Source of the DNA: a virus
IMG/VR virus record: IMGVR_UViG_3300034417_000014
Coordinates: 1-64,000 of that record
Length of the DNA: 64,000 nucleotides
Direction: 5' to 3' (one strand)
In this document: piece by piece, positions 1 to 64,000 of the stretch
Position numbering within the stretch: position 1 is the stretch's first letter
Layout of the letters: the number at the start of each line of letters is the position of its first letter
Made by a program: the position numbers and the translations under genes
The notes under the pieces: generated by a model
The model's input: only the letters and a program-made list of their open reading frames with translations
What the model was told of the DNA's origin: nothing
Database searches by the model: none

Positions 1-128
1 CTAGTATCAACCCTGTACAAATAAACAGGCCCTGTTGGATACATATACAGTAACGAAACGGAACAGTGAAACGGAACTGCATTATAAAACATGCGGGTAA
101 TTTCGCAATCAACACGATACACTGTCAT
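1..128 (-). CDS. Partial member of left paralogue family A (runs off window)
   Basis: ATG at 128 overlaps the TGA of the 125..520 gene; MTVYRVDC...SLLYMYPTGPVYLYRV aligns with its neighbour (TLLHMFF...FLYRV). Confidence 0.65.
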   Translation of the reverse strand, partial: MTVYRVDCEITRMFYNAVPFHCSVSLLYMYPTGPVYLYRVDT

Positions 129-520
129 TCTGGTAACATCTCTGCTACGGGACAAGCTAACGCAAACATGAGTATATCTTCGCTGTTTTTAAATCCCAAC
201 ACATCAATTGTCGCAGCGCCATTAACGGAATACATTTTCGCCACACCGTAGTTTCGTACCGATGCGTATTCCATAAAATCGTTAACATTCTCTGCACTAA
301 CTCTAAACGAACGCTCGTACACTCTTGCAGTGTGGAACGATTTTGTAAATTCAGCAAGTGCGTCAATACGACCGTAACCAAGACGATACCTTACCCTATA
401 CAGGAACTGGGATTTTCCTTCTGCAGTGAAAAACATGTGCAACAATGTTGTCTGCAACTCAAACGGCCGCGTTCTTTCAAACTCAGAAGCATTTTCAGAA
501 TTAATACAAAACAAAGTCAT
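125..520 (-). CDS. Hypothetical protein, paralogue family A (MTLF...GFxxxxDxLxFxL)
   Basis: Translationally coupled ORF; C-terminus GFKNSEDILMFALACP. Confidence 0.8.
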   Translation of the reverse strand: MTLFCINSENASEFERTRPFELQTTLLHMFFTAEGKSQFLYRVRYRLGYGRIDALAEFTKSFHTARVYERSFRVSAENVNDFMEYASVRNYGVAKMYSVNGAATIDVLGFKNSEDILMFALACPVAEMLPE

Positions 521-798
521 TAGATATCATTCCGGTATTCGCCAAATTTAAGCATCAGGAGCAGTTTAGTTCCGTCAGTCAAATGACTAGATGGCAAAAT
601 AAACATCTGTTGCACCTCTGACATTATCTTTAACGAAGTATTAAATGTGACAGATTGTCCTCCCCAAGTAACTTGAAGGGACAATGCTTTTGTGTATACA
701 GCAAACTCTGTCCAGAGGTTGTCGGGTATTAAGAACGCCATCTCTGCTTTATTAGCAGCCATCTGTCCTCGAACTTTAGTCACGTATGTGTTGTCCAT
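520..798 (-). CDS. Hypothetical protein, LK(Y/F)G family
   Basis: C-terminus LLLMLKFG. Confidence 0.75.
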   Translation of the reverse strand: MDNTYVTKVRGQMAANKAEMAFLIPDNLWTEFAVYTKALSLQVTWGGQSVTFNTSLKIMSEVQQMFILPSSHLTDGTKLLLMLKFGEYRNDI

Positions 799-1003
799 AT
801 TTAAGCCTTATTACCATCTCAAGTTCCGGTGTTAGCTTGTCACCACACAAGTAGGATACATTTGCCTCGCCTCGCTTATGAGACCACACTATAGCTAATT
901 GTAAATCCCTAAAATACATAACCATCTCTGCATATTTCTCAGCAGGGATAATTATCTTAATGGTTCGTACTGTGGCATCATAACTCATCTTTCTATAATC
1001 CAC
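776..1003 (-). CDS. Hypothetical protein, LK(Y/F)G family
   Basis: C-terminus EMVIRLKYG. Confidence 0.75.
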   Translation of the reverse strand: MDYRKMSYDATVRTIKIIIPAEKYAEMVMYFRDLQLAIVWSHKRGEANVSYLCGDKLTPELEMVIRLKYGQHIRD

Positions 1004-1185
1004 GTGTCAGCGTACATTAGGCGCAGCATAGCCGCATCTTCATCTTTCGGAACTTGCACCATAACGTAGTAGGTGCCGCCCGTGCTGTAGGTAGTCATGT
1101 GTCGTGTGTCTATACCGCAATCTAATAACATTTGCGTAAACTGTACTTTGTCGTCTCGCGGAACTACAACTTGTAATAAACTCAT
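985..1185 (-). CDS. Hypothetical protein, LK(Y/F)G family
   Basis: C-terminus EDAAMLRLMY. Confidence 0.75.
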   Translation of the reverse strand: MSLLQVVVPRDDKVQFTQMLLDCGIDTRHMTTYSTGGTYYVMVQVPKDEDAAMLRLMYADTWIIER

Positions 1186-1352
1186 TATCGTGCCTTAAAT
1201 CTTAAGCGTAGCAAGATACTTTCCCACTCGTGCTCAACAGCATACGTGCTAATCATAAATCCAGAAAACATAGGAGTATACGAGATTCCCTGGAGACTAC
1301 AGAAGTCGTCAAACTCATCGTAATCGTCCCTATGTATAGTTAGCACAATCAT
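1185..1352 (-). CDS. 55-aa family member missing from the ORF track
   Basis: Manual translation MIVLTIHRDDYDEFDDFC...ESILLRLRFKAR; TAATG-coupled to the next gene. Confidence 0.65.
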   Translation of the reverse strand: MIVLTIHRDDYDEFDDFCSLQGISYTPMFSGFMISTYAVEHEWESILLRLRFKAR

Positions 1353-1388
1353 TATTTTAGCACCAAACTAACATAAATGCAATAGATA

Positions 1389-1610
1389 TCATGATTTTAT
1401 ATACTGCCCAAATTTAAGTTTGATAACCATTTCGTCCTCAGCACTACACAGCCAGTCCTTATCTATCTCAAGAACTTCTAAATAGTTCCACGTCTTAGAG
1501 CACCAAATCGTACCATTCGACATTACTCTAGTACCTGCGATGTTTCGCATTTCTTTCCAGATTTCTCCAGCTAAGTCAACTGGAACTGCAAACACAAGCC
1601 GGTTAGTCAT
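1389..1610 (-). CDS. Hypothetical protein, LK(Y/F)G family
   Basis: C-terminus EDEMVIKLKFG. Confidence 0.75.
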   Translation of the reverse strand: MTNRLVFAVPVDLAGEIWKEMRNIAGTRVMSNGTIWCSKTWNYLEVLEIDKDWLCSAEDEMVIKLKFGQYIKS

Positions 1611-1975
1611 CTGGGATACGCCAACTTAAACATAAGCACATCGGCTTCAGAATTAAACCCCATAATCTCATAAGTGGAATGAGACCTTGCCCAAGATACG
1701 TTAAACAGATGCTTCTCCTGTTCGTTAACGTAATGCAAAAACGAAGTGATCGTATCTGTGTCAATTGTTACGATAAGCGAATACATACGATAATGGCTAA
1801 ACATCTTGACAAATTCACCATATCGTTTTTTCTGTATGGCAGTATGACTATCATCAAGGACTGCCCTATATAGTTTGGAACACATTGTAGTCCTAACACA
1901 TTCCAGATTAGAACAACTATACGCTGCATAGCAAAACTCTTTTATGTCAGCCCTAGGTACACAGAATAAAGTCAT
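1607..1975 (-). CDS. Hypothetical protein, paralogue family A
   Basis: MTLFC...GFNSEADVLMFKLAYP; ATGA overlap. Confidence 0.8.
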   Translation of the reverse strand: MTLFCVPRADIKEFCYAAYSCSNLECVRTTMCSKLYRAVLDDSHTAIQKKRYGEFVKMFSHYRMYSLIVTIDTDTITSFLHYVNEQEKHLFNVSWARSHSTYEIMGFNSEADVLMFKLAYPR

Positions 1976-2343
1976 TTGGGAAGCGCCAACTTGAACATGA
2001 GCATATCGGCTTTAGACTTAAAGCCTGATATATCAAATGAAACACTAGATATTGTGGAACATATCTTAACGACATACAACCCCTGAGAATGCACAAATTT
2101 GAGGATCTCAGTTCGCTTTAACGGATTAATGTCACACTTAAACGAATACGTGATATACTTCCTAAATTGATGTACGAAATGGGAATATTGCACCAACTGT
2201 TTGCCATGCAACGCCAATTCTATAACTTCAATACTATATATAAGTCTATCTTCAAACGCTCCTAGCCGAGTAACAGAACAGTCAATTGGGATGGAGTTCC
2301 AGAATTCTTCGTGTTCGGAATGTGGAATGCAAAACAAAATCAT
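1972..2343 (-). CDS. Hypothetical protein, paralogue family A
   Basis: MILFC...GFKSKADMLMFKLALP. Confidence 0.8.
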   Translation of the reverse strand: MILFCIPHSEHEEFWNSIPIDCSVTRLGAFEDRLIYSIEVIELALHGKQLVQYSHFVHQFRKYITYSFKCDINPLKRTEILKFVHSQGLYVVKICSTISSVSFDISGFKSKADMLMFKLALPK

Positions 2344-2726
2344 AGTGGAGTACCTACCTTATCTGGTCGAGCTAATTCAAACATTAGTACATCCTGTTCA
2401 GTCTTAAACCCTATAAGTTGGTATGTGGTTGCGTCCCATAAATTAGCAATTGGGTACGCATACAAATCATGTAACTCAGCGTATGCTAACACCGCAGGCC
2501 TGCGATCTGTTTCAACCCGCACTGTCATAGAATGCACTATATATTGACTGAACTTCTCGACAAACTTAGTATACTCACTCGGCATCATGCTCCAGGGCAG
2601 CACCCTATATACATAGTAAGGCTTGCGACAATAAATGATTTCAAAGTTGATGCCACCAGGGGGCAATGCAAGAAATTCTTCCAGGTGATCATCTAGAATT
2701 TTAAATAATGCCATTACGTGTAACAC
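2340..2726 (-). CDS. Hypothetical protein, paralogue family A (true start probably the MALF a few codons in)
   Basis: GFKTEQDVLMFELARP. Confidence 0.75.
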   Translation of the reverse strand: MLHVMALFKILDDHLEEFLALPPGGINFEIIYCRKPYYVYRVLPWSMMPSEYTKFVEKFSQYIVHSMTVRVETDRRPAVLAYAELHDLYAYPIANLWDATTYQLIGFKTEQDVLMFELARPDKVGTPL

Positions 2727-3096
2727 TCATGTCCATGCCGGTTGGGCACGAAAGTTTAAACACCAGTATATCCTCTTTTGTCTTGAATCCCACAACTTCA
2801 AATGTTGTAACCTCCGAGTTAGATGGAGCTCTCAACAATGCAACTAAAAATTGCTCGTTAACCCAAGGCATAAAAGTAGAAACAGAAGTATGCTTAATGT
2901 CAACCTTTAAGGAGTATACTCTATACTTGGTATTCCTTTTGAGGAAGTCACTATATATTAGTGGATCAACAGCAGCTTTCATTACCTTATATATAAACCG
3001 TCTGTATTCCGAATAAAGGCACACAGTCCTAGTATTTGCAGGCCTATCAACTAGGAACGAATCTACTGATATAGATGGAACAATAAACAAAGTCAT
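2701..3096 (-). CDS. Hypothetical protein, paralogue family A
   Basis: MTLF...GFKTKEDILVFKLSCP. Confidence 0.8.
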   Translation of the reverse strand: MTLFIVPSISVDSFLVDRPANTRTVCLYSEYRRFIYKVMKAAVDPLIYSDFLKRNTKYRVYSLKVDIKHTSVSTFMPWVNEQFLVALLRAPSNSEVTTFEVVGFKTKEDILVFKLSCPTGMDMSVTRNGII

Positions 3097-3491
3097 GATA
3101 CTACCTTACCTGGCAGACCAAGCGCAAACGCAAATACATCTGCTTTAGATGTAAAGCCCATTACTATATAGTTAGTCCCTTCAGAGTTTCTGGACCTTGC
3201 CAGTATAGGCAAATCTGGATATCTAACACAGTAGCGCGAGAAGTCAATATGGGAATCTTCGGGTATATTAACTTCCAACTCGTACACTATATACGAAGTA
3301 AAGCGCCTACAGAAATCTTCATGGGCAATCACATCTTTACCATATGGATTACCACACAGCAGTATACGACGTAGCACACTATTCTTTTTCCTGGACTGCT
3401 CTGTATATTTGTACGAACCTCTCGGAATCTTCCTTTCAAAAAGAGTAAGATCATCCTTAGGAACACAGAATAAAGTCATACGAAACTCCAA
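3093..3491 (-). CDS. Hypothetical protein, paralogue family A
   Basis: MTLFC...GFTSKADVFAFALGLP. Confidence 0.8.
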   Translation of the reverse strand: MEFRMTLFCVPKDDLTLFERKIPRGSYKYTEQSRKKNSVLRRILLCGNPYGKDVIAHEDFCRRFTSYIVYELEVNIPEDSHIDFSRYCVRYPDLPILARSRNSEGTNYIVMGFTSKADVFAFALGLPGKVVS

Positions 3492-3539
3492 TTACATAAA
3501 ACCTGTTCTTTAAAGGCCCAGACGTGCAGGATGTCTACT

Positions 3540-3749
3540 TTATACTCTTGGTAAAGCATACGTCTCTTCCAGTCTAGATCCGTATTTTAATTGTATGATG
3601 AGGCGAGTCCCCTCGTCGTTGTCTGGAAAAATAATCATCTTCCTGTTTAACATACGGGCAAAATACGTGTGCTGTTTGATGTTGTGTTGTTTACAGAACT
3701 CCCGAAAGTCGCTAAACTCTGCGTTTGGTATTTCGATAAAGTAGTTCAC
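3540..3749 (-). CDS. Hypothetical protein, LK(Y/F)G family
   Basis: C-terminus RLIIQLKYG. Confidence 0.7.
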   Translation of the reverse strand: MNYFIEIPNAEFSDFREFCKQHNIKQHTYFARMLNRKMIIFPDNDEGTRLIIQLKYGSRLEETYALPRV

Positions 3750-3773
3750 AATACTAGCCTACCATTATACACG

Positions 3774-4016
3774 TTAGTATTCGCCCACATAACTAATTGG
3801 TCTTGTGGGGCTATTGTTCCGCATCCGATCCCCATACTTGAGTTTGAGCATTAGCAGCCACTCTGATTTGCAAGGAGCTTTTATATAGTACGCAATGTTT
3901 TGCCCAGCTTTAAAGTAGACATAACACTCAACATCGTTGTTCATACATTCTTTTGCGAACGCAGGACCTTCTGATCTGGGTATCCGAACTATAAACTCTT
4001 GCTCAGCAGCCATCAT
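3774..4016 (-). CDS. Hypothetical protein, LK(Y/F)G family
   Basis: C-terminus WLLMLKLKYG. Confidence 0.75.
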   Translation of the reverse strand: MMAAEQEFIVRIPRSEGPAFAKECMNNDVECYVYFKAGQNIAYYIKAPCKSEWLLMLKLKYGDRMRNNSPTRPISYVGEY

Positions 4017-4227
4017 TCAACCACGATGCACCATAACCGTGCGGCCACCTTAGTTTAAACAGGAACATGTTTTCTTCAGTACCTTCAAAGTAGTATTCCT
4101 TCCACGTAAACGTCCCAGACGACAGCCGTATAGACAAGTCAAGTTCTTTGCCTAGCTTCCGAAACTCGCCAACATGTTCTTGGAAAACCCTAATTAACTT
4201 GTGAGTAACCATTGTTCTACCTGCCAT
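4003..4227 (-). CDS. Hypothetical protein, LK(Y/F)G family
   Basis: C-terminus EENMFLFKLRWP. Confidence 0.7.
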   Translation of the reverse strand: MAGRTMVTHKLIRVFQEHVGEFRKLGKELDLSIRLSSGTFTWKEYYFEGTEENMFLFKLRWPHGYGASWLNDGC

Positions 4228-4373
4228 ATAAATGTTTTAACTTCTGCTGATGGAATGGAAAGTCTCATACAGATAGTATACATTGTTTGTACGAAACTGT
4301 AAAGAACTAAATTAATGGATTGTAAACTGAAAACGAATAGAAGGCCATGTATATAACTATATGCTTGGTCTGA

Positions 4374-4381
4374 TATAAATA
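4374..4381 (+). promoter_or_regulatory. T4-type late promoter TATAAATA
   Basis: Exact T4 late consensus 30 nt upstream of the lysin start. Confidence 0.6.
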
Positions 4382-4411
4382 GCCGAGTAACACAATACAA
4401 CGGAGAACAAC

Positions 4412-5104
4412 ATGAAGAAACTATTATTAACACTCATAACAGTAGGATCACTAGTAGCAATGTCAACACAAACACATGCCCTATCTAAAGAAGTCTTTTT
4501 CGATTCAGTTGAAGACAGCTTATTCCACGGCAATCTATCCCAAGATCAAGCTGACGGAATGGACGCAGTCTTGACAGTATGGAACAAGTACAGAGCTGAT
4601 GAAGACCCAAGATACTTAGCGTACATGCTTGCAACAACCTATCACGAAACATCACAGGAAATGCAACCTATAGAAGAATATGGATATGGCAAAGGAATGT
4701 CATATGGAACCCCAGATCCCCAAACTGGACAAACATATTACGGAAGAGGCTTTGTACAGCTAACATGGCGTGATAACTATGCCCACGCAGACAACGAGAT
4801 AGCAGTACAGTTTCCCGGAGTTAACACAAACATGGAATGGCAAGCCCATCAAGCACTAAACCCAAAAGTCGCATCAGCAGTAATGTTTCTTGGAATGGAA
4901 GAAGGCTGGTTCAGAACAAGAGATGGCAAACCAGAAATCCTAGCACGATACTTCTCCAACACAGTAAACGATCCGTATACAGCCCGAGGAATCATTAACG
5001 GAGACAAGTCAAAAGTCCCTTCGTGGTCTAATGGAGTGTCCATAGGAAATCTCATTAAAGGATACCACAATGACTTCTTATATGCTATAGAGAATGCTGA
5101 ATAA
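4412..5104 (+). CDS. Glycoside hydrolase family 19 (chitinase/lysozyme-like) endolysin with signal peptide
   Basis: LAYMLATTYHET, YYGRGFVQLTW..NY and ARGIING motifs; N-terminal Sec signal; GGAG RBS. Confidence 0.88.
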   Translation: MKKLLLTLITVGSLVAMSTQTHALSKEVFFDSVEDSLFHGNLSQDQADGMDAVLTVWNKYRADEDPRYLAYMLATTYHETSQEMQPIEEYGYGKGMSYGTPDPQTGQTYYGRGFVQLTWRDNYAHADNEIAVQFPGVNTNMEWQAHQALNPKVASAVMFLGMEEGWFRTRDGKPEILARYFSNTVNDPYTARGIINGDKSKVPSWSNGVSIGNLIKGYHNDFLYAIENAE

Positions 5105-5179
5105 GCCACTGAATAAGTATTGTAACTGAAATACGAAACCGCAGCAATATATAAAGAAAAGACAAAAAACCTTAATGAT

Positions 5180-6054
5180 CTATATAGCAATGAACTCTTA
5201 TATACAGTGAATGAGCACGTATACACAATGATTGACTATAAAGAAACAATGTTTGATTGATTTATATATAGTAAAGAAGATGAATAACACGTATACAGCA
5301 CTATATAGAACATTAAAGACACGCTATATAGAGATGGAAACCCGCAAATGATGACTATATACGCACTATACATGATTGGAAACAAACAACTCATGATTGA
5401 CTATATAGTAAAGAACTTGATAGAAGCCGTATACATGCTATATAGTGCATTTAGAACGGTTTGTTATTGGATACGAAAGTGAAGAAAGAAAAGTGAAAAA
5501 CCTTGACTGTCGGTGACACACTCGGCGAACAGGCGCAGTGGCTTACACGCTTACCAGCCATCTTACCTGTTCCAGTTTTATGCCGATAACCTGTTCCACC
5601 CACTGTATAAAACCACAGTGTATACATATACAGTACACCTATTTCAGCCAAAATAACCTGCCAAAATATCCCAACCTCCAAAATCTTTCAAAAGATTCAG
5701 ACCTCCAACTTTTTTCTGCAGGTTTTTTCTGTAGAAATAGTCTGCAGATATTTTTCACAGAGATTTTTCCGCCAAAAACTCTGTCCACTTTTTCAGAACC
5801 TATTCTAATATCACTCACTCAATCTACCATCTCCCACGCATCTCCCAAGTTCCTTACAGCTCCAACTATTCCTGATAGTCCCCACTGCTCTTACAGTTCC
5901 ACTATTATGCGTCCATGTTGCTATATAGTCAATTGAATTCTTTACTATATGTCAGTTCATCATATACGTGTTTGCTATATAGTGTTCCTTCATATAGCGT
6001 ATATAGTGTATATGACTCTTTACTATATAGTGTGTATACTGTGTTGCTATATAG
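5180..6054. repeat. Mirrored clusters of palindromic CTATATAG repeats
   Basis: Exact copies at 5180, 5301, 5324, 5401, 5438 and 5921, 5975, 6023, 6047; 15-bp inverted repeat 5400-5414 / 6017-6031. Confidence 0.85.
5603..5633. promoter_or_regulatory. Tandem LexA (SOS) boxes
   Basis: CTGTATAAAACCACAG (perfect CTGT-N8-ACAG) followed by GTGTATACATATACAG. Confidence 0.6.
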
Positions 6055-6130
6055 TATGAATAATTTAATTATTTCATGTTTACGTGTTAAGCGGAGGATT
6101 AGGAAGGTGAAATGGCTGTTTGATATCAGG

Positions 6131-6305
6131 TTGACATCAGTCTTGAGTTATTGTATACTGTTGGGGTAATGGAGGGTTCGCCCACGTTATAACCAAGGAT
6201 TGGTTCAGGCGAGTCTGGTGCCATCTCCATTGGCTTCTCGGCTAGGCTCGCCTCCCTTCTATTCTGGCAATCAGATACTATATATTCTTCTAAAACCGAA
6301 GTCAA
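6131..6305. promoter_or_regulatory. Convergent sigma70 promoters flanking a structured ~110-nt segment
   Basis: + strand TTGACA(6131)-17-TATACT; - strand TTGACT(6305)-17-TATAGT. Confidence 0.6.
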
Positions 6306-6312
6306 CCTTGGT

Positions 6313-6408
6313 AAATGCGTATTATTCGCAAATGTCAATAGTAATTGTTTACAGACGCAGATAATAACTATTTGCATCTGCAAATCTAAATGCCAATTAT
6401 TTGCATTT
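6313..6408. promoter_or_regulatory. Cluster of Fur-box-like palindromes
   Basis: AAATGCGTATTATTCGCAAAT, AGATAATAACTATTTGCATCT, AAATGCCAATTATTTGCATTT. Confidence 0.4.
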
Positions 6409-6602
6409 GCATCTACCGGTGGACTAGCATCTTTTTGGACCGAAGTCAACCGGAATAGGCAAAATAAAGTGGAAATATTCCGGTACTGTAAACCATTGAT
6501 TCTATTAGGTTTTTCTGGTTCGGTAATAGGTCCGGAATTGCAGGCTCCGGGAGTGTTTGTCTCGTCCTGCTTCTGACTGTTGCGTTTTGTTATTATGTAA
6601 AC

Positions 6603-6631
6603 ATTATAAGACCATAGTTCCACTTCGTCAA
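6603..6631 (-). promoter_or_regulatory. Leftward cassette-type sigma70 promoter with no convincing gene downstream
   Basis: TTGACG-17-TATAAT-GTTTACATA, divergent from the promoter at 6655. Confidence 0.6.
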
Positions 6632-6710
6632 CAACTATTTCAGAATCTTTTCAGTTGACTATATAGTAGTAGAACCATATACTGTTGACACTGTGATAAG
6701 GAATACTTAA

Positions 6711-6896
6711 ATGAAAGCATCAGAAACGGTTCGGTTCACTATAGTTGATTCACTCGCACGCCAGCTTCGCGCATTGGAGAATGGTAACCTATTCTATTCC
6801 CAACATGGCGGAGAGTTTGAGATTGTCAAGTCTAAAGAGCAGCTATATATGCTGAAGGAAGAAAACAAGTATACGTTCTACACTCGGGTATCCTAA
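6711..6896 (+). CDS. Hypothetical early protein
   Basis: Promoter at 6655 and AAGGA RBS. Confidence 0.65.
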   Translation: MKASETVRFTIVDSLARQLRALENGNLFYSQHGGEFEIVKSKEQLYMLKEENKYTFYTRVS

Positions 6897-6960
6897 TAGG
6901 TTGACTTCTGGTATTCGATGCTATATAGTAGCTGAACATTAACTAAGCGGAGACGCTGCT

Positions 6961-7299
6961 ATGCAACACACTAAGGTACTCAAAAACAAAGACAACGATC
7001 AGGATCCTTTGTTCATCTTCTTTGATGCGCGTCAGCGTAATGAGGAGGGCATTAAACTGTATAGCGAGGCTGAGATCGTTGCAGCACGGGCTTTACAGGG
7101 GCACGTAGGCAATGTCTTTACACGTAGTCGTGTGTTCATTAACTACCGCGAGAAGTTTGTTTCCATTAAGGTTGACAATCCCTCGAGAGCGGATCTTGTT
7201 TCCTTAGCGGCAGCTGATCTTGAAGCATACTGTAAACAACACAATGTCGAGATTGTCAAGTCTTCCCGGGGCCTACTGTTCCGTATCCCAAAGGCGTAA
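6961..7299 (+). CDS. Hypothetical early protein
   Basis: Promoter at 6901 and GGAG RBS. Confidence 0.75.
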   Translation: MQHTKVLKNKDNDQDPLFIFFDARQRNEEGIKLYSEAEIVAARALQGHVGNVFTRSRVFINYREKFVSIKVDNPSRADLVSLAAADLEAYCKQHNVEIVKSSRGLLFRIPKA

Positions 7300-7300
7300 T

Positions 7301-7543
7301 ATGGAGTTGATTCCTGAGATGTACTCTGCTAGTGACAGGGAGTACGACTATCGCTTCCACCGGACTGTTCGTTCGGGAATGTGGCATATCCAGCGCAAGA
7401 AGAAAGAGCATACATGGATGCCACCAGTTATACAAGTCTTGACAGAATCAAAATGGGTCGGTATACTAAGCAGTTCTAAGGGTGCGGAGGATTGCTTTGA
7501 CACTCCCGCTCAAGCTGCCTTCATGGCAAAATTTATTAGATAG
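7301..7543 (+). CDS. Hypothetical protein
   Basis: ATG directly after the upstream stop. Confidence 0.65.
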   Translation: MELIPEMYSASDREYDYRFHRTVRSGMWHIQRKKKEHTWMPPVIQVLTESKWVGILSSSKGAEDCFDTPAQAAFMAKFIR

Positions 7544-7606
7544 TGGTTGACTTCCGGTAATGCCGACTGCATAATAGCTACACATTAACAGTGTGGAGCA
7601 AAGCAA

Positions 7607-7903
7607 ATGAGCTACGTCGTATACAACAAGACAACTTGGCGCTTGATGAAACTCAAGAATGGTGTTCAATACTTTGACACCCGTAGAGCTGCTCAGGCAG
7701 CGCGGACACGATTCTTTAACACTGCAACAGATTTAGATCCCAACCACGACTGGGCGATCGAGACTGTCATGCAATACAACGCAGACATGCCTGATCGTCA
7801 GACTTATAACTTGTTTGACAAATCCCGCAAACCCATTTGGATACGTGCTTGCAACATTGGCACACATCTTGATCCCGCAACTGAATCTTATCATTCCATG
7901 TAG
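7607..7903 (+). CDS. Hypothetical early protein
   Basis: Promoter at 7547, GGAG RBS. Confidence 0.75.
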   Translation: MSYVVYNKTTWRLMKLKNGVQYFDTRRAAQAARTRFFNTATDLDPNHDWAIETVMQYNADMPDRQTYNLFDKSRKPIWIRACNIGTHLDPATESYHSM

Positions 7904-7971
7904 AAAGTGGTAGACAAGCGGCAAGGAAGCCGCTATAATGTTTACATACTAAAGCAACGGAGCAAAGCAAA

Positions 7972-8166
7972 ATGGTTACTGTACTGTTCGTAGATCAGTT
8001 TAATAAACAGCGCAAATTCAAGATGCCAGAGGTGCCACGTGTTGGTGAGCGAGTGTCCTGGGATTATAAGCCATCTCCATTCGTTACTTCGGTAACTTGG
8101 TTGCTTCCAGGCACTGCATATCCAGCCAACGTTCCTGAAGATGTGCAGGTAGTTATTTCACTTTAA
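7972..8166 (+). CDS. Hypothetical early protein
   Basis: Cassette promoter 7911-7939. Confidence 0.7.
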   Translation: MVTVLFVDQFNKQRKFKMPEVPRVGERVSWDYKPSPFVTSVTWLLPGTAYPANVPEDVQVVISL

Positions 8167-8231
8167 TGTGTTGACTCGTATAACGAATTCTTGTATAATT
8201 ATTTCACTTTAAACAGTAAAGGAAACACAAA

Positions 8232-9311
8232 ATGTCGCAAGTGCTTATTAAAAACGGTTTATGGCGTGGTCAGGTAATTGAGGGCAAAGTATTTACTGTC
8301 CACAAGCCATACAATCCGGAAACGGGTTGCATCACTGTTTGGGGCTCCCCAGCTGATGGGCTTGACATGCCCGCCCCGAATAAAGTACGTGTTTCCGTTA
8401 TGGACACGAGCTGCTTCGAAATGATGGGCGAGGACACTATTTTTGTTCCCCCAACTGTTGCAACTATGCGTTCCGTGGAAGAAGAGTTCTTTGCAAGCGA
8501 AACGGAAGATGAAGCAATGACGCGCATCTCCCGGACGTTTGAGATTTTGGAAGAGATGACGGAAGCGGCGGCGTCGGGAATTGTGCGCGGCATGGTAGTG
8601 TGCGGCCCACCCGGCATTGGTAAATCCCACGGCGTTGAGAAAGTGTTAACACGTGCCAACATGTTCTCCAAGATCAAGGACGTGCGGGAACGTTACACTG
8701 TGATGAAGGGTGCAATGTCTCCCTTGGGCTTGTACCGCACGTTGTACAACTATAGCTCCAAAGACAACGTTGTTGTGCTTGACGATTGCGACAGTGTGCT
8801 GTATGACGAAGAGTGCTTGAACTTGCTTAAATCAGCTCTTGACTCCGGCGAGAAAAGAAAGCTGTGCTGGGCAAAGGAGTCGCGTGTACTTGCAGACGAA
8901 GGCATCCCCCAAACGTTTAACTTTGAGGGAAGCGTGATCTTCTTGACAAACATCTCGTTTGACAAGTCCCGCGGCAAAATTGCAGACCACTTAGCTGCAA
9001 TCCAGTCACGCTGCCATTACTTGGATTTGGAGATTAGCACCCAGCGCGATCAGATCTTGCGCATCAAGCAGATTGTGCGCGCAGGCATGTTGGACAGCTA
9101 CGGCTTTTCCAAACGTGAAGAAGAGCAAGTTGTCAACTTCATTATTGACAATGCAGACTACTTGCTGGAACTGTCGTTGCGTATGGTTAAGAAGATCGCA
9201 GACTTGCGTAAAGCTATGCCCAACCAATGGGAAGAGCTTGCTGAGGCTACGTGCTTGAAGCGTACTGCTAAGTTCGCTCGCTTGTTGAAGCATAAGCAAC
9301 AGGAAGCGTGA
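8232..9311 (+). CDS. AAA+/P-loop ATPase
   Basis: Walker A GPPGIGKS, Walker B VVVLDDCD, IFLTN sensor and SRC arginine-finger-like motif. Confidence 0.88.
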   Translation: MSQVLIKNGLWRGQVIEGKVFTVHKPYNPETGCITVWGSPADGLDMPAPNKVRVSVMDTSCFEMMGEDTIFVPPTVATMRSVEEEFFASETEDEAMTRISRTFEILEEMTEAAASGIVRGMVVCGPPGIGKSHGVEKVLTRANMFSKIKDVRERYTVMKGAMSPLGLYRTLYNYSSKDNVVVLDDCDSVLYDEECLNLLKSALDSGEKRKLCWAKESRVLADEGIPQTFNFEGSVIFLTNISFDKSRGKIADHLAAIQSRCHYLDLEISTQRDQILRIKQIVRAGMLDSYGFSKREEEQVVNFIIDNADYLLELSLRMVKKIADLRKAMPNQWEELAEATCLKRTAKFARLLKHKQQEA

Positions 9312-9367
9312 TCGTTGACAAGCGCCAAGGATGGCGCTATACTTGTTGGCTTAGTTAGGAGGACAAT

Positions 9368-9604
9368 ATGAAAACGGCACTTATACTTTTTGGGTCATTG
9401 GTTGCAGCGATAGTACTCAACGGTTTCCTAATGTCAATCAGCCCTTTGTGGTATTGCAAAGCGGCATCAACTGTATTAATATCAACGTTGATGATGACAG
9501 TGTTTGAGCGTATACTGTACAAACAATGGACTTGGCCGATCACTTCATTCCTGGCAGCTACAATTGCAGTCATAGTGATGCATTACGTGCTGCATATCTT
9601 TTGA
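9368..9604 (+). CDS. Small membrane protein
   Basis: Hydrophobic segments; AGGAGG RBS; promoter at 9315. Confidence 0.7.
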   Translation: MKTALILFGSLVAAIVLNGFLMSISPLWYCKAASTVLISTLMMTVFERILYKQWTWPITSFLAATIAVIVMHYVLHIF

Positions 9605-9605
9605 G

Positions 9606-9905
9606 ATGATTATGAAAGACACTGTGGAATATATAGGCTTACTGGTACTGGCAGCGGTAGGCGTTGTCGTTATTGTAGGATGTACGAAGGATCCGGTTAG
9701 CACCACGTATACAAACAACCCTGAGGTTCCAGTGTCAGTGCTGTTTGAGTACGACGGTTGCAAGATGTATCGGTTCGCAGACGATGGCCGGCATCACTAC
9801 TATGCTAAGTGCGAAAACGCAAAGGTGCAGACAGAAAACAGCCACACTGAGAGTTGTGGTAAGAATTGTACTAGAACTGTTGAAGATAACATCTTCACTG
9901 AGTAA
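9606..9905 (+). CDS. Putative lipoprotein (DUF4884-like)
   Basis: Hydrophobic leader with VGC lipobox-like site; VLFEYDGCKMYRF motif. Confidence 0.65.
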   Translation: MIMKDTVEYIGLLVLAAVGVVVIVGCTKDPVSTTYTNNPEVPVSVLFEYDGCKMYRFADDGRHHYYAKCENAKVQTENSHTESCGKNCTRTVEDNIFTE

Positions 9906-9911
9906 GAACAA

Positions 9912-9996
9912 GCCCGGATGGTGAAATAGGTAGACACTAGGGACTTAAAATCCCTCGACTTCGGTCATGCCGGTTCGACTCCGGCTCCGGGCACCA
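9912..9996 (+). tRNA. tRNA-Leu (TAA)
   Basis: GCCCGGA/TCCGGGC acceptor stem, AGGGA-CT-TAA-AA-TCCCT anticodon arm, long variable arm, GTTCGA, CCA. Confidence 0.95.
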
Positions 9997-10070
9997 ATTT
10001 TGCAAACCCATTGACACACTCCTGTTAGATGTATATAATAACAGGACACAAACAGAGTAGGACTTAAACG

Positions 10071-10253
10071 ATGCACATGTACTTCCAGGATATTGCAATT
10101 GGTTCCAAATGGGCTAACAACAAGACCAACACTGAAGTAACTGTTGTTGACAAACTGTCGAACCAGGACATTGTGTTCCGTGATGCACGTGGTCGTCGAG
10201 ACACTCGTGACTGTGAAGATTTCCAAAACACCCACACTATCAAATCAAACTGA
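10071..10253 (+). CDS. Hypothetical early protein
   Basis: Promoter at 10011, RBS. Confidence 0.65.
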   Translation: MHMYFQDIAIGSKWANNKTNTEVTVVDKLSNQDIVFRDARGRRDTRDCEDFQNTHTIKSN

Positions 10254-10262
10254 GGATACACA

Positions 10263-10742
10263 ATGGACTTTCTAGCTGGCGTACTGTTATCGTTCCCCGT
10301 ATGGATCATTGCGCTACTTGCCGCAGCAGGCTTGTACGATCGTGATCACAAGGTGCTACTTGCATTCTTCGCAGTCTTGTTTGCGTTCATCACTTACAAG
10401 CTGTTCCTTCCCGTCCTGGCACTGGTTCCGATTTATTACTTGATCGGCGGATACATTGCTGCAGGCGTGCTATGGTCAGTCTTTAAGTGGATCCGATACT
10501 GTGACAGCATTACCGAAATGGTACGTAAAGGATATATCAGTAAAGAGCAAGGCTTGCGCAAGATTGCGTTTGACGATAACATTTCTGACATTGTAGGTTG
10601 GGCAGCTATGTGGCCGTTCAGCTTCATTGGTACTGCATTGTATGACGTGTTTAACGTGTTTACTACGCTTATCACACGCACGTTCCGTGGAACTTATCGC
10701 GTGATCGCTGACCACTTCGCTGGGAAGATCAACAAGCTGTAA
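10263..10742 (+). CDS. Membrane protein
   Basis: Several hydrophobic helices; GAGGA RBS. Confidence 0.75.
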   Translation: MDFLAGVLLSFPVWIIALLAAAGLYDRDHKVLLAFFAVLFAFITYKLFLPVLALVPIYYLIGGYIAAGVLWSVFKWIRYCDSITEMVRKGYISKEQGLRKIAFDDNISDIVGWAAMWPFSFIGTALYDVFNVFTTLITRTFRGTYRVIADHFAGKINKL

Positions 10743-10811
10743 GAAATAGGTAGACAAGCGGGGGCAACCCCGCTATACTGTTTACACACTAAAGCAAACG
10801 AGTAAACGGAA

Positions 10812-11099
10812 ATGGCAACGAAAGCAATTAAGAACTTTGTATATGAGTGCGTTGATTCGTTTAACGAAGTGCTGGCAAAGAGTACTTGCCCTCCAGATGT
10901 GCGCCAAGGTGTTATTAACTCGGCGCAAAAGGTTCTGATGCAGGCAGGCTTATACGAAGGCTTCCGTTACTTGCCAATACATGAAGTGCCCAAAGGTCAT
11001 CGCCCGGGAATTAACTTGTTAGCTGCATCAACAGATGAACAGTTTGACAACTGTGATGAAACCCGTGTACACTTTTTTGTAGGGCATTTGGCGAACTAA
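10812..11099 (+). CDS. Hypothetical early protein
   Basis: Cassette promoter at 10751. Confidence 0.75.
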   Translation: MATKAIKNFVYECVDSFNEVLAKSTCPPDVRQGVINSAQKVLMQAGLYEGFRYLPIHEVPKGHRPGINLLAASTDEQFDNCDETRVHFFVGHLAN

Positions 11100-11252
11100 C
11101 ATGATGAACTTATCCTTCATGATAGTTGTGTTCGCAGTCAATAGCTACGCTGCTGTCTTTTGTAAGAATAATGAACCATGGCTCCGTTGCATTAACGGGG
11201 CGTTGGCTGTATACTTTGCAATAGCAATACGCGGAGCAGTACATAACATATG

Positions 11253-11329
11253 GGGCCTTTAGCTCAGTTGGTTAGAGCAAACGACTCATAATCGTTAGGT
11301 CCTCGGTTCAAGCCCGAGAAGGCCCACCA
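11253..11329 (+). tRNA. tRNA with CAT anticodon, probably Ile2 (lysidine type) rather than Met
   Basis: GGGCCTT/AAGGCCC stem, AACGA-CT-CAT-AA-TCGTT, ACCA end; ileX-like sequence. Confidence 0.9.
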
Positions 11330-11348
11330 AACACAATAGGGGAACAAG

Positions 11349-11618
11349 ATGTCTGACGTAGCTGTAGTAAATGGTATCGAGTATAACTACTTTGTTCGTA
11401 ACAACGGCAAGAAGGATTACATCGCAGTATACCAGTCGGGCTATCCCAACACGCTGTTCCTTGCAGTAAACATTGACCACATCGCCCAGGAAGCAAGCAT
11501 TGATGCACTGGACTGTTCGTTTGATGCAGAATACAAAAGCATGTTCACAGAACGCTGCATGACTGATTACTACAGTAAAGTAGTCAAAGATGCAATACAA
11601 TTGGCAGAACTAGTTTAA
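11349..11618 (+). CDS. Hypothetical protein between tRNAs
   Basis: AGGGGA RBS. Confidence 0.65.
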   Translation: MSDVAVVNGIEYNYFVRNNGKKDYIAVYQSGYPNTLFLAVNIDHIAQEASIDALDCSFDAEYKSMFTERCMTDYYSKVVKDAIQLAELV

Positions 11619-11619
11619 C

Positions 11620-11696
11620 GCGCTTGTAGCTCAGTTGGACAGAGCAACGGATTTCTAATCCGTGGGTCGGGGGTTCGAGCCCCTCCAGGCGTACCA
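11620..11696 (+). tRNA. tRNA-Arg (TCT)
   Basis: ACGGA-TT-TCT-AA-TCCGT anticodon arm, GTTCGAG T-loop, ACCA end. Confidence 0.95.
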
Positions 11697-11768
11697 TATT
11701 GCAATAAACCTGTTGACAACGGTGTTGGCAGGCAGTACACTGCACACATAAAATAATAAGGAGGGTAT

Positions 11769-11954
11769 ATGATACCTGTAATCGTAGTAGATGAAAATGT
11801 AAGTGAAGCAAAGGCATACCCATCAGTCGCAGCAGCAGCTCGCGCACTTGACATGCACCACAGCACCGTATGGCGCGCAATGACTGGCGACCGTGGCGCT
11901 ATGACTGCCGCAGGTATGTTTATTGTACCACTTGAGTTTGACGAAGCGTTCTAA
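11769..11954 (+). CDS. Small HTH protein (NUMOD1-like)
   Basis: YPSVAAAARALDMHHSTVWRAM; AAGGAGG RBS; own promoter and terminator. Confidence 0.65.
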   Translation: MIPVIVVDENVSEAKAYPSVAAAARALDMHHSTVWRAMTGDRGAMTAAGMFIVPLEFDEAF

Positions 11955-11973
11955 CCAACGCTAGGCATAAATG

Positions 11974-11994
11974 ACCTGCTTCGGCAGGTTTTTT
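11974..11994 (+). terminator. Rho-independent terminator
   Basis: ACCTGC-TTCG-GCAGGT-TTTTT. Confidence 0.85.
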
Positions 11995-12055
11995 ATTGGT
12001 TGACATTCCAGTTTAGATCCACTATAGTGTGTACATTGTGTTACAGGAATATATC

Positions 12056-12466
12056 ATGTACGGTAATAAGTTTTTCCCAGGTGATGTCGTCATGGCTAAC
12101 CGAGAACGTCGTAGGCAGCTGGAAGGCCATCAATGGTCGGAGATGTTCATCGATCCTACTAGGGCAACTGTCGTTTTGGTTGACAAGCACCTGATGTATA
12201 CGTTGTGTGACGACGATGGTGATGAGTTTAAATGCGCCGAATGGAGACTAGAAGCCACTGCACCTTTGCGCACTGTTCCACAAGAACTGTTCTTGCAGTA
12301 CATGAAGGACGGACATTGGTTTGGGAATCCTTACCAGGGTAACAATCCCATTGATACTATACGCTGGTATAGAAATAAGCATGGCACAGGCCTAAAGGAA
12401 AGTAAAGACGCAACTGATAACTGGATAGCAGTAAACTGGAAAAATAGAGTTGACACTTCACTTTAG
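12056..12466 (+). CDS. Hypothetical protein with C-terminal ribosomal L7/L12-like motif
   Basis: IDTIRWYRNKHGTGLKESKDATD resembles the L7/L12 C-terminal IKxxRxxxGxGLKEAK pattern. Confidence 0.55.
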   Translation: MYGNKFFPGDVVMANRERRRQLEGHQWSEMFIDPTRATVVLVDKHLMYTLCDDDGDEFKCAEWRLEATAPLRTVPQELFLQYMKDGHWFGNPYQGNNPIDTIRWYRNKHGTGLKESKDATDNWIAVNWKNRVDTSL

Positions 12467-12510
12467 TTCCACTATAATGTTTACACACTAAAGCAAACGG
12501 AGTAAGGCAA

Positions 12511-12831
12511 ATGACAAACAGCAATCCAGCAGCAATACTTGCAACGGCAAAAGAGCAAGCCAATGCAGCAATTGTTGGCAAGGCAGATGGCTACCCATGT
12601 GGCTTTGCGTGGGTTAACATTAGACCTGCGCGTGGTGAGTTTGTTTCGTATTTGAAGAAGAATGGTATTGGTCGCACTGATTCCTACGAGGGCGGTTACA
12701 GACTTAGCTCATACGAAGTGTGTAACTTCAACGGTCAAAACATTGACGTGAAGGAAGCAGGCTGTAATGCGTTTGTCGCTGTACTGCGCGCAAATGGGAT
12801 TAAAGCATACGTTGGGTCGCGGATGGACTAA
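12511..12831 (+). CDS. Conserved phage hypothetical protein
   Basis: CGFAWV...SRMD motif; cassette promoter at 12450. Confidence 0.8.
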   Translation: MTNSNPAAILATAKEQANAAIVGKADGYPCGFAWVNIRPARGEFVSYLKKNGIGRTDSYEGGYRLSSYEVCNFNGQNIDVKEAGCNAFVAVLRANGIKAYVGSRMD

Positions 12832-12860
12832 TGAAGCATTCTAAGTCAACGTAAAACCAA

Positions 12861-12884
12861 AAAGCCTGCGTAAGCGGGCTTTTT
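12861..12884 (+). terminator. Rho-independent terminator
   Basis: AAAGCCTGC-GTAA-GCGGGCTTT-TT. Confidence 0.8.
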
Positions 12885-12949
12885 AACGGTTGACATTCCA
12901 GTTCCTATTCACTATACTGTTTGAACATTAACTAGCACAGGCGCTAAAC

Positions 12950-13249
12950 ATGTTCACAATCCTTAGTGTTTCCCCAATGAACATTAGCAGCAAGCCCCAC
13001 GAGGTTACAGTTATATCAACTGGCGCCACGCAAGCTGCGGCATGCGAGGGACTACGCAAGTACATACTGGAAAACAACGAGCGCCTGCTAACACACGACG
13101 ATCTACCAGACTGCATTAAAACACTGGCAGAGAATAGCATTGCCAACAATGCAGACATTGTGTTCACTGTCAACGACAAAAACTTTGTTTGCATTAATGA
13201 CGCGCAAGCCGAGATGGACTATTACTATATGGTCGAGTTGCCAGCATGA
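12950..13249 (+). CDS. Hypothetical early protein
   Basis: Promoter at 12890. Confidence 0.7.
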   Translation: MFTILSVSPMNISSKPHEVTVISTGATQAAACEGLRKYILENNERLLTHDDLPDCIKTLAENSIANNADIVFTVNDKNFVCINDAQAEMDYYYMVELPA

Positions 13250-13632
13250 AGCTAACATACCGTGTAAGTAATAACAACCGGGAACTGGCGCAGCTCGCAA
13301 GGGCTGCAATAGAAGCTCGCTTATACGTGGCAGGGTGGGCACTGCTGCCGTGGCTGCGAATGATTGTGGAGGATGGGCCCGACGATGCAGAGCAGATTGC
13401 AATTGCGTATAACGGCAGCAAGCCTGTTGCAATTGCGTACAAGCATACCCACGTTCCACTTTGGATGTCTGGGCACGGCTTTGGTGTAGCAGTATACGTT
13501 GACAAATCCTGCAGACGGCGTGGCATAGGAACAAAATTAGTTGCAAAGCTAACCCAGGGTAAGTCGTTTGCGTGGGGCGAAGGAGTAGAAGGTTCCGTAC
13601 AGTTCTTCGAAAAGATTCTAAAAACTGGTTGA
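13246..13632 (+). CDS. GNAT-family acetyltransferase
   Basis: VYVDKSCRRRGIGTKLV acetyl-CoA motif A; QFFEK. Confidence 0.8.
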   Translation: MKLTYRVSNNNRELAQLARAAIEARLYVAGWALLPWLRMIVEDGPDDAEQIAIAYNGSKPVAIAYKHTHVPLWMSGHGFGVAVYVDKSCRRRGIGTKLVAKLTQGKSFAWGEGVEGSVQFFEKILKTG

Positions 13633-13689
13633 CTTCTGGTATGTAAACATCTATAATGTGAAACATACAGTAAACAACGGAGCAAGGCA

Positions 13690-14451
13690 ATGAACGAAGC
13701 GCAACGCAAGCAAGTATTAAATGCAACCGAAGCATACTTTGTCAAAGCAGAACAAATTTACAATCGCAAATTTGATCGTGTTCCAGTAGTGTTTAATGCA
13801 CGCCTTACATCATGCGGCGGGAAAGCATACTACACCCGTTTTGGATGCACGCCAGTTAAACTGGAATACGGTTCACAGTTTATTACAGAATTTACAGAAT
13901 GGTTTGTACACGAAGTTACTGGGCACGAAGTTGCTCACTTAGTGTCCGTTAGCTTGCATGGTCACGCTGGTCGTGGGCACGGTCCAGAATGGAAGCGTGT
14001 AATGATCGCGCTGGGCTTAGATCCCAAGCGTACCCACAACAAAGTGTTGTCGTCCAAAGCTGCTAAACGTGCAGAATTCCAATACACTTGCGCGTGTACA
14101 GATGCAGGCACTTGCTCTTCCACTATTTACAACAAGCTGCTCCGGGGGAGTGTATACACTTGCCGCAAGTGCAAGACCCCCATTAGAGCAAAAGGGCGAA
14201 ACACGCCTGCTCCCCAGCTGCGGCAAGCTGCTGTTGCTGCTGAGGCCCCACGTACACGTATCCCAGCTGCTCCACGTGTTGCTGTAAACGGGAAAGCAAA
14301 ACCTAAGTCCGAACAGTTGCGCGATATAATCCGTGCTAACCCAAAAGCAAACGAGCAACAGATTATGGAGCTTGCTAAACACATTGGCATTAAGCCCCAG
14401 CTGTTAAAACGCTACGTCCAAGGCAACATTATTACTGTAAGGGGAGCATAG
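13690..14451 (+). CDS. SprT-like zinc metalloprotease with extra C-terminal domain
   Basis: HEVAH, HGPEWKRVM, YTCAC...YTCRKC zinc ribbon. Confidence 0.88.
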   Translation: MNEAQRKQVLNATEAYFVKAEQIYNRKFDRVPVVFNARLTSCGGKAYYTRFGCTPVKLEYGSQFITEFTEWFVHEVTGHEVAHLVSVSLHGHAGRGHGPEWKRVMIALGLDPKRTHNKVLSSKAAKRAEFQYTCACTDAGTCSSTIYNKLLRGSVYTCRKCKTPIRAKGRNTPAPQLRQAAVAAEAPRTRIPAAPRVAVNGKAKPKSEQLRDIIRANPKANEQQIMELAKHIGIKPQLLKRYVQGNIITVRGA

Positions 14452-14452
14452 G

Positions 14453-14656
14453 ATGGCTTCTATGACTGCATACGAAGCCCGGCAAGCATGTCGGGCACTT
14501 CGGTTAGCATTAACGGCACGCAACATAAATATGGTTGTTATAGGGCGGCGCAAAGTGGAATCGACGGCACATTTTTATGCTAGTGGTGGTTGCACTTTGA
14601 CAGAAGCGGTAGTATACTTAGCGGGACTTAAAACAACAGTGGATACACACGCATGA
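14453..14656 (+). CDS. Hypothetical protein
   Basis: Operonic, GGAG RBS. Confidence 0.6.
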   Translation: MASMTAYEARQACRALRLALTARNINMVVIGRRKVESTAHFYASGGCTLTEAVVYLAGLKTTVDTHA

Positions 14657-14940
14657 GCACACTCCTATTTTTTGCCTTGCTGGTTGGGAGTATACTGATA
14701 GGAGTGTACTTTGTTAGCAGGCATTCTAAAGACGACGCGCTACTGTACTGGCAACGCGAAGCTGAGAGTTCCTGGAGAAGCCACTTCCAGGCGGCAAAAG
14801 AGTGTATCGATCACGAGCACAGGATTGCAGAGCTGCAATACGATCTTGAGCAACTAAGGCATCCGGTCAAGCCGAAACAGTTCCGAGATAAACTTGCGAA
14901 GATTAGGCTTGCTCGTCAGAACAAACGACGTTACAATTAA
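14653..14940 (+). CDS. Hypothetical membrane-anchored protein
   Basis: N-terminal TM helix; ATGA overlap. Confidence 0.65.
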   Translation: MSTLLFFALLVGSILIGVYFVSRHSKDDALLYWQREAESSWRSHFQAAKECIDHEHRIAELQYDLEQLRHPVKPKQFRDKLAKIRLARQNKRRYN

Positions 14941-14964
14941 CACACAGAAGCAGAGATACACATT

Positions 14965-15195
14965 ATGTCAGTAAAGAACTTGTTTGGAGATGCAGTTGGC
15001 GGATGGTTTTTCTCCAGACTCTTCTGCACTAAGAAACGGCTGTTCCTATATGTAATGGGACTTTACATGTTTGCAGATTTCCTGCATAAGGTTGAGCCAA
15101 CCAATTCGATGTGGTATTGTTTTGGCTTTGCGTTTCTTGTATCAATGATCCCGTTCCTTTTGATTGCAGCGGCAGTGAAGAGGATAGTGTCTTGA
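14965..15195 (+). CDS. Small membrane protein
   Basis: Hydrophobic ORF. Confidence 0.6.
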   Translation: MSVKNLFGDAVGGWFFSRLFCTKKRLFLYVMGLYMFADFLHKVEPTNSMWYCFGFAFLVSMIPFLLIAAAVKRIVS

Positions 15196-15584
15196 CATTC
15201 CTCTTAGCAACCACTAACGTTATTGCATACTCGAAGAACACATTGCCAGCTAGTCAAAGGGCAGCGATTGTCAAGACACAAAAACTGAAGCATCCTATCT
15301 ACAACAAGGTGACGAAGAGGTTTCGTTGGGTAGGCGAAGGTTTGATCCCAGAGCACCTAACTATTGCCAAAGGTCAAGTGGTTAAGGTAGAAACCTTTTG
15401 GGGCGAGAGGAAGATGGCTCGCTTTAAGGAAGACTACACCACATACTACTTAGAAGGTGAATGTGAGCTGGTTGACGAGGACAAGTTTTTCATTTATAAT
15501 GGCGAACAACATTTAATGAACAAGCATGGCATTAAGCGTTTAAAAGTATACAAGCGTTGGAAACAAAAAGTTGACAACAGCTAA
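15111..15584 (+). CDS. Hypothetical protein (true start probably after 15220)
   Basis: Open frame; candidate promoter at 15192 implies a later start. Confidence 0.5.
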   Translation: MVLFWLCVSCINDPVPFDCSGSEEDSVLTFLLATTNVIAYSKNTLPASQRAAIVKTQKLKHPIYNKVTKRFRWVGEGLIPEHLTIAKGQVVKVETFWGERKMARFKEDYTTYYLEGECELVDEDKFFIYNGEQHLMNKHGIKRLKVYKRWKQKVDNS

Positions 15585-15599
15585 CTGACGGAGGCACAA

Positions 15600-15839
15600 T
15601 TGAATACGTTGAAACAACTGCAGAATCGTTTGTTAGACTATGCAGAGTTCCATCCGGGACGTGGCATTGATGTTAAGTTAATTGAAAAAGCAGACTTGAC
15701 GGCAACACTAAAGCTGTATAGAATACACTTGCAGGACGATGCACTAACTGCGCAAGCTGAACGTGAACTGATCCGTGAAGCAAAGGAAACGTTAAAGAAA
15801 TTGCAACCAAAGAATGTCGGCGATGGTGTAGAGCATTAA
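15600..15839 (+). CDS. Hypothetical protein
   Basis: GGAGG RBS with TTG start. Confidence 0.7.
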   Translation: MNTLKQLQNRLLDYAEFHPGRGIDVKLIEKADLTATLKLYRIHLQDDALTAQAERELIREAKETLKKLQPKNVGDGVEH

Positions 15840-15875
15840 GGTAGTTTGACTGGTTGACTATGGGCATGTATACGA

Positions 15876-16174
15876 TTGCGAAAGCAAATGTGCCCTCTGT
15901 CGTTGACTACCTTGCGGCATTGCTTTACACTGTGGACAAGAATGGCCGTATGCGGCTACGTGCACCAGGGCGGCAAAACGCTGGGAGAATACATGATGTA
16001 GTAGATGCACCGTCCAGGTGCCCAAAAGGGAAACCTGCGGGGACTACAGTTGACTGTATTCGAACGCAAGGGCAGGGGTGAGCGTACAAATCCCCGCACT
16101 AATTCACCGTTGCATGGAGTCTAAACGCCCCGCTGTGCAACGATCTCAAGGCACCCGCTACGCTACAGTGCCTT
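15876..16174 (+). ncRNA. Candidate highly structured ~300-nt ncRNA
   Basis: Nested helices TGCCCT/AGGGCA, GAATACA/TGTATTC, TGTAGT/ACTACA, GCACC/GGTGC, CGTTGCA/TGCAACG, AAGGCAC/GTGCCTT; GAAA tetraloops; no RBS-supported ORF. Confidence 0.6.
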
Positions 16175-16258
16175 CCTGCTAGTAATAAAACAAAAGAGTT
16201 GACTTCCCACATTAGTTCCACTATACTGTTTACATGTTAAACAAGTGGAGCAAAGCAA

Positions 16259-16582
16259 ATGGTACTGTTTACTGTAGCTAAAGGCACTAAGGGCATGGTC
16301 ATGCGCAAGTGTGGACTTACTATTAAGCCTTGGGTAACCAGACACGAGCTAGTGTTTGATCGTGAAGAGTTGTTACTGGATCCAGTAACCTTCCAGAACA
16401 AGAACAGTTTGTTCAATACGCAAATTGACTTGTGGCACGAAATGACTACACAGATGCGTGAAGTATCCGGCGACCAAGTTAAGACAGCAATCATATACGC
16501 CGAGAAAGGATACAGTGTGTTCATCCGCGATGGCATACTTCTCATTATACCATTTGTTAACGCACCAGTAATGGAAAGCTAA
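16259..16582 (+). CDS. Hypothetical early protein
   Basis: Cassette promoter at 16199. Confidence 0.75.
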   Translation: MVLFTVAKGTKGMVMRKCGLTIKPWVTRHELVFDREELLLDPVTFQNKNSLFNTQIDLWHEMTTQMREVSGDQVKTAIIYAEKGYSVFIRDGILLIIPFVNAPVMES

Positions 16583-16698
16583 ATATATCTGTCAACCATG
16601 AAATAAGGGTTGACAGTTGTACAAGCAGGTGTTAAACTGTTTAGCAACTATGTGAATCATAGGACGAACCACTTAACTTAAACTAAAGGAAATAGAAA

Positions 16699-17247
16699 AT
16701 GAAAACATTAAAGATTGTACCGGCATTGATTCTTGCAGCATTTGCATCAGTTGCCGTCGCTGAAGTTTCACCATATGAAATCACTGTTGGTGTTACTCAA
16801 TCGCGCCTCGACAGCTTCAAACTGATCGACGACGCAGATCGTTCACAAACTGGCTTTACTGTTGGTTTGTCTACTCAGCTGAGCGGAGATTTCAAAGGCC
16901 AAGTCAGCTACACCAAAGATGCAGCTGGATTTGACAGTGACTACATTGACGGTAGCGTTGACACACTCGGATTGGGTGTTCGATACACTCCTTGGAAAAA
17001 GTATTGCATTGAGCCGTTCGTTGACTTGGGCGTCAATGTCAACATCGTTGATCTGGAAATCCCTCACTCTGATTTGCATGTTTCCGGTACTAGCGCCGCT
17101 CCATATTTTGGAATCGGAGCAAGCTGGAACATTGACAAAGAAAATGCTTTGGCTTTGCAATATCATCGCAGCTGGGTCGAAGCTAACGTGATCGACAAAA
17201 ATGTCAACTACGATCAAATCGCACTTACATATAGCCGTCGATTCTAA
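16699..17247 (+). CDS. Outer-membrane beta-barrel protein (OmpA/Ail/Lom-like)
   Basis: Signal peptide, alternating beta-strands (PFVDLG, PYFGIG), terminal Phe (YSRRF). Confidence 0.82.
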   Translation: MKTLKIVPALILAAFASVAVAEVSPYEITVGVTQSRLDSFKLIDDADRSQTGFTVGLSTQLSGDFKGQVSYTKDAAGFDSDYIDGSVDTLGLGVRYTPWKKYCIEPFVDLGVNVNIVDLEIPHSDLHVSGTSAAPYFGIGASWNIDKENALALQYHRSWVEANVIDKNVNYDQIALTYSRRF

Positions 17248-17259
17248 TCACTCGCTAGT

Positions 17260-17288
17260 AAAATACTCCCACCTGGGAGTATTTTTTT
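17260..17288 (+). terminator. Rho-independent terminator
   Basis: AAAATACTCCCA-CC-TGGGAGTATTTT-TTT. Confidence 0.85.
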
Positions 17289-17351
17289 GACTTGACTTTC
17301 CACATTAGTTCCACTACAATGTCTACATAGTAAACAAACGGAGCAGCAAAG

Positions 17352-17978
17352 ATGGCCGCAGTATTAAAGTTTAAAGCAATGCCAGAAGTGTTCGTAGAGC
17401 TCAATGGCAAGACAGTAGACGACATCCTGAACGGCAATAGCAAGAGTGTTGCAATTGCATTCCGCGGCATCAAGAAAGAAGTGTCAACATCAAAGAACCC
17501 AATGTGTTTTGCATTTGTTGAAGTACACATTGACGGCGTGTACGATGATGTGCTGTCAGGAGAAGTAACTGCACAACTGGAGCAACTCCTGTTCCCAGTG
17601 CCGAAACATCCGATTGACGACGTTACTTGGGCACGTGCTCAAAAGCTGATCTCGATGGATCCTGAAGAACGGAAACAAGCGCAGAAGGAAACACGCAAGG
17701 CACAACTGTTGCTCGATGCTGTCGATCCTAACGGTGTTCCTGAGACTACTAAAGTCAAGCTGCCCAAGCAGGAAAAGGCAGCTAAGGTTACTGCACCCAA
17801 GCCCCAGCGCGATGGCAAGCCAGGTCCAGGGTATGCTGAGACAGTACGTCAAATCATCCGCGACAATCCCACTGCAGGTGAAGGCGCACTGCTGGAGCTA
17901 GTTGTTATCAAGACACGTCTCCCACTAGGCAAAGCTACTGCATACGTCCGTGACAACATTCCACGTGTTCGTGGTTGA
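17352..17978 (+). CDS. Hypothetical protein sharing its C-terminal domain with the SprT protein
   Basis: VRQIIRDNP...YVRDNIPRVRG versus LRDIIRANP...YVQGNIITVRG. Confidence 0.75.
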   Translation: MAAVLKFKAMPEVFVELNGKTVDDILNGNSKSVAIAFRGIKKEVSTSKNPMCFAFVEVHIDGVYDDVLSGEVTAQLEQLLFPVPKHPIDDVTWARAQKLISMDPEERKQAQKETRKAQLLLDAVDPNGVPETTKVKLPKQEKAAKVTAPKPQRDGKPGPGYAETVRQIIRDNPTAGEGALLELVVIKTRLPLGKATAYVRDNIPRVRG

Positions 17979-18034
17979 CTTTCACTTCCAATCCACTTAT
18001 AATGTTTACACACTAAAGCAAACGAGTAAACGAA

Positions 18035-18412
18035 ATGGATACGCAAGCAGACAACGATTACTGGAACTTTGCGGAAGGCCACAAAGACATCTTCCGCTTT
18101 TATCCAGGGCGTGATTGGTGGGACGCATTATCCCAGCAAGAGAAGGATGCAGAGTGGTCGAAGCTTTGCAAGGAGTCTGAGCGCCAGAACGAAGAGTATG
18201 TGGCTGAGGAGAAACGCTGCATCGAGGTATTCGAGAAGGCAGTAGCTGAAGCTATTTGCTCAGGTGCGCGTGATCGTGTTACTGCAATCCGCTGGCTGCT
18301 TGATGCGCAGAACGCCCTCAACGAAACCACAGGGTACGCATGCCACGTGTTGGGTTTGCCCTTCAGCTACAATGAAGAAATAAAGGCAGTATTGATGGCG
18401 GATGCCGGTTGA
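18035..18412 (+). CDS. Conserved phage hypothetical protein
   Basis: Cassette promoter at 17975; GARDRVTAIRW motif. Confidence 0.75.
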   Translation: MDTQADNDYWNFAEGHKDIFRFYPGRDWWDALSQQEKDAEWSKLCKESERQNEEYVAEEKRCIEVFEKAVAEAICSGARDRVTAIRWLLDAQNALNETTGYACHVLGLPFSYNEEIKAVLMADAG

Positions 18413-18469
18413 CTTTCACTTCCTAACCACATATAATGTTTACATACTAAACAAGTGGAGCAAAAACAA

Positions 18470-18811
18470 ATGTACTACATCATGAATGCAAAGGCACTGT
18501 TCGGCGGCAAAGTAACGCTAGAGCGTGTAATGATGGAGATGGGCGATTCCGAATCGATCAACACCATCCTTGTTTGTCGTCGTGAGAAAGGCATTGGCGA
18601 ATGGAAACCAATTTTTGTTTCCGGTGCAGGCAAAGGCTACGCTACGGAACAAAGTGCTGCAAGCTACACTGAAGACACTGGTATGGGTCACCGGAACAAA
18701 GGTAAAGACTTACAGATTGACAATGTGATAACGTACATGAACGGCCACATTGTTAGCAAGCTAAACGATATTGGTGTTGACGAGAAGCGTAGCTGCTGGG
18801 TGATGAAGTAG
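18470..18811 (+). CDS. Hypothetical early protein
   Basis: Cassette promoter at 18409, GGAG RBS. Confidence 0.75.
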   Translation: MYYIMNAKALFGGKVTLERVMMEMGDSESINTILVCRREKGIGEWKPIFVSGAGKGYATEQSAASYTEDTGMGHRNKGKDLQIDNVITYMNGHIVSKLNDIGVDEKRSCWVMK

Positions 18812-18846
18812 TTGACATGCTAATAGCTTTACGTTATAATATTAAC

Positions 18847-18923
18847 ATATTGTAACGTAAGGCAAGAAAAACCCGTAGTAGCTCGCCCCGTCAACCAACT
18901 GAGCCCGCGCAATGCGGGCTTTC
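18847..18923 (+). ncRNA. Candidate small RNA (~77 nt)
   Basis: TTGACA(18812)-17-TATAAT, then no ORF, then terminator GAGCCCGC-GCAAT-GCGGGCTT. Confidence 0.5.
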
Positions 18924-18996
18924 ATCTATTTAAATGTTGACATTCCACTTTCAGTCCACTATAATGTTTACACACTAAACAACTAGGTACAAGCAA

Positions 18997-19191
18997 ATGG
19001 CAGACAAAACAGTAAGCGAAATGATTGCAGAACTTGACGCAATGATTGAAGAGCAAAGCGGCGTCAATCCTGATGGGGCCGTTTGCTATGCTTATAAAGC
19101 AGGTTGGCTGATTTCGTTTGTTGCAGGCATGGCAAATGCGTGTCCTGATGCAAAACAATATTTGCAGGACCGGCTTGCAAAACTAAACTAA
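18997..19191 (+). CDS. Hypothetical early protein
   Basis: Cassette promoter at 18937. Confidence 0.7.
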   Translation: MADKTVSEMIAELDAMIEEQSGVNPDGAVCYAYKAGWLISFVAGMANACPDAKQYLQDRLAKLN

Positions 19192-19275
19192 ATACTAAAG
19201 CAGGCGGAAGGATCCGCTTGACTTGTAAACAATTGTGTGCTAATGTAAACACACAAAATACTTAATGGAAGAGTT

Positions 19276-19500
19276 ATGTTTAACCCTGGCGAGAAGGTAC
19301 GTGTATACGACAATGGATGTTCGTTTACTGCTACCGTACTGTATGAAGACGATGACCGAATGGGCAATACTTGGGTCTACTTACATCCTGATGTAACTAA
19401 CATCACACACAATCCTAAATTTATCATCGAGGACTACTCACCAGATGGTGACGGGTTCATTTCGGTTATGAAGAAGCTGGTAACTATAACACCACTATAA
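19276..19500 (+). CDS. Hypothetical protein (SH3/KOW-like start)
   Basis: MFNPGEKVRV; promoter at 19218. Confidence 0.65.
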   Translation: MFNPGEKVRVYDNGCSFTATVLYEDDDRMGNTWVYLHPDVTNITHNPKFIIEDYSPDGDGFISVMKKLVTITPL

Positions 19501-19511
19501 CTGGTTGTAAA

Positions 19512-19673
19512 ATGAAATCCACATCAAGTCAATTGCAGAAGCTCTTGGCGCAACGGGATAAAGTCAACGTTATGATTGACAATCTTCTTGCGGCTGGAGT
19601 TATAATGTACGACAACGATCCGCTTGTTGTCAAATCCCACACACTCACTCAACAGATTAAGAAGCTGAGGTAG
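19512..19673 (+). CDS. 53-aa hypothetical protein (not in track)
   Basis: MKSTSSQLQKLL...QQIKKLR. Confidence 0.5.
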   Translation: MKSTSSQLQKLLAQRDKVNVMIDNLLAAGVIMYDNDPLVVKSHTLTQQIKKLR

Positions 19674-19826
19674 ATATGCTGCACATCAAAATCGTACTGG
19701 GTACCTTCATTGTTACTGGGCTTGCTATCCTAGCAGGAGCTGCATCAATGGGATACATAGGTTAATGCTTGACTAGTGGTAACAATGTCGCTATAATGTT
19801 TACATACTGAAACGTTGGAGATAGAC

Positions 19827-20180
19827 ATGTACGAAGCAAGCGCGAAGGCAAACAACGCTTCCAAAGCAAACGAGTATCCGAGCAAGCCGAACAAGCCTAG
19901 ACTACAAGATACACACACAGTTGAAGAAGTCCTGGCGTATGTTGATAACCTCCGGCTTTACGAGCAGGCGATGGAAGTGTGGACTGTTGCACGTGATGCA
20001 TACTATGCTAGAAGCCACGAGATTGCTGAGCAATTCCGGAAAGACTTGGAAGAAGAACATAGTATGACAGGCCACCCTAAGGCAGACAAGCTGTACGCTA
20101 AGGCATGGGAAGATGGTCACTCTGCAGGCTTTGCTGAAGTTGAAAACGTATACAGTGACTTGATAGAACTTGTCAAATAA
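19827..20180 (+). CDS. Conserved phage hypothetical protein
   Basis: HPKADKLYAKAWEDGHSAG motif; promoter at 19769. Confidence 0.8.
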   Translation: MYEASAKANNASKANEYPSKPNKPRLQDTHTVEEVLAYVDNLRLYEQAMEVWTVARDAYYARSHEIAEQFRKDLEEEHSMTGHPKADKLYAKAWEDGHSAGFAEVENVYSDLIELVK

Positions 20181-20274
20181 TTGTTGACAATGTACTGAAC
20201 AGATAGTATAGTTACATTGTGGTCCAAATGTGGACAAAACTTAACATTAACCTTAACCTTAGAGAGTAAACATC

Positions 20275-20565
20275 ATGAACTACCAGAAAGTGAAACTGAA
20301 TAAAGGATTGCACAACGTAGTTGACAAGGCCACTGGCTTTGTTGTAGGCCAAGTCAAAGTCGTACAGAAGACTCCGACACAAGGCATTTGGAGCGGCGAG
20401 TTCAAAGTTCCATTGGCTGATGGCACCGTGGAGAATATCGTCGTACAAGGTGAACTTGGCAACACTGCTGCAAGCGTTATTCGCGCGTTTGCTGCATCCG
20501 TAGCTGACAAGGCTGTTGCACTGCCCCAACGTGTTACTTCGACGAATGTTGCCGTAGAAGCGTAA
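20275..20565 (+). CDS. Hypothetical protein
   Basis: Promoter at 20184; terminator follows. Confidence 0.75.
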   Translation: MNYQKVKLNKGLHNVVDKATGFVVGQVKVVQKTPTQGIWSGEFKVPLADGTVENIVVQGELGNTAASVIRAFAASVADKAVALPQRVTSTNVAVEA

Positions 20566-20578
20566 CACTTAGCAAGTT

Positions 20579-20606
20579 AAAAAGCCCGCCCTGATGCGGG
20601 CTTTTT
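20579..20606 (+). terminator. Rho-independent terminator
   Basis: AAAAAGCCCGC-CCTGAT-GCGGGCTTTTT. Confidence 0.85.
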
Positions 20607-20772
20607 ATTGACTGCAATTCCAGAACTCTATTACTATTTGCTATATGCTTGTTACAAAACGTTACTTGACAAAGTAACAAATGTGTTACATAATTGCACA
20701 CAGTTAGATAAATAACTATACGCCACAAGCGTAAACAAACGTAACATTAAACTTCAAAAGAGGGAACAAAAA

Positions 20773-20862
20773 ATGAATTGCACAATCTGCAGAGTACTTT
20801 GGGCAGCAGTAATCACCGGTGTAGCTATAACAATGGGCACAGGTATTTGCGGCATGCTTTAA
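20773..20862 (+). CDS. 29-aa hydrophobic Cys-containing peptide
   Basis: MNCTICRVLWAAVITGVAITMGTGICGML; promoter at 20666, AGAGGG RBS, downstream hairpin. Confidence 0.5.
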   Translation: MNCTICRVLWAAVITGVAITMGTGICGML

Positions 20863-20925
20863 AGCCTAGCTAGTGCTTGCACTAGACAGGTTGACTTATT
20901 TAGTATCCGGAGTTATACTAGCACC

Positions 20926-21156
20926 ATGAAAATAGATGACTACGAATACAACAACGAAGATGAAAGCGATATGGGTCAACTCCACGCTATTCATCTGTCT
21001 ATGAACGCCGTTGCTTTGCATCTGGCAAGCCTCCCTAAAGGCCCAAGTCTTACGCATTGCGAAGATTGCGGCGAGGAAATTCCTGAACAGAGGCGCTTGC
21101 TAGTCCAAGCATGTCGGCTTTGCGTTTACTGCAAGGAACTTGCAGAGCGACGATAA
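20926..21156 (+). CDS. DksA/TraR C4 zinc-finger protein
   Basis: CEDCGEEIPEQRR...CVYC. Confidence 0.88.
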   Translation: MKIDDYEYNNEDESDMGQLHAIHLSMNAVALHLASLPKGPSLTHCEDCGEEIPEQRRLLVQACRLCVYCKELAERR

Positions 21157-21164
21157 ATAGCTGT

Positions 21165-21464
21165 ATGGAAACAATCGGCGCACACAAGAACATCAAGTTA
21201 TGTCTTGACCTCATAGACTTCAACGGAGCATCCCCAGTTTTAAATTGGCGAGGTGCTCTGTGGTACATACACACTCACGAACGGCATCTTGGTAACTTAC
21301 TAGCTACCAAGTTCGCAGACAAAGACACCCCGCTATACTCCCTACGAACCCCGTTCTCGCTTGGAGTAGTCTTAGGGCAGGCATTACTATCAGCTGACAA
21401 CTTGCGCCAACACGAAGCTCATATGATAGACACCATACCTGAAGAACTAATTCCTTTGACATAA
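21165..21464 (+). CDS. Hypothetical protein
   Basis: Preceded by GATAAATA late-promoter-like motif. Confidence 0.6.
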   Translation: METIGAHKNIKLCLDLIDFNGASPVLNWRGALWYIHTHERHLGNLLATKFADKDTPLYSLRTPFSLGVVLGQALLSADNLRQHEAHMIDTIPEELIPLT

Positions 21465-21511
21465 CTGTTCAGGACTGTTATACTAACTGCATTAAACAAC
21501 TAGGTGCAACC

Positions 21512-21766
21512 ATGCAAAACGTACAGGAAGTAATCGTATACCGTAGCCCAGCAGAAGCGGAGATGTGGGAATACTTCCAGAACACTGGCGCAGGCACTTA
21601 CTTATTCATCTTCATCCTCTCAGCACTTGTTGGCGGCATCGTAGCTGCTGGCATTGAACAATTGTTCGGTTCGCATTTACGTTGGCAATGGCAGCGTTAC
21701 GGCAAGGTATGCACTATTGTTGTCGTTGGGTTTATTGTTGCAACGGTAATGTTCGCAAAGCTGTAA
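21512..21766 (+). CDS. Membrane protein
   Basis: Two TM helices; promoter at 21456. Confidence 0.7.
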   Translation: MQNVQEVIVYRSPAEAEMWEYFQNTGAGTYLFIFILSALVGGIVAAGIEQLFGSHLRWQWQRYGKVCTIVVVGFIVATVMFAKL

Positions 21767-21823
21767 CAGTTGACTTAGTCCTGGAACAGTGTTAAACTTA
21801 CTACATTGAAACAGGAACACATT

Positions 21824-22354
21824 ATGAGCATACGCATAGCATTCGCAAAGCTGTTTTGCATCGTAGCACACGGCAACCAGAAACGCAAGTATACAGGCGA
21901 GCCTTACTTCGTACATCCGTTTGAGGTTGAACGAATTGTATCTGAGTACACACAAGACATTCCTACACGCATCGGGGCACTGCTGCACGATACAGTTGAA
22001 GACACTTGGGTTAAGGCCTGGATGATCCGTTTGCTGTTCGGTAAGCTGAGTGCTGAAACAGTGCTTGAAGTTACTGATGTAAGCAAGCCAAGCGACGGCA
22101 ACAGAAAGAAACGTAAAGAGATTGACAGGAAGCACATTGCGAATGGCACTGTTCGTGGACAGACTATTAAGTGCGCAGACTTGATCAGCAACACCAAGAG
22201 CATTGTAGAACACGATCTCGACTTTGCACGTATATACTTAGCTGAGAAGGAACTGCTGTTGGAGGTGCTGGTCAAGGCTCCAATGGCGTTACAGGACCGC
22301 GTAGAACAGTCACTGTCGCAGTCGCAAATGCATCTGGCACTAATGCCTAAATAG
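21824..22354 (+). CDS. HD-domain hydrolase, RelA/SpoT (small alarmone hydrolase)-like
   Basis: H.NQKRKYTGEPYFVHP, ALLHDTVEDT and IKCADLISN motifs. Confidence 0.88.
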   Translation: MSIRIAFAKLFCIVAHGNQKRKYTGEPYFVHPFEVERIVSEYTQDIPTRIGALLHDTVEDTWVKAWMIRLLFGKLSAETVLEVTDVSKPSDGNRKKRKEIDRKHIANGTVRGQTIKCADLISNTKSIVEHDLDFARIYLAEKELLLEVLVKAPMALQDRVEQSLSQSQMHLALMPK

Positions 22355-22373
22355 AACACGGTCTCGTGCTATC

Positions 22374-22392
22374 GCCCCGCAAGGGGCTTTTT
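22374..22392 (+). terminator. Rho-independent terminator
   Basis: GCCCC-GCAA-GGGGC-TTTTT. Confidence 0.85.
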
Positions 22393-22452
22393 TATGACTT
22401 GACTTTTCTGTTTGCATTCACTATACTACTACACTAGACGAACAGGTGTTGC

Positions 22453-22719
22453 ATGACTGAAGACGAAGAGTTTGAGAAACGACTTGAAGCAATCGAGCCA
22501 GAGCTGCCATTTTACGCATCCCTTCAGAATAAAGTGATTGGGTATTACTTGGCGCATCGTCCTGGCAGAGGAGGATATGGCTACCTAGAGCGTGTTGCAA
22601 TATACGTTGACAAGAAGAAAGCTATAAAGGAAGCAACTGCACAAATCATATGGCCATCTGAAATAAGTGGTAGACTTCAGGCAGAATTCTGTTATAATGT
22701 TTACACACAAAACAAATAG
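22453..22719 (+). CDS. Hypothetical protein
   Basis: Promoter at 22399. Confidence 0.6.
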   Translation: MTEDEEFEKRLEAIEPELPFYASLQNKVIGYYLAHRPGRGGYGYLERVAIYVDKKKAIKEATAQIIWPSEISGRLQAEFCYNVYTQNK

Positions 22720-22729
22720 GCACAAGGCA

Positions 22730-22924
22730 ATGGCAGACAAAAAATGGTATGTGTTTGACGTAGACTGCTTAGGCTATCGTAAGACTGCTGCTGAAGCGGC
22801 TGTACTTGCCGATCAATTAATCGAGCAGGGGTTTGAGGTATTTGAAATCAAATACTTGACAGAAGCAGAGTTTTCAGCATACTGCATATCAGATGAGGCT
22901 TTGAAGCAAATTAGATCGAAATAA
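22730..22924 (+). CDS. Hypothetical protein
   Basis: Cassette promoter at 22671. Confidence 0.65.
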   Translation: MADKKWYVFDVDCLGYRKTAAEAAVLADQLIEQGFEVFEIKYLTEAEFSAYCISDEALKQIRSK

Positions 22925-22987
22925 TACTTGACTTAGCTCGGTGGCGATGTTATACTGAATCACCATCCACAACTAAAGGTAAGAACC

Positions 22988-23560
22988 ATGAAGCTGTATT
23001 TATCAGCTCTGGTATTAGCTGTAGTAATAGGGTTCTTAGTTTCGAGTGAAACAACTCATAACCAAGCTAAGTTAGTTACTCATACGTGTCCTGTTAAATT
23101 GACACAAATGATGTCTCGGGAGGAGACAATCAACACCGTTGTAGCCTTGCACAAAGTCAATAGACGATTTGCAACGCAGGTAGTTGACTACGCATATAAA
23201 TATCAGCGCGACGACTTTCCAAGGGTACACGATATCCTTGCTATCATAGCAGTCGAGAGTAATTTTAGACCGACTGCTAAATCTAATCTATCTGAAGACC
23301 CTGCTCTCGGACTAACGCAAGTTAGATCTGAAATGTGGTCAGACAAGAAGCAATGTAAAAATGTCAGGAATAATGTTGAGCAGCAAGTACGCTGTGGCGC
23401 ATTCATTCTAGCCGAATACTATCGAGAACTCGGAGACAGAGACGCTACTGTCTTAGCCTACAACATTGGTTTAGCTGCACAACAACGTGGGGACAACAAC
23501 CCGCGCTATGTGCCTAAGTACCATTCGCAGCTGGGATACTTCATCGCATATAATGGTTGA
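22988..23560 (+). CDS. SLT-domain lytic transglycosylase with N-terminal signal/anchor
   Basis: AIIAVESNF, ALGLTQV and AYNIG motifs. Confidence 0.88.
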   Translation: MKLYLSALVLAVVIGFLVSSETTHNQAKLVTHTCPVKLTQMMSREETINTVVALHKVNRRFATQVVDYAYKYQRDDFPRVHDILAIIAVESNFRPTAKSNLSEDPALGLTQVRSEMWSDKKQCKNVRNNVEQQVRCGAFILAEYYRELGDRDATVLAYNIGLAAQQRGDNNPRYVPKYHSQLGYFIAYNG

Positions 23561-23634
23561 TATAACATATTTCCTGTTGTATAATAGATACATACTAAAA
23601 CGCAACAACAACTGTAACAGTGGAGCAACACAAA

Positions 23635-23877
23635 ATGGCAATGTCAATTTTAACAGCTAACAGCATCCGCGCACGTGAGCAAGCATCCACAGCAATCCGC
23701 AAAGCAAACTTTGATGTAGAGAATGCAGAATATGTCGAGTTTATTTCCAAACACCTTCCTTCACAAACCACCGCTTACCGTAAACAGTTCAACAACTGCG
23801 TCAAAGAAGAACTTGACTTCCAAGCAAAGCGGTTGGCATATCGTGAGGCAAAAGCCCTCCGCGAAGCAACCAAATAA
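23635..23877 (+). CDS. Hypothetical early protein
   Basis: Promoter at 23557, GGAG RBS. Confidence 0.7.
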   Translation: MAMSILTANSIRAREQASTAIRKANFDVENAEYVEFISKHLPSQTTAYRKQFNNCVKEELDFQAKRLAYREAKALREATK

Positions 23878-23940
23878 AGGTAGACAAGTGGCATGGAAGC
23901 CACTATAATGTTTACACACTAAGCAACTGAGTACAAGGCA

Positions 23941-24174
23941 ATGGCAACGTACACACAGGAACAACTCAAAGAAGCGTTCAATGAGATTGCTCCCAAGCCC
24001 AACTGGAAAAACCCAATCAACAGAACAATCTTTACGCCAGGCAAAGCAAAGAAAGCATTGCTTGAAGCTGCGTGTATTCATTTCACTGGAAGCGTATTGA
24101 CTTTTGGTCCATCAGGCACTGCTAGTCGTGTACGTGTAAAGGCAGCAGGCTACTACAAAACCATAGGAAGCTAA
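23941..24174 (+). CDS. Conserved phage hypothetical protein
   Basis: NWKNPI...HFTG...AAGYY; cassette promoter at 23881. Confidence 0.75.
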   Translation: MATYTQEQLKEAFNEIAPKPNWKNPINRTIFTPGKAKKALLEAACIHFTGSVLTFGPSGTASRVRVKAAGYYKTIGS

Positions 24175-24177
24175 GGC

Positions 24178-24294
24178 ATGCAAGTAGTGTATTGTCCTGT
24201 GAACCCAGCGCATAGGGTTCCTTTGACTCCATGTAGGGCACCTAACGTATACAACTGCAAATACTGTGGCAAGACACATACGGTGAAGTCATGA
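24178..24294 (+). CDS. 38-aa Zn-finger-like peptide (not in track)
   Basis: CPVNPAH...CKYC; ATGA-coupled to the next gene. Confidence 0.5.
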   Translation: MQVVYCPVNPAHRVPLTPCRAPNVYNCKYCGKTHTVKS

Positions 24295-24521
24295 GCGACG
24301 GCTGGGAAGTAAACGCAAACGATAGAGCAACTGCACGTAGCGGTGTAGAGATACAATTCTCTGCTCGTGGCTTTGACTTGACAGATCCCAAGGTAAAGAG
24401 CTTGGTTGACAATCAAGTAGAAGTAATTGCAAGTTGGGCAGCGCAATGTCGCTGGCAACAAACTCATATCCACAACTTATCCAATTTAGGTGACAGAGGA
24501 CCGCAAGATGGCCAAAGCTAA
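24291..24521 (+). CDS. Hypothetical protein
   Basis: Coupled ORF. Confidence 0.6.
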   Translation: MSDGWEVNANDRATARSGVEIQFSARGFDLTDPKVKSLVDNQVEVIASWAAQCRWQQTHIHNLSNLGDRGPQDGQS

Positions 24522-24861
24522 AAAACTTATACCCTTGGTTGATGCTCCAGCTTATGCAGTTATTGACGCTGAGTCAAGAGAGTTCATTTACTTCATGGCA
24601 GACCAAATGCGAACGGACGTTGTTCCTCGCAAGTCTGGATTGTTCTTAGACCAAGAAGGTGCTATACGATATCGCGAGCGGGCAATGGTCGAGTCGTTAA
24701 ACAAAGTTGAACATGCCAAGAAAGTCTTGCAAATGATGGCCGGCGATCGCGGCAACAATGAGGCGTATTGGGAAGGCAGACTCCGACATTGGGAGAACTT
24801 CTCGGCAGACATTGTGACATTAGACGTAACAATTGTGTCGGCTGGTGCAAGAAAACGTTGA
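24508..24861 (+). CDS. Hypothetical protein
   Basis: GAGGA RBS. Confidence 0.65.
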   Translation: MAKAKKLIPLVDAPAYAVIDAESREFIYFMADQMRTDVVPRKSGLFLDQEGAIRYRERAMVESLNKVEHAKKVLQMMAGDRGNNEAYWEGRLRHWENFSADIVTLDVTIVSAGARKR

Positions 24862-24917
24862 CATCCACTTTCGCTTCGCTTATAATGTTTACACACTAAA
24901 GCAAACGAGCAGCAGAG

Positions 24918-25262
24918 ATGACTACTAAAGCAGACATTGTAACGTTACTTGCAGTCAATGACAAAGCAGTTGCCCGAGCACTTGTAGCACTTAACAAGCG
25001 CCAGACACAAGACGAACAGGCACACGAGACCACTAAGTATGCAAACGGCATGGGGTTTCGTCCATGCGATGCTGCACGTGGCACTGGTATGGCGCAGTTC
25101 TACACAGCGCGTGGCTACTTGACTCCGAAACAGATTGCATTTTGGCGTAAGAGAGAGAAGAACGGCAAAATGAAGATTGCAGTATACGCTGGTCAACTGC
25201 TCCTTGTAGCAGAAGAGAAAGCGCAGAAAACTCTCGTCCACCAACAACCCCTGCAGGTGTAA
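24918..25262 (+). CDS. Conserved phage hypothetical protein
   Basis: RQTQDEQ...NGMGF...LTPKQ motif; cassette promoter at 24858. Confidence 0.8.
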   Translation: MTTKADIVTLLAVNDKAVARALVALNKRQTQDEQAHETTKYANGMGFRPCDAARGTGMAQFYTARGYLTPKQIAFWRKREKNGKMKIAVYAGQLLLVAEEKAQKTLVHQQPLQV

Positions 25263-25263
25263 T

Positions 25264-25458
25264 ATGAAAGTAGGATCCGTAATTGTTTGCGTAGATCATG
25301 GCTCAGGCCGGTTGCTTCAGAATGGCAAAGAGTATACTGTCCTTGCATACGACGATGAGTACAAACTTGTCACAGTCATTAACAAGCTGGGCAACGAAGA
25401 TCAGTTCCTTACACGGCGTTTTGAGCCACAAGGCAAATATATTAAGATTTGTGGTTGA
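25264..25458 (+). CDS. Hypothetical SH3-like protein
   Basis: MKVGSVIVCVD...GKEYTV...RRF. Confidence 0.65.
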   Translation: MKVGSVIVCVDHGSGRLLQNGKEYTVLAYDDEYKLVTVINKLGNEDQFLTRRFEPQGKYIKICG

Positions 25459-25532
25459 CTTCCAGTAACTAACCACATATAATATACACATACAAACAAA
25501 TAACTTCCATCCATAGCAAAAGGTAATACAAA

Positions 25533-25748
25533 ATGAACGCACTCCAAACCGTAGCAGCAGTGAAAGCAATCCTCCCAGTAATTGCACACATGAAGCCCGA
25601 AGTTGTCGTAAGTGATATTAACGACGTGCTGGCAAAGGCAAGCAACCCCACGCTGCCGTGCTTGGATCGTTTGGTAGACGCTGCACAGGCACAAGGGCTG
25701 CAAGGCATTGTTGACCCTCGCCGCAAAAACAACTACTGGACTGCGTAA
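25533..25748 (+). CDS. Hypothetical protein
   Basis: Promoter at 25455. Confidence 0.65.
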   Translation: MNALQTVAAVKAILPVIAHMKPEVVVSDINDVLAKASNPTLPCLDRLVDAAQAQGLQGIVDPRRKNNYWTA

Positions 25749-25765
25749 GCAGACTAAATAGCAGC

Positions 25766-26002
25766 ATGGATACACAGAACCTCGTAATACTGATCGGTGC
25801 AGGGACTATACTAGTCCTTAGCACCTTTCCCCGCATCTACTGGTTGCTCACCGCAAAGAAAAGGATCAGGGAAGGTAAGAACTTACTTGAAACCTGGTCT
25901 CCCAAAGGTGCAATGAAACTCCAGATAGAAGCTGAGATGCAATCCTGGAAAGAGTTGTACAACAAAGCGAAGTTCTTCTGGCAAAAAGAGATTGACCTCT
26001 AG
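25766..26002 (+). CDS. Membrane-anchored hypothetical protein
   Basis: N-terminal TM helix. Confidence 0.6.
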   Translation: MDTQNLVILIGAGTILVLSTFPRIYWLLTAKKRIREGKNLLETWSPKGAMKLQIEAEMQSWKELYNKAKFFWQKEIDL

Positions 26003-26050
26003 GACTTCCGGAAGTATACTGTACACACATTAACGCAACGGGACAAGAAT

Positions 26051-26275
26051 ATGGAACATTTCCCCTCCCAACAAGCTGCACTACAATGGATGGTCGAAGA
26101 ACTTAATCAGAAAGATGAGTTCTGTATTGACAACGTGAGGTTTGCATTTAAGGATGACCCCGTTGCAATAGAGCACTACGAAGAGAAACGCGACAGTGGA
26201 TGCTGTGGCAGCACTGACATGGATGTGAAAATCCTTGGCCGATTGGCAACAATAGGCTGTAACTACGGACACTGA
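26051..26275 (+). CDS. Hypothetical protein
   Basis: GCCGS...GCNYGH; promoter at 25992. Confidence 0.7.
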   Translation: MEHFPSQQAALQWMVEELNQKDEFCIDNVRFAFKDDPVAIEHYEEKRDSGCCGSTDMDVKILGRLATIGCNYGH

Positions 26276-26276
26276 A

Positions 26277-26507
26277 ATGAAAGTTGTACACCCGGCATAT
26301 AAGTTTGTCGACTACATGGGGAACAGAATCCCGGTTCCCACCCACACTAGATTTATCGCAATGGATGCTGGCCACCACATACATGCGTTTCCTTACAAGC
26401 CAGTATACGGTGGCCTCGCTTGGGTATGTGACGGTAACGAATACACCCTCCTAGGCAAAGTTGAAACTGACTTACTCCCTGAACAGACACTGGTAGAAAT
26501 CAAATGA
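26277..26507 (+). CDS. Hypothetical protein
   Basis: Operonic. Confidence 0.65.
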   Translation: MKVVHPAYKFVDYMGNRIPVPTHTRFIAMDAGHHIHAFPYKPVYGGLAWVCDGNEYTLLGKVETDLLPEQTLVEIK

Positions 26508-26716
26508 AATACTTCCATCACTTTTGTGGCGTGCTTGGGTTGTACAATGTTGCCGTTGGCATATTAAAACTTCTGCAAGCATACAACACAGCAGAGTTGA
26601 CAATTGGCATCACTGTGATATGTATGCTTGTCATGGCACTCAACATATGGGGATTGATTATCCCATCCCTTAAACGTCTTCAGGCTGCAAATGAATCTAC
26701 TGAACCTAATACCTAG
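26504..26716 (+). CDS. Small membrane protein
   Basis: Hydrophobic; ATGA overlap. Confidence 0.6.
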   Translation: MKYFHHFCGVLGLYNVAVGILKLLQAYNTAELTIGITVICMLVMALNIWGLIIPSLKRLQAANESTEPNT

Positions 26717-26966
26717 GGCTGTTGCGTTTGTTACAGACTCTCTAGAAGCAATCCCTTGGATTAAGAACCAGCGGCAAATCTTCCGTGCAAATAAGGAACG
26801 TGTAGCTAAGGCGCTGTTTGCTTTAGAAGTCGTGATTATGGTTGCAGTAATATACACCCTTTTCAATCCAATGCAAACTAATTTCCAAGAGCTCTTTTTC
26901 TTTTGGGCAATTGTGTTTGGGATTCTTCTAGATACTTACACTAGGTATGTGGTTGACATTCGGTAA
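26691..26966 (+). CDS. Membrane protein
   Basis: Two TM helices. Confidence 0.6.
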   Translation: MNLLNLIPRAVAFVTDSLEAIPWIKNQRQIFRANKERVAKALFALEVVIMVAVIYTLFNPMQTNFQELFFFWAIVFGILLDTYTRYVVDIR

Positions 26967-27003
26967 ATACCTAGCTAACATGTATCCAAGGAAGGAGTAG
27001 TAT

Positions 27004-27258
27004 ATGATTAGAAAGTATGGCCAATGGCTTATCGATCACAACTGTCGCTGGGTGCTACACACGATTGTCGTAGTGTATGCTGCACTAGCATTGATCCCTG
27101 TCAGCACGTATGCAGCGTTCTGTGCGTTCATAGACACCGTCGCACTAATGTTCCGCGATACTAAGGCAGTAATGGATCAAGTCAACGAAGCTAAGACTTC
27201 CCAGAAGATTATGGTTGACAAACTTGCACACTACAACGAGGACAACTACGATGTTTAA
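27004..27258 (+). CDS. Hypothetical membrane protein
   Basis: AAGGAG RBS. Confidence 0.65.
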   Translation: MIRKYGQWLIDHNCRWVLHTIVVVYAALALIPVSTYAAFCAFIDTVALMFRDTKAVMDQVNEAKTSQKIMVDKLAHYNEDNYDV

Positions 27259-27418
27259 GGCAATCAATGACTGGCTATATCGAACGTTTACTGAGCCGTT
27301 TGTTCCAGTTGACATCACATATCTCCCTGTAGTAAAATTGGAACCCGGGGATCTTGAAGGCTTCCCAGTCAAAATACAAGAGAAAGAATTAGAACCTCTC
27401 CCACCATTTATCTATTGA
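27251..27418 (+). CDS. Hypothetical protein
   Basis: GAGGA RBS. Confidence 0.55.
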   Translation: MFKAINDWLYRTFTEPFVPVDITYLPVVKLEPGDLEGFPVKIQEKELEPLPPFIY

Positions 27419-27474
27419 CATTCACTTCCTTGTCACTTATAATGTTTACACACTAAACAACTAGGTACAAGCAA

Positions 27475-27888
27475 ATGGCATATGTATCCCAAGACTTTAA
27501 AAAGAAAGTTTCCCCGATCATTAAGCAGATCATGCAGAAGTACAAACTGCGTGGCAGCTTGTCAGTAAACCATCACTCAACGCTTGTACTTACTATTAAG
27601 CAGGGCGAGCTTGACATCATTGGCAACTACAACGCACAGCTGAAAGAACGTAACCACACTGGCGAGCTAGTTTGCTACCGTGAGAAGTACATGGATGTCA
27701 ACACATATTGGATTGGCGAACAGTACACTGGCAAAGTTAAAGAATGCTTGGAAGAGATTTTAGTTGCAATGAAGGGTCCAGACTTTTTTGACAAGACGGA
27801 CATTATGACTGACTACTTCCACGTGTCACACTACATTAACATCCATGTAGGTCGTTGGGATAAGCCCTACGTTGTGCAAGCTGCATGA
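27475..27888 (+). CDS. Conserved phage hypothetical protein
   Basis: MAYVSQ...D.MTDYF...GRWDKPY; cassette promoter at 27415. Confidence 0.8.
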   Translation: MAYVSQDFKKKVSPIIKQIMQKYKLRGSLSVNHHSTLVLTIKQGELDIIGNYNAQLKERNHTGELVCYREKYMDVNTYWIGEQYTGKVKECLEEILVAMKGPDFFDKTDIMTDYFHVSHYINIHVGRWDKPYVVQAA

Positions 27889-28112
27889 ACAAGCAGCGCA
27901 TCATTATAGTAGACGAGTACGGTCCCGGCCGTGCTCAACTAGTAGCAGCGATCGAAGCACTGGGCATGGTAGTTTGTGAGCCCAGTGGCCACGGGTTGAC
28001 AATTAAACTAACTGACGGCATGGAACATCTCGCGGAGTGTCGCATTGTAGATCCAGTCGAGAAGCCTTACTGGCAACGCAACAGTGGCAAAGGTAAACGC
28101 AAAAAGTGGTAG
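27885..28112 (+). CDS. Hypothetical protein
   Basis: ATGA overlap. Confidence 0.65.
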   Translation: MNKQRIIIVDEYGPGRAQLVAAIEALGMVVCEPSGHGLTIKLTDGMEHLAECRIVDPVEKPYWQRNSGKGKRKKW

Positions 28113-28210
28113 ACCAAGATGACCTACCTGTACAGATTTATCAACCAAGATGACCTGCAGAAAAAACCTAACCTCCAATGATTTTCTGCAGGTTTTATCT
28201 ACAGAAATTG
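28113..28210. repeat. ACCT(A/G)CAGAAA / AACCTCCAA repeat block
   Basis: ACCAAGATGACCT twice; inverted ACCTGCAGAAAA...TTTTCTGCAGGT; the same motifs occur at 5700-5750 and 35815-36360. Confidence 0.7.
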
Positions 28211-28305
28211 CCTAACAAGAAAGACTTTTCAAAATCGTTTTATCAATAATTGACAACTAACTCTTTTCCACTTATAATGTTTACACACTAAGCAGGACAG
28301 ATACA

Positions 28306-28509
28306 ATGGCAAGCGTGTTTACTGTAACACTAGCAGGCAGTGGCGAACAAGAAGAGATCCTGATCGATGTTACGGACAGAGACAGCCTAGACTACTTCAA
28401 AGTGAACTCTGGCTGTTTAGAGTTTTACTCCCGCAATCAGTTTACTATCTATGCTCCAGGAACGTGGACACTAGTGACTTCTAAAGAGGTGCAGGCCGGT
28501 GCGTGGTAA
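28306..28509 (+). CDS. Hypothetical early protein
   Basis: Cassette promoter at 28250. Confidence 0.7.
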   Translation: MASVFTVTLAGSGEQEEILIDVTDRDSLDYFKVNSGCLEFYSRNQFTIYAPGTWTLVTSKEVQAGAW

Positions 28510-28762
28510 GTATAGCCCGACAATCTCCGAAGCATACTATAACGACCAGAAGTGGTTCGAAAGATATGCGAACGGCGAACAATATGATCCAGAAGGTTAT
28601 GACTCGTACGGCTATGATGTTTACGACATTGACAGAGCTGGCAACCACGAGAACGAATACTGTCGAGATGATCCTAACAGTGACTTCAACTCTAAGTATG
28701 ATGCTGCACAACTGGATTGGGGATTCGATGGGACTAAGCCAGTACTAATCTCCGCAGCATAG
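28499..28762 (+). CDS. Acidic protein with GYD repeats
   Basis: YDPEGYDSYGYDVYDIDRAG; GAGGT RBS. Confidence 0.7.
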   Translation: MRGKYSPTISEAYYNDQKWFERYANGEQYDPEGYDSYGYDVYDIDRAGNHENEYCRDDPNSDFNSKYDAAQLDWGFDGTKPVLISAA

Positions 28763-28945
28763 CATCGCCGCAAGCGCATGTCAACCGCCTACCTCCAGTC
28801 TCCACCAGCTTGCATAGTATAGCATCGCTGCCTGGGACCTGTCAACCGAAAATGGAAAAATCTGCAAAAATCTTCAAAAATTCTAGACCTCAGCCAACCG
28901 CTGCTGCCATGGTGACAAGCTACGCGATCCCGCAATAGGTGTCAA
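28756..28945 (-). promoter_or_regulatory. Three tandem antisense sigma70 promoters with no gene
   Basis: TTGACA-17-TATGCT (28756-84), TTGACA-18-TATACT (28816-45), TTGACA-17-TAGCTT (28917-45). Confidence 0.65.
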
Positions 28946-29029
28946 CCTATTTTGTTGCAACAAAGTGGTAGACATTTGGGAGATTGCTTGCTATAATGTT
29001 TACACACTAAAGCAAAGCGGAGCTACAAA

Positions 29030-29245
29030 ATGAAAGTAACTGTAAATAACACTACTGTAACTGTCAACAACAAAGACCTCCCCAGCGCGGGGAACGTTAC
29101 GCTGCTGCAAAATACTGTAGAAGTTGTTGACGACGAGCTGCGTTTTGTTGTAGTATGTAACCCTGGCTCGCGGGAACCCAAGCGCCAATATGCTTGCGCG
29201 TTCACAATGCACGGGGAGCTATTAGGCTACTTTACAGTTAATTAA
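29030..29245 (+). CDS. Hypothetical early protein
   Basis: Cassette promoter at about 28968. Confidence 0.7.
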   Translation: MKVTVNNTTVTVNNKDLPSAGNVTLLQNTVEVVDDELRFVVVCNPGSREPKRQYACAFTMHGELLGYFTVN

Positions 29246-29344
29246 TTTACAAAAGTCAAGCACTTTATGTTGTGTAAAGTGCTTGCTCTTCCACTTTCGT
29301 TCCGCTATAATGCTAACACACAAACAGCAAAGCAGGGCCAAAAA

Positions 29345-29509
29345 ATGCAACAGCAACTTACAGTTCAAGATTTCGAAATCGACCTGCAAAAACTTGCTAT
29401 CCGCTACAAGTCCAAAAACGTGCAGCGCAAAGCAGCGGGCCGCCTTGTTATTTCATTCTACGCACACATTGCCCCACAATGCAAGCAAATCATTGCCGCT
29501 AAGTATTAA
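29345..29509 (+). CDS. 54-aa protein, paralogue of 37188..37358
   Basis: QDF.ID and YAHIAPQC shared. Confidence 0.7.
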   Translation: MQQQLTVQDFEIDLQKLAIRYKSKNVQRKAAGRLVISFYAHIAPQCKQIIAAKY

Positions 29510-29601
29510 AAACAAAATGCAGGCACTGTAAAAAGTGCTTGCTCTTCCACTTTCGTTCCGCTATAATGTTTACACACTAAACAACAAGGGAACACAACAA
29601 G

Positions 29602-29790
29602 ATGCCTACTGTATACGCGCAGATTGCAGCATTGCTTAAAAACACAACAGCAGAGCTAACTACAGAGGAAGTACGCGAGATGCTTGCAGACGGGGACACT
29701 GCAGACTTGTTAGCGCGTGTTACGTGCAATATACAAGACGAGGACATAGTTGCGCAAGTAGAGACGCTTGTAGAGCAAGCAACAGATTAA
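29602..29790 (+). CDS. Small acidic early protein
   Basis: Cassette promoter at 29539. Confidence 0.7.
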   Translation: MPTVYAQIAALLKNTTAELTTEEVREMLADGDTADLLARVTCNIQDEDIVAQVETLVEQATD

Positions 29791-29863
29791 AAAGTGGTAG
29801 ACAAGCGGCAAGGACGCTGCTATAATGTTTACACACTAACAGCAGCGCAACGGAGCAACAACT

Positions 29864-30223
29864 ATGTCGTACACGGAATCTTATACCTACGTCGAGGCAC
29901 AATCTACGCTAACTAATGCCCAAGTGCTTGACTTCTGCAAAACCTTGCAATTGCAAGCGCCTGCTATCAACGCGCATAAAATTATGCAAAAAGCAACCAA
30001 AGTCTACGACCTGGACGACGACGTTATAGCATTAAGCAACGCCACAGTCAAGACAATTATGCAAGTCCTCAACCTTACGGAAGAGCAATTAAGCTGCCTG
30101 CATAGCGAGTTTAGTTTTAACAGCTCTACCGCCGAGGTTGACAGCGACCTAATATTTGTGCGTCTGCTACGCGACACTAGCAAGTACATTTCGGAATGGG
30201 AGGCTATTGTAGCAGACCAATAA
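29864..30223 (+). CDS. Acidic early protein
   Basis: Cassette promoter at 29798. Confidence 0.75.
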   Translation: MSYTESYTYVEAQSTLTNAQVLDFCKTLQLQAPAINAHKIMQKATKVYDLDDDVIALSNATVKTIMQVLNLTEEQLSCLHSEFSFNSSTAEVDSDLIFVRLLRDTSKYISEWEAIVADQ

Positions 30224-30319
30224 ACAAAATGCAAGCACTTTATGTTGTGTAAAGTGCTTGCTCTTTCACTTTAGTTCCACTATAATGTTTACACACTAAA
30301 GCAAACGGGAACTAAGAAA

Positions 30320-30532
30320 ATGGCACTTAACATTGTAGTAAGCGAAGCTACTGTCGAGGGCACCCGCACTATTTCGATCAACGGCCAACCTACTGCGTAC
30401 AAAATGCAACTAGACGAGAAGGGCTGGTGGCTTGTAACATACGGCGAGGAGTTTGTCGACTACTTTTTGCACTTGCATTGCATTTATTACACAATTGAAA
30501 TAGACTACACAATTATCCGCAAAATGGGTTGA
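30320..30532 (+). CDS. Hypothetical early protein
   Basis: Cassette promoter at 30258. Confidence 0.7.
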   Translation: MALNIVVSEATVEGTRTISINGQPTAYKMQLDEKGWWLVTYGEEFVDYFLHLHCIYYTIEIDYTIIRKMG

Positions 30533-30588
30533 CATTCCTTTCCACTTTCGTTATAATGTTTACACACTAAACAAACGGAGTAGTAAAA

Positions 30589-30780
30589 ATGCTAACAGCA
30601 GAAGACGGCGCAAAGATGAAAGATCTCAAGGCGCGTGTATTGGCAAACAAGCCAGTCTCCGATGTTGAGAAGCAGTGGATCTTGGATAAGCTAAAGCAAG
30701 AGAAGTCGCTTGTCAACCCCAAAGTTGTACAAGCTGCGCGCAACAGTGGCTTCAACGTAGATGGGATACTTGTCAAGTGA
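30589..30780 (+). CDS. Hypothetical early protein
   Basis: Cassette promoter at 30529. Confidence 0.7.
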   Translation: MLTAEDGAKMKDLKARVLANKPVSDVEKQWILDKLKQEKSLVNPKVVQAARNSGFNVDGILVK

Positions 30781-30998
30781 AATTACTCGATCCGTTGCTT
30801 CCCTTCTTGTCAATACACGGAAACACGTACATTGTCAAGTCTGGCCATATTGTTCGGAGCAATGACGTAGACGTTAGCTTCTTTTACGTGGAAGGTCAAC
30901 AGGTCATTGCATACTTTGAGAACGAGCAGGACGGGGCCTACGAGGAAGTTATTCACAGTCTAAGCGTAATAAAAGTATTCGAAAGAGTTGACTTTTAG
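30777..30998 (+). CDS. Hypothetical protein
   Basis: GTGA overlap. Confidence 0.6.
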   Translation: MKLLDPLLPFLSIHGNTYIVKSGHIVRSNDVDVSFFYVEGQQVIAYFENEQDGAYEEVIHSLSVIKVFERVDF

Positions 30999-31047
30999 TT
31001 CCACTTCCGCTATTATGTTTACACACTAAACAACTAGGTGCAAGCAA

Positions 31048-31266
31048 ATGGCGGAATACACTTTAGTTAGACAGCAAAAGAAGAGCAGCGGGTTCTCCGG
31101 GTACCTCCTGGAGCATGGGGAACAAGTCGCAGCAGTCACCCGACCAAACGGAACAGTGCGGGATTATAAAGTCCGGTGGTTCACTGATCGTGCTATAGCA
31201 CGTTTCCAAACGTATTGCAACTGCCTATCCATCGAAGAAACACTCGAGGCATTAGAGCCAAAATAG
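31048..31266 (+). CDS. Hypothetical early protein
   Basis: Cassette promoter at 30988. Confidence 0.7.
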   Translation: MAEYTLVRQQKKSSGFSGYLLEHGEQVAAVTRPNGTVRDYKVRWFTDRAIARFQTYCNCLSIEETLEALEPK

Positions 31267-31330
31267 TGGTAGACAAGCGGGGGAAACCCCGCTATAATGT
31301 TTACATACTAAAGCAAACGGAGCAAAGAAC

Positions 31331-31690
31331 ATGATCGAAGACTACAGCACAATCAAAGTTGGGCAGCAAGTATCCGTACAAAGCAGAGGGCACTCTGAGG
31401 GCGTTTACGAGGTAACTAAAGTAAACAAGATGCGCGTAGAAGTCAAGCGTATATCCGACGGATACGAACGTGCGTTTTCTGTCAAGACCCAAATTGAACT
31501 TAACCGACTTTACCGCGATCGTTACAACACAGCGCGCATTGAAACAGTGCATACCAAAATGGTGCGGGAAGCATGCGAAGCAGCGCGTAGAATTAAGCGT
31601 GAACTGTTTGACAAAGCTGCAGAAGCAGCTACACGTAACCATCTCGCAGATCTCAAAGAACTTGTCCAACAACTCGAAAACTTAGCATAA
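31331..31690 (+). CDS. Hypothetical early protein
   Basis: Cassette promoter at 31270. Confidence 0.75.
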   Translation: MIEDYSTIKVGQQVSVQSRGHSEGVYEVTKVNKMRVEVKRISDGYERAFSVKTQIELNRLYRDRYNTARIETVHTKMVREACEAARRIKRELFDKAAEAATRNHLADLKELVQQLENLA

Positions 31691-31700
31691 GGAAGGGGCA

Positions 31701-32012
31701 ATGTCAATGGTCAACCCAATCATCGTAGTATTGTGTTCCGTAGCAGTCCTATTCGTAGTAGGCTACATAGCTGTCCAGGGTGGCGTGAAGGAGTCACTGT
31801 GCGCGTTCCTTTGCTTTACAGCAGCAACAGTCACGATCATAACCTACAACGCAGGGCACGGGAATCTTGTTGCTATGGGCTTTACAGGGGCGGTGGCGCT
31901 GCTCATGGCGTGCATGTGGTCATGGAAAAATCCACTCAACAAGGCACTAACCCTCCTCCTAATACTAACAGCACTCTTGAACTCTGTCAACTTTTATCAT
32001 TTGTTTAAATAG
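31701..32012 (+). CDS. Four-TM membrane protein
   Basis: Hydrophobic; AAGGA RBS. Confidence 0.7.
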   Translation: MSMVNPIIVVLCSVAVLFVVGYIAVQGGVKESLCAFLCFTAATVTIITYNAGHGNLVAMGFTGAVALLMACMWSWKNPLNKALTLLLILTALLNSVNFYHLFK

Positions 32013-32075
32013 TGGTAGACAAGTGGGTGAAAGCCCGCTATAATGTTTACATACTAAACAAACGGAGTAAAGCAA

Positions 32076-32363
32076 ATGGCTAAGCAAACAATGAAGCACA
32101 AAGTTAAAGCATTGTTGGACGAGAACGGCTTGGAATATGGCCGCAACAAAGCAGGCGACATTGTAGTGCGCAAGGGCTACTTTTACAAAGGCAACGCTAC
32201 GCACGAAGCATTGGCAACGCGCATTATGGGAATGTTGACACAGGAAGGATTACGTGCTACGGTGGTCGAGTCCTACGATCAATGGGCCCCGTTTAACGGC
32301 GGGGCAAGCACTGCAAAAAACTCCCACTTCGCAGTTGTACTCCGCGTAACAGAGGAAGCGTAA
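32076..32363 (+). CDS. Hypothetical early protein
   Basis: Cassette promoter at about 32016. Confidence 0.75.
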   Translation: MAKQTMKHKVKALLDENGLEYGRNKAGDIVVRKGYFYKGNATHEALATRIMGMLTQEGLRATVVESYDQWAPFNGGASTAKNSHFAVVLRVTEEA

Positions 32364-32677
32364 ATAGTGGTAGACAAGCGGGGGAAACCCCGCTATAATG
32401 TTTACATACTAAACAAGTGGAGCAAAGCAAATGGCACATACATTTACAACTTGGAATGCTTATGTAAACAATCGTAAGATTGACAGCGCGCATTACTTGT
32501 CGTCCATGACCAAAGAGGACGTGACCAAAGATATGCAAGTGTGGGCAGATTATTTCCTCCCTGTCAAGAAGGCATCCAAAATTGTAGTGCGCAAAGCCCG
32601 CAAATAGTGGTAGACAAGCGGGGGAAACCCCGCTATAATGTTTACATACTAAACAAGTGGAGCAAAGCAAATGGCAC
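32362..32677 (+). repeat. Exact 76-bp direct repeat of the promoter cassette (32362-32437 and 32602-32677)
   Basis: AAATAGTGGTAGACAAGCGGGGGAAACCCCGCTATAATGTTTACATACTAAACAAGTGGAGCAAAGCAAATGGCAC twice, 240 bp apart. Confidence 0.95.
32431..32607 (+). CDS. 58-aa early protein (not in track)
   Basis: MAHTFTTWNAYVNN...VVRKARK, between the identical cassettes. Confidence 0.7.
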   Translation: MAHTFTTWNAYVNNRKIDSAHYLSSMTKEDVTKDMQVWADYFLPVKKASKIVVRKARK

Positions 32678-32880
32678 GCAACATGTTAACATTGGAAACA
32701 GTACACGGCGTAATGTTTTGCAAGCTGGGAGCAAAGCGTCCAACCCCAGCGCAAGCGGCTACAGCACTGGAACAACTGTCCCCAGTAGTATACGCTAAAC
32801 AAGTTTTGGGCGTACAGCGGGCAGCAGACAGCACTACAGCAGCGGTCCTGCGCTACTTGGAAGCAATTAAAAACGGTTAA
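32671..32880 (+). CDS. Hypothetical early protein
   Basis: Cassette promoter at 32611. Confidence 0.7.
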   Translation: MARNMLTLETVHGVMFCKLGAKRPTPAQAATALEQLSPVVYAKQVLGVQRAADSTTAAVLRYLEAIKNG

Positions 32881-32959
32881 GAAAGATGCAATAAGTGGTA
32901 GACAAACGAAAGTTTACCACTTATAATGTTTACACACTAAAGCAAACGAGTAAACAAAT

Positions 32960-33178
32960 ATGTTTCAAATATCCGGCTTTTACTTAGACCAAAAATTGGT
33001 TGACTTGTTCGACAAACTCACAGCAGTGCCAAACGTGCAGGCAGGGCAAGTGGCAGCGGGTATGAACGTGGCGTTGGGACAATTGACCAACTGCCGCACA
33101 ATCCAAACTGCAAAGGACTTGACTTCTTTTGTAGAGGCAGTTGAACACTTTAAAGAAAACGAAACAGAAAAAGGTTGA
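32960..33178 (+). CDS. Hypothetical early protein
   Basis: Cassette promoter at 32899. Confidence 0.7.
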   Translation: MFQISGFYLDQKLVDLFDKLTAVPNVQAGQVAAGMNVALGQLTNCRTIQTAKDLTSFVEAVEHFKENETEKG

Positions 33179-33249
33179 CTTACCGAAACACTTCCACTAT
33201 ACTGTTAACACTTAAACAAACAACTTAACTAGCAAACGGAGCAACAGAA

Positions 33250-33630
33250 ATGAAAAAATTCACAGTAGCGGGTTTTAGCGTTTCCGAGAAAGGCGAACAC
33301 AAAATGCGTTTTGCCAATCATCCAAACCGTGTACGTGTACTGCACTATGCCGGCCACACAGACATCCAACTGTACAAGCTGCCACGCGCAATGGACAAGG
33401 ACAAAGCTACAGCATGGCTGGAAGCAGGCTCCTACAAAGAGGTTGAGCAGATTGCATATGCTCCCCGCGCTGAAGCAGCTCCAAAAGAAGCTACACCAAA
33501 AACAAAGAAAGTCAAGACATTGACTTTTGAGCAAGCACTTGAACAGATCCCATTGCGCGAGAAAGGACGCTTTATTAAGAAGGCAGTGCGCGAGGAAATG
33601 GCACGGGAGCTGATGGCAGCACAGGCGTAA
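33250..33630 (+). CDS. Conserved phage hypothetical protein with basic tail
   Basis: FTVAGFS...RFAN...GHTDIQL..LP..MDK; promoter at 33175. Confidence 0.8.
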   Translation: MKKFTVAGFSVSEKGEHKMRFANHPNRVRVLHYAGHTDIQLYKLPRAMDKDKATAWLEAGSYKEVEQIAYAPRAEAAPKEATPKTKKVKTLTFEQALEQIPLREKGRFIKKAVREEMARELMAAQA

Positions 33631-33737
33631 CACAATCCCTCCAACAGAGCAAGCACTTTAAATAACATAAGGTGCTTGCTCTTTCTTTTCACTTTGCTTA
33701 TAATACTTACACACAAACAGCAAAGGGAACACAAAAA

Positions 33738-34031
33738 ATGACTACTTATGTTAAACTTGTTAAATGCAATGTTAGCAGCATTTGGGAAGACATGTGTAGC
33801 TGCAACTACAACGAGCTGGGCGAGAGCTATACAGTAGCAACAGACGAAGACGAGGAAATGGTCTACGCTGACGACGTTGTTGTTGACAAAGTAGTAGAAG
33901 CTAGTGTAGTAACTATGATTGGCAGCGCGGGCGGGGAAGTACGCTGTTTTGAAGAGACGCACAAAGTTTTGCTTGACAAAGACGGAAACGTGTTTATTTT
34001 AGAAGACGATTTTGAGGAGTATTTTTGCTAA
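33738..34031 (+). CDS. Highly acidic early protein (DNA-mimic candidate)
   Basis: ATDEDEEMVYADD...LEDDFEEYFC; stem-loop promoter at 33676. Confidence 0.7.
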   Translation: MTTYVKLVKCNVSSIWEDMCSCNYNELGESYTVATDEDEEMVYADDVVVDKVVEASVVTMIGSAGGEVRCFEETHKVLLDKDGNVFILEDDFEEYFC

Positions 34032-34108
34032 TAGCGTAACAAAGTGGTAGACAACAGGGACGTTGTTTGCTATTATGTTTACACACTAAAGCAAACGGAG
34101 CAGCGCAA

Positions 34109-34252
34109 ATGAAGATCGAAGCATACGGCGTGAAGGGCATGAAGAGCAAGCAATGGAGCAAAACCTTTGCAAGTGAAGCAGCAATGGAAGCGTGGTGCGA
34201 GAAGAACGATGCGCAAGTCCTGGGCTACAGGGAGGCAGAGCAAAGCAAGTAA
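34109..34252 (+). CDS. 47-aa early protein
   Basis: MKIEAYGVKGMKSKQW; cassette promoter at 34048. Confidence 0.65.
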   Translation: MKIEAYGVKGMKSKQWSKTFASEAAMEAWCEKNDAQVLGYREAEQSK

Positions 34253-34311
34253 ATAATGGTAGACTAGCGGGGGAAACCCCGCTATACTGTCTGCACATTA
34301 AAGGAGCACAC

Positions 34312-34539
34312 ATGGAAACAAAAGTTAAAGACGTATTAAAAACACTCATGAAGAACCGTTGCAGTGAACTTTCCAGAACGGTTGACGGCCTTGGCAAAAA
34401 GATGCGTGAGGCAAAGAACGATCCTGACAAACTAGCAGAAGTCAAGCTGTTGTATGCTGAGTACAGGGGCAGGCTAGAAGAAGCAAAGAACGGATATCGT
34501 CAACTAGAAACTGCAGAACAATTAGCTAAGAACGGTTGA
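34312..34539 (+). CDS. Hypothetical coiled-coil protein
   Basis: AAGGAG RBS; promoter at 34260. Confidence 0.7.
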   Translation: METKVKDVLKTLMKNRCSELSRTVDGLGKKMREAKNDPDKLAEVKLLYAEYRGRLEEAKNGYRQLETAEQLAKNG

Positions 34540-34595
34540 CTTCCCACTTCCATACCGCTATAATGTTTACACACTAAACAAGCGGAGCAACTAGC

Positions 34596-34784
34596 ATGTC
34601 CAACAACGTAGCCAAGCAACTAGCAGATAACAAGATCCCGTTTACTACTAAGCGCACAATGAGCAACGGGTTCCACGGCACAGTGTTTTTGTTCCCTACA
34701 AGATACGCTGCTGTCAAGGCACAGAAGGTTACTGGCCTCACGTGGACACGCTACAACAAAGAGTGGCAGTTTACAACCTATTAA
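34596..34784 (+). CDS. Hypothetical early protein
   Basis: Cassette promoter at 34536. Confidence 0.7.
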   Translation: MSNNVAKQLADNKIPFTTKRTMSNGFHGTVFLFPTRYAAVKAQKVTGLTWTRYNKEWQFTTY

Positions 34785-34849
34785 TGTGGTTGACATGTGG
34801 AAAGGATTCCACTATAATGTTTACACACTAAGCAACTGAGTACAAGAAC

Positions 34850-35125
34850 ATGGCAAACCAACTGTGTCAACTAATTGATTTGTTAGGCGTGACATTGACA
34901 GACGACAGGATAGGCGTGCATGTTAGAGGTGAGCTAGACATCTACATGTTGGTGTTGACAGACAAGGTAGAGTGGCAAGACCCTAATGACCCAACGTGTG
35001 GCAACGGTGATGGCTTGCTATACTTCACAGCTAAGGTACAGGCACGTGACTGGTCAGGCGAGCAGTATGAAGAAACACTCTTATGCGCCTACAGTCAAGA
35101 AGAAAACTTCATTTATATTAGTTGA
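34850..35125 (+). CDS. Acidic early protein
   Basis: Cassette promoter at 34790. Confidence 0.7.
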   Translation: MANQLCQLIDLLGVTLTDDRIGVHVRGELDIYMLVLTDKVEWQDPNDPTCGNGDGLLYFTAKVQARDWSGEQYEETLLCAYSQEENFIYIS

Positions 35126-35182
35126 CATTCCTTTCCACTTCCACTATAATGTTTACATACTAAAGCAACGGAGCAAAGCAAA

Positions 35183-35374
35183 ATGGCAAAACTAATTACG
35201 TTACTGGTGTGTTTGGTTATGGTCATTGGTGGTGGTGGCTTTTTTGTACACTACGCTAAGGAGTGGATTGAGAAGTGGAACATGGACACTTGGGTAACTG
35301 ACGTTGTGGTGCTTGGTTGTGCTGCTAACGTGTTTTTTATGGGCTTCATCCTCGCATACAGCATCTGCTACTAA
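35183..35374 (+). CDS. Small membrane protein
   Basis: Cassette promoter at 35122; two TM helices. Confidence 0.7.
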   Translation: MAKLITLLVCLVMVIGGGGFFVHYAKEWIEKWNMDTWVTDVVVLGCAANVFFMGFILAYSICY

Positions 35375-35375
35375 G

Positions 35376-35534
35376 ATGTCAACCTTAAACGTATTACTCC
35401 TGGCAGCGGCCATTGTAGTGCTAGTCTCCCGACCGGGTCTAGCACTGCTTATACTGTTCGTTATAGCGTGTATCAAATGGCCTTTACTGTTTATCATACT
35501 GCTAGTAATCCTTGTTATAGGAGCTGGCAAGTGA
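35376..35534 (+). CDS. Small hydrophobic protein
   Basis: Operonic. Confidence 0.55.
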   Translation: MSTLNVLLLAAAIVVLVSRPGLALLILFVIACIKWPLLFIILLVILVIGAGK

Positions 35535-35728
35535 GCATACGCTACGTCTACCACAAGGTGAAGGGTGACAGGTTTGAAGGCCCTTCCTACCAATTACTCT
35601 GTACCTACTCAGAGAAGACTTTAGCAGAAGGCGAGGCATTTGTCAAGTCTGCTAGGGAGAAGCTGAGTAAGAAGAACTCCTTCCATTCTATCGTTGTACG
35701 CAAAACCAAAGCCCCTGAACACTGGTAA
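35531..35728 (+). CDS. Hypothetical protein
   Basis: AGGAG RBS, GTGA overlap. Confidence 0.6.
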   Translation: MSIRYVYHKVKGDRFEGPSYQLLCTYSEKTLAEGEAFVKSAREKLSKKNSFHSIVVRKTKAPEHW

Positions 35729-35814
35729 GCAAAGGCTGTTTAAACGCTCTACGACGCCCGTACAGCAGTTCTAACCAGAGAAGTGTATCTAAGCAAGCCC
35801 CTTGGTCAAAACAG

Positions 35815-36360
35815 TCTACAGAAACGTTCTAGCCTCCAAGACCAACCTACAGAAAAAACCTAACCTCCAAGACCAACCTACAGAAATAGGTTGACGAACC
35901 ACTTTAGTTCCAGTAGAATGTTTATACAGTAAAGCAAGCGGAGTAAGGCAAATGGCTAAGTTCAAAGTAGGCGACACAGCATACTTGGGCGCAGGCGGCA
36001 TTTTAGCTAGAGTGACAGACATACAGGAAGGTTGGTATAGTATGGTCGCAATGGAAGATGGCCTACGACGGAAGAAGGGAGACGCCTTCCGCTGGGAGAT
36101 AGTATTGGAAGGCATGATGGTTGCTGAAGATAGATTGCCTAACCAACCTACAGAAATAGTCTACAGGAATAACCTGACCAAGTCAACCAACCTACAGAAA
36201 TAGATTGGAGGTGGAAGATTGTCTGCACAGATTGGTTGGCGAGGTTGAAATGTGTACACAGATTGGTTGACGACGGAAGAAAGAGCGTGTATATTGATTG
36301 GAGGTGGCAGATGACCTGCACAGATATTCTAACCTCCATGCCCGACCTGCAGAAATAGAT
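35815..36360. repeat. CCAACCTACAGAAA / AACCTCCAA / GATTGGAGGT repeat block
   Basis: CCTCCAAGACCAACCTACAGAAA twice (about 35833-35886); further copies 36143-36360 in both orientations. Confidence 0.8.
35952..36203 (+). CDS. Hypothetical early protein (3' end runs into the repeats)
   Basis: Promoter at 35891, GGAG RBS. Confidence 0.6.
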   Translation: MAKFKVGDTAYLGAGGILARVTDIQEGWYSMVAMEDGLRRKKGDAFRWEIVLEGMMVAEDRLPNQPTEIVYRNNLTKSTNLQK

Positions 36361-36553
36361 TGACTAACCTAGGAACCTTATGCTCTTTGTTTGTGCATTT
36401 CCTTTAGCTGCCTAGCTCTACCTACGCTTGCAGCATTTTAACATCTTTCCTGCGTCCCTGCAACCAACTCCATCAACACCAACTCCATCAACACCATCAA
36501 CACCAGTCTTCTTCAACCACCAGCTCTAAGAGGGCCACCAACTAGAGCTAGTT

Positions 36554-36597
36554 AAAAACTGTTACGCTACTATAACAGCAGCGTAACAGTATTGCAA
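36554..36597 (-). terminator. Terminator hairpin with an embedded leftward promoter
   Basis: Minus strand ACTGTTACGCT...AGCGTAACAGT-TTTT overlapping TTGCAA-17-TATAGT. Confidence 0.6.
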
Positions 36598-36604
36598 GCG
36601 TTAT

Positions 36605-36931
36605 TTAAAAGTTATTTAAAGTAGGTTTGCATTGCAAGTGCGCAAACTGTACAAAATGTGCTGCATACAGCTCTTTTTGGTCGGCTTCGTCGTGGTGGAC
36701 GATTGGGCTAAGCACACTACAAACACTAAACACAGTTTCAAACAGTAGGTCATATTGGTCGCTGGGTAGTTGGTCTATGTACGCTGCAAGTCCCTGGTCG
36801 TAGTGCTGCAAGTATTCTACTAGGGAGCGATCGCAAGCCCACCCGTTAGTAACGACGCTATCCCCTGCTTGCTCCGACATGTTGACAAAGTATACGCTAC
36901 GTGCTATTGCTACGTTTAACAATGCGTCCAT
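36605..36931 (-). CDS. Acidic hypothetical protein, the only well-supported leftward gene in the early region
   Basis: Divergent promoter TTGCAT-16-TATAAT (37012-37039), AAGG RBS, terminator downstream. Confidence 0.7.
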   Translation of the reverse strand: MDALLNVAIARSVYFVNMSEQAGDSVVTNGWACDRSLVEYLQHYDQGLAAYIDQLPSDQYDLLFETVFSVCSVLSPIVHHDEADQKELYAAHFVQFAHLQCKPTLNNF

Positions 36932-37187
36932 TTTTTTGGCCTTTTTTAAAGTAAAATTAAACAACTTTGTTATACAAAACAGCTAGTTGCTTACTGCTTT
37001 GTATGTTGTTTATTATACAGTAATGCAAAAACAATGCAAGCGTTTTTTTGCATTTTTTTGCATTTATTTTCACTTTTCTAGGGAGGCACGCATAAAAAAT
37101 AAAGCAAAATAAAGTAAAATAAAACTTGCAATAAAGTGTAAACGCGCATATAATGTTTACACACAAACAGCAAAGCAGGGCCACAAA

Positions 37188-37358
37188 ATGCAAAACACAA
37201 ATACGCTTAACATACAAGATTTCCAAATCGACCATTCTAAAGTCGCCTGCGCGCATAAGCAAGTAACAAAGCAAAAAAGCATTTTGCGCAAAATTATTGC
37301 TACGCACTATGCACACATTGCACCTCAATGTCAAGCGTATTTAAAAACAATACGTTAA
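37188..37358 (+). CDS. 56-aa protein (not in track), paralogue of 29345..29509
   Basis: MQNTNTLNIQDFQID...YAHIAPQC; promoter TTGCAA-17-TATAAT at 37126. Confidence 0.7.
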   Translation: MQNTNTLNIQDFQIDHSKVACAHKQVTKQKSILRKIIATHYAHIAPQCQAYLKTIR

Positions 37359-37451
37359 AAAATAAAACGCAAGTAGCGTAAAAAACTACTTGCGTTTACA
37401 CTTTAGTCCCAGTATAATGCTTACACACAAACAGCAAAGCAGGGCCACAAA

Positions 37452-38015
37452 ATGCAAAACGCACAACAAGTAGCAAACATTGTAGCAGCTCTTTTAAACA
37501 ACGTGTCAACTACTTTTGCGCAAGTTAGCTATAGCACAAAAGTTGCTACAGCAGCAGCGCACAAAGCTGTAAACATACAAAAACACGTTGTCGCTAACGT
37601 GCAATTGTTTAGCAATATCAAAGCTGCAACAAGCGTTTTTACTAATGCTGTTAAAAAAAGCGCAAGCGCAATTGCAAGCAATAATGCAGAGGACGTAGCA
37701 CAATTTACTGCGCAAAGCAACTACTTTACACACACAAATTGCTATAGCATTGTACAGCATAAAACAAACAACAACTTATACTTATATTGCATATACAACA
37801 ATGTGCAAAGTAGCGTATACACTATTAATAACGTAATTGCAACCAAACAGCAAGTTGCGCAATATTTAACAGCAAGTGCAGCAAAAGCTATGCTAGAGCC
37901 TAGCACAACTGTACACAACAAAGCAAGCAATATAACGCATAACGTAACAGTGCGTACTATTGCACTAAGCAACATTACTAGCATAACTGCAAACAAAGCG
38001 CAAGTTAATTTTTAA
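37452..38015 (+). CDS. 187-aa protein with extreme composition (no Gly or Trp, 1 Asp, 2 Glu, 1 Pro, 1 Arg)
   Basis: Promoter TTGCGT-17-TATAAT at 37390 with the same leader as 37188. Confidence 0.8.
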   Translation: MQNAQQVANIVAALLNNVSTTFAQVSYSTKVATAAAHKAVNIQKHVVANVQLFSNIKAATSVFTNAVKKSASAIASNNAEDVAQFTAQSNYFTHTNCYSIVQHKTNNNLYLYCIYNNVQSSVYTINNVIATKQQVAQYLTASAAKAMLEPSTTVHNKASNITHNVTVRTIALSNITSITANKAQVNF

Positions 38016-38136
38016 CTGTACAAGTGTACAGCACTGTGTATACATACAGTGCTGTGCATGTATACAGTAGTGTATGCCTATACAGTGTACGCCCATACAG
38101 CACTGTACATGTATACAGCACTGTACATGTATACAG
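38016..38136. promoter_or_regulatory. Tandem array of seven LexA (SOS) boxes
   Basis: Perfect CTGT-N8-ACAG at 38016, 38034, 38052, 38103, 38121; GTGT variants at 38070 and 38085; mostly 18-bp period. Confidence 0.8.
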
Positions 38137-38360
38137 TAGTAGCACGTAGCACACAGGAGAGGAGCTGTCAACCAGGACCTATGCGTAGCACACCAAAAAC
38201 AGAAACGCAAGCAAAAAATTAAATTTAATTTGCTTGCAAAGTGGAAAAAAAGGCATTATAATATTTTTATACTAAAGTGGAGATACGGTGAGACCTGGCT
38301 AGAATCCAAAAATGGTGGAATGGCTGGGGGGTAGGCTTGCTGCGCCACTGAAAAACCGTT

Positions 38361-38402
38361 TCCTAATCCTATAGGGCCCAATCCTAATCCTAATCCTATA
38401 GG
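38361..38402. repeat. (AATCCT)n repeats with two CCTATAGG palindromes
   Basis: TCCTAATCCTATAGGGCCCAATCCTAATCCTAATCCTATAGG. Confidence 0.7.
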
Positions 38403-38480
38403 CTACCCTTATAGCATAGCCCTGTGTCAACATTAGACTCACTGTTCTTGGTACACTGCGAAAATTTTTTACTAATTTTT

Positions 38481-38837
38481 ATGGAAACCGTGTATATGCC
38501 TCCTAACGTTAGAATGATCACATTTTATGACAAGTACTCTGAACAACTATCAGCCAAACGTCAAGAGGCTAGAAAACTGTTCCCGCTACTGTTATCCTTA
38601 CATCATATAGCATGGGCGGACCGTCCCCAGTTTCATGAACGTTTCCGGACGCACTACAGGGAAGCGGTTATTAACATTCCGGAAACTTCTGACAACGCTC
38701 CGTTTATACGCTGCAACTCAAAAGAAATTGCCTTTTTACTGTATATGCAGTTTGGCGTAGCATTGTGGGAAGACAGTTCCTTAAACGACACGTATACGTC
38801 AGACCCCAATAATTATCAGGATGGGTCCAAGCTGTGA
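38481..38837 (+). CDS. Hypothetical protein, LK(Y/F)G-like family
   Basis: KEIAFLLYMQFG; start uncertain. Confidence 0.65.
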   Translation: METVYMPPNVRMITFYDKYSEQLSAKRQEARKLFPLLLSLHHIAWADRPQFHERFRTHYREAVINIPETSDNAPFIRCNSKEIAFLLYMQFGVALWEDSSLNDTYTSDPNNYQDGSKL

Positions 38838-39130
38838 AAAATTCCGCGCCACAAACCAGTGTCTATTATTATGTCACTCTCGATGGCTTAAACGACAAAG
38901 TGTTAAGAGAATTCAAGAGTTACTTTTTGGGCGTGTCTCCAATAGCGGCAGCACTAACTGTAAACTGGCAATGGCATTCTCAAGTTGAGGATGAAAATAG
39001 ATATGTGCGTTATGGGAGAATTACTGTCACTGAATCTGACCGCATGTTCTTAAATTTGAAGCACGGTCTTAATGACCCTGACTTTACTAAAAAATGTGCG
39101 GGCTTACTTTACGAACGGGTGTGGTTATGA
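38834..39130 (+). CDS. Paralogue family B (RY.R....E.D.M.L.LK)
   Basis: RYVRYGRITVTESDRMFLNLKHG. Confidence 0.75.
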   Translation: MKNSAPQTSVYYYVTLDGLNDKVLREFKSYFLGVSPIAAALTVNWQWHSQVEDENRYVRYGRITVTESDRMFLNLKHGLNDPDFTKKCAGLLYERVWL

Positions 39131-39402
39131 AATATTTCTTTCTTAGGGCTTCTGCTAACTCCAGTAACGATTCTGAAGTGTTGCATTTTATTGAATCTGA
39201 TATTTCTGGAATTACTCCAATCCATATAGAAATATCTGAAGATAGATTCCTATCTTGGACAGAAGGATCTAATACTAGATATATTCGGTATGTTAGACTT
39301 ACCTTAACTGACACCGACTTTATGTATATGTCTTTAAAAGTTGCGCAACCCGCTACTTCCCGGATTGTTTCCGGATTGCATTTTAGACCCGTAAGGAAAT
39401 AA
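39127..39402 (+). CDS. Paralogue family B
   Basis: RYIRYVRLTLTDTDFMYMSLK. Confidence 0.75.
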   Translation: MKYFFLRASANSSNDSEVLHFIESDISGITPIHIEISEDRFLSWTEGSNTRYIRYVRLTLTDTDFMYMSLKVAQPATSRIVSGLHFRPVRK

Positions 39403-39403
39403 A

Positions 39404-39688
39404 ATGGCCCACGAATATTATGTCCGCTCTTATGTGGCTGATCCCGATAATTTAGGAGAAGTGTTTTCCTATAAATTTGTGCAGGAAGTTATTGTGGGCA
39501 TTGCTCCCCTAAAGATAGAACTGTCTAAGCCCAGGATGTTAACTGCCCACGGCACCTCCAATACTAGAAAATATGTTCGGTATGTTAAACTTACCTTAAC
39601 TAACGAAGACTTTATGTTGCTCAAACTTAAAGGTAAGGAATCCGCAGATGATTTAATAATATTGGATATGGACTATTATGAAATTTGA
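39404..39688 (+). CDS. Paralogue family B
   Basis: KYVRYVKLTLTNEDFMLLKLKG. Confidence 0.75.
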   Translation: MAHEYYVRSYVADPDNLGEVFSYKFVQEVIVGIAPLKIELSKPRMLTAHGTSNTRKYVRYVKLTLTNEDFMLLKLKGKESADDLIILDMDYYEI

Positions 39689-39980
39689 ATCCCAATATTA
39701 TTATATCCGCATACCATCTCGCATTGCTGAAATTGCTCCAGTTGCAGCAGTTGCGTTTAAAAAATTTAGTTCCGCCAGATGTGAGATATCCAACGAGTTT
39801 TTCCTAGCAATCCGTGATTCCTCTAGTGATGCGGCGTTTGTTAGATATGCCCGCATACTAGTTTCTCCCCAAGAATATATGCTGTTGACTTTGAAGAATG
39901 GCATCTGTTATAGTATAGAAAAGCCTAATAGCAATTGTGCTGGAATAGAGTATAATGATTATTGTATAGGGGAACTATAA
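39678..39980 (+). CDS. Paralogue family B
   Basis: FVRYARILVSPQEYMLLTLKNG. Confidence 0.75.
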   Translation: MKFESQYYYIRIPSRIAEIAPVAAVAFKKFSSARCEISNEFFLAIRDSSSDAAFVRYARILVSPQEYMLLTLKNGICYSIEKPNSNCAGIEYNDYCIGEL

Positions 39981-40295
39981 ATGGATAAGCCAGATCTGAA
40001 AACTTTCTGCTTTAGGGTAGTGCAAGCAGTTACTCCAGATCGAGCATATCTAGGCAAAGTAGATTGGGTGCCCAAAATTAAAGAAGTATTGGGCGAAGTA
40101 GTTCCACTCCAATGTGAGATATCTGAAAAGGAATATAATGTCCTGAACCAAGATTGGTCTGCGGGCTTTGCCAGATATGTTAGGTTGGTTGTTTCCGAAA
40201 CTGATTATATGTTTCTAGTGCTCAAATATACTGACGAATATTCCAAAACTCCTTTTTATAATGAAGGTATTAGATACCAGAAAGTCGATTTATGA
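39981..40295 (+). CDS. Paralogue family B
   Basis: FARYVRLVVSETDYMFLVLKY. Confidence 0.75.
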   Translation: MDKPDLKTFCFRVVQAVTPDRAYLGKVDWVPKIKEVLGEVVPLQCEISEKEYNVLNQDWSAGFARYVRLVVSETDYMFLVLKYTDEYSKTPFYNEGIRYQKVDL

Positions 40296-40594
40296 AATAT
40301 TACTATTGCTGTGCTTGGACTGATGTTAGTCCGGATGTCGACTTCCATGCCTATGAAAATGTTGTTAATGTATTTATTGACTGCTTTATAGGAGACAATA
40401 TTAAGCCAATAGCAGTGCAAGTTTCTGCAAAGACTTTTCCGGAAATTGGCCGAGATTATAGATTTGCATCTTATATTAAATTTACCTTGACAGACGAAGA
40501 TTATATGTATGTTAAGTTAAAGAAAGGTGACCCATATGAATCGGCAACTGCTGTCCACAGTATGGATTTTATTGACATAGAGATTCTAGAATGA
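40292..40594 (+). CDS. Paralogue family B
   Basis: FASYIKFTLTDEDYMYVKLKKG. Confidence 0.75.
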   Translation: MKYYYCCAWTDVSPDVDFHAYENVVNVFIDCFIGDNIKPIAVQVSAKTFPEIGRDYRFASYIKFTLTDEDYMYVKLKKGDPYESATAVHSMDFIDIEILE

Positions 40595-40863
40595 AAGAAT
40601 ATTATTGCCGCATCTCGATACCTGAGCTTAATCCGACTGTGGCCGAAGTTAAAGCCAAAGTCGAAGAAATTATTGGTCAGATAGAACCAATAACTATCCA
40701 GTTGTCCGTGGAGTATTTTTCCGAATGGGATGACCATGCGTATGCAATGTATATTAGGTTACTGTTGCAAGATATAGATTATATGCAACTCAAACTTAAA
40801 CGGGAAGATACTATTAAGTTTGCGCATTCTATTAAAACTTTGCAATACCGGAATTTAGAATGA
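40591..40863 (+). CDS. Paralogue family B
   Basis: YAMYIRLLLQDIDYMQLKLK. Confidence 0.75.
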   Translation: MKEYYCRISIPELNPTVAEVKAKVEEIIGQIEPITIQLSVEYFSEWDDHAYAMYIRLLLQDIDYMQLKLKREDTIKFAHSIKTLQYRNLE

Positions 40864-41153
40864 CTATTGAATATATTAAGCCATTCCCAGGGCCTAGTCT
40901 AGATAAAGTAAGTTGCCAAATGCTTGACTTTTTTGAAGGCATTGCTTATAAAGAATTGTGGATATCTTATGCTTACCTAGACAACGACTTTAGGCCGTAT
41001 TATTTTGCAACTGTTGTCCTCCAAGATGAAACTGATCTGTGCCTGTGCTTAATGAAGTTTGGCAAGGGAGAAAGCAATATGCAGTATACTGAGTTAAAGA
41101 TAAGTAGAATTGACGAGGCGTGGCTAAAAGAGTACCCGTATGAACGAACCTAA
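40860..41153 (+). CDS. LK(Y/F)G family
   Basis: DETDLCLCLMKFG. Confidence 0.7.
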   Translation: MTIEYIKPFPGPSLDKVSCQMLDFFEGIAYKELWISYAYLDNDFRPYYFATVVLQDETDLCLCLMKFGKGESNMQYTELKISRIDEAWLKEYPYERT

Positions 41154-41412
41154 ATTATATGCAGTGTATGTGTCTAAGGATGATGAAGCATCTTTCCAGA
41201 TATTTTGTCGCGACAATATTAAATGGCGTACTGTCCATTCGACTACTATAAATCCCCAAATGAAAGCTAGGAAGTATATTATAGAATATACCGATGCAGA
41301 AGATGCCTTCCTATTAAATTTAAGATATGGGAAGTCCCGTGTTATTAATGGGGAATTGTTAGATATGCTCAAGAGAAATTATTTCTCTAAAATTGTGTGT
41401 ACTCGAGACTAA
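41140..41412 (+). CDS. LK(Y/F)G family
   Basis: EDAFLLNLRYG. Confidence 0.7.
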   Translation: MNEPKLYAVYVSKDDEASFQIFCRDNIKWRTVHSTTINPQMKARKYIIEYTDAEDAFLLNLRYGKSRVINGELLDMLKRNYFSKIVCTRD

Positions 41413-41416
41413 ACTT

Positions 41417-41608
41417 ATGTCTAAAGCTAAAAGGAGATTTGAGATACCTACTGTGAAAGAAGAAGAGTTCTCAGAGTATCTCGAGTTGATTTTGCCCAAA
41501 GCCAAAGTATATAGATTCTGGGATCCAGGTAAAGATAATATTATGTACTATGTCTCAGACGATGACGAGATGGGTTTACTTGCCCTAAGATTAAAATATG
41601 ACAAATAA
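41417..41608 (+). CDS. LK(Y/F)G family
   Basis: GLLALRLKYD. Confidence 0.7.
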   Translation: MSKAKRRFEIPTVKEEEFSEYLELILPKAKVYRFWDPGKDNIMYYVSDDDEMGLLALRLKYDK

Positions 41609-41837
41609 TATTATTATGAATTCTTGGAAGCACCGAATGCAGTTTGTGTTTCCGTTTGGATCTAGTCAGGGTCAGGGCGATGCCATTGCCTTTAACGAGT
41701 ATGTAAAAGCTACTTTTCCCAAAGCTAAAATTTATTACGACGGCATTTTTGAATTTACTGTTGTCATGGATAATGACCATGACGCACTTGTACTAGGTAT
41801 AAAATATGGACACAGAAAAAAGACTCAGAATTATTAA
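41598..41837 (+). CDS. LK(Y/F)G family
   Basis: DALVLGIKYG. Confidence 0.7.
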   Translation: MTNNIIMNSWKHRMQFVFPFGSSQGQGDAIAFNEYVKATFPKAKIYYDGIFEFTVVMDNDHDALVLGIKYGHRKKTQNY

Positions 41838-42078
41838 AGTTGAAACCAGGAATGAGTATTGGTCTGCGACTGGGTTTCTCCAATCCCTAATAGGGGATGC
41901 TGACTATAACTTTGTATTCTCAGACCACTATGAAAGAGAATGCCAAAAAGAGTCGTATTATATGGTTTCTGGATATCCGCATTCCGACGGCGCTTTAATT
42001 ATAGTGCAGTCTTCTGACGATGATATTATGGAGCAAATTGACGAAAGGTTTGATCCTAAACTTCCCAGGTTTCTTTAA
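41806..42078 (+). CDS. Hypothetical protein (paralogue of the next gene)
   Basis: LRIIKVETRNEYW versus IRIIRADGNAEFW. Confidence 0.65.
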   Translation: MDTEKRLRIIKVETRNEYWSATGFLQSLIGDADYNFVFSDHYERECQKESYYMVSGYPHSDGALIIVQSSDDDIMEQIDERFDPKLPRFL

Positions 42079-42344
42079 TGAGTATTATAGGTATGTCCCC
42101 AAAGAAAGAAGAAATTAGAATTATTAGAGCAGATGGCAATGCTGAGTTCTGGCAGATTATTGGGAAAGTGCAAAAGATTATCGGTAGTTATCCATGGAAG
42201 GAAGCTATGTATTGCATAACTAAATCCCCAGCAGGCCAGACTGAGCTAGGATTGATTATGGTTATCTCATCTAATAAGAATGTTATATTGGCTGTTGATC
42301 TCCAATTTAATAGAATAATATGCCCAAGTAATGAGCTATATTGA
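42078..42344 (+). CDS. Hypothetical protein
   Basis: TAATG-coupled. Confidence 0.65.
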   Translation: MSIIGMSPKKEEIRIIRADGNAEFWQIIGKVQKIIGSYPWKEAMYCITKSPAGQTELGLIMVISSNKNVILAVDLQFNRIICPSNELY

Positions 42345-42395
42345 AAACCGCTGGGGCGCGCTGAAAGAGAGGTGGTTCCGGCCCACCCCTTTTTC

Positions 42396-44297
42396 TTATT
42401 TCTGTTTGGCTTCTAGTGCTGACAACCTTGCGTCAATTTCTTTTAAGGCTTCAACAATTAATCCAACCATGTTACCGTATGCAACTGACTTGATTCCGTC
42501 TTCATTTTCATGAACGGCTTCAGGCAACACTTTCTCAACATCTTGGGCGATCAAGCCTGTGCCGCGTGTATTAATGTCTGTACGTGTAAATGTTGCTCCA
42601 ATTAATTGCTTAACTTTATCAACAGCGTCTGTAATTTGAACAATATCTGTTTTAAGGCTTCTGTCAGAGAACGCAGTTACGTCACCACGGGCCCAAAAGT
42701 TTCCAGAAACATCAGTAGAAATTCTAACCCCAACTGAGGTATCGTATAAGCCTACTGCTCCAGCTGGCTGTCCATAAAAATACACTGTCCTGCCTGACAT
42801 GTTCCAGCCAAGATCCAGTTCGCCACCCGCAGCATTAAAGAACAGCGAGCCTTGCATTGTGTCGCCTGACTTTCTAACAAACGCTGACGAATCTAATCCA
42901 TCTAACAAGTCTGCGTCAAGTCCAGAACCAGATCCATCAGAACTTAAAATCTTGGACATAATGTCACCAGCACTATATGAGCTTGCTGGTAAGAAATATG
43001 AACTATCTCTGCCGTCTAACAAGTCTGCGTCAAGTCCAGAACCAGATCCCATATATCCCGAATGCCAAACAACTCTTGCTGCACCAGGATAGTTATATGT
43101 GAGCTGTGAGCCATTGCCAACTAACTGTAATGGTTGTGATGCAACACCAACATACACTCCACCGGAAGAACCAATGTCTAATACAGTTTCATAAGCAGAC
43201 GACTGGTTTAGCAAGTTAATCGCTTGAGCATTTAATACACCGCCAGCAGATAATGTTATTGCACCCGTGCTAAGATTCACGTTCATTAACGATCGTGCGC
43301 CGCCGCCACGGTATGAGCTGACCAACGACAATGTCTCGCCAGCAATACCAAACTGCGCAGTGTTGTTCAATGCATCTGTAAATCTAACAACAGGTGTTGT
43401 GCCAGTACCATTTGAAACAATTAAGTCTTGCCCTTTAGCATAATACTTCGTCGCAAGAGTTGATCCAGCTTCAAATATATTTTGTACATACAAGCTCTTA
43501 TATTCATTAGCAGCAGAACCCAAGTCATACGTTATGTCTGTTGTTGGAATTAAGTTCTTGTTAATAGTAATGTTGTTTCCACTTACTGACGACAATGCGT
43601 TTGTGTTGGTAGTTGTTGCAGTAATTGCAGTAAATGGTGCAGCAGCTTTACCAAGAGAAACAGTACCTGACGGAACTATACCAACAGCATCCGATTGAAG
43701 GATTGCTGTACCTAAAGTAAGTTGTCCAGATATAGTTGAATTTTGAGAGTACACATTTGACCAAGCATTACTTGTTCGTCCAAGTGTCTGACTAGCAGTT
43801 AATGGATAAAATGCTCCGCCAGTAATTGTTGCATCGCCCGTAACAGCAAGTGCAATTGTGCCGTCTACGTTTGGACTTTCAATTGTAAATATGCCGTGAG
43901 TTGCATATAAGTAGTGCCATCTCTTGAGAGATGATCCTAAATCAACTGATGCATCTATAGCTGGAATAACAGGAGTGGATACGTTTTGTAAAGATCCACC
44001 AACAGGTTGCCAACCAATAAATGACTCTGATGTGATGTCGTTGGCATCAACGGGATCAGCACCTTGGTATTGCATTAGTCTATCGTCGTTTGTGTTATAC
44101 CAAAGTTGACCTTTAATTGCGCCACGTGGAGGAGTTCCAGATGCGAAATTCTCCAGCAAACGTAAAGAATCCTGTGCAGCATATGCACCATAATTTTTTA
44201 CGTTTCGACCACGCAACGACAAACTATATGTTTGATCGAGCGTTAAATCTGGAACCGCATGTGTTGCTCCGGAAGATCTTTGAATATTATATGTCAT
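42396..44297 (-). CDS. Tail fibre with C-terminal intramolecular chaperone (peptidase S74)
   Basis: LLENFAS...GQLWY N-terminus; GSGLDADLLDG repeats; SDRSLKTDI...GLIAQDVEKVLPEAV. Confidence 0.88.
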   Translation of the reverse strand: MTYNIQRSSGATHAVPDLTLDQTYSLSLRGRNVKNYGAYAAQDSLRLLENFASGTPPRGAIKGQLWYNTNDDRLMQYQGADPVDANDITSESFIGWQPVGGSLQNVSTPVIPAIDASVDLGSSLKRWHYLYATHGIFTIESPNVDGTIALAVTGDATITGGAFYPLTASQTLGRTSNAWSNVYSQNSTISGQLTLGTAILQSDAVGIVPSGTVSLGKAAAPFTAITATTTNTNALSSVSGNNITINKNLIPTTDITYDLGSAANEYKSLYVQNIFEAGSTLATKYYAKGQDLIVSNGTGTTPVVRFTDALNNTAQFGIAGETLSLVSSYRGGGARSLMNVNLSTGAITLSAGGVLNAQAINLLNQSSAYETVLDIGSSGGVYVGVASQPLQLVGNGSQLTYNYPGAARVVWHSGYMGSGSGLDADLLDGRDSSYFLPASSYSAGDIMSKILSSDGSGSGLDADLLDGLDSSAFVRKSGDTMQGSLFFNAAGGELDLGWNMSGRTVYFYGQPAGAVGLYDTSVGVRISTDVSGNFWARGDVTAFSDRSLKTDIVQITDAVDKVKQLIGATFTRTDINTRGTGLIAQDVEKVLPEAVHENEDGIKSVAYGNMVGLIVEALKEIDARLSALEAKQK

Positions 44298-44731
44298 TTG
44301 TTATCCTGTAGAAAATCTGGTTTCTCTGGTAGTTGCACATCTGGGAAACCTGGCTCGTTTGTGATGTTTCTTAATTCTTTTCTGTATGATTGCAAGTCTG
44401 CAAACTGTGTTGCTGACAAAGTTGTTTTTGCCTTTTCTTCTTTTTCATCCCGGTGCCTAGCAACTAAGCCATCAGTTTTTGCTAATAAAATGTCTCTCTG
44501 ATCTCTTAACACCACTGCTTTCATTTCAGTAGGTAACACAGCTTCTTTTCTGCCATCTACTAGCACTGCTTCGCCGTCAACAATACTTAATCTTTTATCT
44601 TTAGATATTGCTACAATTGCTTCTTGATGAAACTCTTCTGTGATCTCAACTGCGTCGTCAGGCATCTTGTCAACTGGCGTTATCGCGTCAAGATAAAATC
44701 CGTATTGTTCTTCGCTAAAATAGATTTTCAT
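44294..44731 (-). CDS. Tail fibre assembly chaperone
   Basis: YFS....GFY...P.DAVEI; YRKELRNI...GFP..LPEKP. Confidence 0.82.
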   Translation of the reverse strand: MKIYFSEEQYGFYLDAITPVDKMPDDAVEITEEFHQEAIVAISKDKRLSIVDGEAVLVDGRKEAVLPTEMKAVVLRDQRDILLAKTDGLVARHRDEKEEKAKTTLSATQFADLQSYRKELRNITNEPGFPDVQLPEKPDFLQDNK

Positions 44732-46650
44732 TAATTGTATCTTCCTATTGCAAACCAGTCGTATGTCGTGTATGTGTTGCCGTTGCCGTTAGATATGGCA
44801 AAGTTAGTACCTGTGTGGTACAGTATTCGAATAAAGTTACCTTCGTTACTATAGTTTTCTCTGTTTGTTAACTGTATGCTATACACCGCAGTAAATGTCC
44901 CATTAAATGGTACTGTCTGGTTGTTCGGTCCTGCTGCCAGGTTGTAGTTTCCCCATTGCATCATCAACCCGCTCGAGAACAAAAGTATTCCATTTTGGGA
45001 GATTGAAGAATAGCCGCCACCGCTCCACCAATTAACTAACGAGTCGACATAGTCTTTGTTTGTTGCATCTCCAGCGGAAGACGGTTGTCCGAGACCGTTG
45101 ATCTGAAGCCCCGACATATTTAACGAGCCGGTCATTGTGTCGCCAGTTTTACTTACTTTTGAGTTCAGTGATCCTGACATTCCAGCAACAGCAGAGTCAA
45201 CGTATTGCTTCGGAGCTGCATGTAATCCTGCTGATGGGTTTGCGTTTAGTGTTAGGTACCCACCCATAGTATCGCCAGATGTGTTAATATATCTAGCATC
45301 TAGATCACCTAAATGATATCCATCAACAGTATCTGCGTCAAGGCCGGAACCATGCCCCATCAGGCCGGAGTGCCAAACAGTTTTTAATCCTGCACCATAA
45401 TCATATCCCAGTGCTGGCACGTTCCCAAGTATCACTGACGATCTCGACCCAATACCAAAATACACTTTTCCATCTGGCGCAATTTGTACAACTACTTCGC
45501 CCGCTGCATTTGTGTTTGGCTTTAGTCTTAATTTGTTCGTTATTACATCACCATAAGTAACTAAGTCGTTCGAATTAATATCTATGTAAAGCAGCGGCTT
45601 AGCTACTCCACCACGATAAGAACCTACTATTCTTGCTGCTTCTCCAGCAACATCAAAGTACGCTAATGTGTTGTTCACATTGTCTTTTGCGATAAATTGA
45701 GGCGAGTCTGAATTGGGTGGACTTGCTTGAAGAACAATATCTCCGGAAAACGTTGTCGATGGCTGACCTGCTTGAATATATTTAGTTGATAACGGAACAC
45801 CGTTTTCTACAAAATTATTTGCATATACGTTGTTAAATTTCTTAGCAGAAGAACCTAAGTCAAATGTTATATTGGTCGATGGAACTAAATTACTTGTTAG
45901 TCCACCAGAACCAACAAACAGAGAAGCAGCGTCCACGCTATTGACATACAACGATGCAAACCGCTGTGCGTTTTTACCAAGATTAACAATTCCATCTGGA
46001 AGGATTGTGTTAGGAACAAATGCGTCCGATGTAAGAGAAACGGGATTGGTATTTGCACCCAGTGTTAATAAATTAGTAACCTTTGCAGTGTTTACCCAGA
46101 CTTCGTTCCACGTCTTATCTGTTTTTCCTAAATTTATTGCATCAGGGTTAGTTGGGTAAAATGTTCCTGCAGCAATTGTTGCGTCGCCAGTTACTTGAAG
46201 TGCAATTGTCCCATCAGTATTTGGGTCTGAGGATGAATTAAATATGCCGTGTACACCATAAATTCTATGGAACCGTTTTGTTGCACTACCTATGTTTTTT
46301 GTTGCATCAGTAGATGGCAACAAGTCTGAAGTGATATTAGTAAAATCACTACCAACTGCTTGCCAATGAGTTAATGCAACACTATTGTTGTCATTCGGTC
46401 CAACTGGGTCTGCCCCGATGTATTGCATCAATACATTGTTTGCACTATTGAACCAAAGCTGGCCTTTAATTGCTCCTCTAGGAGGAACAGTGTTGGAAAA
46501 GTTTTCCAAATGTCTCAAATTGTCTTGCGCTACAGACTGGCCGAAGTTAGTGGAATCTCTTCCAAGCAGGGCGGCAGTGTATGTATAATCAATAACTAAG
46601 TCATTGACTACATGCGCAGTTCCATTTGATTTTGTAATATTATACGGCAT
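44731..46650 (-). CDS. Tail fibre protein
   Basis: HLENFS...GQLWF; GDTM repeats; gp53-like C-terminus GLMMQWG...WFAIG. Confidence 0.85.
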   Translation of the reverse strand: MPYNITKSNGTAHVVNDLVIDYTYTAALLGRDSTNFGQSVAQDNLRHLENFSNTVPPRGAIKGQLWFNSANNVLMQYIGADPVGPNDNNSVALTHWQAVGSDFTNITSDLLPSTDATKNIGSATKRFHRIYGVHGIFNSSSDPNTDGTIALQVTGDATIAAGTFYPTNPDAINLGKTDKTWNEVWVNTAKVTNLLTLGANTNPVSLTSDAFVPNTILPDGIVNLGKNAQRFASLYVNSVDAASLFVGSGGLTSNLVPSTNITFDLGSSAKKFNNVYANNFVENGVPLSTKYIQAGQPSTTFSGDIVLQASPPNSDSPQFIAKDNVNNTLAYFDVAGEAARIVGSYRGGVAKPLLYIDINSNDLVTYGDVITNKLRLKPNTNAAGEVVVQIAPDGKVYFGIGSRSSVILGNVPALGYDYGAGLKTVWHSGLMGHGSGLDADTVDGYHLGDLDARYINTSGDTMGGYLTLNANPSAGLHAAPKQYVDSAVAGMSGSLNSKVSKTGDTMTGSLNMSGLQINGLGQPSSAGDATNKDYVDSLVNWWSGGGYSSISQNGILLFSSGLMMQWGNYNLAAGPNNQTVPFNGTFTAVYSIQLTNRENYSNEGNFIRILYHTGTNFAISNGNGNTYTTYDWFAIGRYN

Positions 46651-46658
46651 GTATTATC

Positions 46659-47075
46659 CTATAAAAAATCTGGTTTTGCAGGCAAGTCTACGTTTGGAAA
46701 ATCCTTATCATCAGTAATGTCTCGCAAGTCTTTTCGATATTGCAATAATATTTTAAACTGAGCTTCAGTTAATGTAGTTTTTTCCTTCATGTCTTTCTGA
46801 TCACGGTGTCTTGCAACTGCGCCGTCTGTTTGTTCTAATAATTTTTTCCTGGCAGCTTTTATGTCAGATTCTTTAAGATAAGAGTCGGAAAATTTTGGAA
46901 TTTCTACCAATACTGGCAAAGCGCCAACTCTGTGCTTCAAATCAAAACCAGCCTGTTTCTTTATCGTAAAACTTTCCCACTGTGCCTCTGAGATGCTAAT
47001 TGCATCCTCTGGAATGACAACATGGATGTCTGAGTGATAAAAACCTCTTGTGGATGGTGCGTAAAAGTATGTCAT
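46659..47075 (-). CDS. Tail fibre assembly chaperone
   Basis: Paralogue of 44294..44731. Confidence 0.82.
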   Translation of the reverse strand: MTYFYAPSTRGFYHSDIHVVIPEDAISISEAQWESFTIKKQAGFDLKHRVGALPVLVEIPKFSDSYLKESDIKAARKKLLEQTDGAVARHRDQKDMKEKTTLTEAQFKILLQYRKDLRDITDDKDFPNVDLPAKPDFL

Positions 47076-47078
47076 ATT

Positions 47079-49010
47079 TTAATATCCTATTGCCATCCAC
47101 ATAAAGCCGTTGTATGAACCGCCGCTGTCGTAAGTGTGATATAGTTGTGTATAAAATCCTGTTGCAGACGGCATAGCAGTGTTTGACCCAATACATGCGT
47201 TAGTGTCTTGCACTCGAAACAACAATGTTATGTTAAGTGATAGTGTTTGCGAAGTGAATGCGTAAGGATAAGATGTATACACTACTTGCTCTCCACTTCT
47301 GACGTTAGTGTCTTTTCCCCACTGCATAATAAGTCCGTTGCCGAATCGTATATACCCGTTGCCACCGGAAGGTGCTGCAATGTCTACAACGCCCCATCCT
47401 TTTGAATCAACATAATTTTTATTTGCTGAGTCGTATGGGCCAGCTGGGTTTGCCATGTTTGCAATCCCATAGCCACCCATGTTTAATGCGCCGGACATTG
47501 TGTCGCCTGATCTGTTTACTTTGGAATTTCCAATACCAGCAATAAGTGCATCTAGATATTGTTTCGGTACTGCATGTAAATTATCAGATGGGTTTGCATT
47601 TATTAGTGTTAGGAATCCAGACATTGTGTCGCCAGTAATGTTCACATACCTGTTATCTAAATCGCTCAGGTGGTTACCATCAACAGTATCAGCATCAAGC
47701 CCGCTGCCGGAGCCCATATTTCCTGTGTGCCAAATTGTTTTTAATCCTGCACCGTAATCATAATTCAGAGCAGATGCATTGCCGTTTATAACAGTTGATC
47801 TAGTAGTATTACCAAAATACACTCTTCCATCGCCAGCAATCTGTGCAACAGTTTCATTTGTGAGTGAAGGAGTTCTTAATCTTAGTTTCCCTGCAATTAT
47901 ATCACCACTTGCAACATTCGCATCACCAGAGTTAACTTCAACAAAAAACAGTGTCTTATCAGATGTTGCACCTCGATAAGTTCCCATAATTCTTGCCGCT
48001 TCGCCAGCAATATCATAATACACCCTTGTGTTATTTACGTTGTCTCTTAAGACTAATTGCGGGGAGTCTGAATTTGGCGGTGTCGCCTGGAGAATAATAT
48101 CACCAGTAAAAGTCGTTGCTGCGAGGCCAGCCTGGATATATTTTGTAGATAAAGGAACTCCATTTTCTACAAAACCGTTTGCATACACATTGTTAAATTT
48201 CTTAGCAGAAGAACCTAAATCATATGCAAGGTTTGTTGATGGAATTAAATTACTTGTTAGTCCACCTGAGCCAACAAACAAAGACGTAGTGTCTAAATTT
48301 GTTGCAAACACTGATGCAAATCGCTGTGCGTTTTTACCAAGATTAACAGTTCCATCTGGAAGTATTGTGTTAGGAGAAAATGCGTCTGATGTAAGAGACA
48401 CAGGGTTAGTGTTAGCTCCCAGCGTTAATAAATTAGTAACTTTTGCAGTGTTTACCCAAAGTTCATTCCAAACTTTATCTGTTTTTCCGAGGTTCAATGC
48501 ATCTGTATTTGTTGGATAAAACGTTCCGCTAGTCAGAGTTGCATCACCAGTTACTTGAAGCGCAATCGAGCCGTCCGTGTTAGGATCTGACATCGAATTA
48601 AATATGCCATGCACGCCGTAAATTTTATGGAAACGCTTTGTTGCGCTACCTATATTTTTTGTTGCGTCTGTTGCAGGCAATAAATCTGAAGTAATGTTAG
48701 TAAAATCACTACCAACTGCTTGCCAGTGTGTTACAGAAGCACTTGAGTTATCGTTCGGTCCAGTAGGATCATTTCCAATATATTGCATTAACACATTGTT
48801 TGCACTATTAAACCAAAGTTGGCCTTTAATTGCTCCTCTGGGAGGAGTGATATTGGAGAAATTTTCCAAGTGGCGCAAAGCGTCTTGGGCCACTGCTTGT
48901 CCAAAATTAGTAGAGTCCCGGCCAAGTAGAGCAGCAGTGTATGTATAATCAATAACTAAGTCATTGACTACATGCGCAGTTCCATTTGATTTTGTAATAT
49001 TATATGGCAT
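47079..49010 (-). CDS. Tail fibre protein
   Basis: N-terminal ~290 aa nearly identical to 44731..46650; C-terminus NGYIRFGNGLIMQWG...WMAIGY. Confidence 0.85.
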   Translation of the reverse strand: MPYNITKSNGTAHVVNDLVIDYTYTAALLGRDSTNFGQAVAQDALRHLENFSNITPPRGAIKGQLWFNSANNVLMQYIGNDPTGPNDNSSASVTHWQAVGSDFTNITSDLLPATDATKNIGSATKRFHKIYGVHGIFNSMSDPNTDGSIALQVTGDATLTSGTFYPTNTDALNLGKTDKVWNELWVNTAKVTNLLTLGANTNPVSLTSDAFSPNTILPDGTVNLGKNAQRFASVFATNLDTTSLFVGSGGLTSNLIPSTNLAYDLGSSAKKFNNVYANGFVENGVPLSTKYIQAGLAATTFTGDIILQATPPNSDSPQLVLRDNVNNTRVYYDIAGEAARIMGTYRGATSDKTLFFVEVNSGDANVASGDIIAGKLRLRTPSLTNETVAQIAGDGRVYFGNTTRSTVINGNASALNYDYGAGLKTIWHTGNMGSGSGLDADTVDGNHLSDLDNRYVNITGDTMSGFLTLINANPSDNLHAVPKQYLDALIAGIGNSKVNRSGDTMSGALNMGGYGIANMANPAGPYDSANKNYVDSKGWGVVDIAAPSGGNGYIRFGNGLIMQWGKDTNVRSGEQVVYTSYPYAFTSQTLSLNITLLFRVQDTNACIGSNTAMPSATGFYTQLYHTYDSGGSYNGFMWMAIGY

Positions 49011-49017
49011 GACTTCC

Positions 49018-49644
49018 TTAGCTCAATTGGATTCTAATAGTGTAATCAATTTCTAAAATTCTATTTGCCGACTTCTGTATTGGGTGGAAAATTACATGCG
49101 TTATCATCAGTACATCTGAGCTATTTGTTAAGCTACCTACAATGCCAGCTGGGCCAGTGTACAGTGCAATCTCATCAAATACAGCCGAGCCGTTTGCTGT
49201 AGAAGTATTGCCTTCAATTTCCACGTTAGCTGCTCGGTCAATACTGTCTTGTACTAAGCCAGTCTCGATGAAATCCAATGTAACAGTTGTTTTAATATCT
49301 GTGAAGTTTGAACTTCCGATAATTGGAACAACAGTATTCCCAGGGGATTGGTTAATCTCCTTCTTGTAGGTCTCATTATATAGAGAGGAACTAGGATCTC
49401 GGAACAAAGACACTTGCGGTTCACGATACAAAATTTCACCATTTTGTGAAATCCTAGTACCCCCGTTTCCAAATGCCATGTAACGAATGTGTCCATTCTC
49501 TAGCCCAGACAATGCTTGAGCAATAGACGATGCTAAATTACCAAAGTGAATGGCATTTGTAACATCTCTCAATACTTCGCCAGTTTCCTTGTCTCTAATT
49601 TTGACAAGTCCGACTACTGTGTAATTTGCATCTTCCCCAAACAT
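49018..49644 (-). CDS. Virion structural (baseplate/tail) protein
   Basis: NAIHF, MAFGNGG, FDEI.L and THVIFHPIQKS.NR motifs typical of jumbo-phage tail modules. Confidence 0.72.
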   Translation of the reverse strand: MFGEDANYTVVGLVKIRDKETGEVLRDVTNAIHFGNLASSIAQALSGLENGHIRYMAFGNGGTRISQNGEILYREPQVSLFRDPSSSLYNETYKKEINQSPGNTVVPIIGSSNFTDIKTTVTLDFIETGLVQDSIDRAANVEIEGNTSTANGSAVFDEIALYTGPAGIVGSLTNSSDVLMITHVIFHPIQKSANRILEIDYTIRIQLS

Positions 49645-49646
49645 TG

Positions 49647-49778
49647 TTATCCTCTTTTATTCAATAAAATTTTGTCTTCGCCTTTTACACGAATAAGTAT
49701 ATGGGCTTCAGCGTGGACAGTAACTTGCTCGTCCACGCATTCCTCTTTTTTGTTTGTTTCTGTGTTATTTTCTTCCAT
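49647..49778 (-). CDS. 43-aa protein (not in track)
   Basis: MEENN...HAEAHILIRVKGEDKILLNKRG, preceded by GATAAATA (49784-49791). Confidence 0.55.
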   Translation of the reverse strand: MEENNTETNKKEECVDEQVTVHAEAHILIRVKGEDKILLNKRG

Positions 49779-49817
49779 ATCCATATTTATCACAAAAATT
49801 AACCACTGTTTTAAATG

Positions 49818-52800
49818 TTAGACATTTACTCCAGTTCCTGGTCTGTCTCTTAAAAATTCAGCTTGTTGTGTAGTAGACATCGCTAAACCGCCAATTGAAT
49901 TTTCCCAGAATGGAACATCTGCATTTGGAACAAACTGTAAATTATCACCAGATGTAACTTTTTTACCTATTGGATATGTAGTGTTTGCAGTTCCGTTTGG
50001 ATTTCTAGTTGCCGCAATACTTGTTCCGCCAGTGTGTCTAAGAACACCTTTTAATATATCTTTAGTGTATTCAACAGGTATCTCTTGTGTAGGATCAGTT
50101 GGGTTTGTTTCATATCTAATTACAGATGCGTCGTATTGTATTGCAACATATGTAATTCTTTCTCCACCAATCCACACAACTCCTGGATGTCCCATTGTTG
50201 GTTTCGGCAACAATGACGCATCCTCAACACAAATCTCCTGCGAGTCTTCTTCCAATTTTAAGAACAAGTATGTAGAATCCTCGTCACCAATTCTAGTAAA
50301 TGTTTTTGTGTCTTGTTCAGTAAGGTGCATTTTGAAACTTACTGGAGACAACTCATACTCTACAAGAATTTTTTGAGACATATTTGGATCCGAATCTTGC
50401 ACTTGCATGTGATGCTGTGCGTTAAATATCACCATATTTGAATTGTTAAATATTTTAGTGAACTCAGGTGTGTCATAATTTACATCCATTGTCTGGCCTG
50501 CGCCCAACGGTGTTGCTAATACAATCGCTGTAGTTTTATTAGGATACACTGCAAGAGTATATTCTACACCAAAGGTATACGTCGTTAATTTCCCATTGAC
50601 GAATATGCTTATTATGGAATCAGGCACAATGGCAACTGTTGTTAAGAACGTAGTTTCTGATCCATCGCCAACGAATGAATCCTGTGTTGCCATAGGAGTT
50701 TTTGGATAAAACCCTTGCATATACCCGCGATATCTATTCTTCAACGAAGTTCTTTCATAAGAAGGATTCGTTTGCGCTGCCAAATATGTTAATGTTGGCG
50801 TAACAACATAATCCCCTCCAGTGCCAGTATCTTTATTTTGGAATATAAAATTAGACACGCCTGTAGTAGTATCGTTCACAACATAAATGCGAACATCTGA
50901 CAAGCTGGATGGCAATAAGTATTTGCTCTTGTGTTCTTCTGGGGTTCCGCTGTAGTATGGAAAAATTAACCCAACATCGTTGTCATCCATCCCAGTATAG
51001 TTATCCCATTCTTCTCCGTCCCAGCCCGCTTCGTCATCAACAACTGCTATTGGTTTGCCGTCAACGAATACTACTTGATTAGTAGTGTTTCCGTCATAAT
51101 GTCTCGCATCGTCAGCACCGTAATATTGTCTTAGTGCGCCAATTCTATAAGATACAACAATTGTTGAATCATCAACAGGCACTTCTACAAACGAAAGTAC
51201 ATATTTTCCATCGGCCGACACATTTAAAATCCACTGTGTTGTGCCAGTTGCATCTTTTTGTGGAATCACAACACCGTCCACAGTAACATGGTCAAGTGAC
51301 ACACCTTGTCCCAAATTTTGCACTAGTACAAATTCAAATTTGACACCATCACCAAAGAAAGACTCATTTATTTTTCTTCCATTTGTGTCCACAGTTACAA
51401 CTACGTTTTCGGAAGTTCTGTAAACTGCAAGTTCATCGGTCATGCCAATATCGCTTGGAGTAGGAACAAATACACTTCCGTCTAATACATCATTTTCTAA
51501 CTGAACTTCAAAGTTGTGATCAGTAGTGTAGTGATATTTTATTAACACCGTGTTTCCATATGCAGGTGTAGTTGCTAGAGTAACGTATGTGTACCCTGGT
51601 CTTACAGAAGTTGTTGTGCTGACTGCTGCGCCATTGATAGTTGCAGAATCTACTTCGATCACATCATTGAATCTGTAAGTTGATGTTTCTCCATTAGCAA
51701 TATTTGTAAAGTCTAAGATTGTTTCTGGACCAACAGATGTCACAATGCGAGGAGTTACAATTCTTCTGTCCCATCCTGCAGATGACCATGGCTCTGTATC
51801 CCAACCAATAGAAGACAAATACTCAAACCGCTCAGCATCAATAATTTTTCCGCCGAACATTGCATTGTACTCTACTGAATACTCATAATTAAATGTTTGC
51901 AAATCCGCTAACTCTGCAACTGTTGCAGAATTTATTCCTTGTACTGTTGCGTATGAGGAATAGTTTATTGTGTTGCCTGTCGGGGCAAACGATAGCAAGT
52001 TAGTTGTGAGGTCAGTCCTAATGTGCAAATAGCTGTTTGCTGCACCAGAGTACACTGTAAACTGAGTAACTTTCTCAGGATCTGAAATTATAGATACGCC
52101 AGGAACATTCCAGCCGTACGTGTCCCAAGGTGAGCCGCCCCATCCTGTTTTTGGTGTTCCAGTATGTGCCAAGTCAATATCATAATTAACCACTTTAATA
52201 TCAGCAGGGTTTGTAATCTTCATATTTACTGAAGTAAATCTTTGCCCTGTTGAATTATATTGCAATCTCATTTCTTCAAGTGCAGTGTGGGTAAAATTAA
52301 CACCGGACACAACAGTGATGTTGTTAGACCCGAACGGCGGAATAACATCGAATATCACAATCAATTTTCCAGTTGTGGCATCTTCGTCAGTGTAATATTC
52401 ATCTCTATCTAATAGACGACCGTTAACATATGCTTTCCACACACTAGTGATGTCATCAAATACAAACGAATTATTTACTCCGTCTCCAGATTTTGTCTCA
52501 TCACCAAAGTAAACAAACATGCTCTTATCTACAAAGCCTGGCTGAACACTATCGCGTATCACGTATGTGCTGTAATATCTTGGGACATCTTTAGGCGGAT
52601 ATGCAGGATTCAATACTGCATGTGTATATCCATCGGAATCAGTTGTGTATGCTAACGAGTCCATATCCCATGCTGTGCCAGTTGCATAATCTATCGGCAA
52701 CGAGTATGAAACACTGTAGTCTCTAATTTTAGTCTGATATGGTTTAACTTCGTTAACATAGCTAATGAAGTCGCCAAACGAGTCTGGGGAATAATTTCTA

Positions 52801-55800
52801 TCGTGTGTTAATTCCTCTCCTGCTTGAGACAAGTTAATATATGTTGTTTTAAACGCCCAATCAATATCCTGCTGTTCAGAAAACGCATATGTTACCATTG
52901 CAAAGAACATGTTGTTTTTATAAACAATGTAATCGTTTATAAAAATTCGTCCACTCAACGCATCTAAGATTTCTCTAATTTCTAAATTTAACGCCATGTT
53001 GTAAGTGACTGTATAAATTGTAGATTTTAATTGCATTGCAGTTTTTTCTCTGCGAACAATAATAAACACGTTGTTTGCCATATCATAAGAGTAGTATGTT
53101 GAATTGTCTAACACATACACTTTTACTATGCCACCTTGTCCAAGATACTCTTTATCTGCAGAAGACAAATCGGACAATGACTCAACTTCCATTAACGGAA
53201 CTGTGTTAGTTTCATTATACCCAACTTCGAACCAGTCAACATATTCCCAGTAATCGTTAGTTGGCAAGTCTGCATTCCACAGTGGATCTATATCTTTAAG
53301 CTGTATAGAAATAAGATGAGAGTTTGCATTTTGAACAAACACTTTTCTTGCCATAGTGATATCTTCAAACCAAGTCTGTCTTGGACGTACACGGTTTCCA
53401 TATTTTTCAAATACAGACAGTTTTGGATCTGGAACAATTCTTCCCATCGAATCAAACCCAACTAAGCTATCAGTCATCTTAGCCCAGTATCTATCTGGAA
53501 TCAAAGACGATGCTTTGTTTTTGGAAATCAACTTCCACTCAACATGTTTTGGATTTTGATTTTTAGTAAATCTGTAATTAATTTGTATTACACTATCCAA
53601 GCTAGAAATGAACACATTTAAATTGTTAAAAATGTATTCATATTCATTAATAAAGCTGAACCACACATACCCGTTGCTTCTTGGATTGCTAATTAATCTA
53701 GAAACACTTAGCGCAGACATACTTCTGTGATTCAAGAATTGAGGCACAGTTGTTTTGTCTCTTACCCAGAAGAAGTACACAGACTTAACGCTGTTGTAAA
53801 ACGCATCATATGCAGAACGCACAACATAGTCAGTTGTGTTCTTCGGTGTTCCAGTTCCAGTATATTGTTCTGGAGGAACATCACTTGCTACCCATTCGTA
53901 AATCACAACTTCGGAACCCGGGAATAGTCTTCCCCAGTTTCCCATCATGTACGCGTCTGTCCCTTGCTCGTAATACAAGTATTTTGCTTTAGATGTATCC
54001 CACCACAAATGCCCGACTTCTCTGCTGTCGAAAGAATTACTGTCGTCTAGCATTGTTGGATCAGCTGCAACACTGTAGCGAGTTGGATCCATATCATTTT
54101 TATAAGTTAAATTCTTATCTGCGATGCCTGGGATGAACCCTTTGAACGGGTCATACACTGGGACGTCAATGATTGTTTTTCCTGTGTCTCTAGAGTAGAC
54201 GTGCATAATGTCAAACAGTTCGGAATCTACTAGTGGGCCTTCCTTTCTTGCAGGTGTTGTATAATTTCCACTTGCATACACTGCCCATCCTGCACCAGCG
54301 TTATCAACCCATGCTTTTGGTTCTCCGCTAGCTTGTGCGTCAGCGAGAGTTGAGAATCTAACATTTTTAAACACATACGCTTCCACTGCTATTAACGGTA
54401 TTACGTCAACAACTTTTCCATCAGCATCTTTTAATTCAGTAACATCTGAAATCGTTGCTGCATTTGTCGGAGTGTATGTGTATATGTCGTCGTTAAGAAC
54501 AACGTAGCCAGGCAATTGATTTTGCGCAAGACTTCCAGTGAACAGTTTTAATACAGACCATTCTCGGTTAATATAATTTGCATTTGCAACCCACACATAG
54601 TCACCGGCAGTTGGAATTTCTTTTTGTGTGTCTGCCCACAACGCTGGGAGTTTTGCAATGTCGTATGTTGTGAAGTCAATGTCGTCTAAATGAACATATC
54701 CTGCATTTTTTACAACAGTGTCAACTTTGCTAAGTGTTGTTAAAGGAACAAAATTAAGATATGATTTTTCAAATGGACGTGAAAGCCAACGGATGTTATC
54801 GTCAATATCAATAACAATCTTCTCATCTGTAGGATCATCAACTGTAATTTCATTTTTAGTAACTAGCAATGCAGTGTCTAACGATTCTGTTCCGTCAGCT
54901 TTAAAAATTGTAATGGTTGGCGTTTGCCCATATCCATTACCGGGGTTAGTTATCTTAATTGCAGTTAATTTGTTTTCAGTTAACACTAAGTCTGCTGTTG
55001 CAGCAGTCGTAAATGTGTCTCCCGAAACAGGTGTAATTTCTGCGTATGGTTTGCCAGAATAAACTTCAGTAGCATTTGTGATAATTGCTTCTGACACAAA
55101 TTTAGTATGTGATGGACCTTCTGGGAACACCAGTTGCACTAGTTGTGGATCTTGTTTTAATTCCGATCCGGAAATGCCAAACTCAATATAAGTATGGTCG
55201 TTTACAGATCCATATTCCCCTACTCTGAACGCCCACTCTTCATAAATTTCAGTGTTCTCATTTCCTTTAATAAATGTTGAACGCAACAATTTATCAATTG
55301 GCTGCACTGTTCCTTTTTCTGGAAGCATGCCTTTATAGAACGAGTACTGTGTGTCGCCTAGCAATTGCAAGTTATCGAGATAATCTCTGTTTTGATAACC
55401 AATCAAGTGCCGTGCTGTGTCTTCCATTTGTGGGTTATCAAGAGATACTTCACTGTTATAATAATCTCTAATTGAGTCAGTTAAGTTTTCAAAGTTAGGA
55501 ATTAATTTATTTCCAGAAATAATATACCCATTGGCTTCTAATTTACCAAACCAATTTCTAGATCTTAGCCCAATAACTTTTAGTCTCTTCTGTCTGTCCA
55601 TTAAAACAGGATCATACATAGTATCGTTAAACACTGTAGTATTATCAAATACGAAGATGTTTTCTGTTTCCTTTGTTGTAATTCTCAAGCAGTATACACC
55701 AACACTTTCAACTTTGCTACGGATAGATATAGTTTGGTCATCTCTAACAACATCAACATCTTTGGGAGATATCGAGTACCCGTATTGGTCAAGTATGTTG

Positions 55801-58800
55801 TATACACCAGTTTCAAACTTCTCAATACTAGTTGGGTATCCTTGAGATACTGTTAACGTAACATTGTCTGCAATCGGGCTAATACAAATAGTATTATTTG
55901 TTGACCAAGAAGTAGTAGTCCAAAATGCAAAATCTTTTCCTGCATTTTTCCAATCTTTAATTACATTAGTGTCGCCGTCAACTTGTGTAAAATCCCAACC
56001 TTCACTTTTCAAATAATCGCCGTAACTGATTAAGAAGTCAAACACTGCTTGCACACTATCAAATTTTGTGCCATATTCTACTGTGGTTACATTCTTAACA
56101 CCTTTAGTGCGGTATTGTAAATTATGTCCGCCGATGGATGGTAATGCTGACAGTTTTTTCCATTTACCTTCGCTAAATTTACTTACTGTTTGCACAGCAA
56201 GCGATTGATAAAATTGCGTGTTGTATTGAACAATGTCGCCGTCGTTATACGAAGCAGACGAACTATAAGGTCTGAAATTTGCATTTGTTCCACCAACAGA
56301 TAATGCAGTTGCTGGACTGTTGATGTCTCTTTCCAATATTTTGAAATATGGAGTCAGCACATCGTAGCCATACACTTCATACTTTGCATCTTCTGTTATT
56401 CTAACAACCACACCACTATACACATACTCTTTTAATGGCAAGCCAGTGTGTATTTTTGTATCAATGTTTTCAATTGGAACAATTAACCCAGTGTTTGTAG
56501 AACCTGTTGAGGTACCTTCAAAGAAGAATTGAATAGTGTCAACGTTTGTGAACCCAGCGTAACGATGTCCTAATTTTACAGTTAAGTTTCTTAAATAATT
56601 TGCAAAATCAACAGTTACATCTTGCCCAAGGAATAACAACCTGTCAGTGATGAACCGTTGGTATCCATGATTAATAACTTTTACTCCGTCAATAGTTTCG
56701 CCATGCACAGTCAACTCACTGTTAGATGATCTAGTGTATGTTGGAGAACTAATAAGTTGAGATGGATTAATTTCTGCTTGTTGTAAAGCATACGGATCCC
56801 AGCACTTTTCAGCAAACTGCGACGGACGCATTACGTGCATTTTTTCCATTATCACATAGCGATATTCAGAACTGTTCATCCAGGATTCTTCAACAGGGCT
56901 GTTATCACCAAACACCCAGTCTGCTCCGCGGTCAATTTCTGCCGGTAACACTACAATCCCAATAGTAGAAGGCTCTTTATTTGCTCCACCTGCATCAACT
57001 GGAATGTACGCTGTTAAGCCTGGTCTAACGAAGTGCCAGTTAATTCCAGCTCGATTACCCTGACGTATTAATCCTGCTTCTAAATCCGCCCACAATTTTG
57101 CATTGGTGCTGCCGTAGCTGCTGCCATATTCTTCTACCCACCAAGTTGGCTCTTCAGTAAAACCCAACATCTCCCAAGGTGTTAAACCTGGAGTAATAGT
57201 GTCGTAAAAATATTTATAAATGCCTTTCCAGTTGCCTGGCAAATCTTCATTTGCTGGACGGTAATTCCATGTCATCCAATTATCAGGATCATAACTTAAA
57301 TTAGTGGCGTAGTTTGCATTAATTTTTGTAACCCAACGCAAGAATGAAGAACGGAAAATATCGTTCGTCTCTGCCAAAGTAAACCCTGTGTCCCTAGCAT
57401 AGCCTGGGATTAGATCTGCCCAGCCGTGTAAGAAGTTGTAATCCACACGGAATTTTTCAACTAAGTTATTGTAAATTCTAATTTCAAAATCTAATAAAAT
57501 AGTATCTCGTAAATCAACATTCTCTGGACCTAAGGTTCCTGACATAACGCCATCCATGATGTCCTTCGGAGTGTAAATTGGCGTACGGGATCCGTCGTGG
57601 CCTACAATCACGTATGTTGGTGTAACGTATGTGCTGTCTAACAACATTTTAGGAACGCTCACTCCGTGACAGCCAATTTTTGTTGGCGTTGAAGGTATTG
57701 CAGCAGACAATGTGTCTTCGTAAAGTCGAACCACATAGTGACCTGGTGTAACAGCATAGTCTTGAATCTGTATAGTTATTGGGTTGCCTGGGTCAACAGT
57801 ATATTCTGAATCTAATTTCAGCAACATATCTTTGCCGTTCTCGACATAAAACACCAAAACACTATTTTTAAAATCAGCCAAATCTACATAGTTAGACAGT
57901 GTAAATTTTCCATCTAAAGTTGAGGATGATGCAAAAGTTTCTTCTTTAAATGAGTTTCCCCAAGCAAGCATATACGACATTGTAAATGCGCCGAAATACT
58001 CAGTTGTATTGTTAATTCTCTTAATGATCTCATTAAAAGTCTGATCTAAATGCAATGTGTTGATTTGTAATGCAGGCTTATAATGTTCTTTAGATAATTG
58101 ACCTGCAATTTTTACTAACTTATCTTTAAAGCGAGTGTACTCTGTAGAAGAGAAAGTTAGGGCCGACACTAAGTTAATGTTATTTGCAGATGCAAAAAAC
58201 ATAGACTTTAGCATTGGGTTTTCAGTTTGAAGAATGTATTCTCCTAAAGAAATGTCCCTTGCAGTATCACGGTAATTGTTTTTAGAACTAAGTGCGTCAC
58301 CTGTAAACCCAACTTGGTTTTCCATTATGCTAACAAAGTGGTTTGTTAATTCGTTTGCGCTATAAGTGTACACTTCCTCATTGTTAGGATTGTTTTCCAA
58401 TTGTTTTGGAATTTCGTAATATCCAGGTGCCGCTGGATCTAACAAATCTTTAGAATATGTTCTTACCTCTAACACGTCGTTCACTTGAAGTGTTTTATTT
58501 AAAGTAATCTCTCTTCCGTCAATATTAAAATCTGTGCCTTCATCTTTACTTATACCGTTCACAACAACGATAACGTCATTTCCAGATTCTAAAGTGTATT
58601 GCGGAGTAACACTCAGTGTAAATAGTTGAGGCAATGCTGCATCAACTATTACAAATCTATCAATTACTCTTTGTTTAGATACTGTTTTAGACACAATCCA
58701 TGACGTGTCATAAGTTGTACTTATTACGTCATTTGTCACCATGTCTATATTGGATTTTTTATAGTAATAGTATCCTGGGATTTCAACAAATTCTGCGCCG

Positions 58801-61118
58801 TTGTTATAGTTGTATCTATCTGTAGTTAAATTATTTTCGAAAACAATATCAGCAATTTGCCCGAGGTTTTTGTATTCGATTGGGAATCCAAGGATAGGGT
58901 CGTTGCCTGTCTCAGTTCCTATTTTGTAAGAGAATATTTTAGATCCTCTAAAATTGCTTTGCTCAAAATCAGATAAGTCTCTTGGCAAGCCATCTTTCAA
59001 ATTTGTATAGTACAAGTTAAACAGTGGCGGCTGATTGATAGAAGTCTTAAGGTTTGTAGATTCTACCCATCGAGTTTCATTAAAATAGAAGTTTGTGTTT
59101 TTGTAAACATCGCCCTCAGTGACAAAAACAATGTCCCCATTTAAAGCAGGAGTGTTAATGTTTTCATAAGGCAGCAAATATGAAATGCCATCTTCTACTA
59201 CAACTTTCCAAATATACTCTTCAACAGTTAATGTTATAGGAGTAGGCTGACTAACATACAACCTAAAAGTGCTATTGGTTGGGATTGCATACGCAGTAGT
59301 AATAACAATGCTTTGTGCAGTAATAGTTATTCCAGAAATAATACCAGTTAAGTCTGGGTCAGCAAAGTCATAGTCATATGAATCACCAGAGTGAATTACT
59401 GTTGGCGTAGTTGCATCTGCATGGTCAGCAGAGTAATTTGGACTTGAAGTAGTGAGGTCAGTAGTGTCTATGTTTCCAGGTGTAAAGTTTTTAATATTCA
59501 CACTGATTAAATTTGCCATAGTTAAACCAGACTGATTACTAAACGAAAAACGTCTGTTGTTGTTTAACGTTGAGTTTGGAACAAGGCTTCTTATTCCGCC
59601 ATTTACATGTACGTCAACAGTGTCCATTTCAGCAGCGGAATGGTATTGCGAATCTAACAACCCGGACACATCGTCAGATGTTCCGTATTTTTCCTCGTCA
59701 TCTAAGATAGTAGTTTCATAAACGTTGCTCAGGCCTGGTGTCCTAACTGTAAAGTCTATAGTGTTGCTCTCATCAGACACGCTGTACCATTGTGGGTTAT
59801 AAAAGAATTTTACTCCACCTGGTAAAGCACATGGTCTTTTTACAATTGCAAAAAGTTGCATCTCATCTGAGATTGGAATCATACCCAGATCAGACGCAAG
59901 CCGATGTGTGTATGGCGGCGCAATTGGGTTGTAAGTACATTTGTTTGAAAAAGTGTGATGCGTATCTTCAGTTAAGAAAATCATCTTTTTCCCATCAGTA
60001 AGGGGAACGCCATCAACTGATAGTGGCAGTGGCTTGGCTTGCAACAAGTCAAACGGCACAATGCTTGCAATGTTAACTTCGCCGCGAGATCTTGTCCCAA
60101 AGTCGAACAATTCTAAATCTCTAATGAACTCAATTATAGGACGTCTTGCTTGTATTGAGTTAGTTAGCAAAGTTGTACTATTTAAAATTTGAGAAGTTGT
60201 TGCAACAACATCTTTGTGATACCACTTGTTAGATCTCGACCATTGGTTTCCATCTACACTTCCTCTTTGGATAGTGATATAGTCTGGATTTGATGTTGCA
60301 AAAGGATCGTCAATTAACACAATTGCTGACCCAACACCACTTACAACTAGAACTTTGTTATAAGAACTGGAGTTGGAAAATTTTATTCTCATTCCATCAG
60401 CTAACTTAATTGTGCCAGCAGTGTACTGTTGTTTTCCTATAATGTCGCTGTCTACAATAATGTCAGTTATATCTGGAATTGTAACTACCGGTATATCCTC
60501 AACTAACATTATTCCTGTGCCGACGCCCTCAACAACATATTCTTGAGTGTGTGTTGCGGAGCCGGAAAAAGATACACGTAACCCATTTGTAAAAACTAAA
60601 GGGTTGCCACTTGGCATCATGTAACTGTAATGTAGCTGATTTAGAATAAGAGTCTGTATATCGCCATCTGTTACATTCGGCAAGTCAATTGCTGGGAAAT
60701 CGCTAATCCACATATACGCTTGGAAGTTGGTGAATTTATCATAGTCGATAGGAGGAGCAAAGGAATAATATTTTCCCTTAAACAGACGATCGTGATTTAA
60801 AGTATTTCCTTGAAGGAAATTAATCTCGTTAATTAGTTCCTCGTAAAACACTTCGTTCGAATTAGACAGTGTTGCATTGTCTGTGGATACAGCTATCGGC
60901 TCAAGCTGATACCATGTTCTCTCTTTTGTTGGTTGTGAAAGAAAATAATCATTTATTGCATCATAAAATCCGGAAACCCTTCTTCCGACATAGCCAGTTT
61001 CTTTCTGGCTATCTTTTGCGGAAAATAATTGTTCAAATGTGGAATCGAAAAACTGTCTTTCAACTTCTGTTTGGAAGATACTTGGCAGTTTCTTAAAAAT
61101 TTTATTTTTTTCGCTCAT
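49818..61118 (-). CDS. Giant (3766 aa) virion structural/baseplate protein
   Basis: Uninterrupted ORF in the tail module; GDG..F repeats, GWD..WD motifs, CBM-like YNDGDIVQY segment. Confidence 0.8.
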   Translation of the reverse strand: MSEKNKIFKKLPSIFQTEVERQFFDSTFEQLFSAKDSQKETGYVGRRVSGFYDAINDYFLSQPTKERTWYQLEPIAVSTDNATLSNSNEVFYEELINEINFLQGNTLNHDRLFKGKYYSFAPPIDYDKFTNFQAYMWISDFPAIDLPNVTDGDIQTLILNQLHYSYMMPSGNPLVFTNGLRVSFSGSATHTQEYVVEGVGTGIMLVEDIPVVTIPDITDIIVDSDIIGKQQYTAGTIKLADGMRIKFSNSSSYNKVLVVSGVGSAIVLIDDPFATSNPDYITIQRGSVDGNQWSRSNKWYHKDVVATTSQILNSTTLLTNSIQARRPIIEFIRDLELFDFGTRSRGEVNIASIVPFDLLQAKPLPLSVDGVPLTDGKKMIFLTEDTHHTFSNKCTYNPIAPPYTHRLASDLGMIPISDEMQLFAIVKRPCALPGGVKFFYNPQWYSVSDESNTIDFTVRTPGLSNVYETTILDDEEKYGTSDDVSGLLDSQYHSAAEMDTVDVHVNGGIRSLVPNSTLNNNRRFSFSNQSGLTMANLISVNIKNFTPGNIDTTDLTTSSPNYSADHADATTPTVIHSGDSYDYDFADPDLTGIISGITITAQSIVITTAYAIPTNSTFRLYVSQPTPITLTVEEYIWKVVVEDGISYLLPYENINTPALNGDIVFVTEGDVYKNTNFYFNETRWVESTNLKTSINQPPLFNLYYTNLKDGLPRDLSDFEQSNFRGSKIFSYKIGTETGNDPILGFPIEYKNLGQIADIVFENNLTTDRYNYNNGAEFVEIPGYYYYKKSNIDMVTNDVISTTYDTSWIVSKTVSKQRVIDRFVIVDAALPQLFTLSVTPQYTLESGNDVIVVVNGISKDEGTDFNIDGREITLNKTLQVNDVLEVRTYSKDLLDPAAPGYYEIPKQLENNPNNEEVYTYSANELTNHFVSIMENQVGFTGDALSSKNNYRDTARDISLGEYILQTENPMLKSMFFASANNINLVSALTFSSTEYTRFKDKLVKIAGQLSKEHYKPALQINTLHLDQTFNEIIKRINNTTEYFGAFTMSYMLAWGNSFKEETFASSSTLDGKFTLSNYVDLADFKNSVLVFYVENGKDMLLKLDSEYTVDPGNPITIQIQDYAVTPGHYVVRLYEDTLSAAIPSTPTKIGCHGVSVPKMLLDSTYVTPTYVIVGHDGSRTPIYTPKDIMDGVMSGTLGPENVDLRDTILLDFEIRIYNNLVEKFRVDYNFLHGWADLIPGYARDTGFTLAETNDIFRSSFLRWVTKINANYATNLSYDPDNWMTWNYRPANEDLPGNWKGIYKYFYDTITPGLTPWEMLGFTEEPTWWVEEYGSSYGSTNAKLWADLEAGLIRQGNRAGINWHFVRPGLTAYIPVDAGGANKEPSTIGIVVLPAEIDRGADWVFGDNSPVEESWMNSSEYRYVIMEKMHVMRPSQFAEKCWDPYALQQAEINPSQLISSPTYTRSSNSELTVHGETIDGVKVINHGYQRFITDRLLFLGQDVTVDFANYLRNLTVKLGHRYAGFTNVDTIQFFFEGTSTGSTNTGLIVPIENIDTKIHTGLPLKEYVYSGVVVRITEDAKYEVYGYDVLTPYFKILERDINSPATALSVGGTNANFRPYSSSASYNDGDIVQYNTQFYQSLAVQTVSKFSEGKWKKLSALPSIGGHNLQYRTKGVKNVTTVEYGTKFDSVQAVFDFLISYGDYLKSEGWDFTQVDGDTNVIKDWKNAGKDFAFWTTTSWSTNNTICISPIADNVTLTVSQGYPTSIEKFETGVYNILDQYGYSISPKDVDVVRDDQTISIRSKVESVGVYCLRITTKETENIFVFDNTTVFNDTMYDPVLMDRQKRLKVIGLRSRNWFGKLEANGYIISGNKLIPNFENLTDSIRDYYNSEVSLDNPQMEDTARHLIGYQNRDYLDNLQLLGDTQYSFYKGMLPEKGTVQPIDKLLRSTFIKGNENTEIYEEWAFRVGEYGSVNDHTYIEFGISGSELKQDPQLVQLVFPEGPSHTKFVSEAIITNATEVYSGKPYAEITPVSGDTFTTAATADLVLTENKLTAIKITNPGNGYGQTPTITIFKADGTESLDTALLVTKNEITVDDPTDEKIVIDIDDNIRWLSRPFEKSYLNFVPLTTLSKVDTVVKNAGYVHLDDIDFTTYDIAKLPALWADTQKEIPTAGDYVWVANANYINREWSVLKLFTGSLAQNQLPGYVVLNDDIYTYTPTNAATISDVTELKDADGKVVDVIPLIAVEAYVFKNVRFSTLADAQASGEPKAWVDNAGAGWAVYASGNYTTPARKEGPLVDSELFDIMHVYSRDTGKTIIDVPVYDPFKGFIPGIADKNLTYKNDMDPTRYSVAADPTMLDDSNSFDSREVGHLWWDTSKAKYLYYEQGTDAYMMGNWGRLFPGSEVVIYEWVASDVPPEQYTGTGTPKNTTDYVVRSAYDAFYNSVKSVYFFWVRDKTTVPQFLNHRSMSALSVSRLISNPRSNGYVWFSFINEYEYIFNNLNVFISSLDSVIQINYRFTKNQNPKHVEWKLISKNKASSLIPDRYWAKMTDSLVGFDSMGRIVPDPKLSVFEKYGNRVRPRQTWFEDITMARKVFVQNANSHLISIQLKDIDPLWNADLPTNDYWEYVDWFEVGYNETNTVPLMEVESLSDLSSADKEYLGQGGIVKVYVLDNSTYYSYDMANNVFIIVRREKTAMQLKSTIYTVTYNMALNLEIREILDALSGRIFINDYIVYKNNMFFAMVTYAFSEQQDIDWAFKTTYINLSQAGEELTHDRNYSPDSFGDFISYVNEVKPYQTKIRDYSVSYSLPIDYATGTAWDMDSLAYTTDSDGYTHAVLNPAYPPKDVPRYYSTYVIRDSVQPGFVDKSMFVYFGDETKSGDGVNNSFVFDDITSVWKAYVNGRLLDRDEYYTDEDATTGKLIVIFDVIPPFGSNNITVVSGVNFTHTALEEMRLQYNSTGQRFTSVNMKITNPADIKVVNYDIDLAHTGTPKTGWGGSPWDTYGWNVPGVSIISDPEKVTQFTVYSGAANSYLHIRTDLTTNLLSFAPTGNTINYSSYATVQGINSATVAELADLQTFNYEYSVEYNAMFGGKIIDAERFEYLSSIGWDTEPWSSAGWDRRIVTPRIVTSVGPETILDFTNIANGETSTYRFNDVIEVDSATINGAAVSTTTSVRPGYTYVTLATTPAYGNTVLIKYHYTTDHNFEVQLENDVLDGSVFVPTPSDIGMTDELAVYRTSENVVVTVDTNGRKINESFFGDGVKFEFVLVQNLGQGVSLDHVTVDGVVIPQKDATGTTQWILNVSADGKYVLSFVEVPVDDSTIVVSYRIGALRQYYGADDARHYDGNTTNQVVFVDGKPIAVVDDEAGWDGEEWDNYTGMDDNDVGLIFPYYSGTPEEHKSKYLLPSSLSDVRIYVVNDTTTGVSNFIFQNKDTGTGGDYVVTPTLTYLAAQTNPSYERTSLKNRYRGYMQGFYPKTPMATQDSFVGDGSETTFLTTVAIVPDSIISIFVNGKLTTYTFGVEYTLAVYPNKTTAIVLATPLGAGQTMDVNYDTPEFTKIFNNSNMVIFNAQHHMQVQDSDPNMSQKILVEYELSPVSFKMHLTEQDTKTFTRIGDEDSTYLFLKLEEDSQEICVEDASLLPKPTMGHPGVVWIGGERITYVAIQYDASVIRYETNPTDPTQEIPVEYTKDILKGVLRHTGGTSIAATRNPNGTANTTYPIGKKVTSGDNLQFVPNADVPFWENSIGGLAMSTTQQAEFLRDRPGTGVNV

Positions 61119-64000
61119 TACAATCTCATGTTAGTGTTAGTTAAGTTCGAAACAATATCAATGTCCGAAACTGTTGCTGTAGAGATAAAAATCTCGTTGG
61201 GCTCCGATTTCACCTGGAACAAATTACCAAACTGCGATGTGCCATACGTTGGCACTAATACGACAGACGAAATAACTCCAGTCAACTGCTTATGTATGTA
61301 TGCTGCAAGCTCAGTAAAATAAAATGTTTCACCGAAGTCCCAGTTGTCAATTCCAAAGAATGAATCTATTGCTGAGATCACTTTAGATTTTATCTCATTG
61401 TCCGAAAACGTCGTAGTTGTTGTTTTAATAACTTTAAATCTTGCTTGTAATTCTGGTGCTGCTGATCTTCCAAACAGTACTCTAAAGGACGCAGAGTTAA
61501 ACACAATTTCATCTGACAGCATTTTATAATCATTGAACGTGTCATATGCTACGGATAACTCTTGTGTGGTCGGTTTAGGTGGAAACTCAGTTATAGGAAG
61601 ATTGCTATTTTTCCATGACAACACGCCGTTGTAGTATGCGTCTGTCAGCACAATCATATCCATGATGTTGCTAATACTTGGGTCTATTCTATTATCAATT
61701 GGCGCGTAGTGTCTCCACTTGAATGTAAACGGCTCAGTTTCAACATTTGTGTTCAACGTAAATGATCTTCCGTTTCTAACAAAGTGTTCTGAATCTGTAA
61801 CAAGCGACACTGGTGCTCCAGGTTGCAAGTTTATTATTTTATTAATCTCTGCACTGTCAATCGACATTATATTTATCGGAGAAAAATTCGTCATATTATT
61901 GACAATAATTTCATCACTAATAGGTTCCCGCTTTTCAATATACACAATCTTAGTTGCAATAATTGCCGCTTCAGCAGTTTGTGTCAAGTGAGTCGAAATC
62001 AAAGAGTTCACTGCATTAAGAAATGCAACTTGTGTTCCGTCTTTAATTAAGAATAGTTCGTTTGACAGTAAGTCAGAATATGTTAATCCTGTAAATGGAT
62101 CTATTCTAAAATCAGACCATTTAGATTGCCACAACAATCTAGTTTTGTTGTTGTCGCTGTCAATATAGTTAATTAAAAATATGATATCATCCTGAGACAC
62201 AAGTCTGTTAAATAATTCTGGCTCATCTGGAATACCATCCTTGTTAGTATCGGCTGGAATAACTTCAACCTTGCTTGGATCTAAATAACCATCTTCCTCA
62301 AACACAGGATTAAACAAATTTAAAATTGCTTTGCTGCCAAGAGGTGTAGCATTATCTGTATACTTCACAATAATTTTATCAGTTGCGGATACAGCGCCAA
62401 TGTCTGTAGCGGAAATAAATCCGTTATGGATAGGCAACGGAGCTCCGCTTGTACCAATGACTGTGTAAATTGATGCAGTTGCATTTGAATTAGATATCGA
62501 CCTATCAGCTAAAAATATTCCAGTTCCTACGCTGTAAGATATAGACATGTTACTGGCATTAACCCAATAACCGCCAGACTGAATCCACGTCTCAGTGTAG
62601 TTTGGAGATGCGTTACTATCAAGGATTTCAATTTCATCTACATCTGATTCAAGTGTTTGAACGTCGAAGTTTTCTTGGTTAGTATCAAAGAAGAATCTAA
62701 CTTCCTGAAGTGACTCAAACACATATCTAGAACCACGAGAAACAAAAGTGTATGCCACTTCTGTCGGATCAAAAGTTGCATCCACCAGCCAGCTATTTTC
62801 CGGAGTCGACAAATTAAAATAATCATTTGATGGTGTAGACACCAGCGACCACAAATCCAACTCCACATCGTATGCAATTCCGAAATTATTTCTTTTTATC
62901 ATTTCAGACGAAATGTTTGTTAGCTCAGCATCAGTAAATTCTTTTCTAAATGCTGGCATAATATCGTGTACTCGCCAACCTTTTGGTATTTCTACGCTAA
63001 ACGTAAACATCACGCCGTCAACAAGCGTACCTGTGTGTTGTGTAACTGAATCTACCACTGCCCATTGGAAGTCGCTTGATGAAGCTGGGTTAACAAATTT
63101 TACCATTGCACCTGGCTCAAAGAATCTGAAATATCCAAAATCCTTATCGTAAATAGGAGCATTAGACACAGGGTGGTTTCCAACTTGCGTGCCTGGCTGT
63201 GCCAAATAATTAAACTTGGCTCCAGAAGCACTGAGTATGTTGCCAGTATTATTCTTTGCTGCGTCTGGCTGCGGGCTCCAAGTGTAAGAGCCTAAAAATT
63301 CATACACATTAAATTGATTGTATGTTGAAGAATTAAGATCATACTCAGATGATTTTAATCTTTTATACTCATTTAAATAATCACTGTAAAAGAAATTGCT
63401 CAGCTGTGTGCCTTTTAAAAATGCAGTTAAGTCACTGGACGCAATGGAGTATTCTTCACCTGGGTTATTATTAAGGTAAGAAGTAATAGTTGGAACTCGA
63501 CCGTCTTTATATAACGCTCCGTCTTCTGCCAGCAATAACAAATTTTGATGGAAACCAGTTGGGTCGTTAATGTCAATATAGCGACTGTGCCCAGCATGTG
63601 TTCTGTTAATTGTCTTAATTTTTGCGATGCTGTTACCTTGCGACAGCGGGAACACGTTGTAGTCTTCGTTGTTCACCATTCGATTTTGTGTGTAATAAAC
63701 TTGTGGAGCTCTAACTTTAATCTCTTCGTTTGTTTCAGACGGAGAAGAATTGTTGATGGATTCTTGCAAGCTGCATGAGAATGTCATCACGTACTGCAAG
63801 TTATCTGCACCGTAATAAGGAATAATAACTTCTAAGTTTTGTGCATCTTCAGGACGCAACACATACGATGTCCCAGCAGATGTTCTTACCCATGTTCTGA
63901 ATAAGCCTGTTGGGATTTCACCAAAGTTGCCATCTGGAAACTCAATGTCGATTGCATCTCCAGTTTTTGTTATGACAGAATAAATCTTTCTAACATTTTT
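61118..64000 (-). CDS. Baseplate wedge subunit (T4 gp6-like), 5' end outside window
   Basis: Frame is open to the window edge; FPDGNFGEIP, APQVYYTQNRMV..EDY and WDFGETFY motifs. Confidence 0.82.
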   Translation of the reverse strand, partial: KNVRKIYSVITKTGDAIDIEFPDGNFGEIPTGLFRTWVRTSAGTSYVLRPEDAQNLEVIIPYYGADNLQYVMTFSCSLQESINNSSPSETNEEIKVRAPQVYYTQNRMVNNEDYNVFPLSQGNSIAKIKTINRTHAGHSRYIDINDPTGFHQNLLLLAEDGALYKDGRVPTITSYLNNNPGEEYSIASSDLTAFLKGTQLSNFFYSDYLNEYKRLKSSEYDLNSSTYNQFNVYEFLGSYTWSPQPDAAKNNTGNILSASGAKFNYLAQPGTQVGNHPVSNAPIYDKDFGYFRFFEPGAMVKFVNPASSSDFQWAVVDSVTQHTGTLVDGVMFTFSVEIPKGWRVHDIMPAFRKEFTDAELTNISSEMIKRNNFGIAYDVELDLWSLVSTPSNDYFNLSTPENSWLVDATFDPTEVAYTFVSRGSRYVFESLQEVRFFFDTNQENFDVQTLESDVDEIEILDSNASPNYTETWIQSGGYWVNASNMSISYSVGTGIFLADRSISNSNATASIYTVIGTSGAPLPIHNGFISATDIGAVSATDKIIVKYTDNATPLGSKAILNLFNPVFEEDGYLDPSKVEVIPADTNKDGIPDEPELFNRLVSQDDIIFLINYIDSDNNKTRLLWQSKWSDFRIDPFTGLTYSDLLSNELFLIKDGTQVAFLNAVNSLISTHLTQTAEAAIIATKIVYIEKREPISDEIIVNNMTNFSPINIMSIDSAEINKIINLQPGAPVSLVTDSEHFVRNGRSFTLNTNVETEPFTFKWRHYAPIDNRIDPSISNIMDMIVLTDAYYNGVLSWKNSNLPITEFPPKPTTQELSVAYDTFNDYKMLSDEIVFNSASFRVLFGRSAAPELQARFKVIKTTTTTFSDNEIKSKVISAIDSFFGIDNWDFGETFYFTELAAYIHKQLTGVISSVVLVPTYGTSQFGNLFQVKSEPNEIFISTATVSDIDIVSNLTNTNMRL

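What the first reader, a model, noticed from the sequence alone, without database searches (positions are those of the whole stretch)
15876..16174. Unannotated ~300-nt multi-branched structured RNA
Seen: a GC-richer island with nested helices. TGCCCT/AGGGCA encloses GCCG/CGGC, CCAG/CTGG and GAATACA/TGTATTC; the last encloses TGTAGT/ACTACA with GCACC/GGTGC and AGG-GAAA-CCT. Three 3' hairpins follow (GGGG/CCCC, CGTTGCA/TGCAACG, AAGGCAC/GTGCCTT). A weak promoter match lies at 15846. I do not recognise it as tRNA, tmRNA or RNase P. Inference: a novel phage ncRNA, ribozyme or protein sponge.
Basis: partly seen in the sequence, partly recalled or inferred. Interest (0 to 1): 0.7.

Follow-up and report, generated by a model that had tools for sequence, protein, structure and literature searches.

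The report
GC-rich gene-free gap, fold unproven
A roughly 400-base gene-free, GC-rich gap between two early genes of an uncultured giant phage really is non-coding, but its proposed elaborate RNA fold is no better than chance, so it is most likely leftover promoter-cassette DNA rather than a proven new RNA.

Summary
The window is the first 64 kb of an 89.8-kb uncultured jumbo-phage record. Its nearest named relative is Pseudomonas phage PA5oct (39% aa identity in a baseplate protein).

**Confirmed:**
- 15931-16180 is the most GC-rich 250-nt window of the record (0.56).
- The stretch looks non-coding. It has no codon periodicity. ORF 15860-16081 has no homologue. In three other soil metagenomes that ORF carries an in-frame stop.

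**Not confirmed:**
- The fold is no better than shuffled sequence: z +0.30 on the + strand, -0.05 on the - strand.
- The ensemble is ill-defined and changes with the boundaries chosen.
- The closing helix is hit by three substitutions in the variants, with no compensating change listed.
- There is no Rfam match, no terminator and no homologue anywhere searched.

**New here:** the 5' part holds two truncated copies of the phage's repeated promoter-leader cassette. The second (15903-15931) is a plausible promoter aimed at the GC-rich block.

**Verdict:**
- Cassette debris plus an orphan spacer, passively transcribed: about 0.5.
- A genuine early ncRNA: about 0.25.
- Covariation and transcription could not be tested.
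- Interest is low.

The parts
15600..15839 (+). upstream small early gene (79 aa, P0001), no known family
   Evidence: Period-3 signal 3.14. No X2 variant is listed in 15590-15811.
15846..15890 (+). truncated promoter-leader cassette A: -35 TTGACT 15846-51, poor -10 TATACG 15869-74, then the leader-end 10-mer with ATG at 15888; the middle of the leader with the Shine-Dalgarno is missing
   Evidence: The 10-mer AAAGCAAATG occurs 6 times in 89.8 kb, all on the + strand. Five sit at cassette ends and the sixth is here. Alignment; PWM 2.8. A cassette HMM does not reach it at E <= 100. The stretch is hypervariable in other strains.
15872..15892 (+). small hairpin with GAAA loop inside cassette A
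   Evidence: z -2.43, 8 of 200 shuffles. Strain variants change six of its bases. By hand they can still form an extended stem in a shifted register (inference).
15903..15944 (+). truncated cassette B: plausible sigma70 promoter TTGACT-17-TACACT (15903-15931), start of the leader, then ATG 15942 without the leader middle; predicted start of transcription about 15938
   Evidence: 9 of 12. PWM 15.2, rank 58 of all + strand positions and within the range of the 40 training promoters. The -10/leader-start motif occurs 6 times on the + strand, including 15926 and 16222. Alignment. Both hexamers are untouched by the listed variants.
15931..16180 (+).
   Evidence: Top 250-nt GC window of the record. 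Period-3 0.71, 8th percentile. z +0.43. No variant is listed in 15919-16185 in X2, but 5 of that contig's 10 differences are not shown.
15986..16062 (+). 77-nt stem-loop (GAATACA/TGTATTC closing helix), the best-folding sub-element
   Evidence: z -3.03, 2 of 200 shuffles, chosen after the fact. Covariance model R1 finds only itself in the record and nothing in 5 related records.
16108..16174 (+). two 3' hairpins (16108-16142 and 16148-16174), not followed by a T run
   Evidence: z -2.38 and -1.89. The terminator scan finds nothing here.
15860..16081 (+). ORF of 73 aa (P0005) called in the source record; judged spurious
   Evidence: Singleton cluster. No homologue. Codon score 0.026. In-frame TGA in variants.
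16199..16258 (+). intact promoter-leader-RBS cassette of the next gene
   Evidence: 12 copies found in the record. HMM E 3e-17. PWM 42.7, rank 5.
16259..16582 (+). downstream small early gene (107 aa, P0002)
   Evidence: Its middle is diverged in run X2.

Best explanation
The 419-nt gap (15840-16258) is a non-coding scar in a hyperplastic array of one-gene early cassettes.

Anatomy:
- Two truncated copies of the phage's own promoter-leader cassette: A at 15846-15890 and B at 15903-15944.
- After them, an orphan GC-rich block of about 240 nt (15931-16180) that no longer, or never, codes for protein.

How it most likely works:
- The stretch is carried on early transcripts that read through from the upstream promoters (15472, 15571, 15696), and probably also on transcripts from the internal promoter at 15903.
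- These transcripts run on into the next cassette and gene, because no terminator intervenes before 17260.
- The helices seen by eye are what any 55% GC sequence of this length provides. At most a few local hairpins (15986-16062, 16108-16142, 16148-16174) may affect mRNA stability.

Shown: cassette motifs, no conserved ORF, no periodicity, fold at the level of shuffles, variants that break the closing helix.

Inferred: origin by recombination or deletion between cassettes, and passive transcription.
For: **Array context**
- The promoter-leader cassette is repeated at least 12 times. There are 46 TTGAC.-N16-18-TA.A.T sites in the whole record, 43 of them in the array at 6-39 kb.
- A cassette HMM gives 38 hits at E < 0.01.

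**Partial cassettes inside the gap**
- The 10-mer AAAGCAAATG is otherwise found only at five cassette ends. The -10/leader-start motif also occurs here (alignment).
- TTGACT occurs 5 times on the + strand in 371 nt, the densest spot of the record.

**Non-coding**
- Period-3 is 0.46-1.34 against 3.1-8.1 for eight genes of the region.
- The ORF is a singleton and carries an in-frame stop in variants.

**No fold signal**
- z is +0.30, -0.05, -1.23 and +0.43.
- The blind scan does not single the region out.
- Positive controls do better: three tRNAs of the window give z -2.0 to -2.9, and PA5oct ncRNA002 gives z -4.05.

**Strain variants**
- Cassette A (15865-15918) has 3 indel events and 6 substitutions.

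**No terminator**.

**Literature**
- Recombination between PeSL cassettes causes insertions, deletions and replacements in T4-type hyperplastic regions (PMC2839356, abstract and one passage).
Against: - Debris is usually AT-rich, yet this block is the most GC-rich 250 nt of the record. At 0.56 it is like the phage's tRNAs (0.53-0.60) and unlike other ORF-poor gaps (0.30-0.47).
- A plausible promoter ends 7 nt before the GC-rich block begins.
- The block is kept in at least one other soil metagenome (X2), with no variant listed in 15919-16185. However, the divergence is patchy: the neighbouring gene 15600-15811 is equally invariant, while 15245-15512 carries 21 changes.
- The cassette HMM does not detect copies A or B, so the 'truncated cassette' reading rests on short motifs.
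- Three sub-hairpins reach tRNA-like z-scores.
- The PA5oct lineage does express ORF-free stretches of 236-619 nt (PMC7318152, Table 1).
Confidence: 0.5

Rival explanations
1. A genuine early non-coding RNA of about 240 nt. It would be transcribed from the cassette-type promoter at 15903 (start near 15938) and occupy a 'gene slot' of the array. It would be matured by processing rather than by an intrinsic terminator, and would act through local hairpins, by protein binding or antisense pairing, rather than through one large multi-branched fold. It would be analogous to the RNA-seq-defined lncRNAs of PA5oct.
For: - The block is ORF-poor, aperiodic and the GC-richest of the record, at tRNA-like GC.
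- A plausible promoter lies immediately upstream, with both hexamers unchanged in variants.
- Synteny is kept in 3 other metagenome runs, and no variant is listed in 15919-16185.
- Sub-elements give z -3.03, -2.38 and -1.89.
- PA5oct has four ORF-free transcribed regions, two of them making up 1.2-5.1% of phage reads (PMC7318152).
Against: - Whole-unit z is +0.43 with an ill-defined ensemble.
- The - strand folds equally well.
- No terminator.
- No Rfam hit better than E 1.3.
- No similarity to the PA5oct ncRNAs.
- No hit of model R1 in 5 related records, nor of blastn in phages, plasmids or E. coli.
- The invariance in X2 is matched by the neighbouring gene, so it does not show constraint.
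- The complementarity to the start of gene 18470 is within chance: 6.5% of 2241 control windows do as well.
Confidence: 0.25
2. A small protein gene: either the 73-aa ORF 15860-16081 called in the source record, or a micro-ORF such as ATG 15942-16001 (19 aa) behind cassette B.
For: - The ORF was called by the record's gene caller.
- Its codon score (0.026) lies inside the range of neighbouring small genes (-0.19 to 0.27).
- The indels in variants sum to +3 nt.
- ATG 15942 is followed by GCC, like cassette genes that start Met-Ala.
Against: - There is no Shine-Dalgarno and no intact leader.
- Variants carry an in-frame TGA at 15890-15892.
- The cluster is a singleton, and there is no homologue of 40-128 aa.
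- The only three phmmer hits are to unrelated long repetitive proteins, each matching a different 18-40-aa repeat.
- No Pfam or PHROG hit reaches a curated cut-off.
- Period-3 is 1.07, the 18th percentile.
Confidence: 0.1
3. A DNA-level element, for example a cluster of -35-like hexamers that binds the host RNA polymerase sigma subunit or a phage regulator, or a recombination hot spot of the cassette array.
For: Five TTGACT on the + strand and none on the - strand within 371 nt. Only windows around this site reach 4 or more in the 89.8-kb record.
Against: - Two of the five are accounted for by real or plausible promoters (15903, 16199), and two by the tandem pair of cassette A.
- The site at 16050 has no -10 partner (PWM -26.4).
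- No repeat family other than the cassette maps here.
Confidence: 0.1

Closest known systems
Putative lncRNAs ncRNA001-004 of Pseudomonas phage PA5oct (Lood et al. 2020, PMC7318152; annotated in MK797984.1)
   Same: - They are ORF-free stretches of a few hundred nt (236, 451, 604 and 619 nt as annotated).
- Three of the four (ncRNA001, 002 and 003) lie between or beside small + strand genes. ncRNA004 lies between - strand genes.
- They belong to a jumbo phage of the same broad lineage (39% aa identity in the baseplate wedge).
- They have no known family.
   Different: - The PA5oct regions were defined by RNA-seq. Here there is no expression evidence.
- There is no sequence similarity: best blastn E 1.2, nhmmer E 3.2.
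- PA5oct ncRNA002 folds far better than shuffles (z -4.05), whereas the target does not (z +0.3).
- The paper says those regions lack known promoters. Here a plausible one lies upstream.
PeSL (promoter-early stem-loop) regulatory cassettes of hyperplastic regions in T4-type phages (Arbiol et al. 2010, PMC2839356; Comeau et al. 2014, PMC4122927)
   Same: Repeated strong sigma70-like promoter cassettes flank small ORFan genes, and recombination between cassettes creates deletions and replacements. The target gap holds two partial cassettes and sits in such an array.
   Different: - The cassette here is promoter + conserved leader + RBS. I did not test for a terminator stem-loop in each copy.
- The phage is a distant PA5oct-like jumbo phage, not a Tevenvirinae member.
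- The partial copies are too short for the HMM to detect.
EGFOA RNA (Rfam RF02955)
   Same: It is the best weak Rfam alignment on the + strand, over 15992-16098.
   Different: 15.4 bits against a gathering score of 37.7, E 3.2. This is a chance-level match, and the target is not a member.

Membership tests
Any Rfam 15 family (4227 models) | score at or above the family's gathering threshold | tested here: not met
   Only three tRNAs elsewhere in the window pass. With permissive filters on 15700-16350 the best hits are E 1.3, 3.2 and 8, all far below gathering.
Structured ncRNA (general criteria) | fold more stable than dinucleotide shuffles, on the sense strand | tested here: not met
   z +0.30 (+ strand), -0.05 (- strand), -1.23 (15889-16076), +0.43 (15938-16176). 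Controls: tRNAs -2.0 to -2.9.
Structured ncRNA (general criteria) | compensatory base changes in helices among homologues | not testable with these tools
- The only variant data list 9 events, all in 15865-15918.
- Three of these hit the closing helix, with no partner change listed.
Promoter-to-terminator sRNA unit | own promoter and an intrinsic terminator | tested here: not met
   A promoter is plausible at 15903. No terminator-like site lies between 15840 and 16260; the nearest on the + strand is at 17260.
PA5oct-type putative lncRNA | transcribed region lacking a plausible ORF, shown by RNA-seq | not testable with these tools
   The ORF-free part is met. No RNA run holds the sequence.
PA5oct-type putative lncRNA | sequence or structure homology to ncRNA001-004 | tested here: not met
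   blastn and nhmmer against the four loci give best E 1.2 and 3.2. Model R1 gives no hit in the whole PA5oct record.
PeSL-like cassette array (context of the gap) | repeated sigma70-type promoter cassettes flanking small genes | tested here: met
   12 blastn copies, the promoter list, and 38 HMM hits at E < 0.01.
PeSL-like cassette array (context of the gap) | partial cassette copies inside the gap itself | tested here: inconclusive
   The short motifs are specific: the 10-mer occurs 6 times and the 13-nt pattern 6 times in the record. The alignment is plausible. But the cassette HMM finds nothing in 15840-16190 at E <= 100.
Protein-coding gene (ORF 15860-16081) | conserved open frame, homologues, codon periodicity | tested here: not met
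   - In-frame TGA in variants.
- Singleton cluster and no homologue.
- Only repeat-inflated chance hits.
- Period-3 1.07.

The most novel reading that the evidence does not exclude
15938-16180 is a stand-alone early ncRNA gene that occupies a cassette slot of the array. It would be driven by the cassette-derived promoter at 15903 and kept GC-rich by selection on local structure, and it would be conserved among soil strains. That would make it the first PA5oct-lineage 'lncRNA' with a defined promoter. It might pair with the first codons of the early gene at 18470, through 12-nt and 10-nt perfect complementarity.
Probability: 0.25. Interest if true: 0.5.

Novelty: new member of a known kind. Interest (0 to 1): 0.22.

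Why it matters
If it is only cassette debris, it is a small illustration of how promoter-cassette arrays in giant phages lose genes and leave scars. That is useful for annotation: the 73-aa ORF called in the source record should probably be dropped. Otherwise it is ordinary.

If the GC-rich block is a real RNA, it would add a promoter-defined example to the ORF-free transcripts that RNA-seq found in PA5oct, whose function is unknown. Nothing found here makes a long-standing question directly testable.

Tried and rejected
**Known RNA family.** Rejected.

**Homologues by DNA.** None found.
- blastn 'distant' against phages (1001-nt query), plasmids and E. coli genomes gave no match.
- DNA search of 5 related IMG/VR records gave one 19-nt match at E 0.44, which is chance.
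- Exact patterns in viral contigs and metagenome contigs gave 0 hits.

**Homologues by synteny.** None could be fetched.
- The flank proteins P0001 and P0002 have no relatives in viral contigs.
- P0002 has one homologue, P0004 (64% identity, a 7.5-kb JGI contig). I could not fetch it from metagenome contigs or viral contigs.

**Covariance model.** Model R1 of the 77-nt element gave 0 of 5 related records at E <= 10 and only itself in its own record.

**Expression.** No RNA holder was listed among the 4 runs. All laid runs were contigs.

**Decayed paralogue.** tblastn of the ORFs of 40 aa or more in the record (569 found, those overlapping the gap left out) against the gap gave a best E of 7.7e-4 in a 361-nt database. 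After correcting for that many queries this is not significant.

**Other protein evidence.**
- tblastn of the ORF against phages gave a best E of 5.
- In Pfam and PHROGs, only two Pfam matches appeared, both below cut-off, on other frames.

**Antisense to the conserved leaders.**
- The duplex z against 13 leaders ranged from -3.14 to +0.82. Only one was below -3.
- That pairing is 12 + 10 nt with the start of gene 18470. It is matched or beaten by 6.5% of 2241 control windows, so I rejected it as evidence.

**T4 MotA-type middle promoter at 15921.** The 7-mer is mostly the reverse complement of the cassette leader and shows no + strand promoter pattern. Rejected.

**Conservation in X2 as a sign of constraint.** Rejected.
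- Divergence is patchy. There are 21 changes in 15245-15512 (12 third, 5 second and 4 first codon positions). There is 1 at 15589, and none are listed in 15590-15811.
- Five of the 10 differences of the X2 contig over 15893-16290 are not shown.

**Papers.**
- Supplementary tables of PMC7318152 (promoters and terminators of PA5oct) were not opened.
- I recalled two points without seeing the papers: that MFE alone is a weak detector of ncRNAs (Rivas and Eddy 2000), and that GC islands mark RNAs in AT-rich genomes (Klein et al. 2002).

Full report
**Context.** The window is bases 1-64000 of an 89,846-bp IMG/VR virus record rated about 25% complete.
- It carries T4-like tail and baseplate genes and a 3766-aa ORF.
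- Its baseplate wedge protein is 39% identical to that of the jumbo Pseudomonas phage PA5oct. It is at most 44% identical to anything in IMG/VR, so no close relative is on hand.
- The target lies in a long array of small + strand genes. Almost every gene there has its own near-consensus sigma70 promoter plus a conserved leader and RBS. The cassette in front of the next gene (16199-16258) has 11 further copies in the record. An HMM built from 16 copies finds 38 places at E < 0.01.
- The gap runs from the stop of gene 15600-15839 to the start of gene 16259-16582, which is 419 nt.

**The observation.**
- The stretch is GC-rich. GC over 15876-16174 is 0.545 against a record mean of 0.41. 15931-16180 is the single most GC-rich 250-nt window of the record (0.56), although coding windows follow closely at 0.556 and 0.548.
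- The helices are not more than chance. Whole-region z-scores are +0.30 (+ strand) and -0.05 (- strand). The enclosed 'multi-branch' part gives -1.23.
- A transcript-like unit, 15938-16176, gives +0.43. It has a completely different MFE and a nearly empty centroid.
- In a blind 80-nt scan of 460 windows, the target windows lie between -2.55 and +0.84, while 15 other windows reach -3 or lower.
- Positive controls behave as structured RNAs should. The three tRNAs of the window give z -2.0 to -2.9 with well-defined ensembles. PA5oct ncRNA002 gives z -4.05.
- Three sub-elements chosen after the fact reach z -3.03, -2.38 and -1.89. That many are to be expected from picking the best pieces of 360 nt.

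**Coding or not.** The evidence says not coding.
- The ORF from ATG 15860 (73 aa) was gene-called in the source record but is a singleton cluster.
- It has no homologue of 40-128 aa among 5.8 billion clusters.
- In 1.84 billion representatives it hits only three unrelated, long, repetitive proteins. Each matches a different 18-40-residue repeat, so these are repeat-inflated chance hits.
- Pfam, PHROGs and tblastn against phages give nothing.
- Period-3 power is 0.46-1.34 across the gap, against 3.1-8.1 for eight genes of the region.
- Contigs from three other soil metagenomes (X2-X4) carry the locus. In them, substitutions at 15888-15892 create a TGA in the ORF's frame and also remove the ATG at 15888.

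**What the 5' part is.**
- 15846-15890 has TTGACT, then a poor -10 seventeen bases later, then the 10-mer that otherwise occurs only at the ends of five intact cassettes, including their ATG. The leader middle with the Shine-Dalgarno is missing.
- 15903-15944 has TTGACT-17-TACACT followed by the typical first bases of the leader, and then directly an ATG-GCC. Its promoter score falls within the range of the array's promoters (PWM 15.2, rank 58).
- I read these as two truncated cassettes. That is the kind of scar expected where cassettes recombine, as described for PeSL cassettes of T4-type phages (PMC2839356, abstract and one passage; PMC4122927, listing only).
- The caveat is that the cassette HMM does not reach either copy.
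- This 5' part is also the hypervariable part among strains, with three indel events and six substitutions in 15865-15918.

**What the 3' part is.**
- The block 15931-16180 is unexplained by sequence alone. It is GC-rich, aperiodic, without a terminator and without an Rfam match.
- It has no similarity to anything in phages, plasmids or E. coli, to the four PA5oct ncRNA loci, or to five related IMG/VR records.
- In X2 no variant is listed between 15919 and 16185. However, 5 of that contig's 10 differences are not shown. The adjacent gene segment 15590-15811 is equally invariant, while 15245-15512 carries 21 changes. The pattern is therefore mosaic and says nothing about constraint.
Nothing is listed at 16069-16074 in the contig that spans both sides.

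**Weighing.**
- For an RNA: the block is non-coding yet the GC-richest of the record, a plausible promoter points at it, and the lineage has a precedent. PA5oct has four RNA-seq-defined ORF-free regions, two of which account for 1.2-5.1% of phage reads (PMC7318152, Table 1 and passages).
- Against a structured RNA: the fold statistics on both strands, the unstable ensemble, the missing terminator, and the broken closing helix.
- My estimates are about 0.5 for cassette debris plus an orphan spacer that is passively transcribed, 0.25 for a real early ncRNA acting through local hairpins, 0.1 for a small protein, and 0.1 for a DNA-level element such as the unusual cluster of five TTGACT hexamers.

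**Limits.**
- Read laying could be used once and showed only part of the differences.
- No RNA run holds the sequence.
- No covariation test was possible.

**Earlier notes of this scan.**
- Earlier notes on the same genome had already described the cassette array and mentioned PeSLs. I re-derived the array independently.
- The scan holds no look-alike of the target on other DNA.

Noticed in passing
window 18800-18979: Strongest + strand fold signal of the 9.8-19 kb scan (z -4.6 at 18820-18899). It is a far better structure candidate than the target.
   Followed up: partly
window 12820-12939 and 10720-10839: Two further stretches with z of -3.9 to -4.1 on the + strand, at the ends of genes 12511-12831 and 10263-10742. 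They are possibly terminator or cassette stem-loops.
   Followed up: no
window 16259-16582: The downstream gene is mosaic. In run X2 its middle 250 nt are 'same length, diverged' while both ends are kept. Its only homologue, P0004, is 64% identical overall with identical last 16 residues.
   Followed up: partly
window 15846-16204: Five TTGACT hexamers on the + strand and none on the - strand within 371 nt. This is the densest spot of the 89.8-kb record.
   Followed up: partly
window 15992-16003 and 16165-16174 versus 18473-18500: 12-nt and 10-nt perfect complementarity of the target to the first codons of the gene starting at ATG 18470. 6.5% of 2241 control windows do as well.
   Followed up: yes
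L019:952-1402 (PA5oct MK797984.1 21951-22401): PA5oct ncRNA002 folds far better than shuffles (z -4.05, 0 of 100), with long well-defined helices. ncRNA001 gives z -1.96.
   Followed up: partly
window 17260-17285: A canonical 11-bp hairpin with flanking A and T runs (bidirectional terminator shape) lies directly before the promoter at 17292. It is the first terminator-like site downstream of the target.
   Followed up: no
window 5105-6060 versus PA5oct 246116-246734: PA5oct ncRNA004 lies about 2 kb upstream of its 'thioredoxin' gene. The homologue of that gene here is 8232-9311, and an ORF-poor 950-nt stretch noted earlier lies about 2-3 kb upstream of it. The two may be positionally equivalent; I did not compare them.
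   Followed up: no

Follow-up and report, generated by a model that had tools for sequence, protein, structure and literature searches.

A stretch of approximately 1.2 kilobases in the DNA of a virus (36912..38140 of the window, by which we mean the whole 64,000-nucleotide stretch that was analyzed, corresponding to positions 1 to 64,000 of IMG/VR record IMGVR_UViG_3300034417_000014) is nearly devoid of the dinucleotides GA, GG, TC and CC on both strands, such that a G almost never precedes an A or another G. This island is located at the end of an array of early genes, and the proteins that it encodes are altered together with its DNA. While the pattern is firm, its cause is one that we infer: the island may be kept free of the phage's own modification of guanine in GA and GG contexts, an explanation to which we give a chance slightly short of even.

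The sharpness of the depletion was established by calculating the ratio of observed to expected counts (O/E), summed for GA, TC, GG and CC, in sliding 300-nucleotide intervals across the 89,846-nucleotide contig. This ratio averaged 0.87 (standard deviation 0.14) and fell to 0.06-0.44 at 36,901-38,100; outside of the island only four intervals lay below 0.55, and none below 0.49. The stretch at approximately 36,912-38,140 is the sole such island in the 89.8-kb contig. Within the 564-nucleotide gene for a 187-residue protein (base counts A225, C121, G90 and T128), a recount reproduced exactly the values originally reported for the four dinucleotides: 3 GA (35.8 expected), 4 TC (27.4), 1 GG (14.3) and 2 CC (25.9), accompanied by 60 occurrences of GC where 19.3 were expected. 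Across 36930-38150 the corresponding counts were 6 GA (74 expected), 13 TC (63), 9 GG (30.5) and 14 CC (51).

A control in which the amino-acid sequence of the 187-residue protein was held fixed and codons were drawn from the usage of the genome gave an expectation of 48.8 forbidden dinucleotides, with a minimum of 28 among 2000 resamplings, against the 10 observed. At codon junctions the gene contains 2 forbidden dinucleotides, compared with 21.6 expected, and shuffling the order of its own codons produced a mean junction sum of 25.9 and a minimum of 16. The depletion is thus accounted for by neither base composition nor protein composition, its independence from base composition having been claimed from the outset, and the constraint acts at the level of nucleic acid rather than protein. 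The 56-residue gene behaves similarly (4 forbidden dinucleotides at codon junctions versus 11.8 expected), and 9 of its 12 residual sites fall within 37218-37247; residual sites in general are grouped at SDs, in this 30-nucleotide patch, and at the edges of the island. The GA retained in this gene had been assigned to a conserved QDF.ID motif, whose conservation was not confirmed, in that no homologue of the 56-residue protein was found at near lengths in an index of 5.8 billion proteins or in any of the fetched loci.

The island consists of two promoter-leader-gene cassettes followed by an array of boxes, and is situated where the run of early genes comes to its distal end (Table 1). The early array contains 23 promoters of the form TTGNNN-N17-TATAAT, whose -35 box begins with TTGA in 19 cases and is TTGCTC in the remaining 4; a loss of GA from the -35 boxes was seen inside the island only. 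The altered signals that had been reported were largely borne out, both promoters and the use of AGGG as the SD in both leaders being recovered, and the third proposed -35 string, TTGCAT, occurs at 37047 and 37057 as a candidate -35 box. The stem of the hairpin between the cassettes is palindromic, and RNA of the + strand could presumably form it as well. Boxes of the CTGT-N8-ACAG type number 8 in the window compared with 1.43 expected, a count reached in 0 of 100 shuffles, and 5 of the 8 lie at 38016-38136. The array was considered as a conserved component of the system and rejected, as it is present in this window only and was not conserved downstream of homologues in the 17 other loci compared. 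The inverted repeat that brackets the island may be a chance match.

Table 1. Features of the island and its borders, in coordinates of the window
Feature	Position	Strand	Remarks
GR/YC-free island	36912..38140	.	O/E 0.06-0.44 vs contig mean 0.87
Left arm, 16-nt imperfect inverted repeat bracketing island	36896..36911	.	88% complementary, pair I8
Promoter P1, TTGCAA-N17-TATAAT, GA-free -35 box	37126..37154	+	promoter scan
51-nt unit copy 1 (-10 box, leader, AGGG SD, start codon)	37149..37199	+	96% identical to copy 2, repeat family D3
56-aa orphan gene	37188..37358	+	GA 2, TC 6, GG 0, CC 4
Palindromic hairpin, 13 pairs, between cassettes, overlapping P2 -35	37365..37397	.	terminator-like on - strand
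Promoter P2, TTGCGT-N17-TATAAT	37390..37418	+	sequence; below consensus-scan threshold
51-nt unit copy 2 (-10 box, leader, SD, start codon)	37413..37463	+	repeat family D3
187-aa gene, large uncultured jumbo-phage family	37452..38015	+	10 forbidden dinucleotides, 4 D/E/G/P/W residues
Five perfect CTGT-N8-ACAG boxes, LexA-operator-like, 18-nt period	38016..38136	.	same restricted alphabet
Right arm, 16-nt bracketing inverted repeat	38135..38150	.	pair I8

Judged from its sequence, the contig is a fragment, amounting to approximately 25% of a genome, of a PA5oct-like (Wroclawvirus-related) jumbo myovirus: its major head protein is 80% identical to that of PA5oct, and its region from 42.4 to 89.6 kb is collinear with PA5oct 48-91.6 kb (protein identity 21-80%, with about 47 kb of shared gene order). 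PA5oct is described as possessing a long terminal repeat whose early genes are transcribed at high levels (PMC7318152; GenBank MK797984.1). The repeat annotated in that GenBank entry ends at 39,080, and the island here ends at 38,150 with collinear genes beyond, such that synteny plausibly places the island near the expected boundary of a terminal repeat; it likewise lies between small genes and the core block in two relatives (L017 and L020). That it abuts a physical end of the genome is something we would suggest with reserve. In what is probably the source run, the depths of individual contigs (14-21 to the left of 37.2 kb; 11.4, 6.5 and 8.3 to its right) offer a weak hint of a terminus, the fall not being a clean 2:1 and contig depth not being equivalent to copy number, and the absence of the island from beside PA5oct's repeat-boundary genes in three related records (G001-G003) counts against a terminal position. 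Two further runs, X2 and X3, contain parts of the stretch only, and no RNA run was listed among those that contain it. The proximity of the gene to contig ends (at most 2 kb in 6 of 19 loci) was discarded as evidence of a terminus, as L023 and L024 are identical in sequence and one of them ends there.

The 187-residue protein, whose reported bias was confirmed in full (no Gly or Trp, 1 Asp, 2 Glu and 1 Pro, with 25 Asn and 14 Gln), belongs to a family for which 349 similar proteins were found at E<=0.01, with similarity extending over the full length; among the matches listed, the 119 below a near-identical top match are 57-78% identical to it. The alignment contains 18 invariant columns, with a core that includes ANVQLF, YLY.I.N and VRTI.L. 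Normal-composition forms are basal in the family tree, and a derived clade of 122 rows is mostly purged, in places down to zero forbidden sites and no D, E, G, P or W at all, with some of its members relaxed and having regained D/E/G/P. The unpurged homologues, which are located at ordinary loci (L022/L006, L018, L019, L025 and L026), display an O/E of 0.73-0.93 and retain 21-34 D/E/G/P/W residues, in agreement with the original contention that selection on nucleic acid has overridden protein sequence. The purge is a costly one for the protein, and it is both old and maintained: members of the clade in which it persists are as little as approximately 55% identical in protein sequence, yet the boundaries remain sharp and the reading frames intact.

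The nature of that cost was evident at eight columns in which D, E, G or P is conserved among unpurged homologues, and in which 82 purged members mostly carry N, T, N and A, respectively. At the conserved D columns the commonest replacement is N (183 of 328 cells); the single conserved E column holds T in 59 of the 82 members and K in 2; and the conserved P columns hold A in 91 cells. Of the systematic exchanges that had been predicted, D>N and G>N were thus observed, and E>Q was not. An AlphaFold2 model built from 44 sequences (pLDDT 94.7, pTM 0.87) predicts with confidence that the purged protein is folded and globular, and four uncharacterized phage proteins in BFVD match this predicted fold at E<=1e-3. 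Searches of Pfam and PHROGs with the 187-, 56- and 119-residue proteins and three homologues gave no match, nor did tblastn and blastn comparisons (low-complexity filter on) of the island, the 187-residue protein and an unpurged homologue against 50,697 phage records. The model found nothing in the PDB with Foldseek at E<=0.001; a profile search of the PDB returned Cro only, at E 0.65; and the ESM Atlas held no match of at least 0.9 for the 187-residue protein. The best VIA-align score (Z 6.3, to the small barrels of YaeO, WYL and Sm-like proteins) was below that tool's caution line, and no fold was assigned from it; PA5oct gp52, a published anti-END inhibitor of 185 residues, was rejected as a relative (E 3.7). 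A single 187-residue sequence found no relative among species genomes, and the family alignment gave one weak match of 47 residues there, in a Syntrophorhabdaceae MAG. None of these family, fold and homologue searches gave a function for either island protein.

Islands of the same kind surround this gene in relatives, extending to approximately 3.2 kb in L010 and 8.5 kb in L012, and the gene contains no forbidden dinucleotide at all in L010/L011, L016 and L017. Whole-record scans placed the main island at the 187-residue gene in G001, G002 and G003, and found no island in G004, in which the homologue is unpurged. Unrelated neighboring genes share the purge, a finding on which we rejected the idea that the gene protects itself from its own product, the latter being an attacker of GR sites. 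The 1.6-kb island of L027 has lost GG and CC alone (O/E 0.00-0.03, with GA/TC at 0.93-1.3). In L003 the counts of TC and CC are 0 in all seven genes, with GA (0-30) and GG (0-9) remaining where D, E and G codons are used, so that of the two strands the template obeys the ban on GR more strictly.

The set of depleted dinucleotides is exactly GA and GG with their complements, which is the motif reported for PA5oct, the closest cultured relative, one study placing its modified guanine "in a GA and/or GG motif" (PMC12191111); this correspondence counts for an avoidance of modification. Phage DpdA enzymes have been described as acting at short motifs, with a strict GA motif for iggy (PMC10484667) and two distinct motifs for CAjan (PMC7544227). 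Were modification motifs specific to a lineage, the loss of GG and CC alone in L027 would be in keeping with this. The two motifs of CAjan are said to be GA and GGC. Selection holds the island to an alphabet of 12 dinucleotides in which no G precedes a purine on either strand. We propose that phages of this clade may replace or decorate guanine in GA and GG contexts, and that GR-free DNA would consequently be the only stretch of the virion DNA without modified bases. The host RNA polymerase would then receive an unmodified template, on which native sigma-70 signals would be retained by the substitution of TTGCAA for TTGACA, whose G would carry the modification; modification-dependent nucleases would find no target there; and the island genes could come to expression ahead of all others, or even while the remainder of the genome is attacked. 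Such unmodified DNA would also have to escape ordinary restriction sites by its sequence. The presence of GR modification in this phage, and the role of both proteins as early effectors, are put forward as possible corollaries of the proposal. The avoidance of palindromes in pooled islands (described below), the GA-free -35 boxes and the strand pattern of L003 are consequences that would be expected of unmodified DNA.

Several observations temper this explanation. PA5oct lacks both a purged island (its minimum O/E is 0.34) and a member of the 187-residue family, and as this phage is reportedly modified at GA/GG yet island-free, modification alone does not demand an island; since 19 of the 23 other early promoters keep TTGA.., a modified G in the -35 box cannot be prohibitive. 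The window's own island is leaky, its residual sites in the 187-residue gene (6 TC and CC versus 4 GA and GG) display no bias to sense-strand GR, its additional avoidance of palindromes is weak when it is taken alone, and G004 encodes FolE and PTPS yet lacks an island, all of which count against an avoidance of modification. G001 likewise encodes FolE and PTPS, and the occurrence of these genes in relatives counts for it; no TGT/DpdA, PTPS, QueC or FolE gene was found in the fraction of a genome that the present contig (G000) represents, and no FolE, QueD (PTPS), QueE or QueC in G000, G002 and G003, all of which are fragments. The TGT/DpdA profile PF01702 had no match in any of 5 records, of which G004 is complete, while a control matched 14 of 14 genomes, and a divergent enzyme is possible. 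Across G000, palindromes that contain GR/YC are avoided to the same degree as those that do not (O/E 0.82 and 0.85), and a shielding of GR sites is thus not indicated even indirectly.

It is also possible, although in our judgment unlikely, that the purge represents stealth against host defenses by which entering DNA is recognized at short motifs, and that first-entering DNA carries the earliest anti-defense genes, as was originally proposed. Loss of GG and CC would remove the PAMs of type I-F (CC) and Cas9 (NGG) systems together with sites of the GGCC and CCGG type, and loss of GA and TC would remove type I-C (TTC) PAMs, GATC, GANTC, and Dnd/PT or DarT targets. The separability of the two classes, illustrated by L027, is what distinct threats in different hosts would produce; synteny sets the island near the expected terminal-repeat boundary; and the islands avoid even those 6-bp palindromes that their alphabet allows, to a greater degree than their flanks do (O/E 0.65 for islands pooled to 25 kb versus 0.87 for 145 kb of flanks, with allowed non-palindromic 6-mers at 1.01), an extra avoidance that is weak in the window's island alone (30 versus 35.7 expected, or 0.84). 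A depletion of CC PAMs has been published for P. aeruginosa phages and is genome-wide but slight (8.27% vs 8.74%; PMC12174588). What was found in the island, however, is a loss of GG/CC together with every NTC and GAN, and not of TTC/GAA, GATC or CC alone, with Asp codons (GAY) having been lost though they are free of GAA; of the preliminary description, selection on nucleic acid stands, and restriction-modification, phosphorothioate, DarT or PAM motifs are not specifically supported as its cause, the guanine modification reported for PA5oct being a more specific candidate. A purge of four dinucleotides costs five amino acids and still permits 36 of the 64 six-base palindromes, and a cut elsewhere in the genome would remain lethal unless entry were stepwise. 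We know of no single system that reads GR/YC as such, which also counts against a host defense.

A constraint on mRNA instead of DNA, under which it would be mere coincidence that the two sets are complementary, appears quite improbable. Rho primary sites bind YC dimers, such that YC-free transcripts would escape Rho, and transcripts free of GA and GG would escape CmdT-type GA-specific ADP-ribosyltransferases, RegB-like cleavage at GGAG and pausing at internal SD-like sequences. The zero counts of TC and CC on the sense strand of all seven L003 genes, with GA and GG remaining, are strand-specific in the manner that this would require, GG in the present island survives chiefly at SDs, and the orientation of genes is compatible with a reading at the level of mRNA, as the set is closed under reverse complementation; a published defense enzyme also reportedly modifies GA dinucleotides in mRNA (PMC11618068). 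Two unrelated pressures would nevertheless be needed that by chance were exact complements, in the 187-residue gene here the two classes have been lost to about the same extent, and the rule is followed also by the -35 boxes and by the divergent intergenic stretch at 36,881-37,125 (245 nucleotides), through which read-through transcription is possible. Least probable is a mutational footprint, left on both strands by a local YC-specific cytosine deaminase or by UV-type C>T changes at dipyrimidines in combination with purifying selection. Conversion of YC to YT and GR to AR, the signature of APOBEC-type enzymes and of UV, would deplete exactly this set, the prevalent D>N exchange is a transition product, and the G+C content of the window's island is below that of its flanks (0.366 vs 0.425). 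Island G+C exceeds that of the flanks at 4 of 10 loci, however, GC dinucleotides are enriched 2.6-3.1-fold, the replacement of conserved E is T and rarely the transition product K, that of conserved P is A and not L, S or F, and a state with sharp boundaries and intact reading frames has been maintained throughout the diverged clade. TT is enriched rather than depleted (O/E 1.37), contrary to an avoidance of UV lesions, which was rejected on that ground. Stacks of GG and GA are known from ionization-potential work to be prone to oxidation; this candidate was dropped, there being no reason for a local effect.

Should an avoidance of guanine modification be correct, a broader picture can be drawn, in which we place distinctly less than even confidence: giant phages with hypermodified guanine would keep a "clean" cassette, written in 12 dinucleotides and 15 amino acids, chemically native in its promoters, mRNAs and genes, readable by the host and hidden from modification-sensing nucleases, that would be expressed first or under attack, and the 187-residue protein would be a new counter-defense or take-over factor. 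It would follow that an alpha/beta fold of about 185 residues can dispense with Asp, Glu, Gly, Pro and Trp; that hypermodification of phage DNA comes at a price, paid in the sequence of the genome and in the amino acids open to its proteins; that from motif-free islands one could predict the phages that carry a modification, the motif concerned, and the genes that must be expressed first; and that a large unnamed family of early proteins is a candidate source of counter-defense. If host defense were the cause instead, a dinucleotide-reading defense yet to be discovered would be predicted. The natural pairs of homologues with and without D/E/G/P/W are in themselves material for studies of reduced amino-acid alphabets.

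A literature search of limited reach returned no description of local GA/TC/GG/CC-free islands, and the systems nearest to the present one differ from it. The early regions of T7 and T5 reportedly avoid restriction sites in their first-entering DNA, and resemble the island in the local avoidance of sequence, in the position of early genes near a probable terminal repeat, and in the extra avoidance of palindromes seen in pooled islands; here, however, four dinucleotides rather than sites of 4-8 bp are gone, five amino acids are lost from the proteins, and the purge is tied to one gene family and not to a whole first-step segment. The terminal repeat of PA5oct is comparable in that its small genes share one strand, have a promoter each and precede structural genes in collinear order, but includes neither a purged island nor a homologue of the 187-residue protein, and the repeat in the present phage is a candidate only. 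Depletion of CRISPR PAMs is similar in that selection acts against a dinucleotide (CC, for type I-F), as in the GG/CC-only island of L027 (PMC12174588, PMC4246573), whereas the effect in the literature is a small one spread over whole genomes (8.27% vs 8.74% CC, PMC12174588) and the one observed here is local, near-absolute and inclusive of GA/TC. The closest likeness is to hypermodification of guanine (by DpdA in iggy and CAjan, and in PA5oct), in that the purged set equals the reported targets and the phage here is PA5oct-like; motif-free islands are undescribed in the available text of those reports (PMC12191111, PMC10484667, PMC7544227), whereas the present phage carries one.

Recounting of the 564-nt gene at 37452-38015, which encodes a 187-residue protein, reproduced exactly the hand counts of the preliminary description (3 GA, 4 TC, 1 GG and 2 CC), where base composition predicts 35.8, 27.4, 14.3 and 25.9; the GC dinucleotide occurs 60 times, versus 19.3 expected. 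A sliding-window scan of the whole 89,846-nt contig, whose bases 1-64,000 are the window, bore out the depletion of these four 'forbidden' dinucleotides (a G before a purine, read on either strand): their summed observed/expected ratio (O/E) averages 0.87 (sd 0.14) in 300-nt windows and falls to 0.06-0.44 across 36,901-38,100. This island has abrupt edges near 36,912 and 38,140, and outside it just four windows in the contig lie below 0.55, the lowest not under 0.49. Leftover forbidden sites are concentrated at the two Shine-Dalgarno sequences (both AGGG), within one 30-nt stretch of a 56-residue gene, and at the island edges. Partial, weaker depletions were observed within the early array of genes at 29000-29900 and 20400-20700 (four-dinucleotide O/E 0.49-0.6), and at 32601-33000 GA/TC alone stands at 0.38; such stretches may represent islands in decay or in formation.

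The constraint acts on the nucleic acid, and is no by-product of an odd protein. When the 187-residue sequence was fixed and its codons were redrawn 2000 times from the genome's own usage, 48.8 forbidden dinucleotides were expected (minimum 28) and 10 were observed; codon junctions hold 2 versus 21.6 expected, and random reordering of the codons already in the gene gave a junction sum of 25.9 (minimum 16). Three adjoining control genes were normal or near-normal in these codon tests. The rule had also been said to reach regulatory signals, and the island's -35 boxes, TTGCAA and TTGCGT, do obey it. Among the TTGNNN-N17-TATAAT promoters of the early array, 19 of 23 carry TTGA.. and 4 of 23 carry TTGCTC, and GA is missing from -35 boxes solely inside the island.

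Elements of the island and its borders
Feature	Position	Remarks
Promoter P1	37126-37154	First element in island order
51-nt unit (-10 box, leader, SD, start codon)	37149 and 37413	Two copies, 96% identical
56-aa orphan ORF		After first copy of 51-nt unit, before hairpin
Palindromic hairpin		Overlaps P2
187-aa ORF	37452-38015	Downstream of hairpin/P2
Five perfect CTGT-N8-ACAG boxes	38016-38136	18-nt spacing, directly after stop codon
Imperfect inverted repeat, 16 nt, 88% complementary	36896-36911 and 38135-38150	Brackets island exactly

The CTGT-N8-ACAG array, which resembles LexA operators and uses the same restricted alphabet, has no counterpart downstream of the homologues at 17 further loci; candidates for its role are an SOS-linked element, a repeat involved in termini or packaging, and a structured 3' end. 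The bracketing inverted repeat may mark a cassette boundary or may be due to chance. Just 3' of the island, on the plus strand at 38424-42340, about a dozen paralogues of 90-137 residues stand in tandem, with normal dinucleotide content (O/E about 1.0-1.2).

The 187-residue protein has at least 349 metagenome relatives and none in the cultured-phage collection. AlphaFold2, given 44 sequences, produced a model of very high confidence (pLDDT 94.7, pTM 0.87); its structural matches are uncharacterised phage proteins only, and comparison with solved structures gave no convincing fold match. Over 137 family members D, E, G, P and W together account for between 0 and 34 residues. In a quick maximum-likelihood tree, which odd composition may distort, the members of normal composition branch basally, and a clade of 122 rows (SH-aLRT support 92) is mostly purged of forbidden dinucleotides; the purged or not-purged label changes 22 times, versus about 43 with shuffled labels, and D, E, G or P has been regained in several members. 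Replacements were compared at eight columns where D, E, G or P is common to at least half of 19 normal members. In 82 purged members the predicted exchange of D for N was recovered (N fills 183 of the 328 cells in D columns), as was that of G for N (74 of the 82 members in the G column), but the predicted exchange of E for Q fails at the conserved E column, which holds T in 59 of 82 and K in only 2. Proline columns carry A in 91 cells of purged members. Transitions alone do not account for these replacements.

The family gene was compared in 19 IMG/VR loci (L-numbers). In L010/L011, L016 and L017 it has no forbidden dinucleotide at all; counts are near zero in L012, L014, L020 and L021, and purging is partial in L009, L013 and L023/L024. 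Protein sequence had been proposed to be overridden in these genes, and unpurged homologues do exist, in L018, L019, L022, L025 and L026 (O/E 0.73-0.93). L010 has an island of about 3.2 kb, and L012 one of about 8.5 kb. Whole-record scans found a single main island, at the family gene, in relatives G001, G002 and G003, and none in G004, a complete 362-kb record whose homologue is unpurged. In L018 a fully purged 750-nt stretch (10851-11600, O/E 0.0-0.1) adjoins the unpurged homologue, and islands therefore behave as exchangeable cassettes. At a contig end, L027 carries a 1.6-kb island (1-1600) in which GG/CC O/E is 0.00-0.03 and GA/TC is normal, so that the two dinucleotide pairs are separable; its promoters are TTGACA and its Shine-Dalgarno sequences GAGAG, and its proteins contain D and E and almost no G, P or W.

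Within the 8.5-kb island, L003 (from the same record as L012) encodes three strongly acidic small proteins (1636-2049, 2201-2500 and 3485-3901; 21-29 D+E in 99-138 residues), in which GA is kept for D/E codons, TC and CC are zero, and proline is absent; in composition they resemble DNA mimics. Between about 2600 and 9570 most residual GG/CC lies in conserved intergenic motifs (GCGCGGGTT..GCGCCCC, GGCCCCGCTGCTTACGTG and TGGGGCAC) that recur before nearly every cassette, and that may serve in regulation or recombination.

The contig, whose record is about 25% complete (IMG/VR/CheckV), encodes baseplate, portal, major head and 3766-residue proteins; its head protein shares 80% identity with that of the Pseudomonas jumbo phage PA5oct, and 42.4-89.6 kb is collinear with PA5oct 48-91.6 kb. 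The 3766-residue frame (49818-61118, minus strand), set among tail and baseplate genes, is 39% identical to and collinear with a PA5oct gene at 51.3-60.7 kb. PA5oct is described as having a 39,080-bp terminal repeat of 105 genes, many strongly transcribed early (PMC7318152), and by collinearity the right boundary of that repeat closely matches the end of the contig's early array and island (38,150). The likely source run gave depths by contig, which are not to be read as copy numbers, of 19.1, 14.3, 21.5, 19.3 and 16.6 over 29.5-37.2 kb and of 11.4, 6.5 and 8.3 to the right of 37.2 kb. This profile, which lacks a clean step, would fit a repeat whose end is at the island. The same arrangement, small early-type genes on one side of the island and a core block on the other, is seen in L017 and L020. 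In G001-G003 the adjacent core block is a different one. Taken together, these comparisons make a terminal, first-entering position for this phage plausible but unproven.

The literature searches returned no published account of such islands. That they evade host defences reading short motifs (PAMs, restriction-modification, phosphorothioation, DarT) would accord with the separability of GG/CC from GA/TC, but every NTC and GAN is purged, and this explanation is rather unlikely. Less probable again is a pair of RNA-level pressures, Rho acting on YC together with a GA/GG-directed factor, for which gene orientation is uninformative because the purged set is its own reverse complement. A mutational footprint is very improbable: GC dinucleotides are enriched 2.6-3.1-fold, G+C in the island exceeds that of the flanks in 4 of 10 loci and is lower in the other 6, E>K and P>L/S replacements are rare, and the purged state has persisted through deep divergence.

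The island may instead be DNA kept clear of the phage's own modification motif, a reading that we favour tentatively. It rests on three points: (i) the purged set is exactly G plus purine on either strand; (ii) FolE and PTPS are present in G001 and G004; and (iii), the decisive lead, modified G in PA5oct is reported 'in a GA and/or GG motif' (PMC12191111). Since unmodified DNA must evade ordinary restriction by sequence, stronger palindrome avoidance is expected, and allowed 6-bp palindromes have an O/E of 0.65 in pooled islands and 0.87 in flanks (allowed non-palindromic 6-mers, 1.01). In the L003 island none of the 7 genes has any TC or CC on its sense strand, and GA and GG are kept at acidic and glycine codons, so that the template strand is more strictly free of G plus purine. 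The palindromes, the loss of GA from -35 boxes and this strand pattern are consistent with modification-motif avoidance.

Several observations run contrary to it. No modification gene was found in the window's contig, itself a fragment, and no TGT/DpdA in any of five records; G004 has FolE and PTPS and no island; and PA5oct has neither an island (minimum O/E 0.34) nor a homologue of the 187-residue protein. Most early promoters of the window's phage keep TTGACA-type boxes, genome-wide avoidance is similar for palindromes with and without forbidden dinucleotides, the window's island alone has a palindrome O/E of 0.84, and that island is leaky (10 forbidden sites in the 187-residue gene, 12 in the 56-residue gene). 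Because of these points the reading is rated somewhat short of probable. In G004 (62-66 kb; L048 2037-5950) a gene cluster encodes a QueD-like PTPS, three uncharacterised proteins, a cysteine-dioxygenase-like protein and GTP cyclohydrolase I, followed by thymidylate synthase; it is a candidate guanine-modification locus with no recognisable transglycosylase.

The two motifs modified in phage CAjan are reportedly GA and GGC. Short motifs are described as the insertion sites of 7-deazaguanines by phage DpdA enzymes (PMC10484667, PMC7544227), with a strict GA motif in iggy (PMC10484667) and two distinct motifs in CAjan (PMC7544227). A preprint describes QueE- and PTPS-like genes in PA5oct and states that modification-dependent END nucleases attack this phage at an early stage of infection, and that it encodes an inhibitor, gp52 (PMC12191111).

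What the first reader, a model, noticed from the sequence alone, without database searches (positions are those of the whole stretch)
38016..38136. Seven tandem LexA boxes: possible SOS decoy (repressor sponge)
Seen: immediately after the stop of the stealth gene lie five perfect CTGT-N8-ACAG boxes and two one-mismatch boxes at about 18-bp period. They overlap no obvious promoter; the nearest -35 is about 100 bp downstream at 38234. Established: this is the gamma/beta-proteobacterial LexA operator, and natural promoters usually carry one to three. Inference: an apparently lytic phage may titrate LexA as its genome replicates, de-repressing host recA/sulA-type genes, or may use LexA to coat or roadblock DNA near a genome end.
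Basis: partly seen in the sequence, partly recalled or inferred. Interest (0 to 1): 0.85.

Follow-up and report, generated by a model that had tools for sequence, protein, structure and literature searches.

The report
Seven-box LexA operator array in phage
A giant phage carries seven tightly packed copies of the DNA site that the bacterial DNA-damage repressor LexA normally binds, placed where its relatives have a transcription stop signal, and similar arrays turn up in several unrelated phages.

Summary
Window 38016-38136 has five perfect CTGT-N8-ACAG boxes and two one-mismatch boxes, an 18-bp tandem repeat. Local composition does not explain it. Half-sites are kept while spacers drift (2/56 vs 15/56 departures, p=0.001).

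The host is unknown. The contig is about 25% of a jumbo myovirus distantly related to PA5oct.

None of the relatives with sequence after the upstream gene has the array. All 26 distinct relatives have a strong hairpin there, 19 with a T-run. Two have a single box.

Tight arrays of the same motif (16-18-bp period) occur in about five other viral groups that share no protein with this phage. A triple operator with the same 2-bp linkers is conserved in seven Burkholderiales genomes, whose recA and lexA promoters carry the box.

Best reading: a multi-LexA operator acting as an SOS-sensitive transcription barrier that also soaks up LexA. Binding is untested. Other palindromes also form arrays in viruses, so a non-LexA binder or a hairpin role remains possible. 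I found no paper describing such arrays.

The parts
38016..38136 (.). Array of seven 16-bp palindromic boxes. Perfect boxes at 38016, 38034, 38052, 38103 and 38121; one-mismatch boxes at 38070 and 38085. Linkers are 2 bp (CA, TG, TA) except for one 1-base overlap.
37452..38015 (+). Upstream 187-aa gene with almost no D, E, G, P or W and no Pfam or PHROG match. Homologues at 48-74% identity occur in 40 viral or metagenome loci. Its stop codon abuts the first box.
36950..38155 (.). Island nearly free of the dinucleotides GG, CC, GA and TC, the only one in the 89.8-kb record. The array is its 3' edge.
38234..38262 (+). Promoter-like site TTGCAA-17-TATAAT about 100 bp downstream of the last box. 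It precedes a run of ORFs of about 100 aa that share a C-terminal motif.
5603..5633 (.). Second site: one perfect box plus a one-mismatch box overlapping by one base (15-bp spacing, as at 38070/38085). It lies in a repeat-rich stretch at 5105-6060 that shows no convincing gene.
13..50 (.). Third site at the contig start: a perfect box at 13-28 and a related half-site ending at 50. The box at 13-28 is the exact reverse complement of the recA-promoter box of Zwartia hollandica and Sheuella amnicola.

Best explanation
The array is a tightly packed multi-operator for the host SOS repressor LexA of the beta/gamma-proteobacterial type, able to hold up to seven dimers side by side. It sits in the transcribed 3' end of an early gene, in the slot where relatives carry a stem-loop terminator.

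The most likely action is as a protein barrier. While LexA is plentiful, the loaded array stops RNA polymerase that reads out of the upstream cassette. When LexA is cleaved or diluted over many phage genome copies, the barrier opens and the next cassette is also transcribed from upstream.

Each genome copy removes several LexA dimers from the pool, so some sponge effect follows automatically; its size is unknown.

Shown here: the anatomy, the statistics, the slot shared with terminators, the recurrence of such arrays elsewhere, and the match to host operators.

Inferred: LexA binding, the barrier action and the titration.

The confidence of 0.4 is for the whole statement. That LexA binds the array at all I put at about 0.6.
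For: 1. Motif and selection pattern. TGT and TACAG are invariant in 7 of 7 units, with 6 distinct spacers. Half-site departures are 2/56 against 15/56 in the spacer, p=0.001.

2. Host grounding. The same box lies between the -35 and -10 of recA in two Burkholderiales genomes and upstream of their lexA genes. Zwartia lexA has two boxes with a 2-bp linker.

3. A chromosomal triple operator with 2-bp linkers and diverged spacers is found in 7 of the 29 genome hits, and all 7 are Burkholderiales.

4. Recurrence. The fixed 18-bp triple pattern finds 10 viral loci, 8 of them LexA-like, against 1 locus for each of two control motifs, both plain repeats. With linkers of 0-12 nt, all 13 LexA-like loci have periods of 16-18.

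5. No shared protein. This contig shares no ORF at E<=1e-5 with those loci or with the complete genome G408. Neither this contig nor G408 has a LexA_DNA_bind or Peptidase_S24 match at E<=1. That favours a host binder.

6. Other paired boxes in the same contig, at 5603/5618 and at 13-50.

7. The slot. 26 of 26 distinct relatives have a strong hairpin after the gene, 19 with a T-run. This phage has no hairpin plus T-run on the + strand in 38011-38424.

8. Literature. LexA is listed among natural RNA-polymerase roadblocks (PMC10310618, passages). A single LacI roadblock leaks against strong promoters (PMC4132739, passages), which gives a reason for several sites.
Against: - No binding data exist, and the host and its SOS motif are unknown.
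- The array is absent from every relative examined: 6 viral loci and their 5 full records, the 32 metagenome loci with downstream sequence, and 4 cultured jumbo phages. It may therefore be a recent and possibly neutral expansion; the last two units are identical.
- Palindromic arrays with conserved ends are not unique to this motif. The gapped control GACA-N8-TGTC gave 23 loci, about half with diverged spacers, mostly at a 22-23-bp period.
- 'Conserved ends, variable centre' is also what a hairpin array would show, and the whole array can fold into a long imperfect hairpin (RNA -77.3 kcal/mol, z -4.2).
- Two of the seven units carry G in place of the first C.
- Spacers are only 3-6 of 8 A/T.
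- In relative L084 the single box is followed by its own terminator, so a barrier is not needed there.
Confidence: 0.4

Rival explanations
1. Pure LexA sponge. The array regulates nothing in cis. As the genome replicates, its sites drain LexA from host promoters and switch on SOS genes such as division inhibitors and recombination functions.
For: Seven sites overlap no promoter. About four further boxes lie in the quarter of the genome in hand. Operator-bound LexA is protected from RecA-stimulated cleavage, so bound repressor is truly sequestered (PMC3159453, passages). From recall, not from a call: E. coli holds on the order of a thousand LexA molecules, so 7-11 sites on a hundred genome copies would be comparable.
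Against: A sponge could sit anywhere, yet the array sits exactly in the terminator slot. In the other phage groups the arrays lie at control regions: a divergent intergenic region, downstream of a promoter, or upstream of terL. No relative has the array. The benefit of switching on SOS is speculative.
Confidence: 0.2
2. Operator or iteron array for another protein, either phage-encoded or a different host factor, that happens to share the CTGT-N8-ACAG ends. Possible roles include a replication origin, a partition site or a phage repressor site.
For: Arrays of other palindromes with diverged centres are common in viral contigs. A CTGTC-N6-GACAG class also exists. Only about 25% of this genome is available, so a binder could be encoded elsewhere. 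An AT-rich stretch follows the array.
Against: No protein is shared between this phage and the other array-bearing phages. The motif equals the host recA/lexA boxes, and the 2-bp linker equals host operators. No DnaA box lies near the array; there are 2 in the window against 4.8 expected, at 30949 and 47146. No replication initiator was recognised nearby.
Confidence: 0.15
3. Nucleic-acid structure element. The array is a multi-hairpin 3' end that replaces the terminator stem-loop, acting as an RNA stabiliser, a processing site or a DNA cruciform. Its likeness to LexA boxes is an accident of the unit that was amplified.
For: The slot holds a strong hairpin in 26 of 26 distinct relatives, 7 of them without a T-run. 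In relative L088 the single box is itself the terminator stem. The array region folds well: RNA z -4.2 and DNA z -3.0.
Against: Single units are weak hairpins (-1.0 to -7.8 kcal/mol), and only 2 of 7 beat most shuffles. The relatives' stems are 6-14 pairs, each with at least 3 G-C pairs. Structure alone does not explain why the same CTGT/ACAG ends recur in unrelated phages at a 16-18-bp period and in host SOS promoters. Rfam gives only generic miRNA-hairpin matches far below threshold.
Confidence: 0.15
4. Recent, functionally neutral slippage expansion of one palindromic unit, either a stray LexA-like box or a terminator stem.
For: The array is absent in all relatives. The last two units are identical. 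Two relatives have just one box at this place.
Against: Six distinct spacers with invariant half-sites argue for age plus selection. The intrinsic terminator has been lost. Analogous arrays are kept within phage group A despite 71% terL identity and different copy number and period.
Confidence: 0.1

Closest known systems
Multi-box LexA operators of SOS genes and colicin genes (E. coli lexA, recN, cka)
   Same: Same 16-bp palindrome. Adjacent boxes are occupied together. 'Tandem' operators are described for colicin K (PMC3159453, passages). The 2-bp-linker arrangement is present at Zwartia lexA and in a Burkholderiales triple operator.
   Different: Those operators have at most three boxes and overlap a promoter. 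Here there are seven boxes with no promoter overlap, at the 3' end of a gene.
LexA co-option by temperate phages (GIL01, CTX, 186-type antirepressor control)
   Same: A phage genome carries host LexA boxes to read the SOS state (PMC9437464, passages; PMC4551915, abstract).
   Different: In those cases the sites are promoter-associated and gate the lysogeny-lysis switch. This phage belongs to a jumbo myovirus lineage. No integrase search was run on it. Array-bearing G408 has no integrase hit. The sites here form a promoter-free array.
Host-regulator sites in virulent phages: Spo0A sites in phi29, CtrA sites in Alphaproteobacteria phages ('lytic deferment')
   Same: Several binding sites for a host global regulator lie in a phage that has no lysogeny, letting it sense host state (PMC9437464, passages).
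   Different: The regulators and the logic differ. Those sites are promoter-associated and are not a phased tandem array.
Protein roadblocks to RNA polymerase (LacI, CodY, CcpA; LexA at uvrA)
   Same: A DNA-bound repressor inside a transcription unit stops elongation. LexA is listed among the natural examples (PMC10310618, passages).
   Different: The known natural examples listed there use one or a few sites. A seven-site array that takes the place of an intrinsic terminator was not found in my searches.
Natural titration arrays such as the DnaA sink datA and the P1 incA iterons (recalled, not checked in any call)
   Same: Clustered binding sites whose job is to hold a regulator away from its other targets.
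   Different: Those arrays titrate the replicon's own initiator. Here a virus would be titrating a host global repressor.

Membership tests
LexA operator (beta/gamma-proteobacterial SOS box) | 16-bp palindrome CTGT-N8-ACAG | tested here: met
   5 of 7 units are perfect and 2 of 7 have one mismatch (C1 to G).
LexA operator (beta/gamma-proteobacterial SOS box) | Extended likeness to real host operators: A before CTGT, T after ACAG, A/T-rich spacer | tested here: inconclusive
   A precedes the box in 6 of 7 units and T follows in 4 of 7. Spacers are 3-6 of 8 A/T. Host operators fetched here have A before and T after in 16 of 18 boxes each, counted by eye. No heterology-index matrix was available.
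LexA operator (beta/gamma-proteobacterial SOS box) | The host's LexA recognises this motif | not testable with these tools
   The host is unknown. The nearest cultured relatives infect Pseudomonas, enterobacteria and also Alphaproteobacteria. Source and holder runs are sediment and soil metagenomes.
LexA operator (beta/gamma-proteobacterial SOS box) | Overlaps or abuts a promoter that it represses | tested here: not met
   The nearest good promoter-like site is about 100 bp downstream, and none overlaps the array.
LexA operator (beta/gamma-proteobacterial SOS box) | Bound by LexA in vitro or in vivo | not testable with these tools
   Needs EMSA, footprinting or ChIP.
Protein roadblock or conditional terminator | Sites lie inside a transcription unit, downstream of a promoter, with no intrinsic terminator before them | tested here: met
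   The first box starts right after the stop codon of 37452-38015. No hairpin plus T-run lies on the + strand in 38011-38424.
Protein roadblock or conditional terminator | Read-through rises when the protein is removed | not testable with these tools
   Needs reporter assays or Term-seq.
Transcription-factor decoy or sponge | High-affinity sites that regulate nothing in cis and are numerous enough to shift the free pool | tested here: inconclusive
   There is no promoter overlap. There are 7 sites plus about 4 more in a quarter of the genome. The exact placement in the terminator slot suggests a cis role. Affinity and copy number are unknown.
Iteron-type replication origin | Direct repeats next to DnaA boxes, an AT-rich unwinding element and an initiator gene | tested here: not met
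   The units are palindromes. No DnaA box lies near. No initiator was recognised in the flanking genes. An AT-rich stretch is present, but it contains a promoter-like site.
Intrinsic terminator or REP-like hairpin array | Stable G+C-containing stems; a T-run for a terminator | tested here: not met
   Unit hairpins are -1.0 to -7.8 kcal/mol with 5-8-pair stems, and there is no T-run. The long composite hairpin is significant but follows from any array of palindromes.

The most novel reading that the evidence does not exclude
Tightly phased LexA-box arrays (3-7 boxes, 16-18-bp period) are an undescribed, recurrent class of phage cis-element. Through them, phages with no sign of lysogeny use the host SOS repressor as a gate or a replication-coupled timer: the array is shut while LexA is abundant and opens when LexA is cleaved or is outnumbered by replicating genomes. 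At the same time the phage population drains LexA from the host regulon.
Probability: 0.3. Interest if true: 0.85.

Novelty: new variant of a known kind. Interest (0 to 1): 0.68.

Why it matters
LexA sites in phages are known as promoter operators that trigger prophage induction. A seven-site, promoter-free array in a jumbo myovirus is a different use of the host SOS repressor, especially alongside similar tight arrays in at least five other viral groups, one of them a complete genome with no integrase hit.

If LexA binds, three consequences follow:
- It would be a natural multi-site roadblock or repressor sink.
- It would give apparently virulent phages a way to sense or manipulate the SOS state.
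- It would be a sequence signature that helps assign uncultured phages to hosts with this LexA box.

The idea is directly testable with standard binding and reporter assays.

Tried and rejected
Stop-codon recoding as the reason for short ORFs: reading TAG, TGA or TAA as sense gave no clean long frames. Dropped.

Nucleotide relatives in cultured phages: none found by megablast or blastn. An exact 22-nt stretch of the array was not found in viral contigs. The downstream 137-aa ORF has no relatives in viral contigs.

Other sequencing runs: only the probable source run X1 covers the array. Contigs of X2, X3 and X4 stop short of it, so nothing can be said about the array in other samples or about habitat.

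Host from the exact recA-type box: it occurs in 6 of 401 sampled genomes of the phylum (reversed control 0), but the output carried no taxon names, so no host call was possible.

Annotation of flanking genes: no Pfam or PHROG family for 37452-38015, 37188-37358, 36605-36964, 38424-38837 or 38834-39130. The Atlas model of the 187-aa protein has pLDDT 0.33 and only sub-0.4 TM matches.

LexA copy number: not stated in PMC5999292. The figure I use is recalled.

Poisson estimate for single boxes after the gene in relatives: 2 observed against 0.04-0.08 expected. This overstates significance, because gene 3' ends are enriched in palindromes. The L088 box is simply the terminator stem and could be chance.

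First control result: 1 locus each for two motifs at a fixed 2-bp linker. I had read this as showing that only the LexA motif forms diverged arrays. The gapped control corrected that. Only the tight 16-18-bp packing is specific.

Literature: searches found no paper describing tandem LexA-box arrays, LexA decoys or LexA roadblock arrays in phages. Papers seen as passages only: PMC4132739, PMC10310618, PMC3159453, PMC5999292, PMC9437464. All others were seen as search listings or abstract starts.

Rows dropped before counts:
- One search used 32 of the 34 metagenome loci (L066 and L067 have no downstream sequence), dereplicated to 23 by the first 60 nt.
- One search used those 32 plus L005 and L007-L010 (L006 is identical to L005), with loci under 60 nt of downstream sequence excluded, giving 26 distinct by the first 50 nt.
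- The sorting of the 29 genome hits (7 Burkholderiales operators; one further diverged palindromic array, L027, in an Anaerolineaceae MAG; the rest near-identical or G+C-rich repeats) and of the viral hits was done by eye.

Full report
WHAT IS THERE

Window 38016-38136 holds seven 16-bp palindromic units directly after the TAA stop of a 187-aa gene (37452-38015). Five units are perfect CTGT-N8-ACAG boxes, at 38016, 38034, 38052, 38103 and 38121. Two read GTGT...ACAG, at 38070 and 38085, and overlap by one base. Linkers are 2 bp: CA, TG or TA. Tandem Repeats Finder reports the same stretch independently, with period 18 and 6.3 copies.

The window has 8 perfect boxes against 1.43 expected, and 0 of 100 shuffles reach 8. 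The whole 89,846-base record has no further boxes, and the reversed control finds none.

IS IT A COMPOSITION ARTEFACT?

The array is the 3' edge of an island of about 1.2 kb (roughly 36950-38155) that almost lacks the dinucleotides GG, CC, GA and TC. It is the only such island in the record. Markov chains trained on the island give 21-22.5 boxes per Mb, against 28.5 per Mb for contig-wide composition. The island's restricted composition therefore does not favour the box.

Because this is a tandem repeat, the five boxes are one event amplified. The units have nevertheless diverged. There are 6 distinct spacers among 7 units, while TGT and TACAG never vary. Half-site departures are 2/56 against 15/56 in the spacer (Fisher p=0.001).

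WHOSE GENOME?

The record is an uncultured virus fragment that CheckV puts at 25% complete. It carries tail-fibre and baseplate genes and a 3766-aa ORF. Its baseplate wedge protein is 39% identical to the Pseudomonas phage PA5oct group and about 30% identical to Rak2-like, Salicola and Agrobacterium jumbo phages. The host is unknown. The likely source run is a sediment metagenome.

No LexA_DNA_bind or Peptidase_S24 domain is encoded in the record at E<=1. The flanking genes have no family assignment.

RELATIVES

The upstream gene has homologues in 6 viral-collection loci (49-71% identity) and 34 metagenome loci (48-74%). None has an array after the gene. The five full viral records of the relatives have only scattered boxes: 1, 2, 8, 0 and 0. 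Four cultured jumbo relatives (PA5oct, GAP32, SCTP-2, A4) have no two perfect boxes within 30 nt.

Where this phage has the array, all 26 distinct relatives have a strong hairpin, and 19 of these have a T-run. This phage has no hairpin plus T-run on the + strand between 38011 and 38424.

Two relatives have one perfect box in that place. L084 has a full 8+8 palindrome 11 nt after the gene, followed by its own terminator. L088 has a box that forms the terminator stem. My Poisson figure for this (2 observed against 0.04-0.08 expected) is too optimistic, because palindromes are common at gene ends.

OTHER SITES IN THE SAME PHAGE

At 5603-5633 a perfect box and a one-mismatch box overlap by one base. 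This is the same 15-bp arrangement as the two middle units of the array, and it lies in a repeat-rich stretch at 5105-6060 where I saw no convincing gene. An earlier first-reader note pointed me to it.

At 13-50, at the contig start, a perfect box is followed by a related half-site.

IS THE MOTIF REALLY THE LexA BOX?

I grounded this in sequences fetched here, not in recall.

A scan of one genome per prokaryote species for three boxes at the 18-bp period gave 29 loci. By eye, 7 are operators with diverged spacers and TA/TG/CA linkers, and all 7 are Burkholderiales by record title: Zwartia, Sheuella, and Alcaligenaceae, Burkholderiaceae and 'beta proteobacterium' MAGs. They lie in one conserved intergenic region next to a 52-aa ORF with a hydrophobic tail. 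One further diverged palindromic array, L027, is in an Anaerolineaceae MAG. The rest are near-identical or G+C-rich repeats.

In Zwartia hollandica and Sheuella amnicola the box lies between the -35 and -10 of recA and upstream of lexA. Zwartia lexA has two boxes with a 2-bp linker. The recA box of both species is the exact reverse complement of the phage box at 13-28. That 16-mer occurs in 6 of 401 sampled genomes of the phylum, but the output carried no taxon names, so it gives no host call.

The seven-unit consensus, the consensus of the other viral arrays and the Burkholderiales operator consensus agree in the core and in the A before and T after it.

RECURRENCE IN OTHER VIRUSES

The fixed 18-bp triple pattern found 10 viral loci. 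Eight are LexA-like arrays of 3-5 boxes, and two are plain repeats. Two control motifs gave 1 locus each, both identical-unit repeats.

Allowing linkers of 0-12 nt gave 26 loci. All 13 LexA-like loci are tight, with periods of 18, 17 or 16. Longer periods belong to plain repeats or to a different CTGTC-N6-GACAG motif.

By shared ORFs the LexA-like loci form about five groups:
- A: G408, L012, L097, L102, L103
- B: L016, L018, L020
- C: L013, L014
- D: L019
- E: L109, L111

This contig shares no ORF with any of them at E<=1e-5.

G408 is a complete 37.7-kb genome with terminal repeats. All six of its boxes are clustered. Four lie in the divergent region between the replication arm and the structural arm. 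Two lie 1.4 kb upstream of terL. It has no integrase, LexA-like or S24 match.

In groups A-D, the four groups I annotated, an array lies 0.7-1.4 kb upstream of terL. In L020 a promoter-like site lies just before the boxes. Within group A the position is kept while copy number (2 against 5) and period (18 against 17) change, at 71% terL identity.

Group B's nearest cultured relative infects a Methylophilales bacterium (43.5% terL identity).

L109 carries two units almost identical to this array's two degenerate middle units.

A CAVEAT I FOUND LATE

The gapped control palindrome GACA-N8-TGTC also gave 23 viral loci. About half have diverged spacers, mostly at a 22-23-bp period. Arrays of palindromes with conserved ends are therefore a general feature of viral DNA and do not in themselves point to LexA.

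What is specific to CTGT-N8-ACAG is the tight 16-18-bp packing: none of the 23 control loci is both that tight and diverged. The other specific features are the identity with host SOS operators and the lack of any shared phage protein.

STRUCTURE-BASED RIVALS

The array with its flanks folds into a long imperfect hairpin (RNA -77.3 kcal/mol, z -4.2; DNA z -3.0), as any array of palindromes must. Single units are weak, at -1.0 to -7.8 kcal/mol. Rfam gives only generic miRNA-hairpin hits far below threshold. No DnaA box lies nearby.

MECHANISM

I think the array is most likely a multi-LexA operator (about 0.6).

Its exact placement in the terminator slot, inside a transcribed 3' end and about 100 bp before the next promoter, fits a protein barrier better than classical promoter occlusion. 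LexA is a listed natural roadblock (PMC10310618, passages). Single roadblocks leak against strong promoters (PMC4132739, passages), which would explain stacking seven sites.

Operator-bound LexA is not cleaved via RecA (PMC3159453, passages). A loaded array would therefore open only as free LexA falls and bound LexA dissociates. That gives a delayed, threshold-like response to SOS or to rising genome copy number. A sponge effect is an automatic by-product, and I cannot tell whether it matters.

All of this paragraph is inference.

COMPARISON WITH WHAT IS KNOWN

Described SOS genes have one to three operators at promoters. Known phage uses of LexA are promoter sites in temperate phages (PMC9437464, passages; PMC4551915, abstract). 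The nearest concept for virulent phages is Spo0A sites in phi29 and CtrA sites in Alphaproteobacteria phages. Six literature searches found no description of tandem LexA-box arrays, decoys or roadblock arrays in phages. Supplements and subscription journals were not searchable.

VERDICT

The LexA-box reading is supported by comparative evidence but is unproven. The sponge idea is possible but is not the best-placed explanation. I classify the array as a new variant of a known kind, with an interest score of about 0.68.

Noticed in passing
window 36950-38155: An island nearly free of GG, CC, GA and TC, covering two genes, their promoters, a hairpin and the array. It is the only one in the 89.8-kb record. 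Sequence after the homologous gene in relatives looks similar by eye.
   Followed up: partly
window 37126-37200 and 37395-37465: The two island genes (37188-37358 and 37452-38015) have near-identical promoter-leader-start segments. GG and CC appear almost only at the AGGG ribosome-binding site.
   Followed up: no
window 5105-6060: About 950 bp with no convincing gene. Many CTATATAG-type repeats sit in two arms around a core that holds the overlapping double box and other short repeats. It could be a control region or an origin.
   Followed up: partly
L022:4676-4925, and likewise L032, L038, L039, L043, L045, L048: A conserved Burkholderiales intergenic region with three LexA-type boxes at 2-bp linkers, next to a 52-aa ORF with a hydrophobic C-terminus and no Pfam match. 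The ORF is a candidate SOS-controlled small membrane protein.
   Followed up: partly
L114, L117, L118, L125-L129, L133 (viral contigs): Arrays of 3-4 GACA-N8-TGTC palindromes with diverged centres at a 22-23-bp period. They were found with my control motif and look like an operator or iteron class for an unknown protein.
   Followed up: no
L099, L104, L108, L110 (viral contigs): Arrays of four CTGTC-N6-GACAG palindromes with A/T-rich linkers of 5-10 nt. This motif class is distinct from the LexA-like one.
   Followed up: no
L056:7475-7560 (G408): Three direct repeats of a 22-nt unit directly follow the two-box cluster, in a non-coding stretch of about 1 kb upstream of the terminase genes. It may be a packaging or control region.
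   Followed up: no
window 38270-38430: A long leader after the 38234 promoter-like site holds an AATCCT x3 repeat (38380-38398). The 137-aa ORF that follows has no relatives in viral contigs and no family match, so this may be non-coding RNA.
   Followed up: no
window 36605-36964 (- strand): A plausible 119-aa gene lies on the minus strand inside an otherwise plus-strand block. Minus-strand terminator-like hairpins sit at 36590-36558 and 37397-37365.
   Followed up: no
L027:515-566: An Anaerolineaceae MAG contig has three perfect-palindrome CTGT-N8-ACAG boxes with GC linkers and diverged centres. It is the one non-Burkholderiales genome hit that is not a plain repeat.
   Followed up: no
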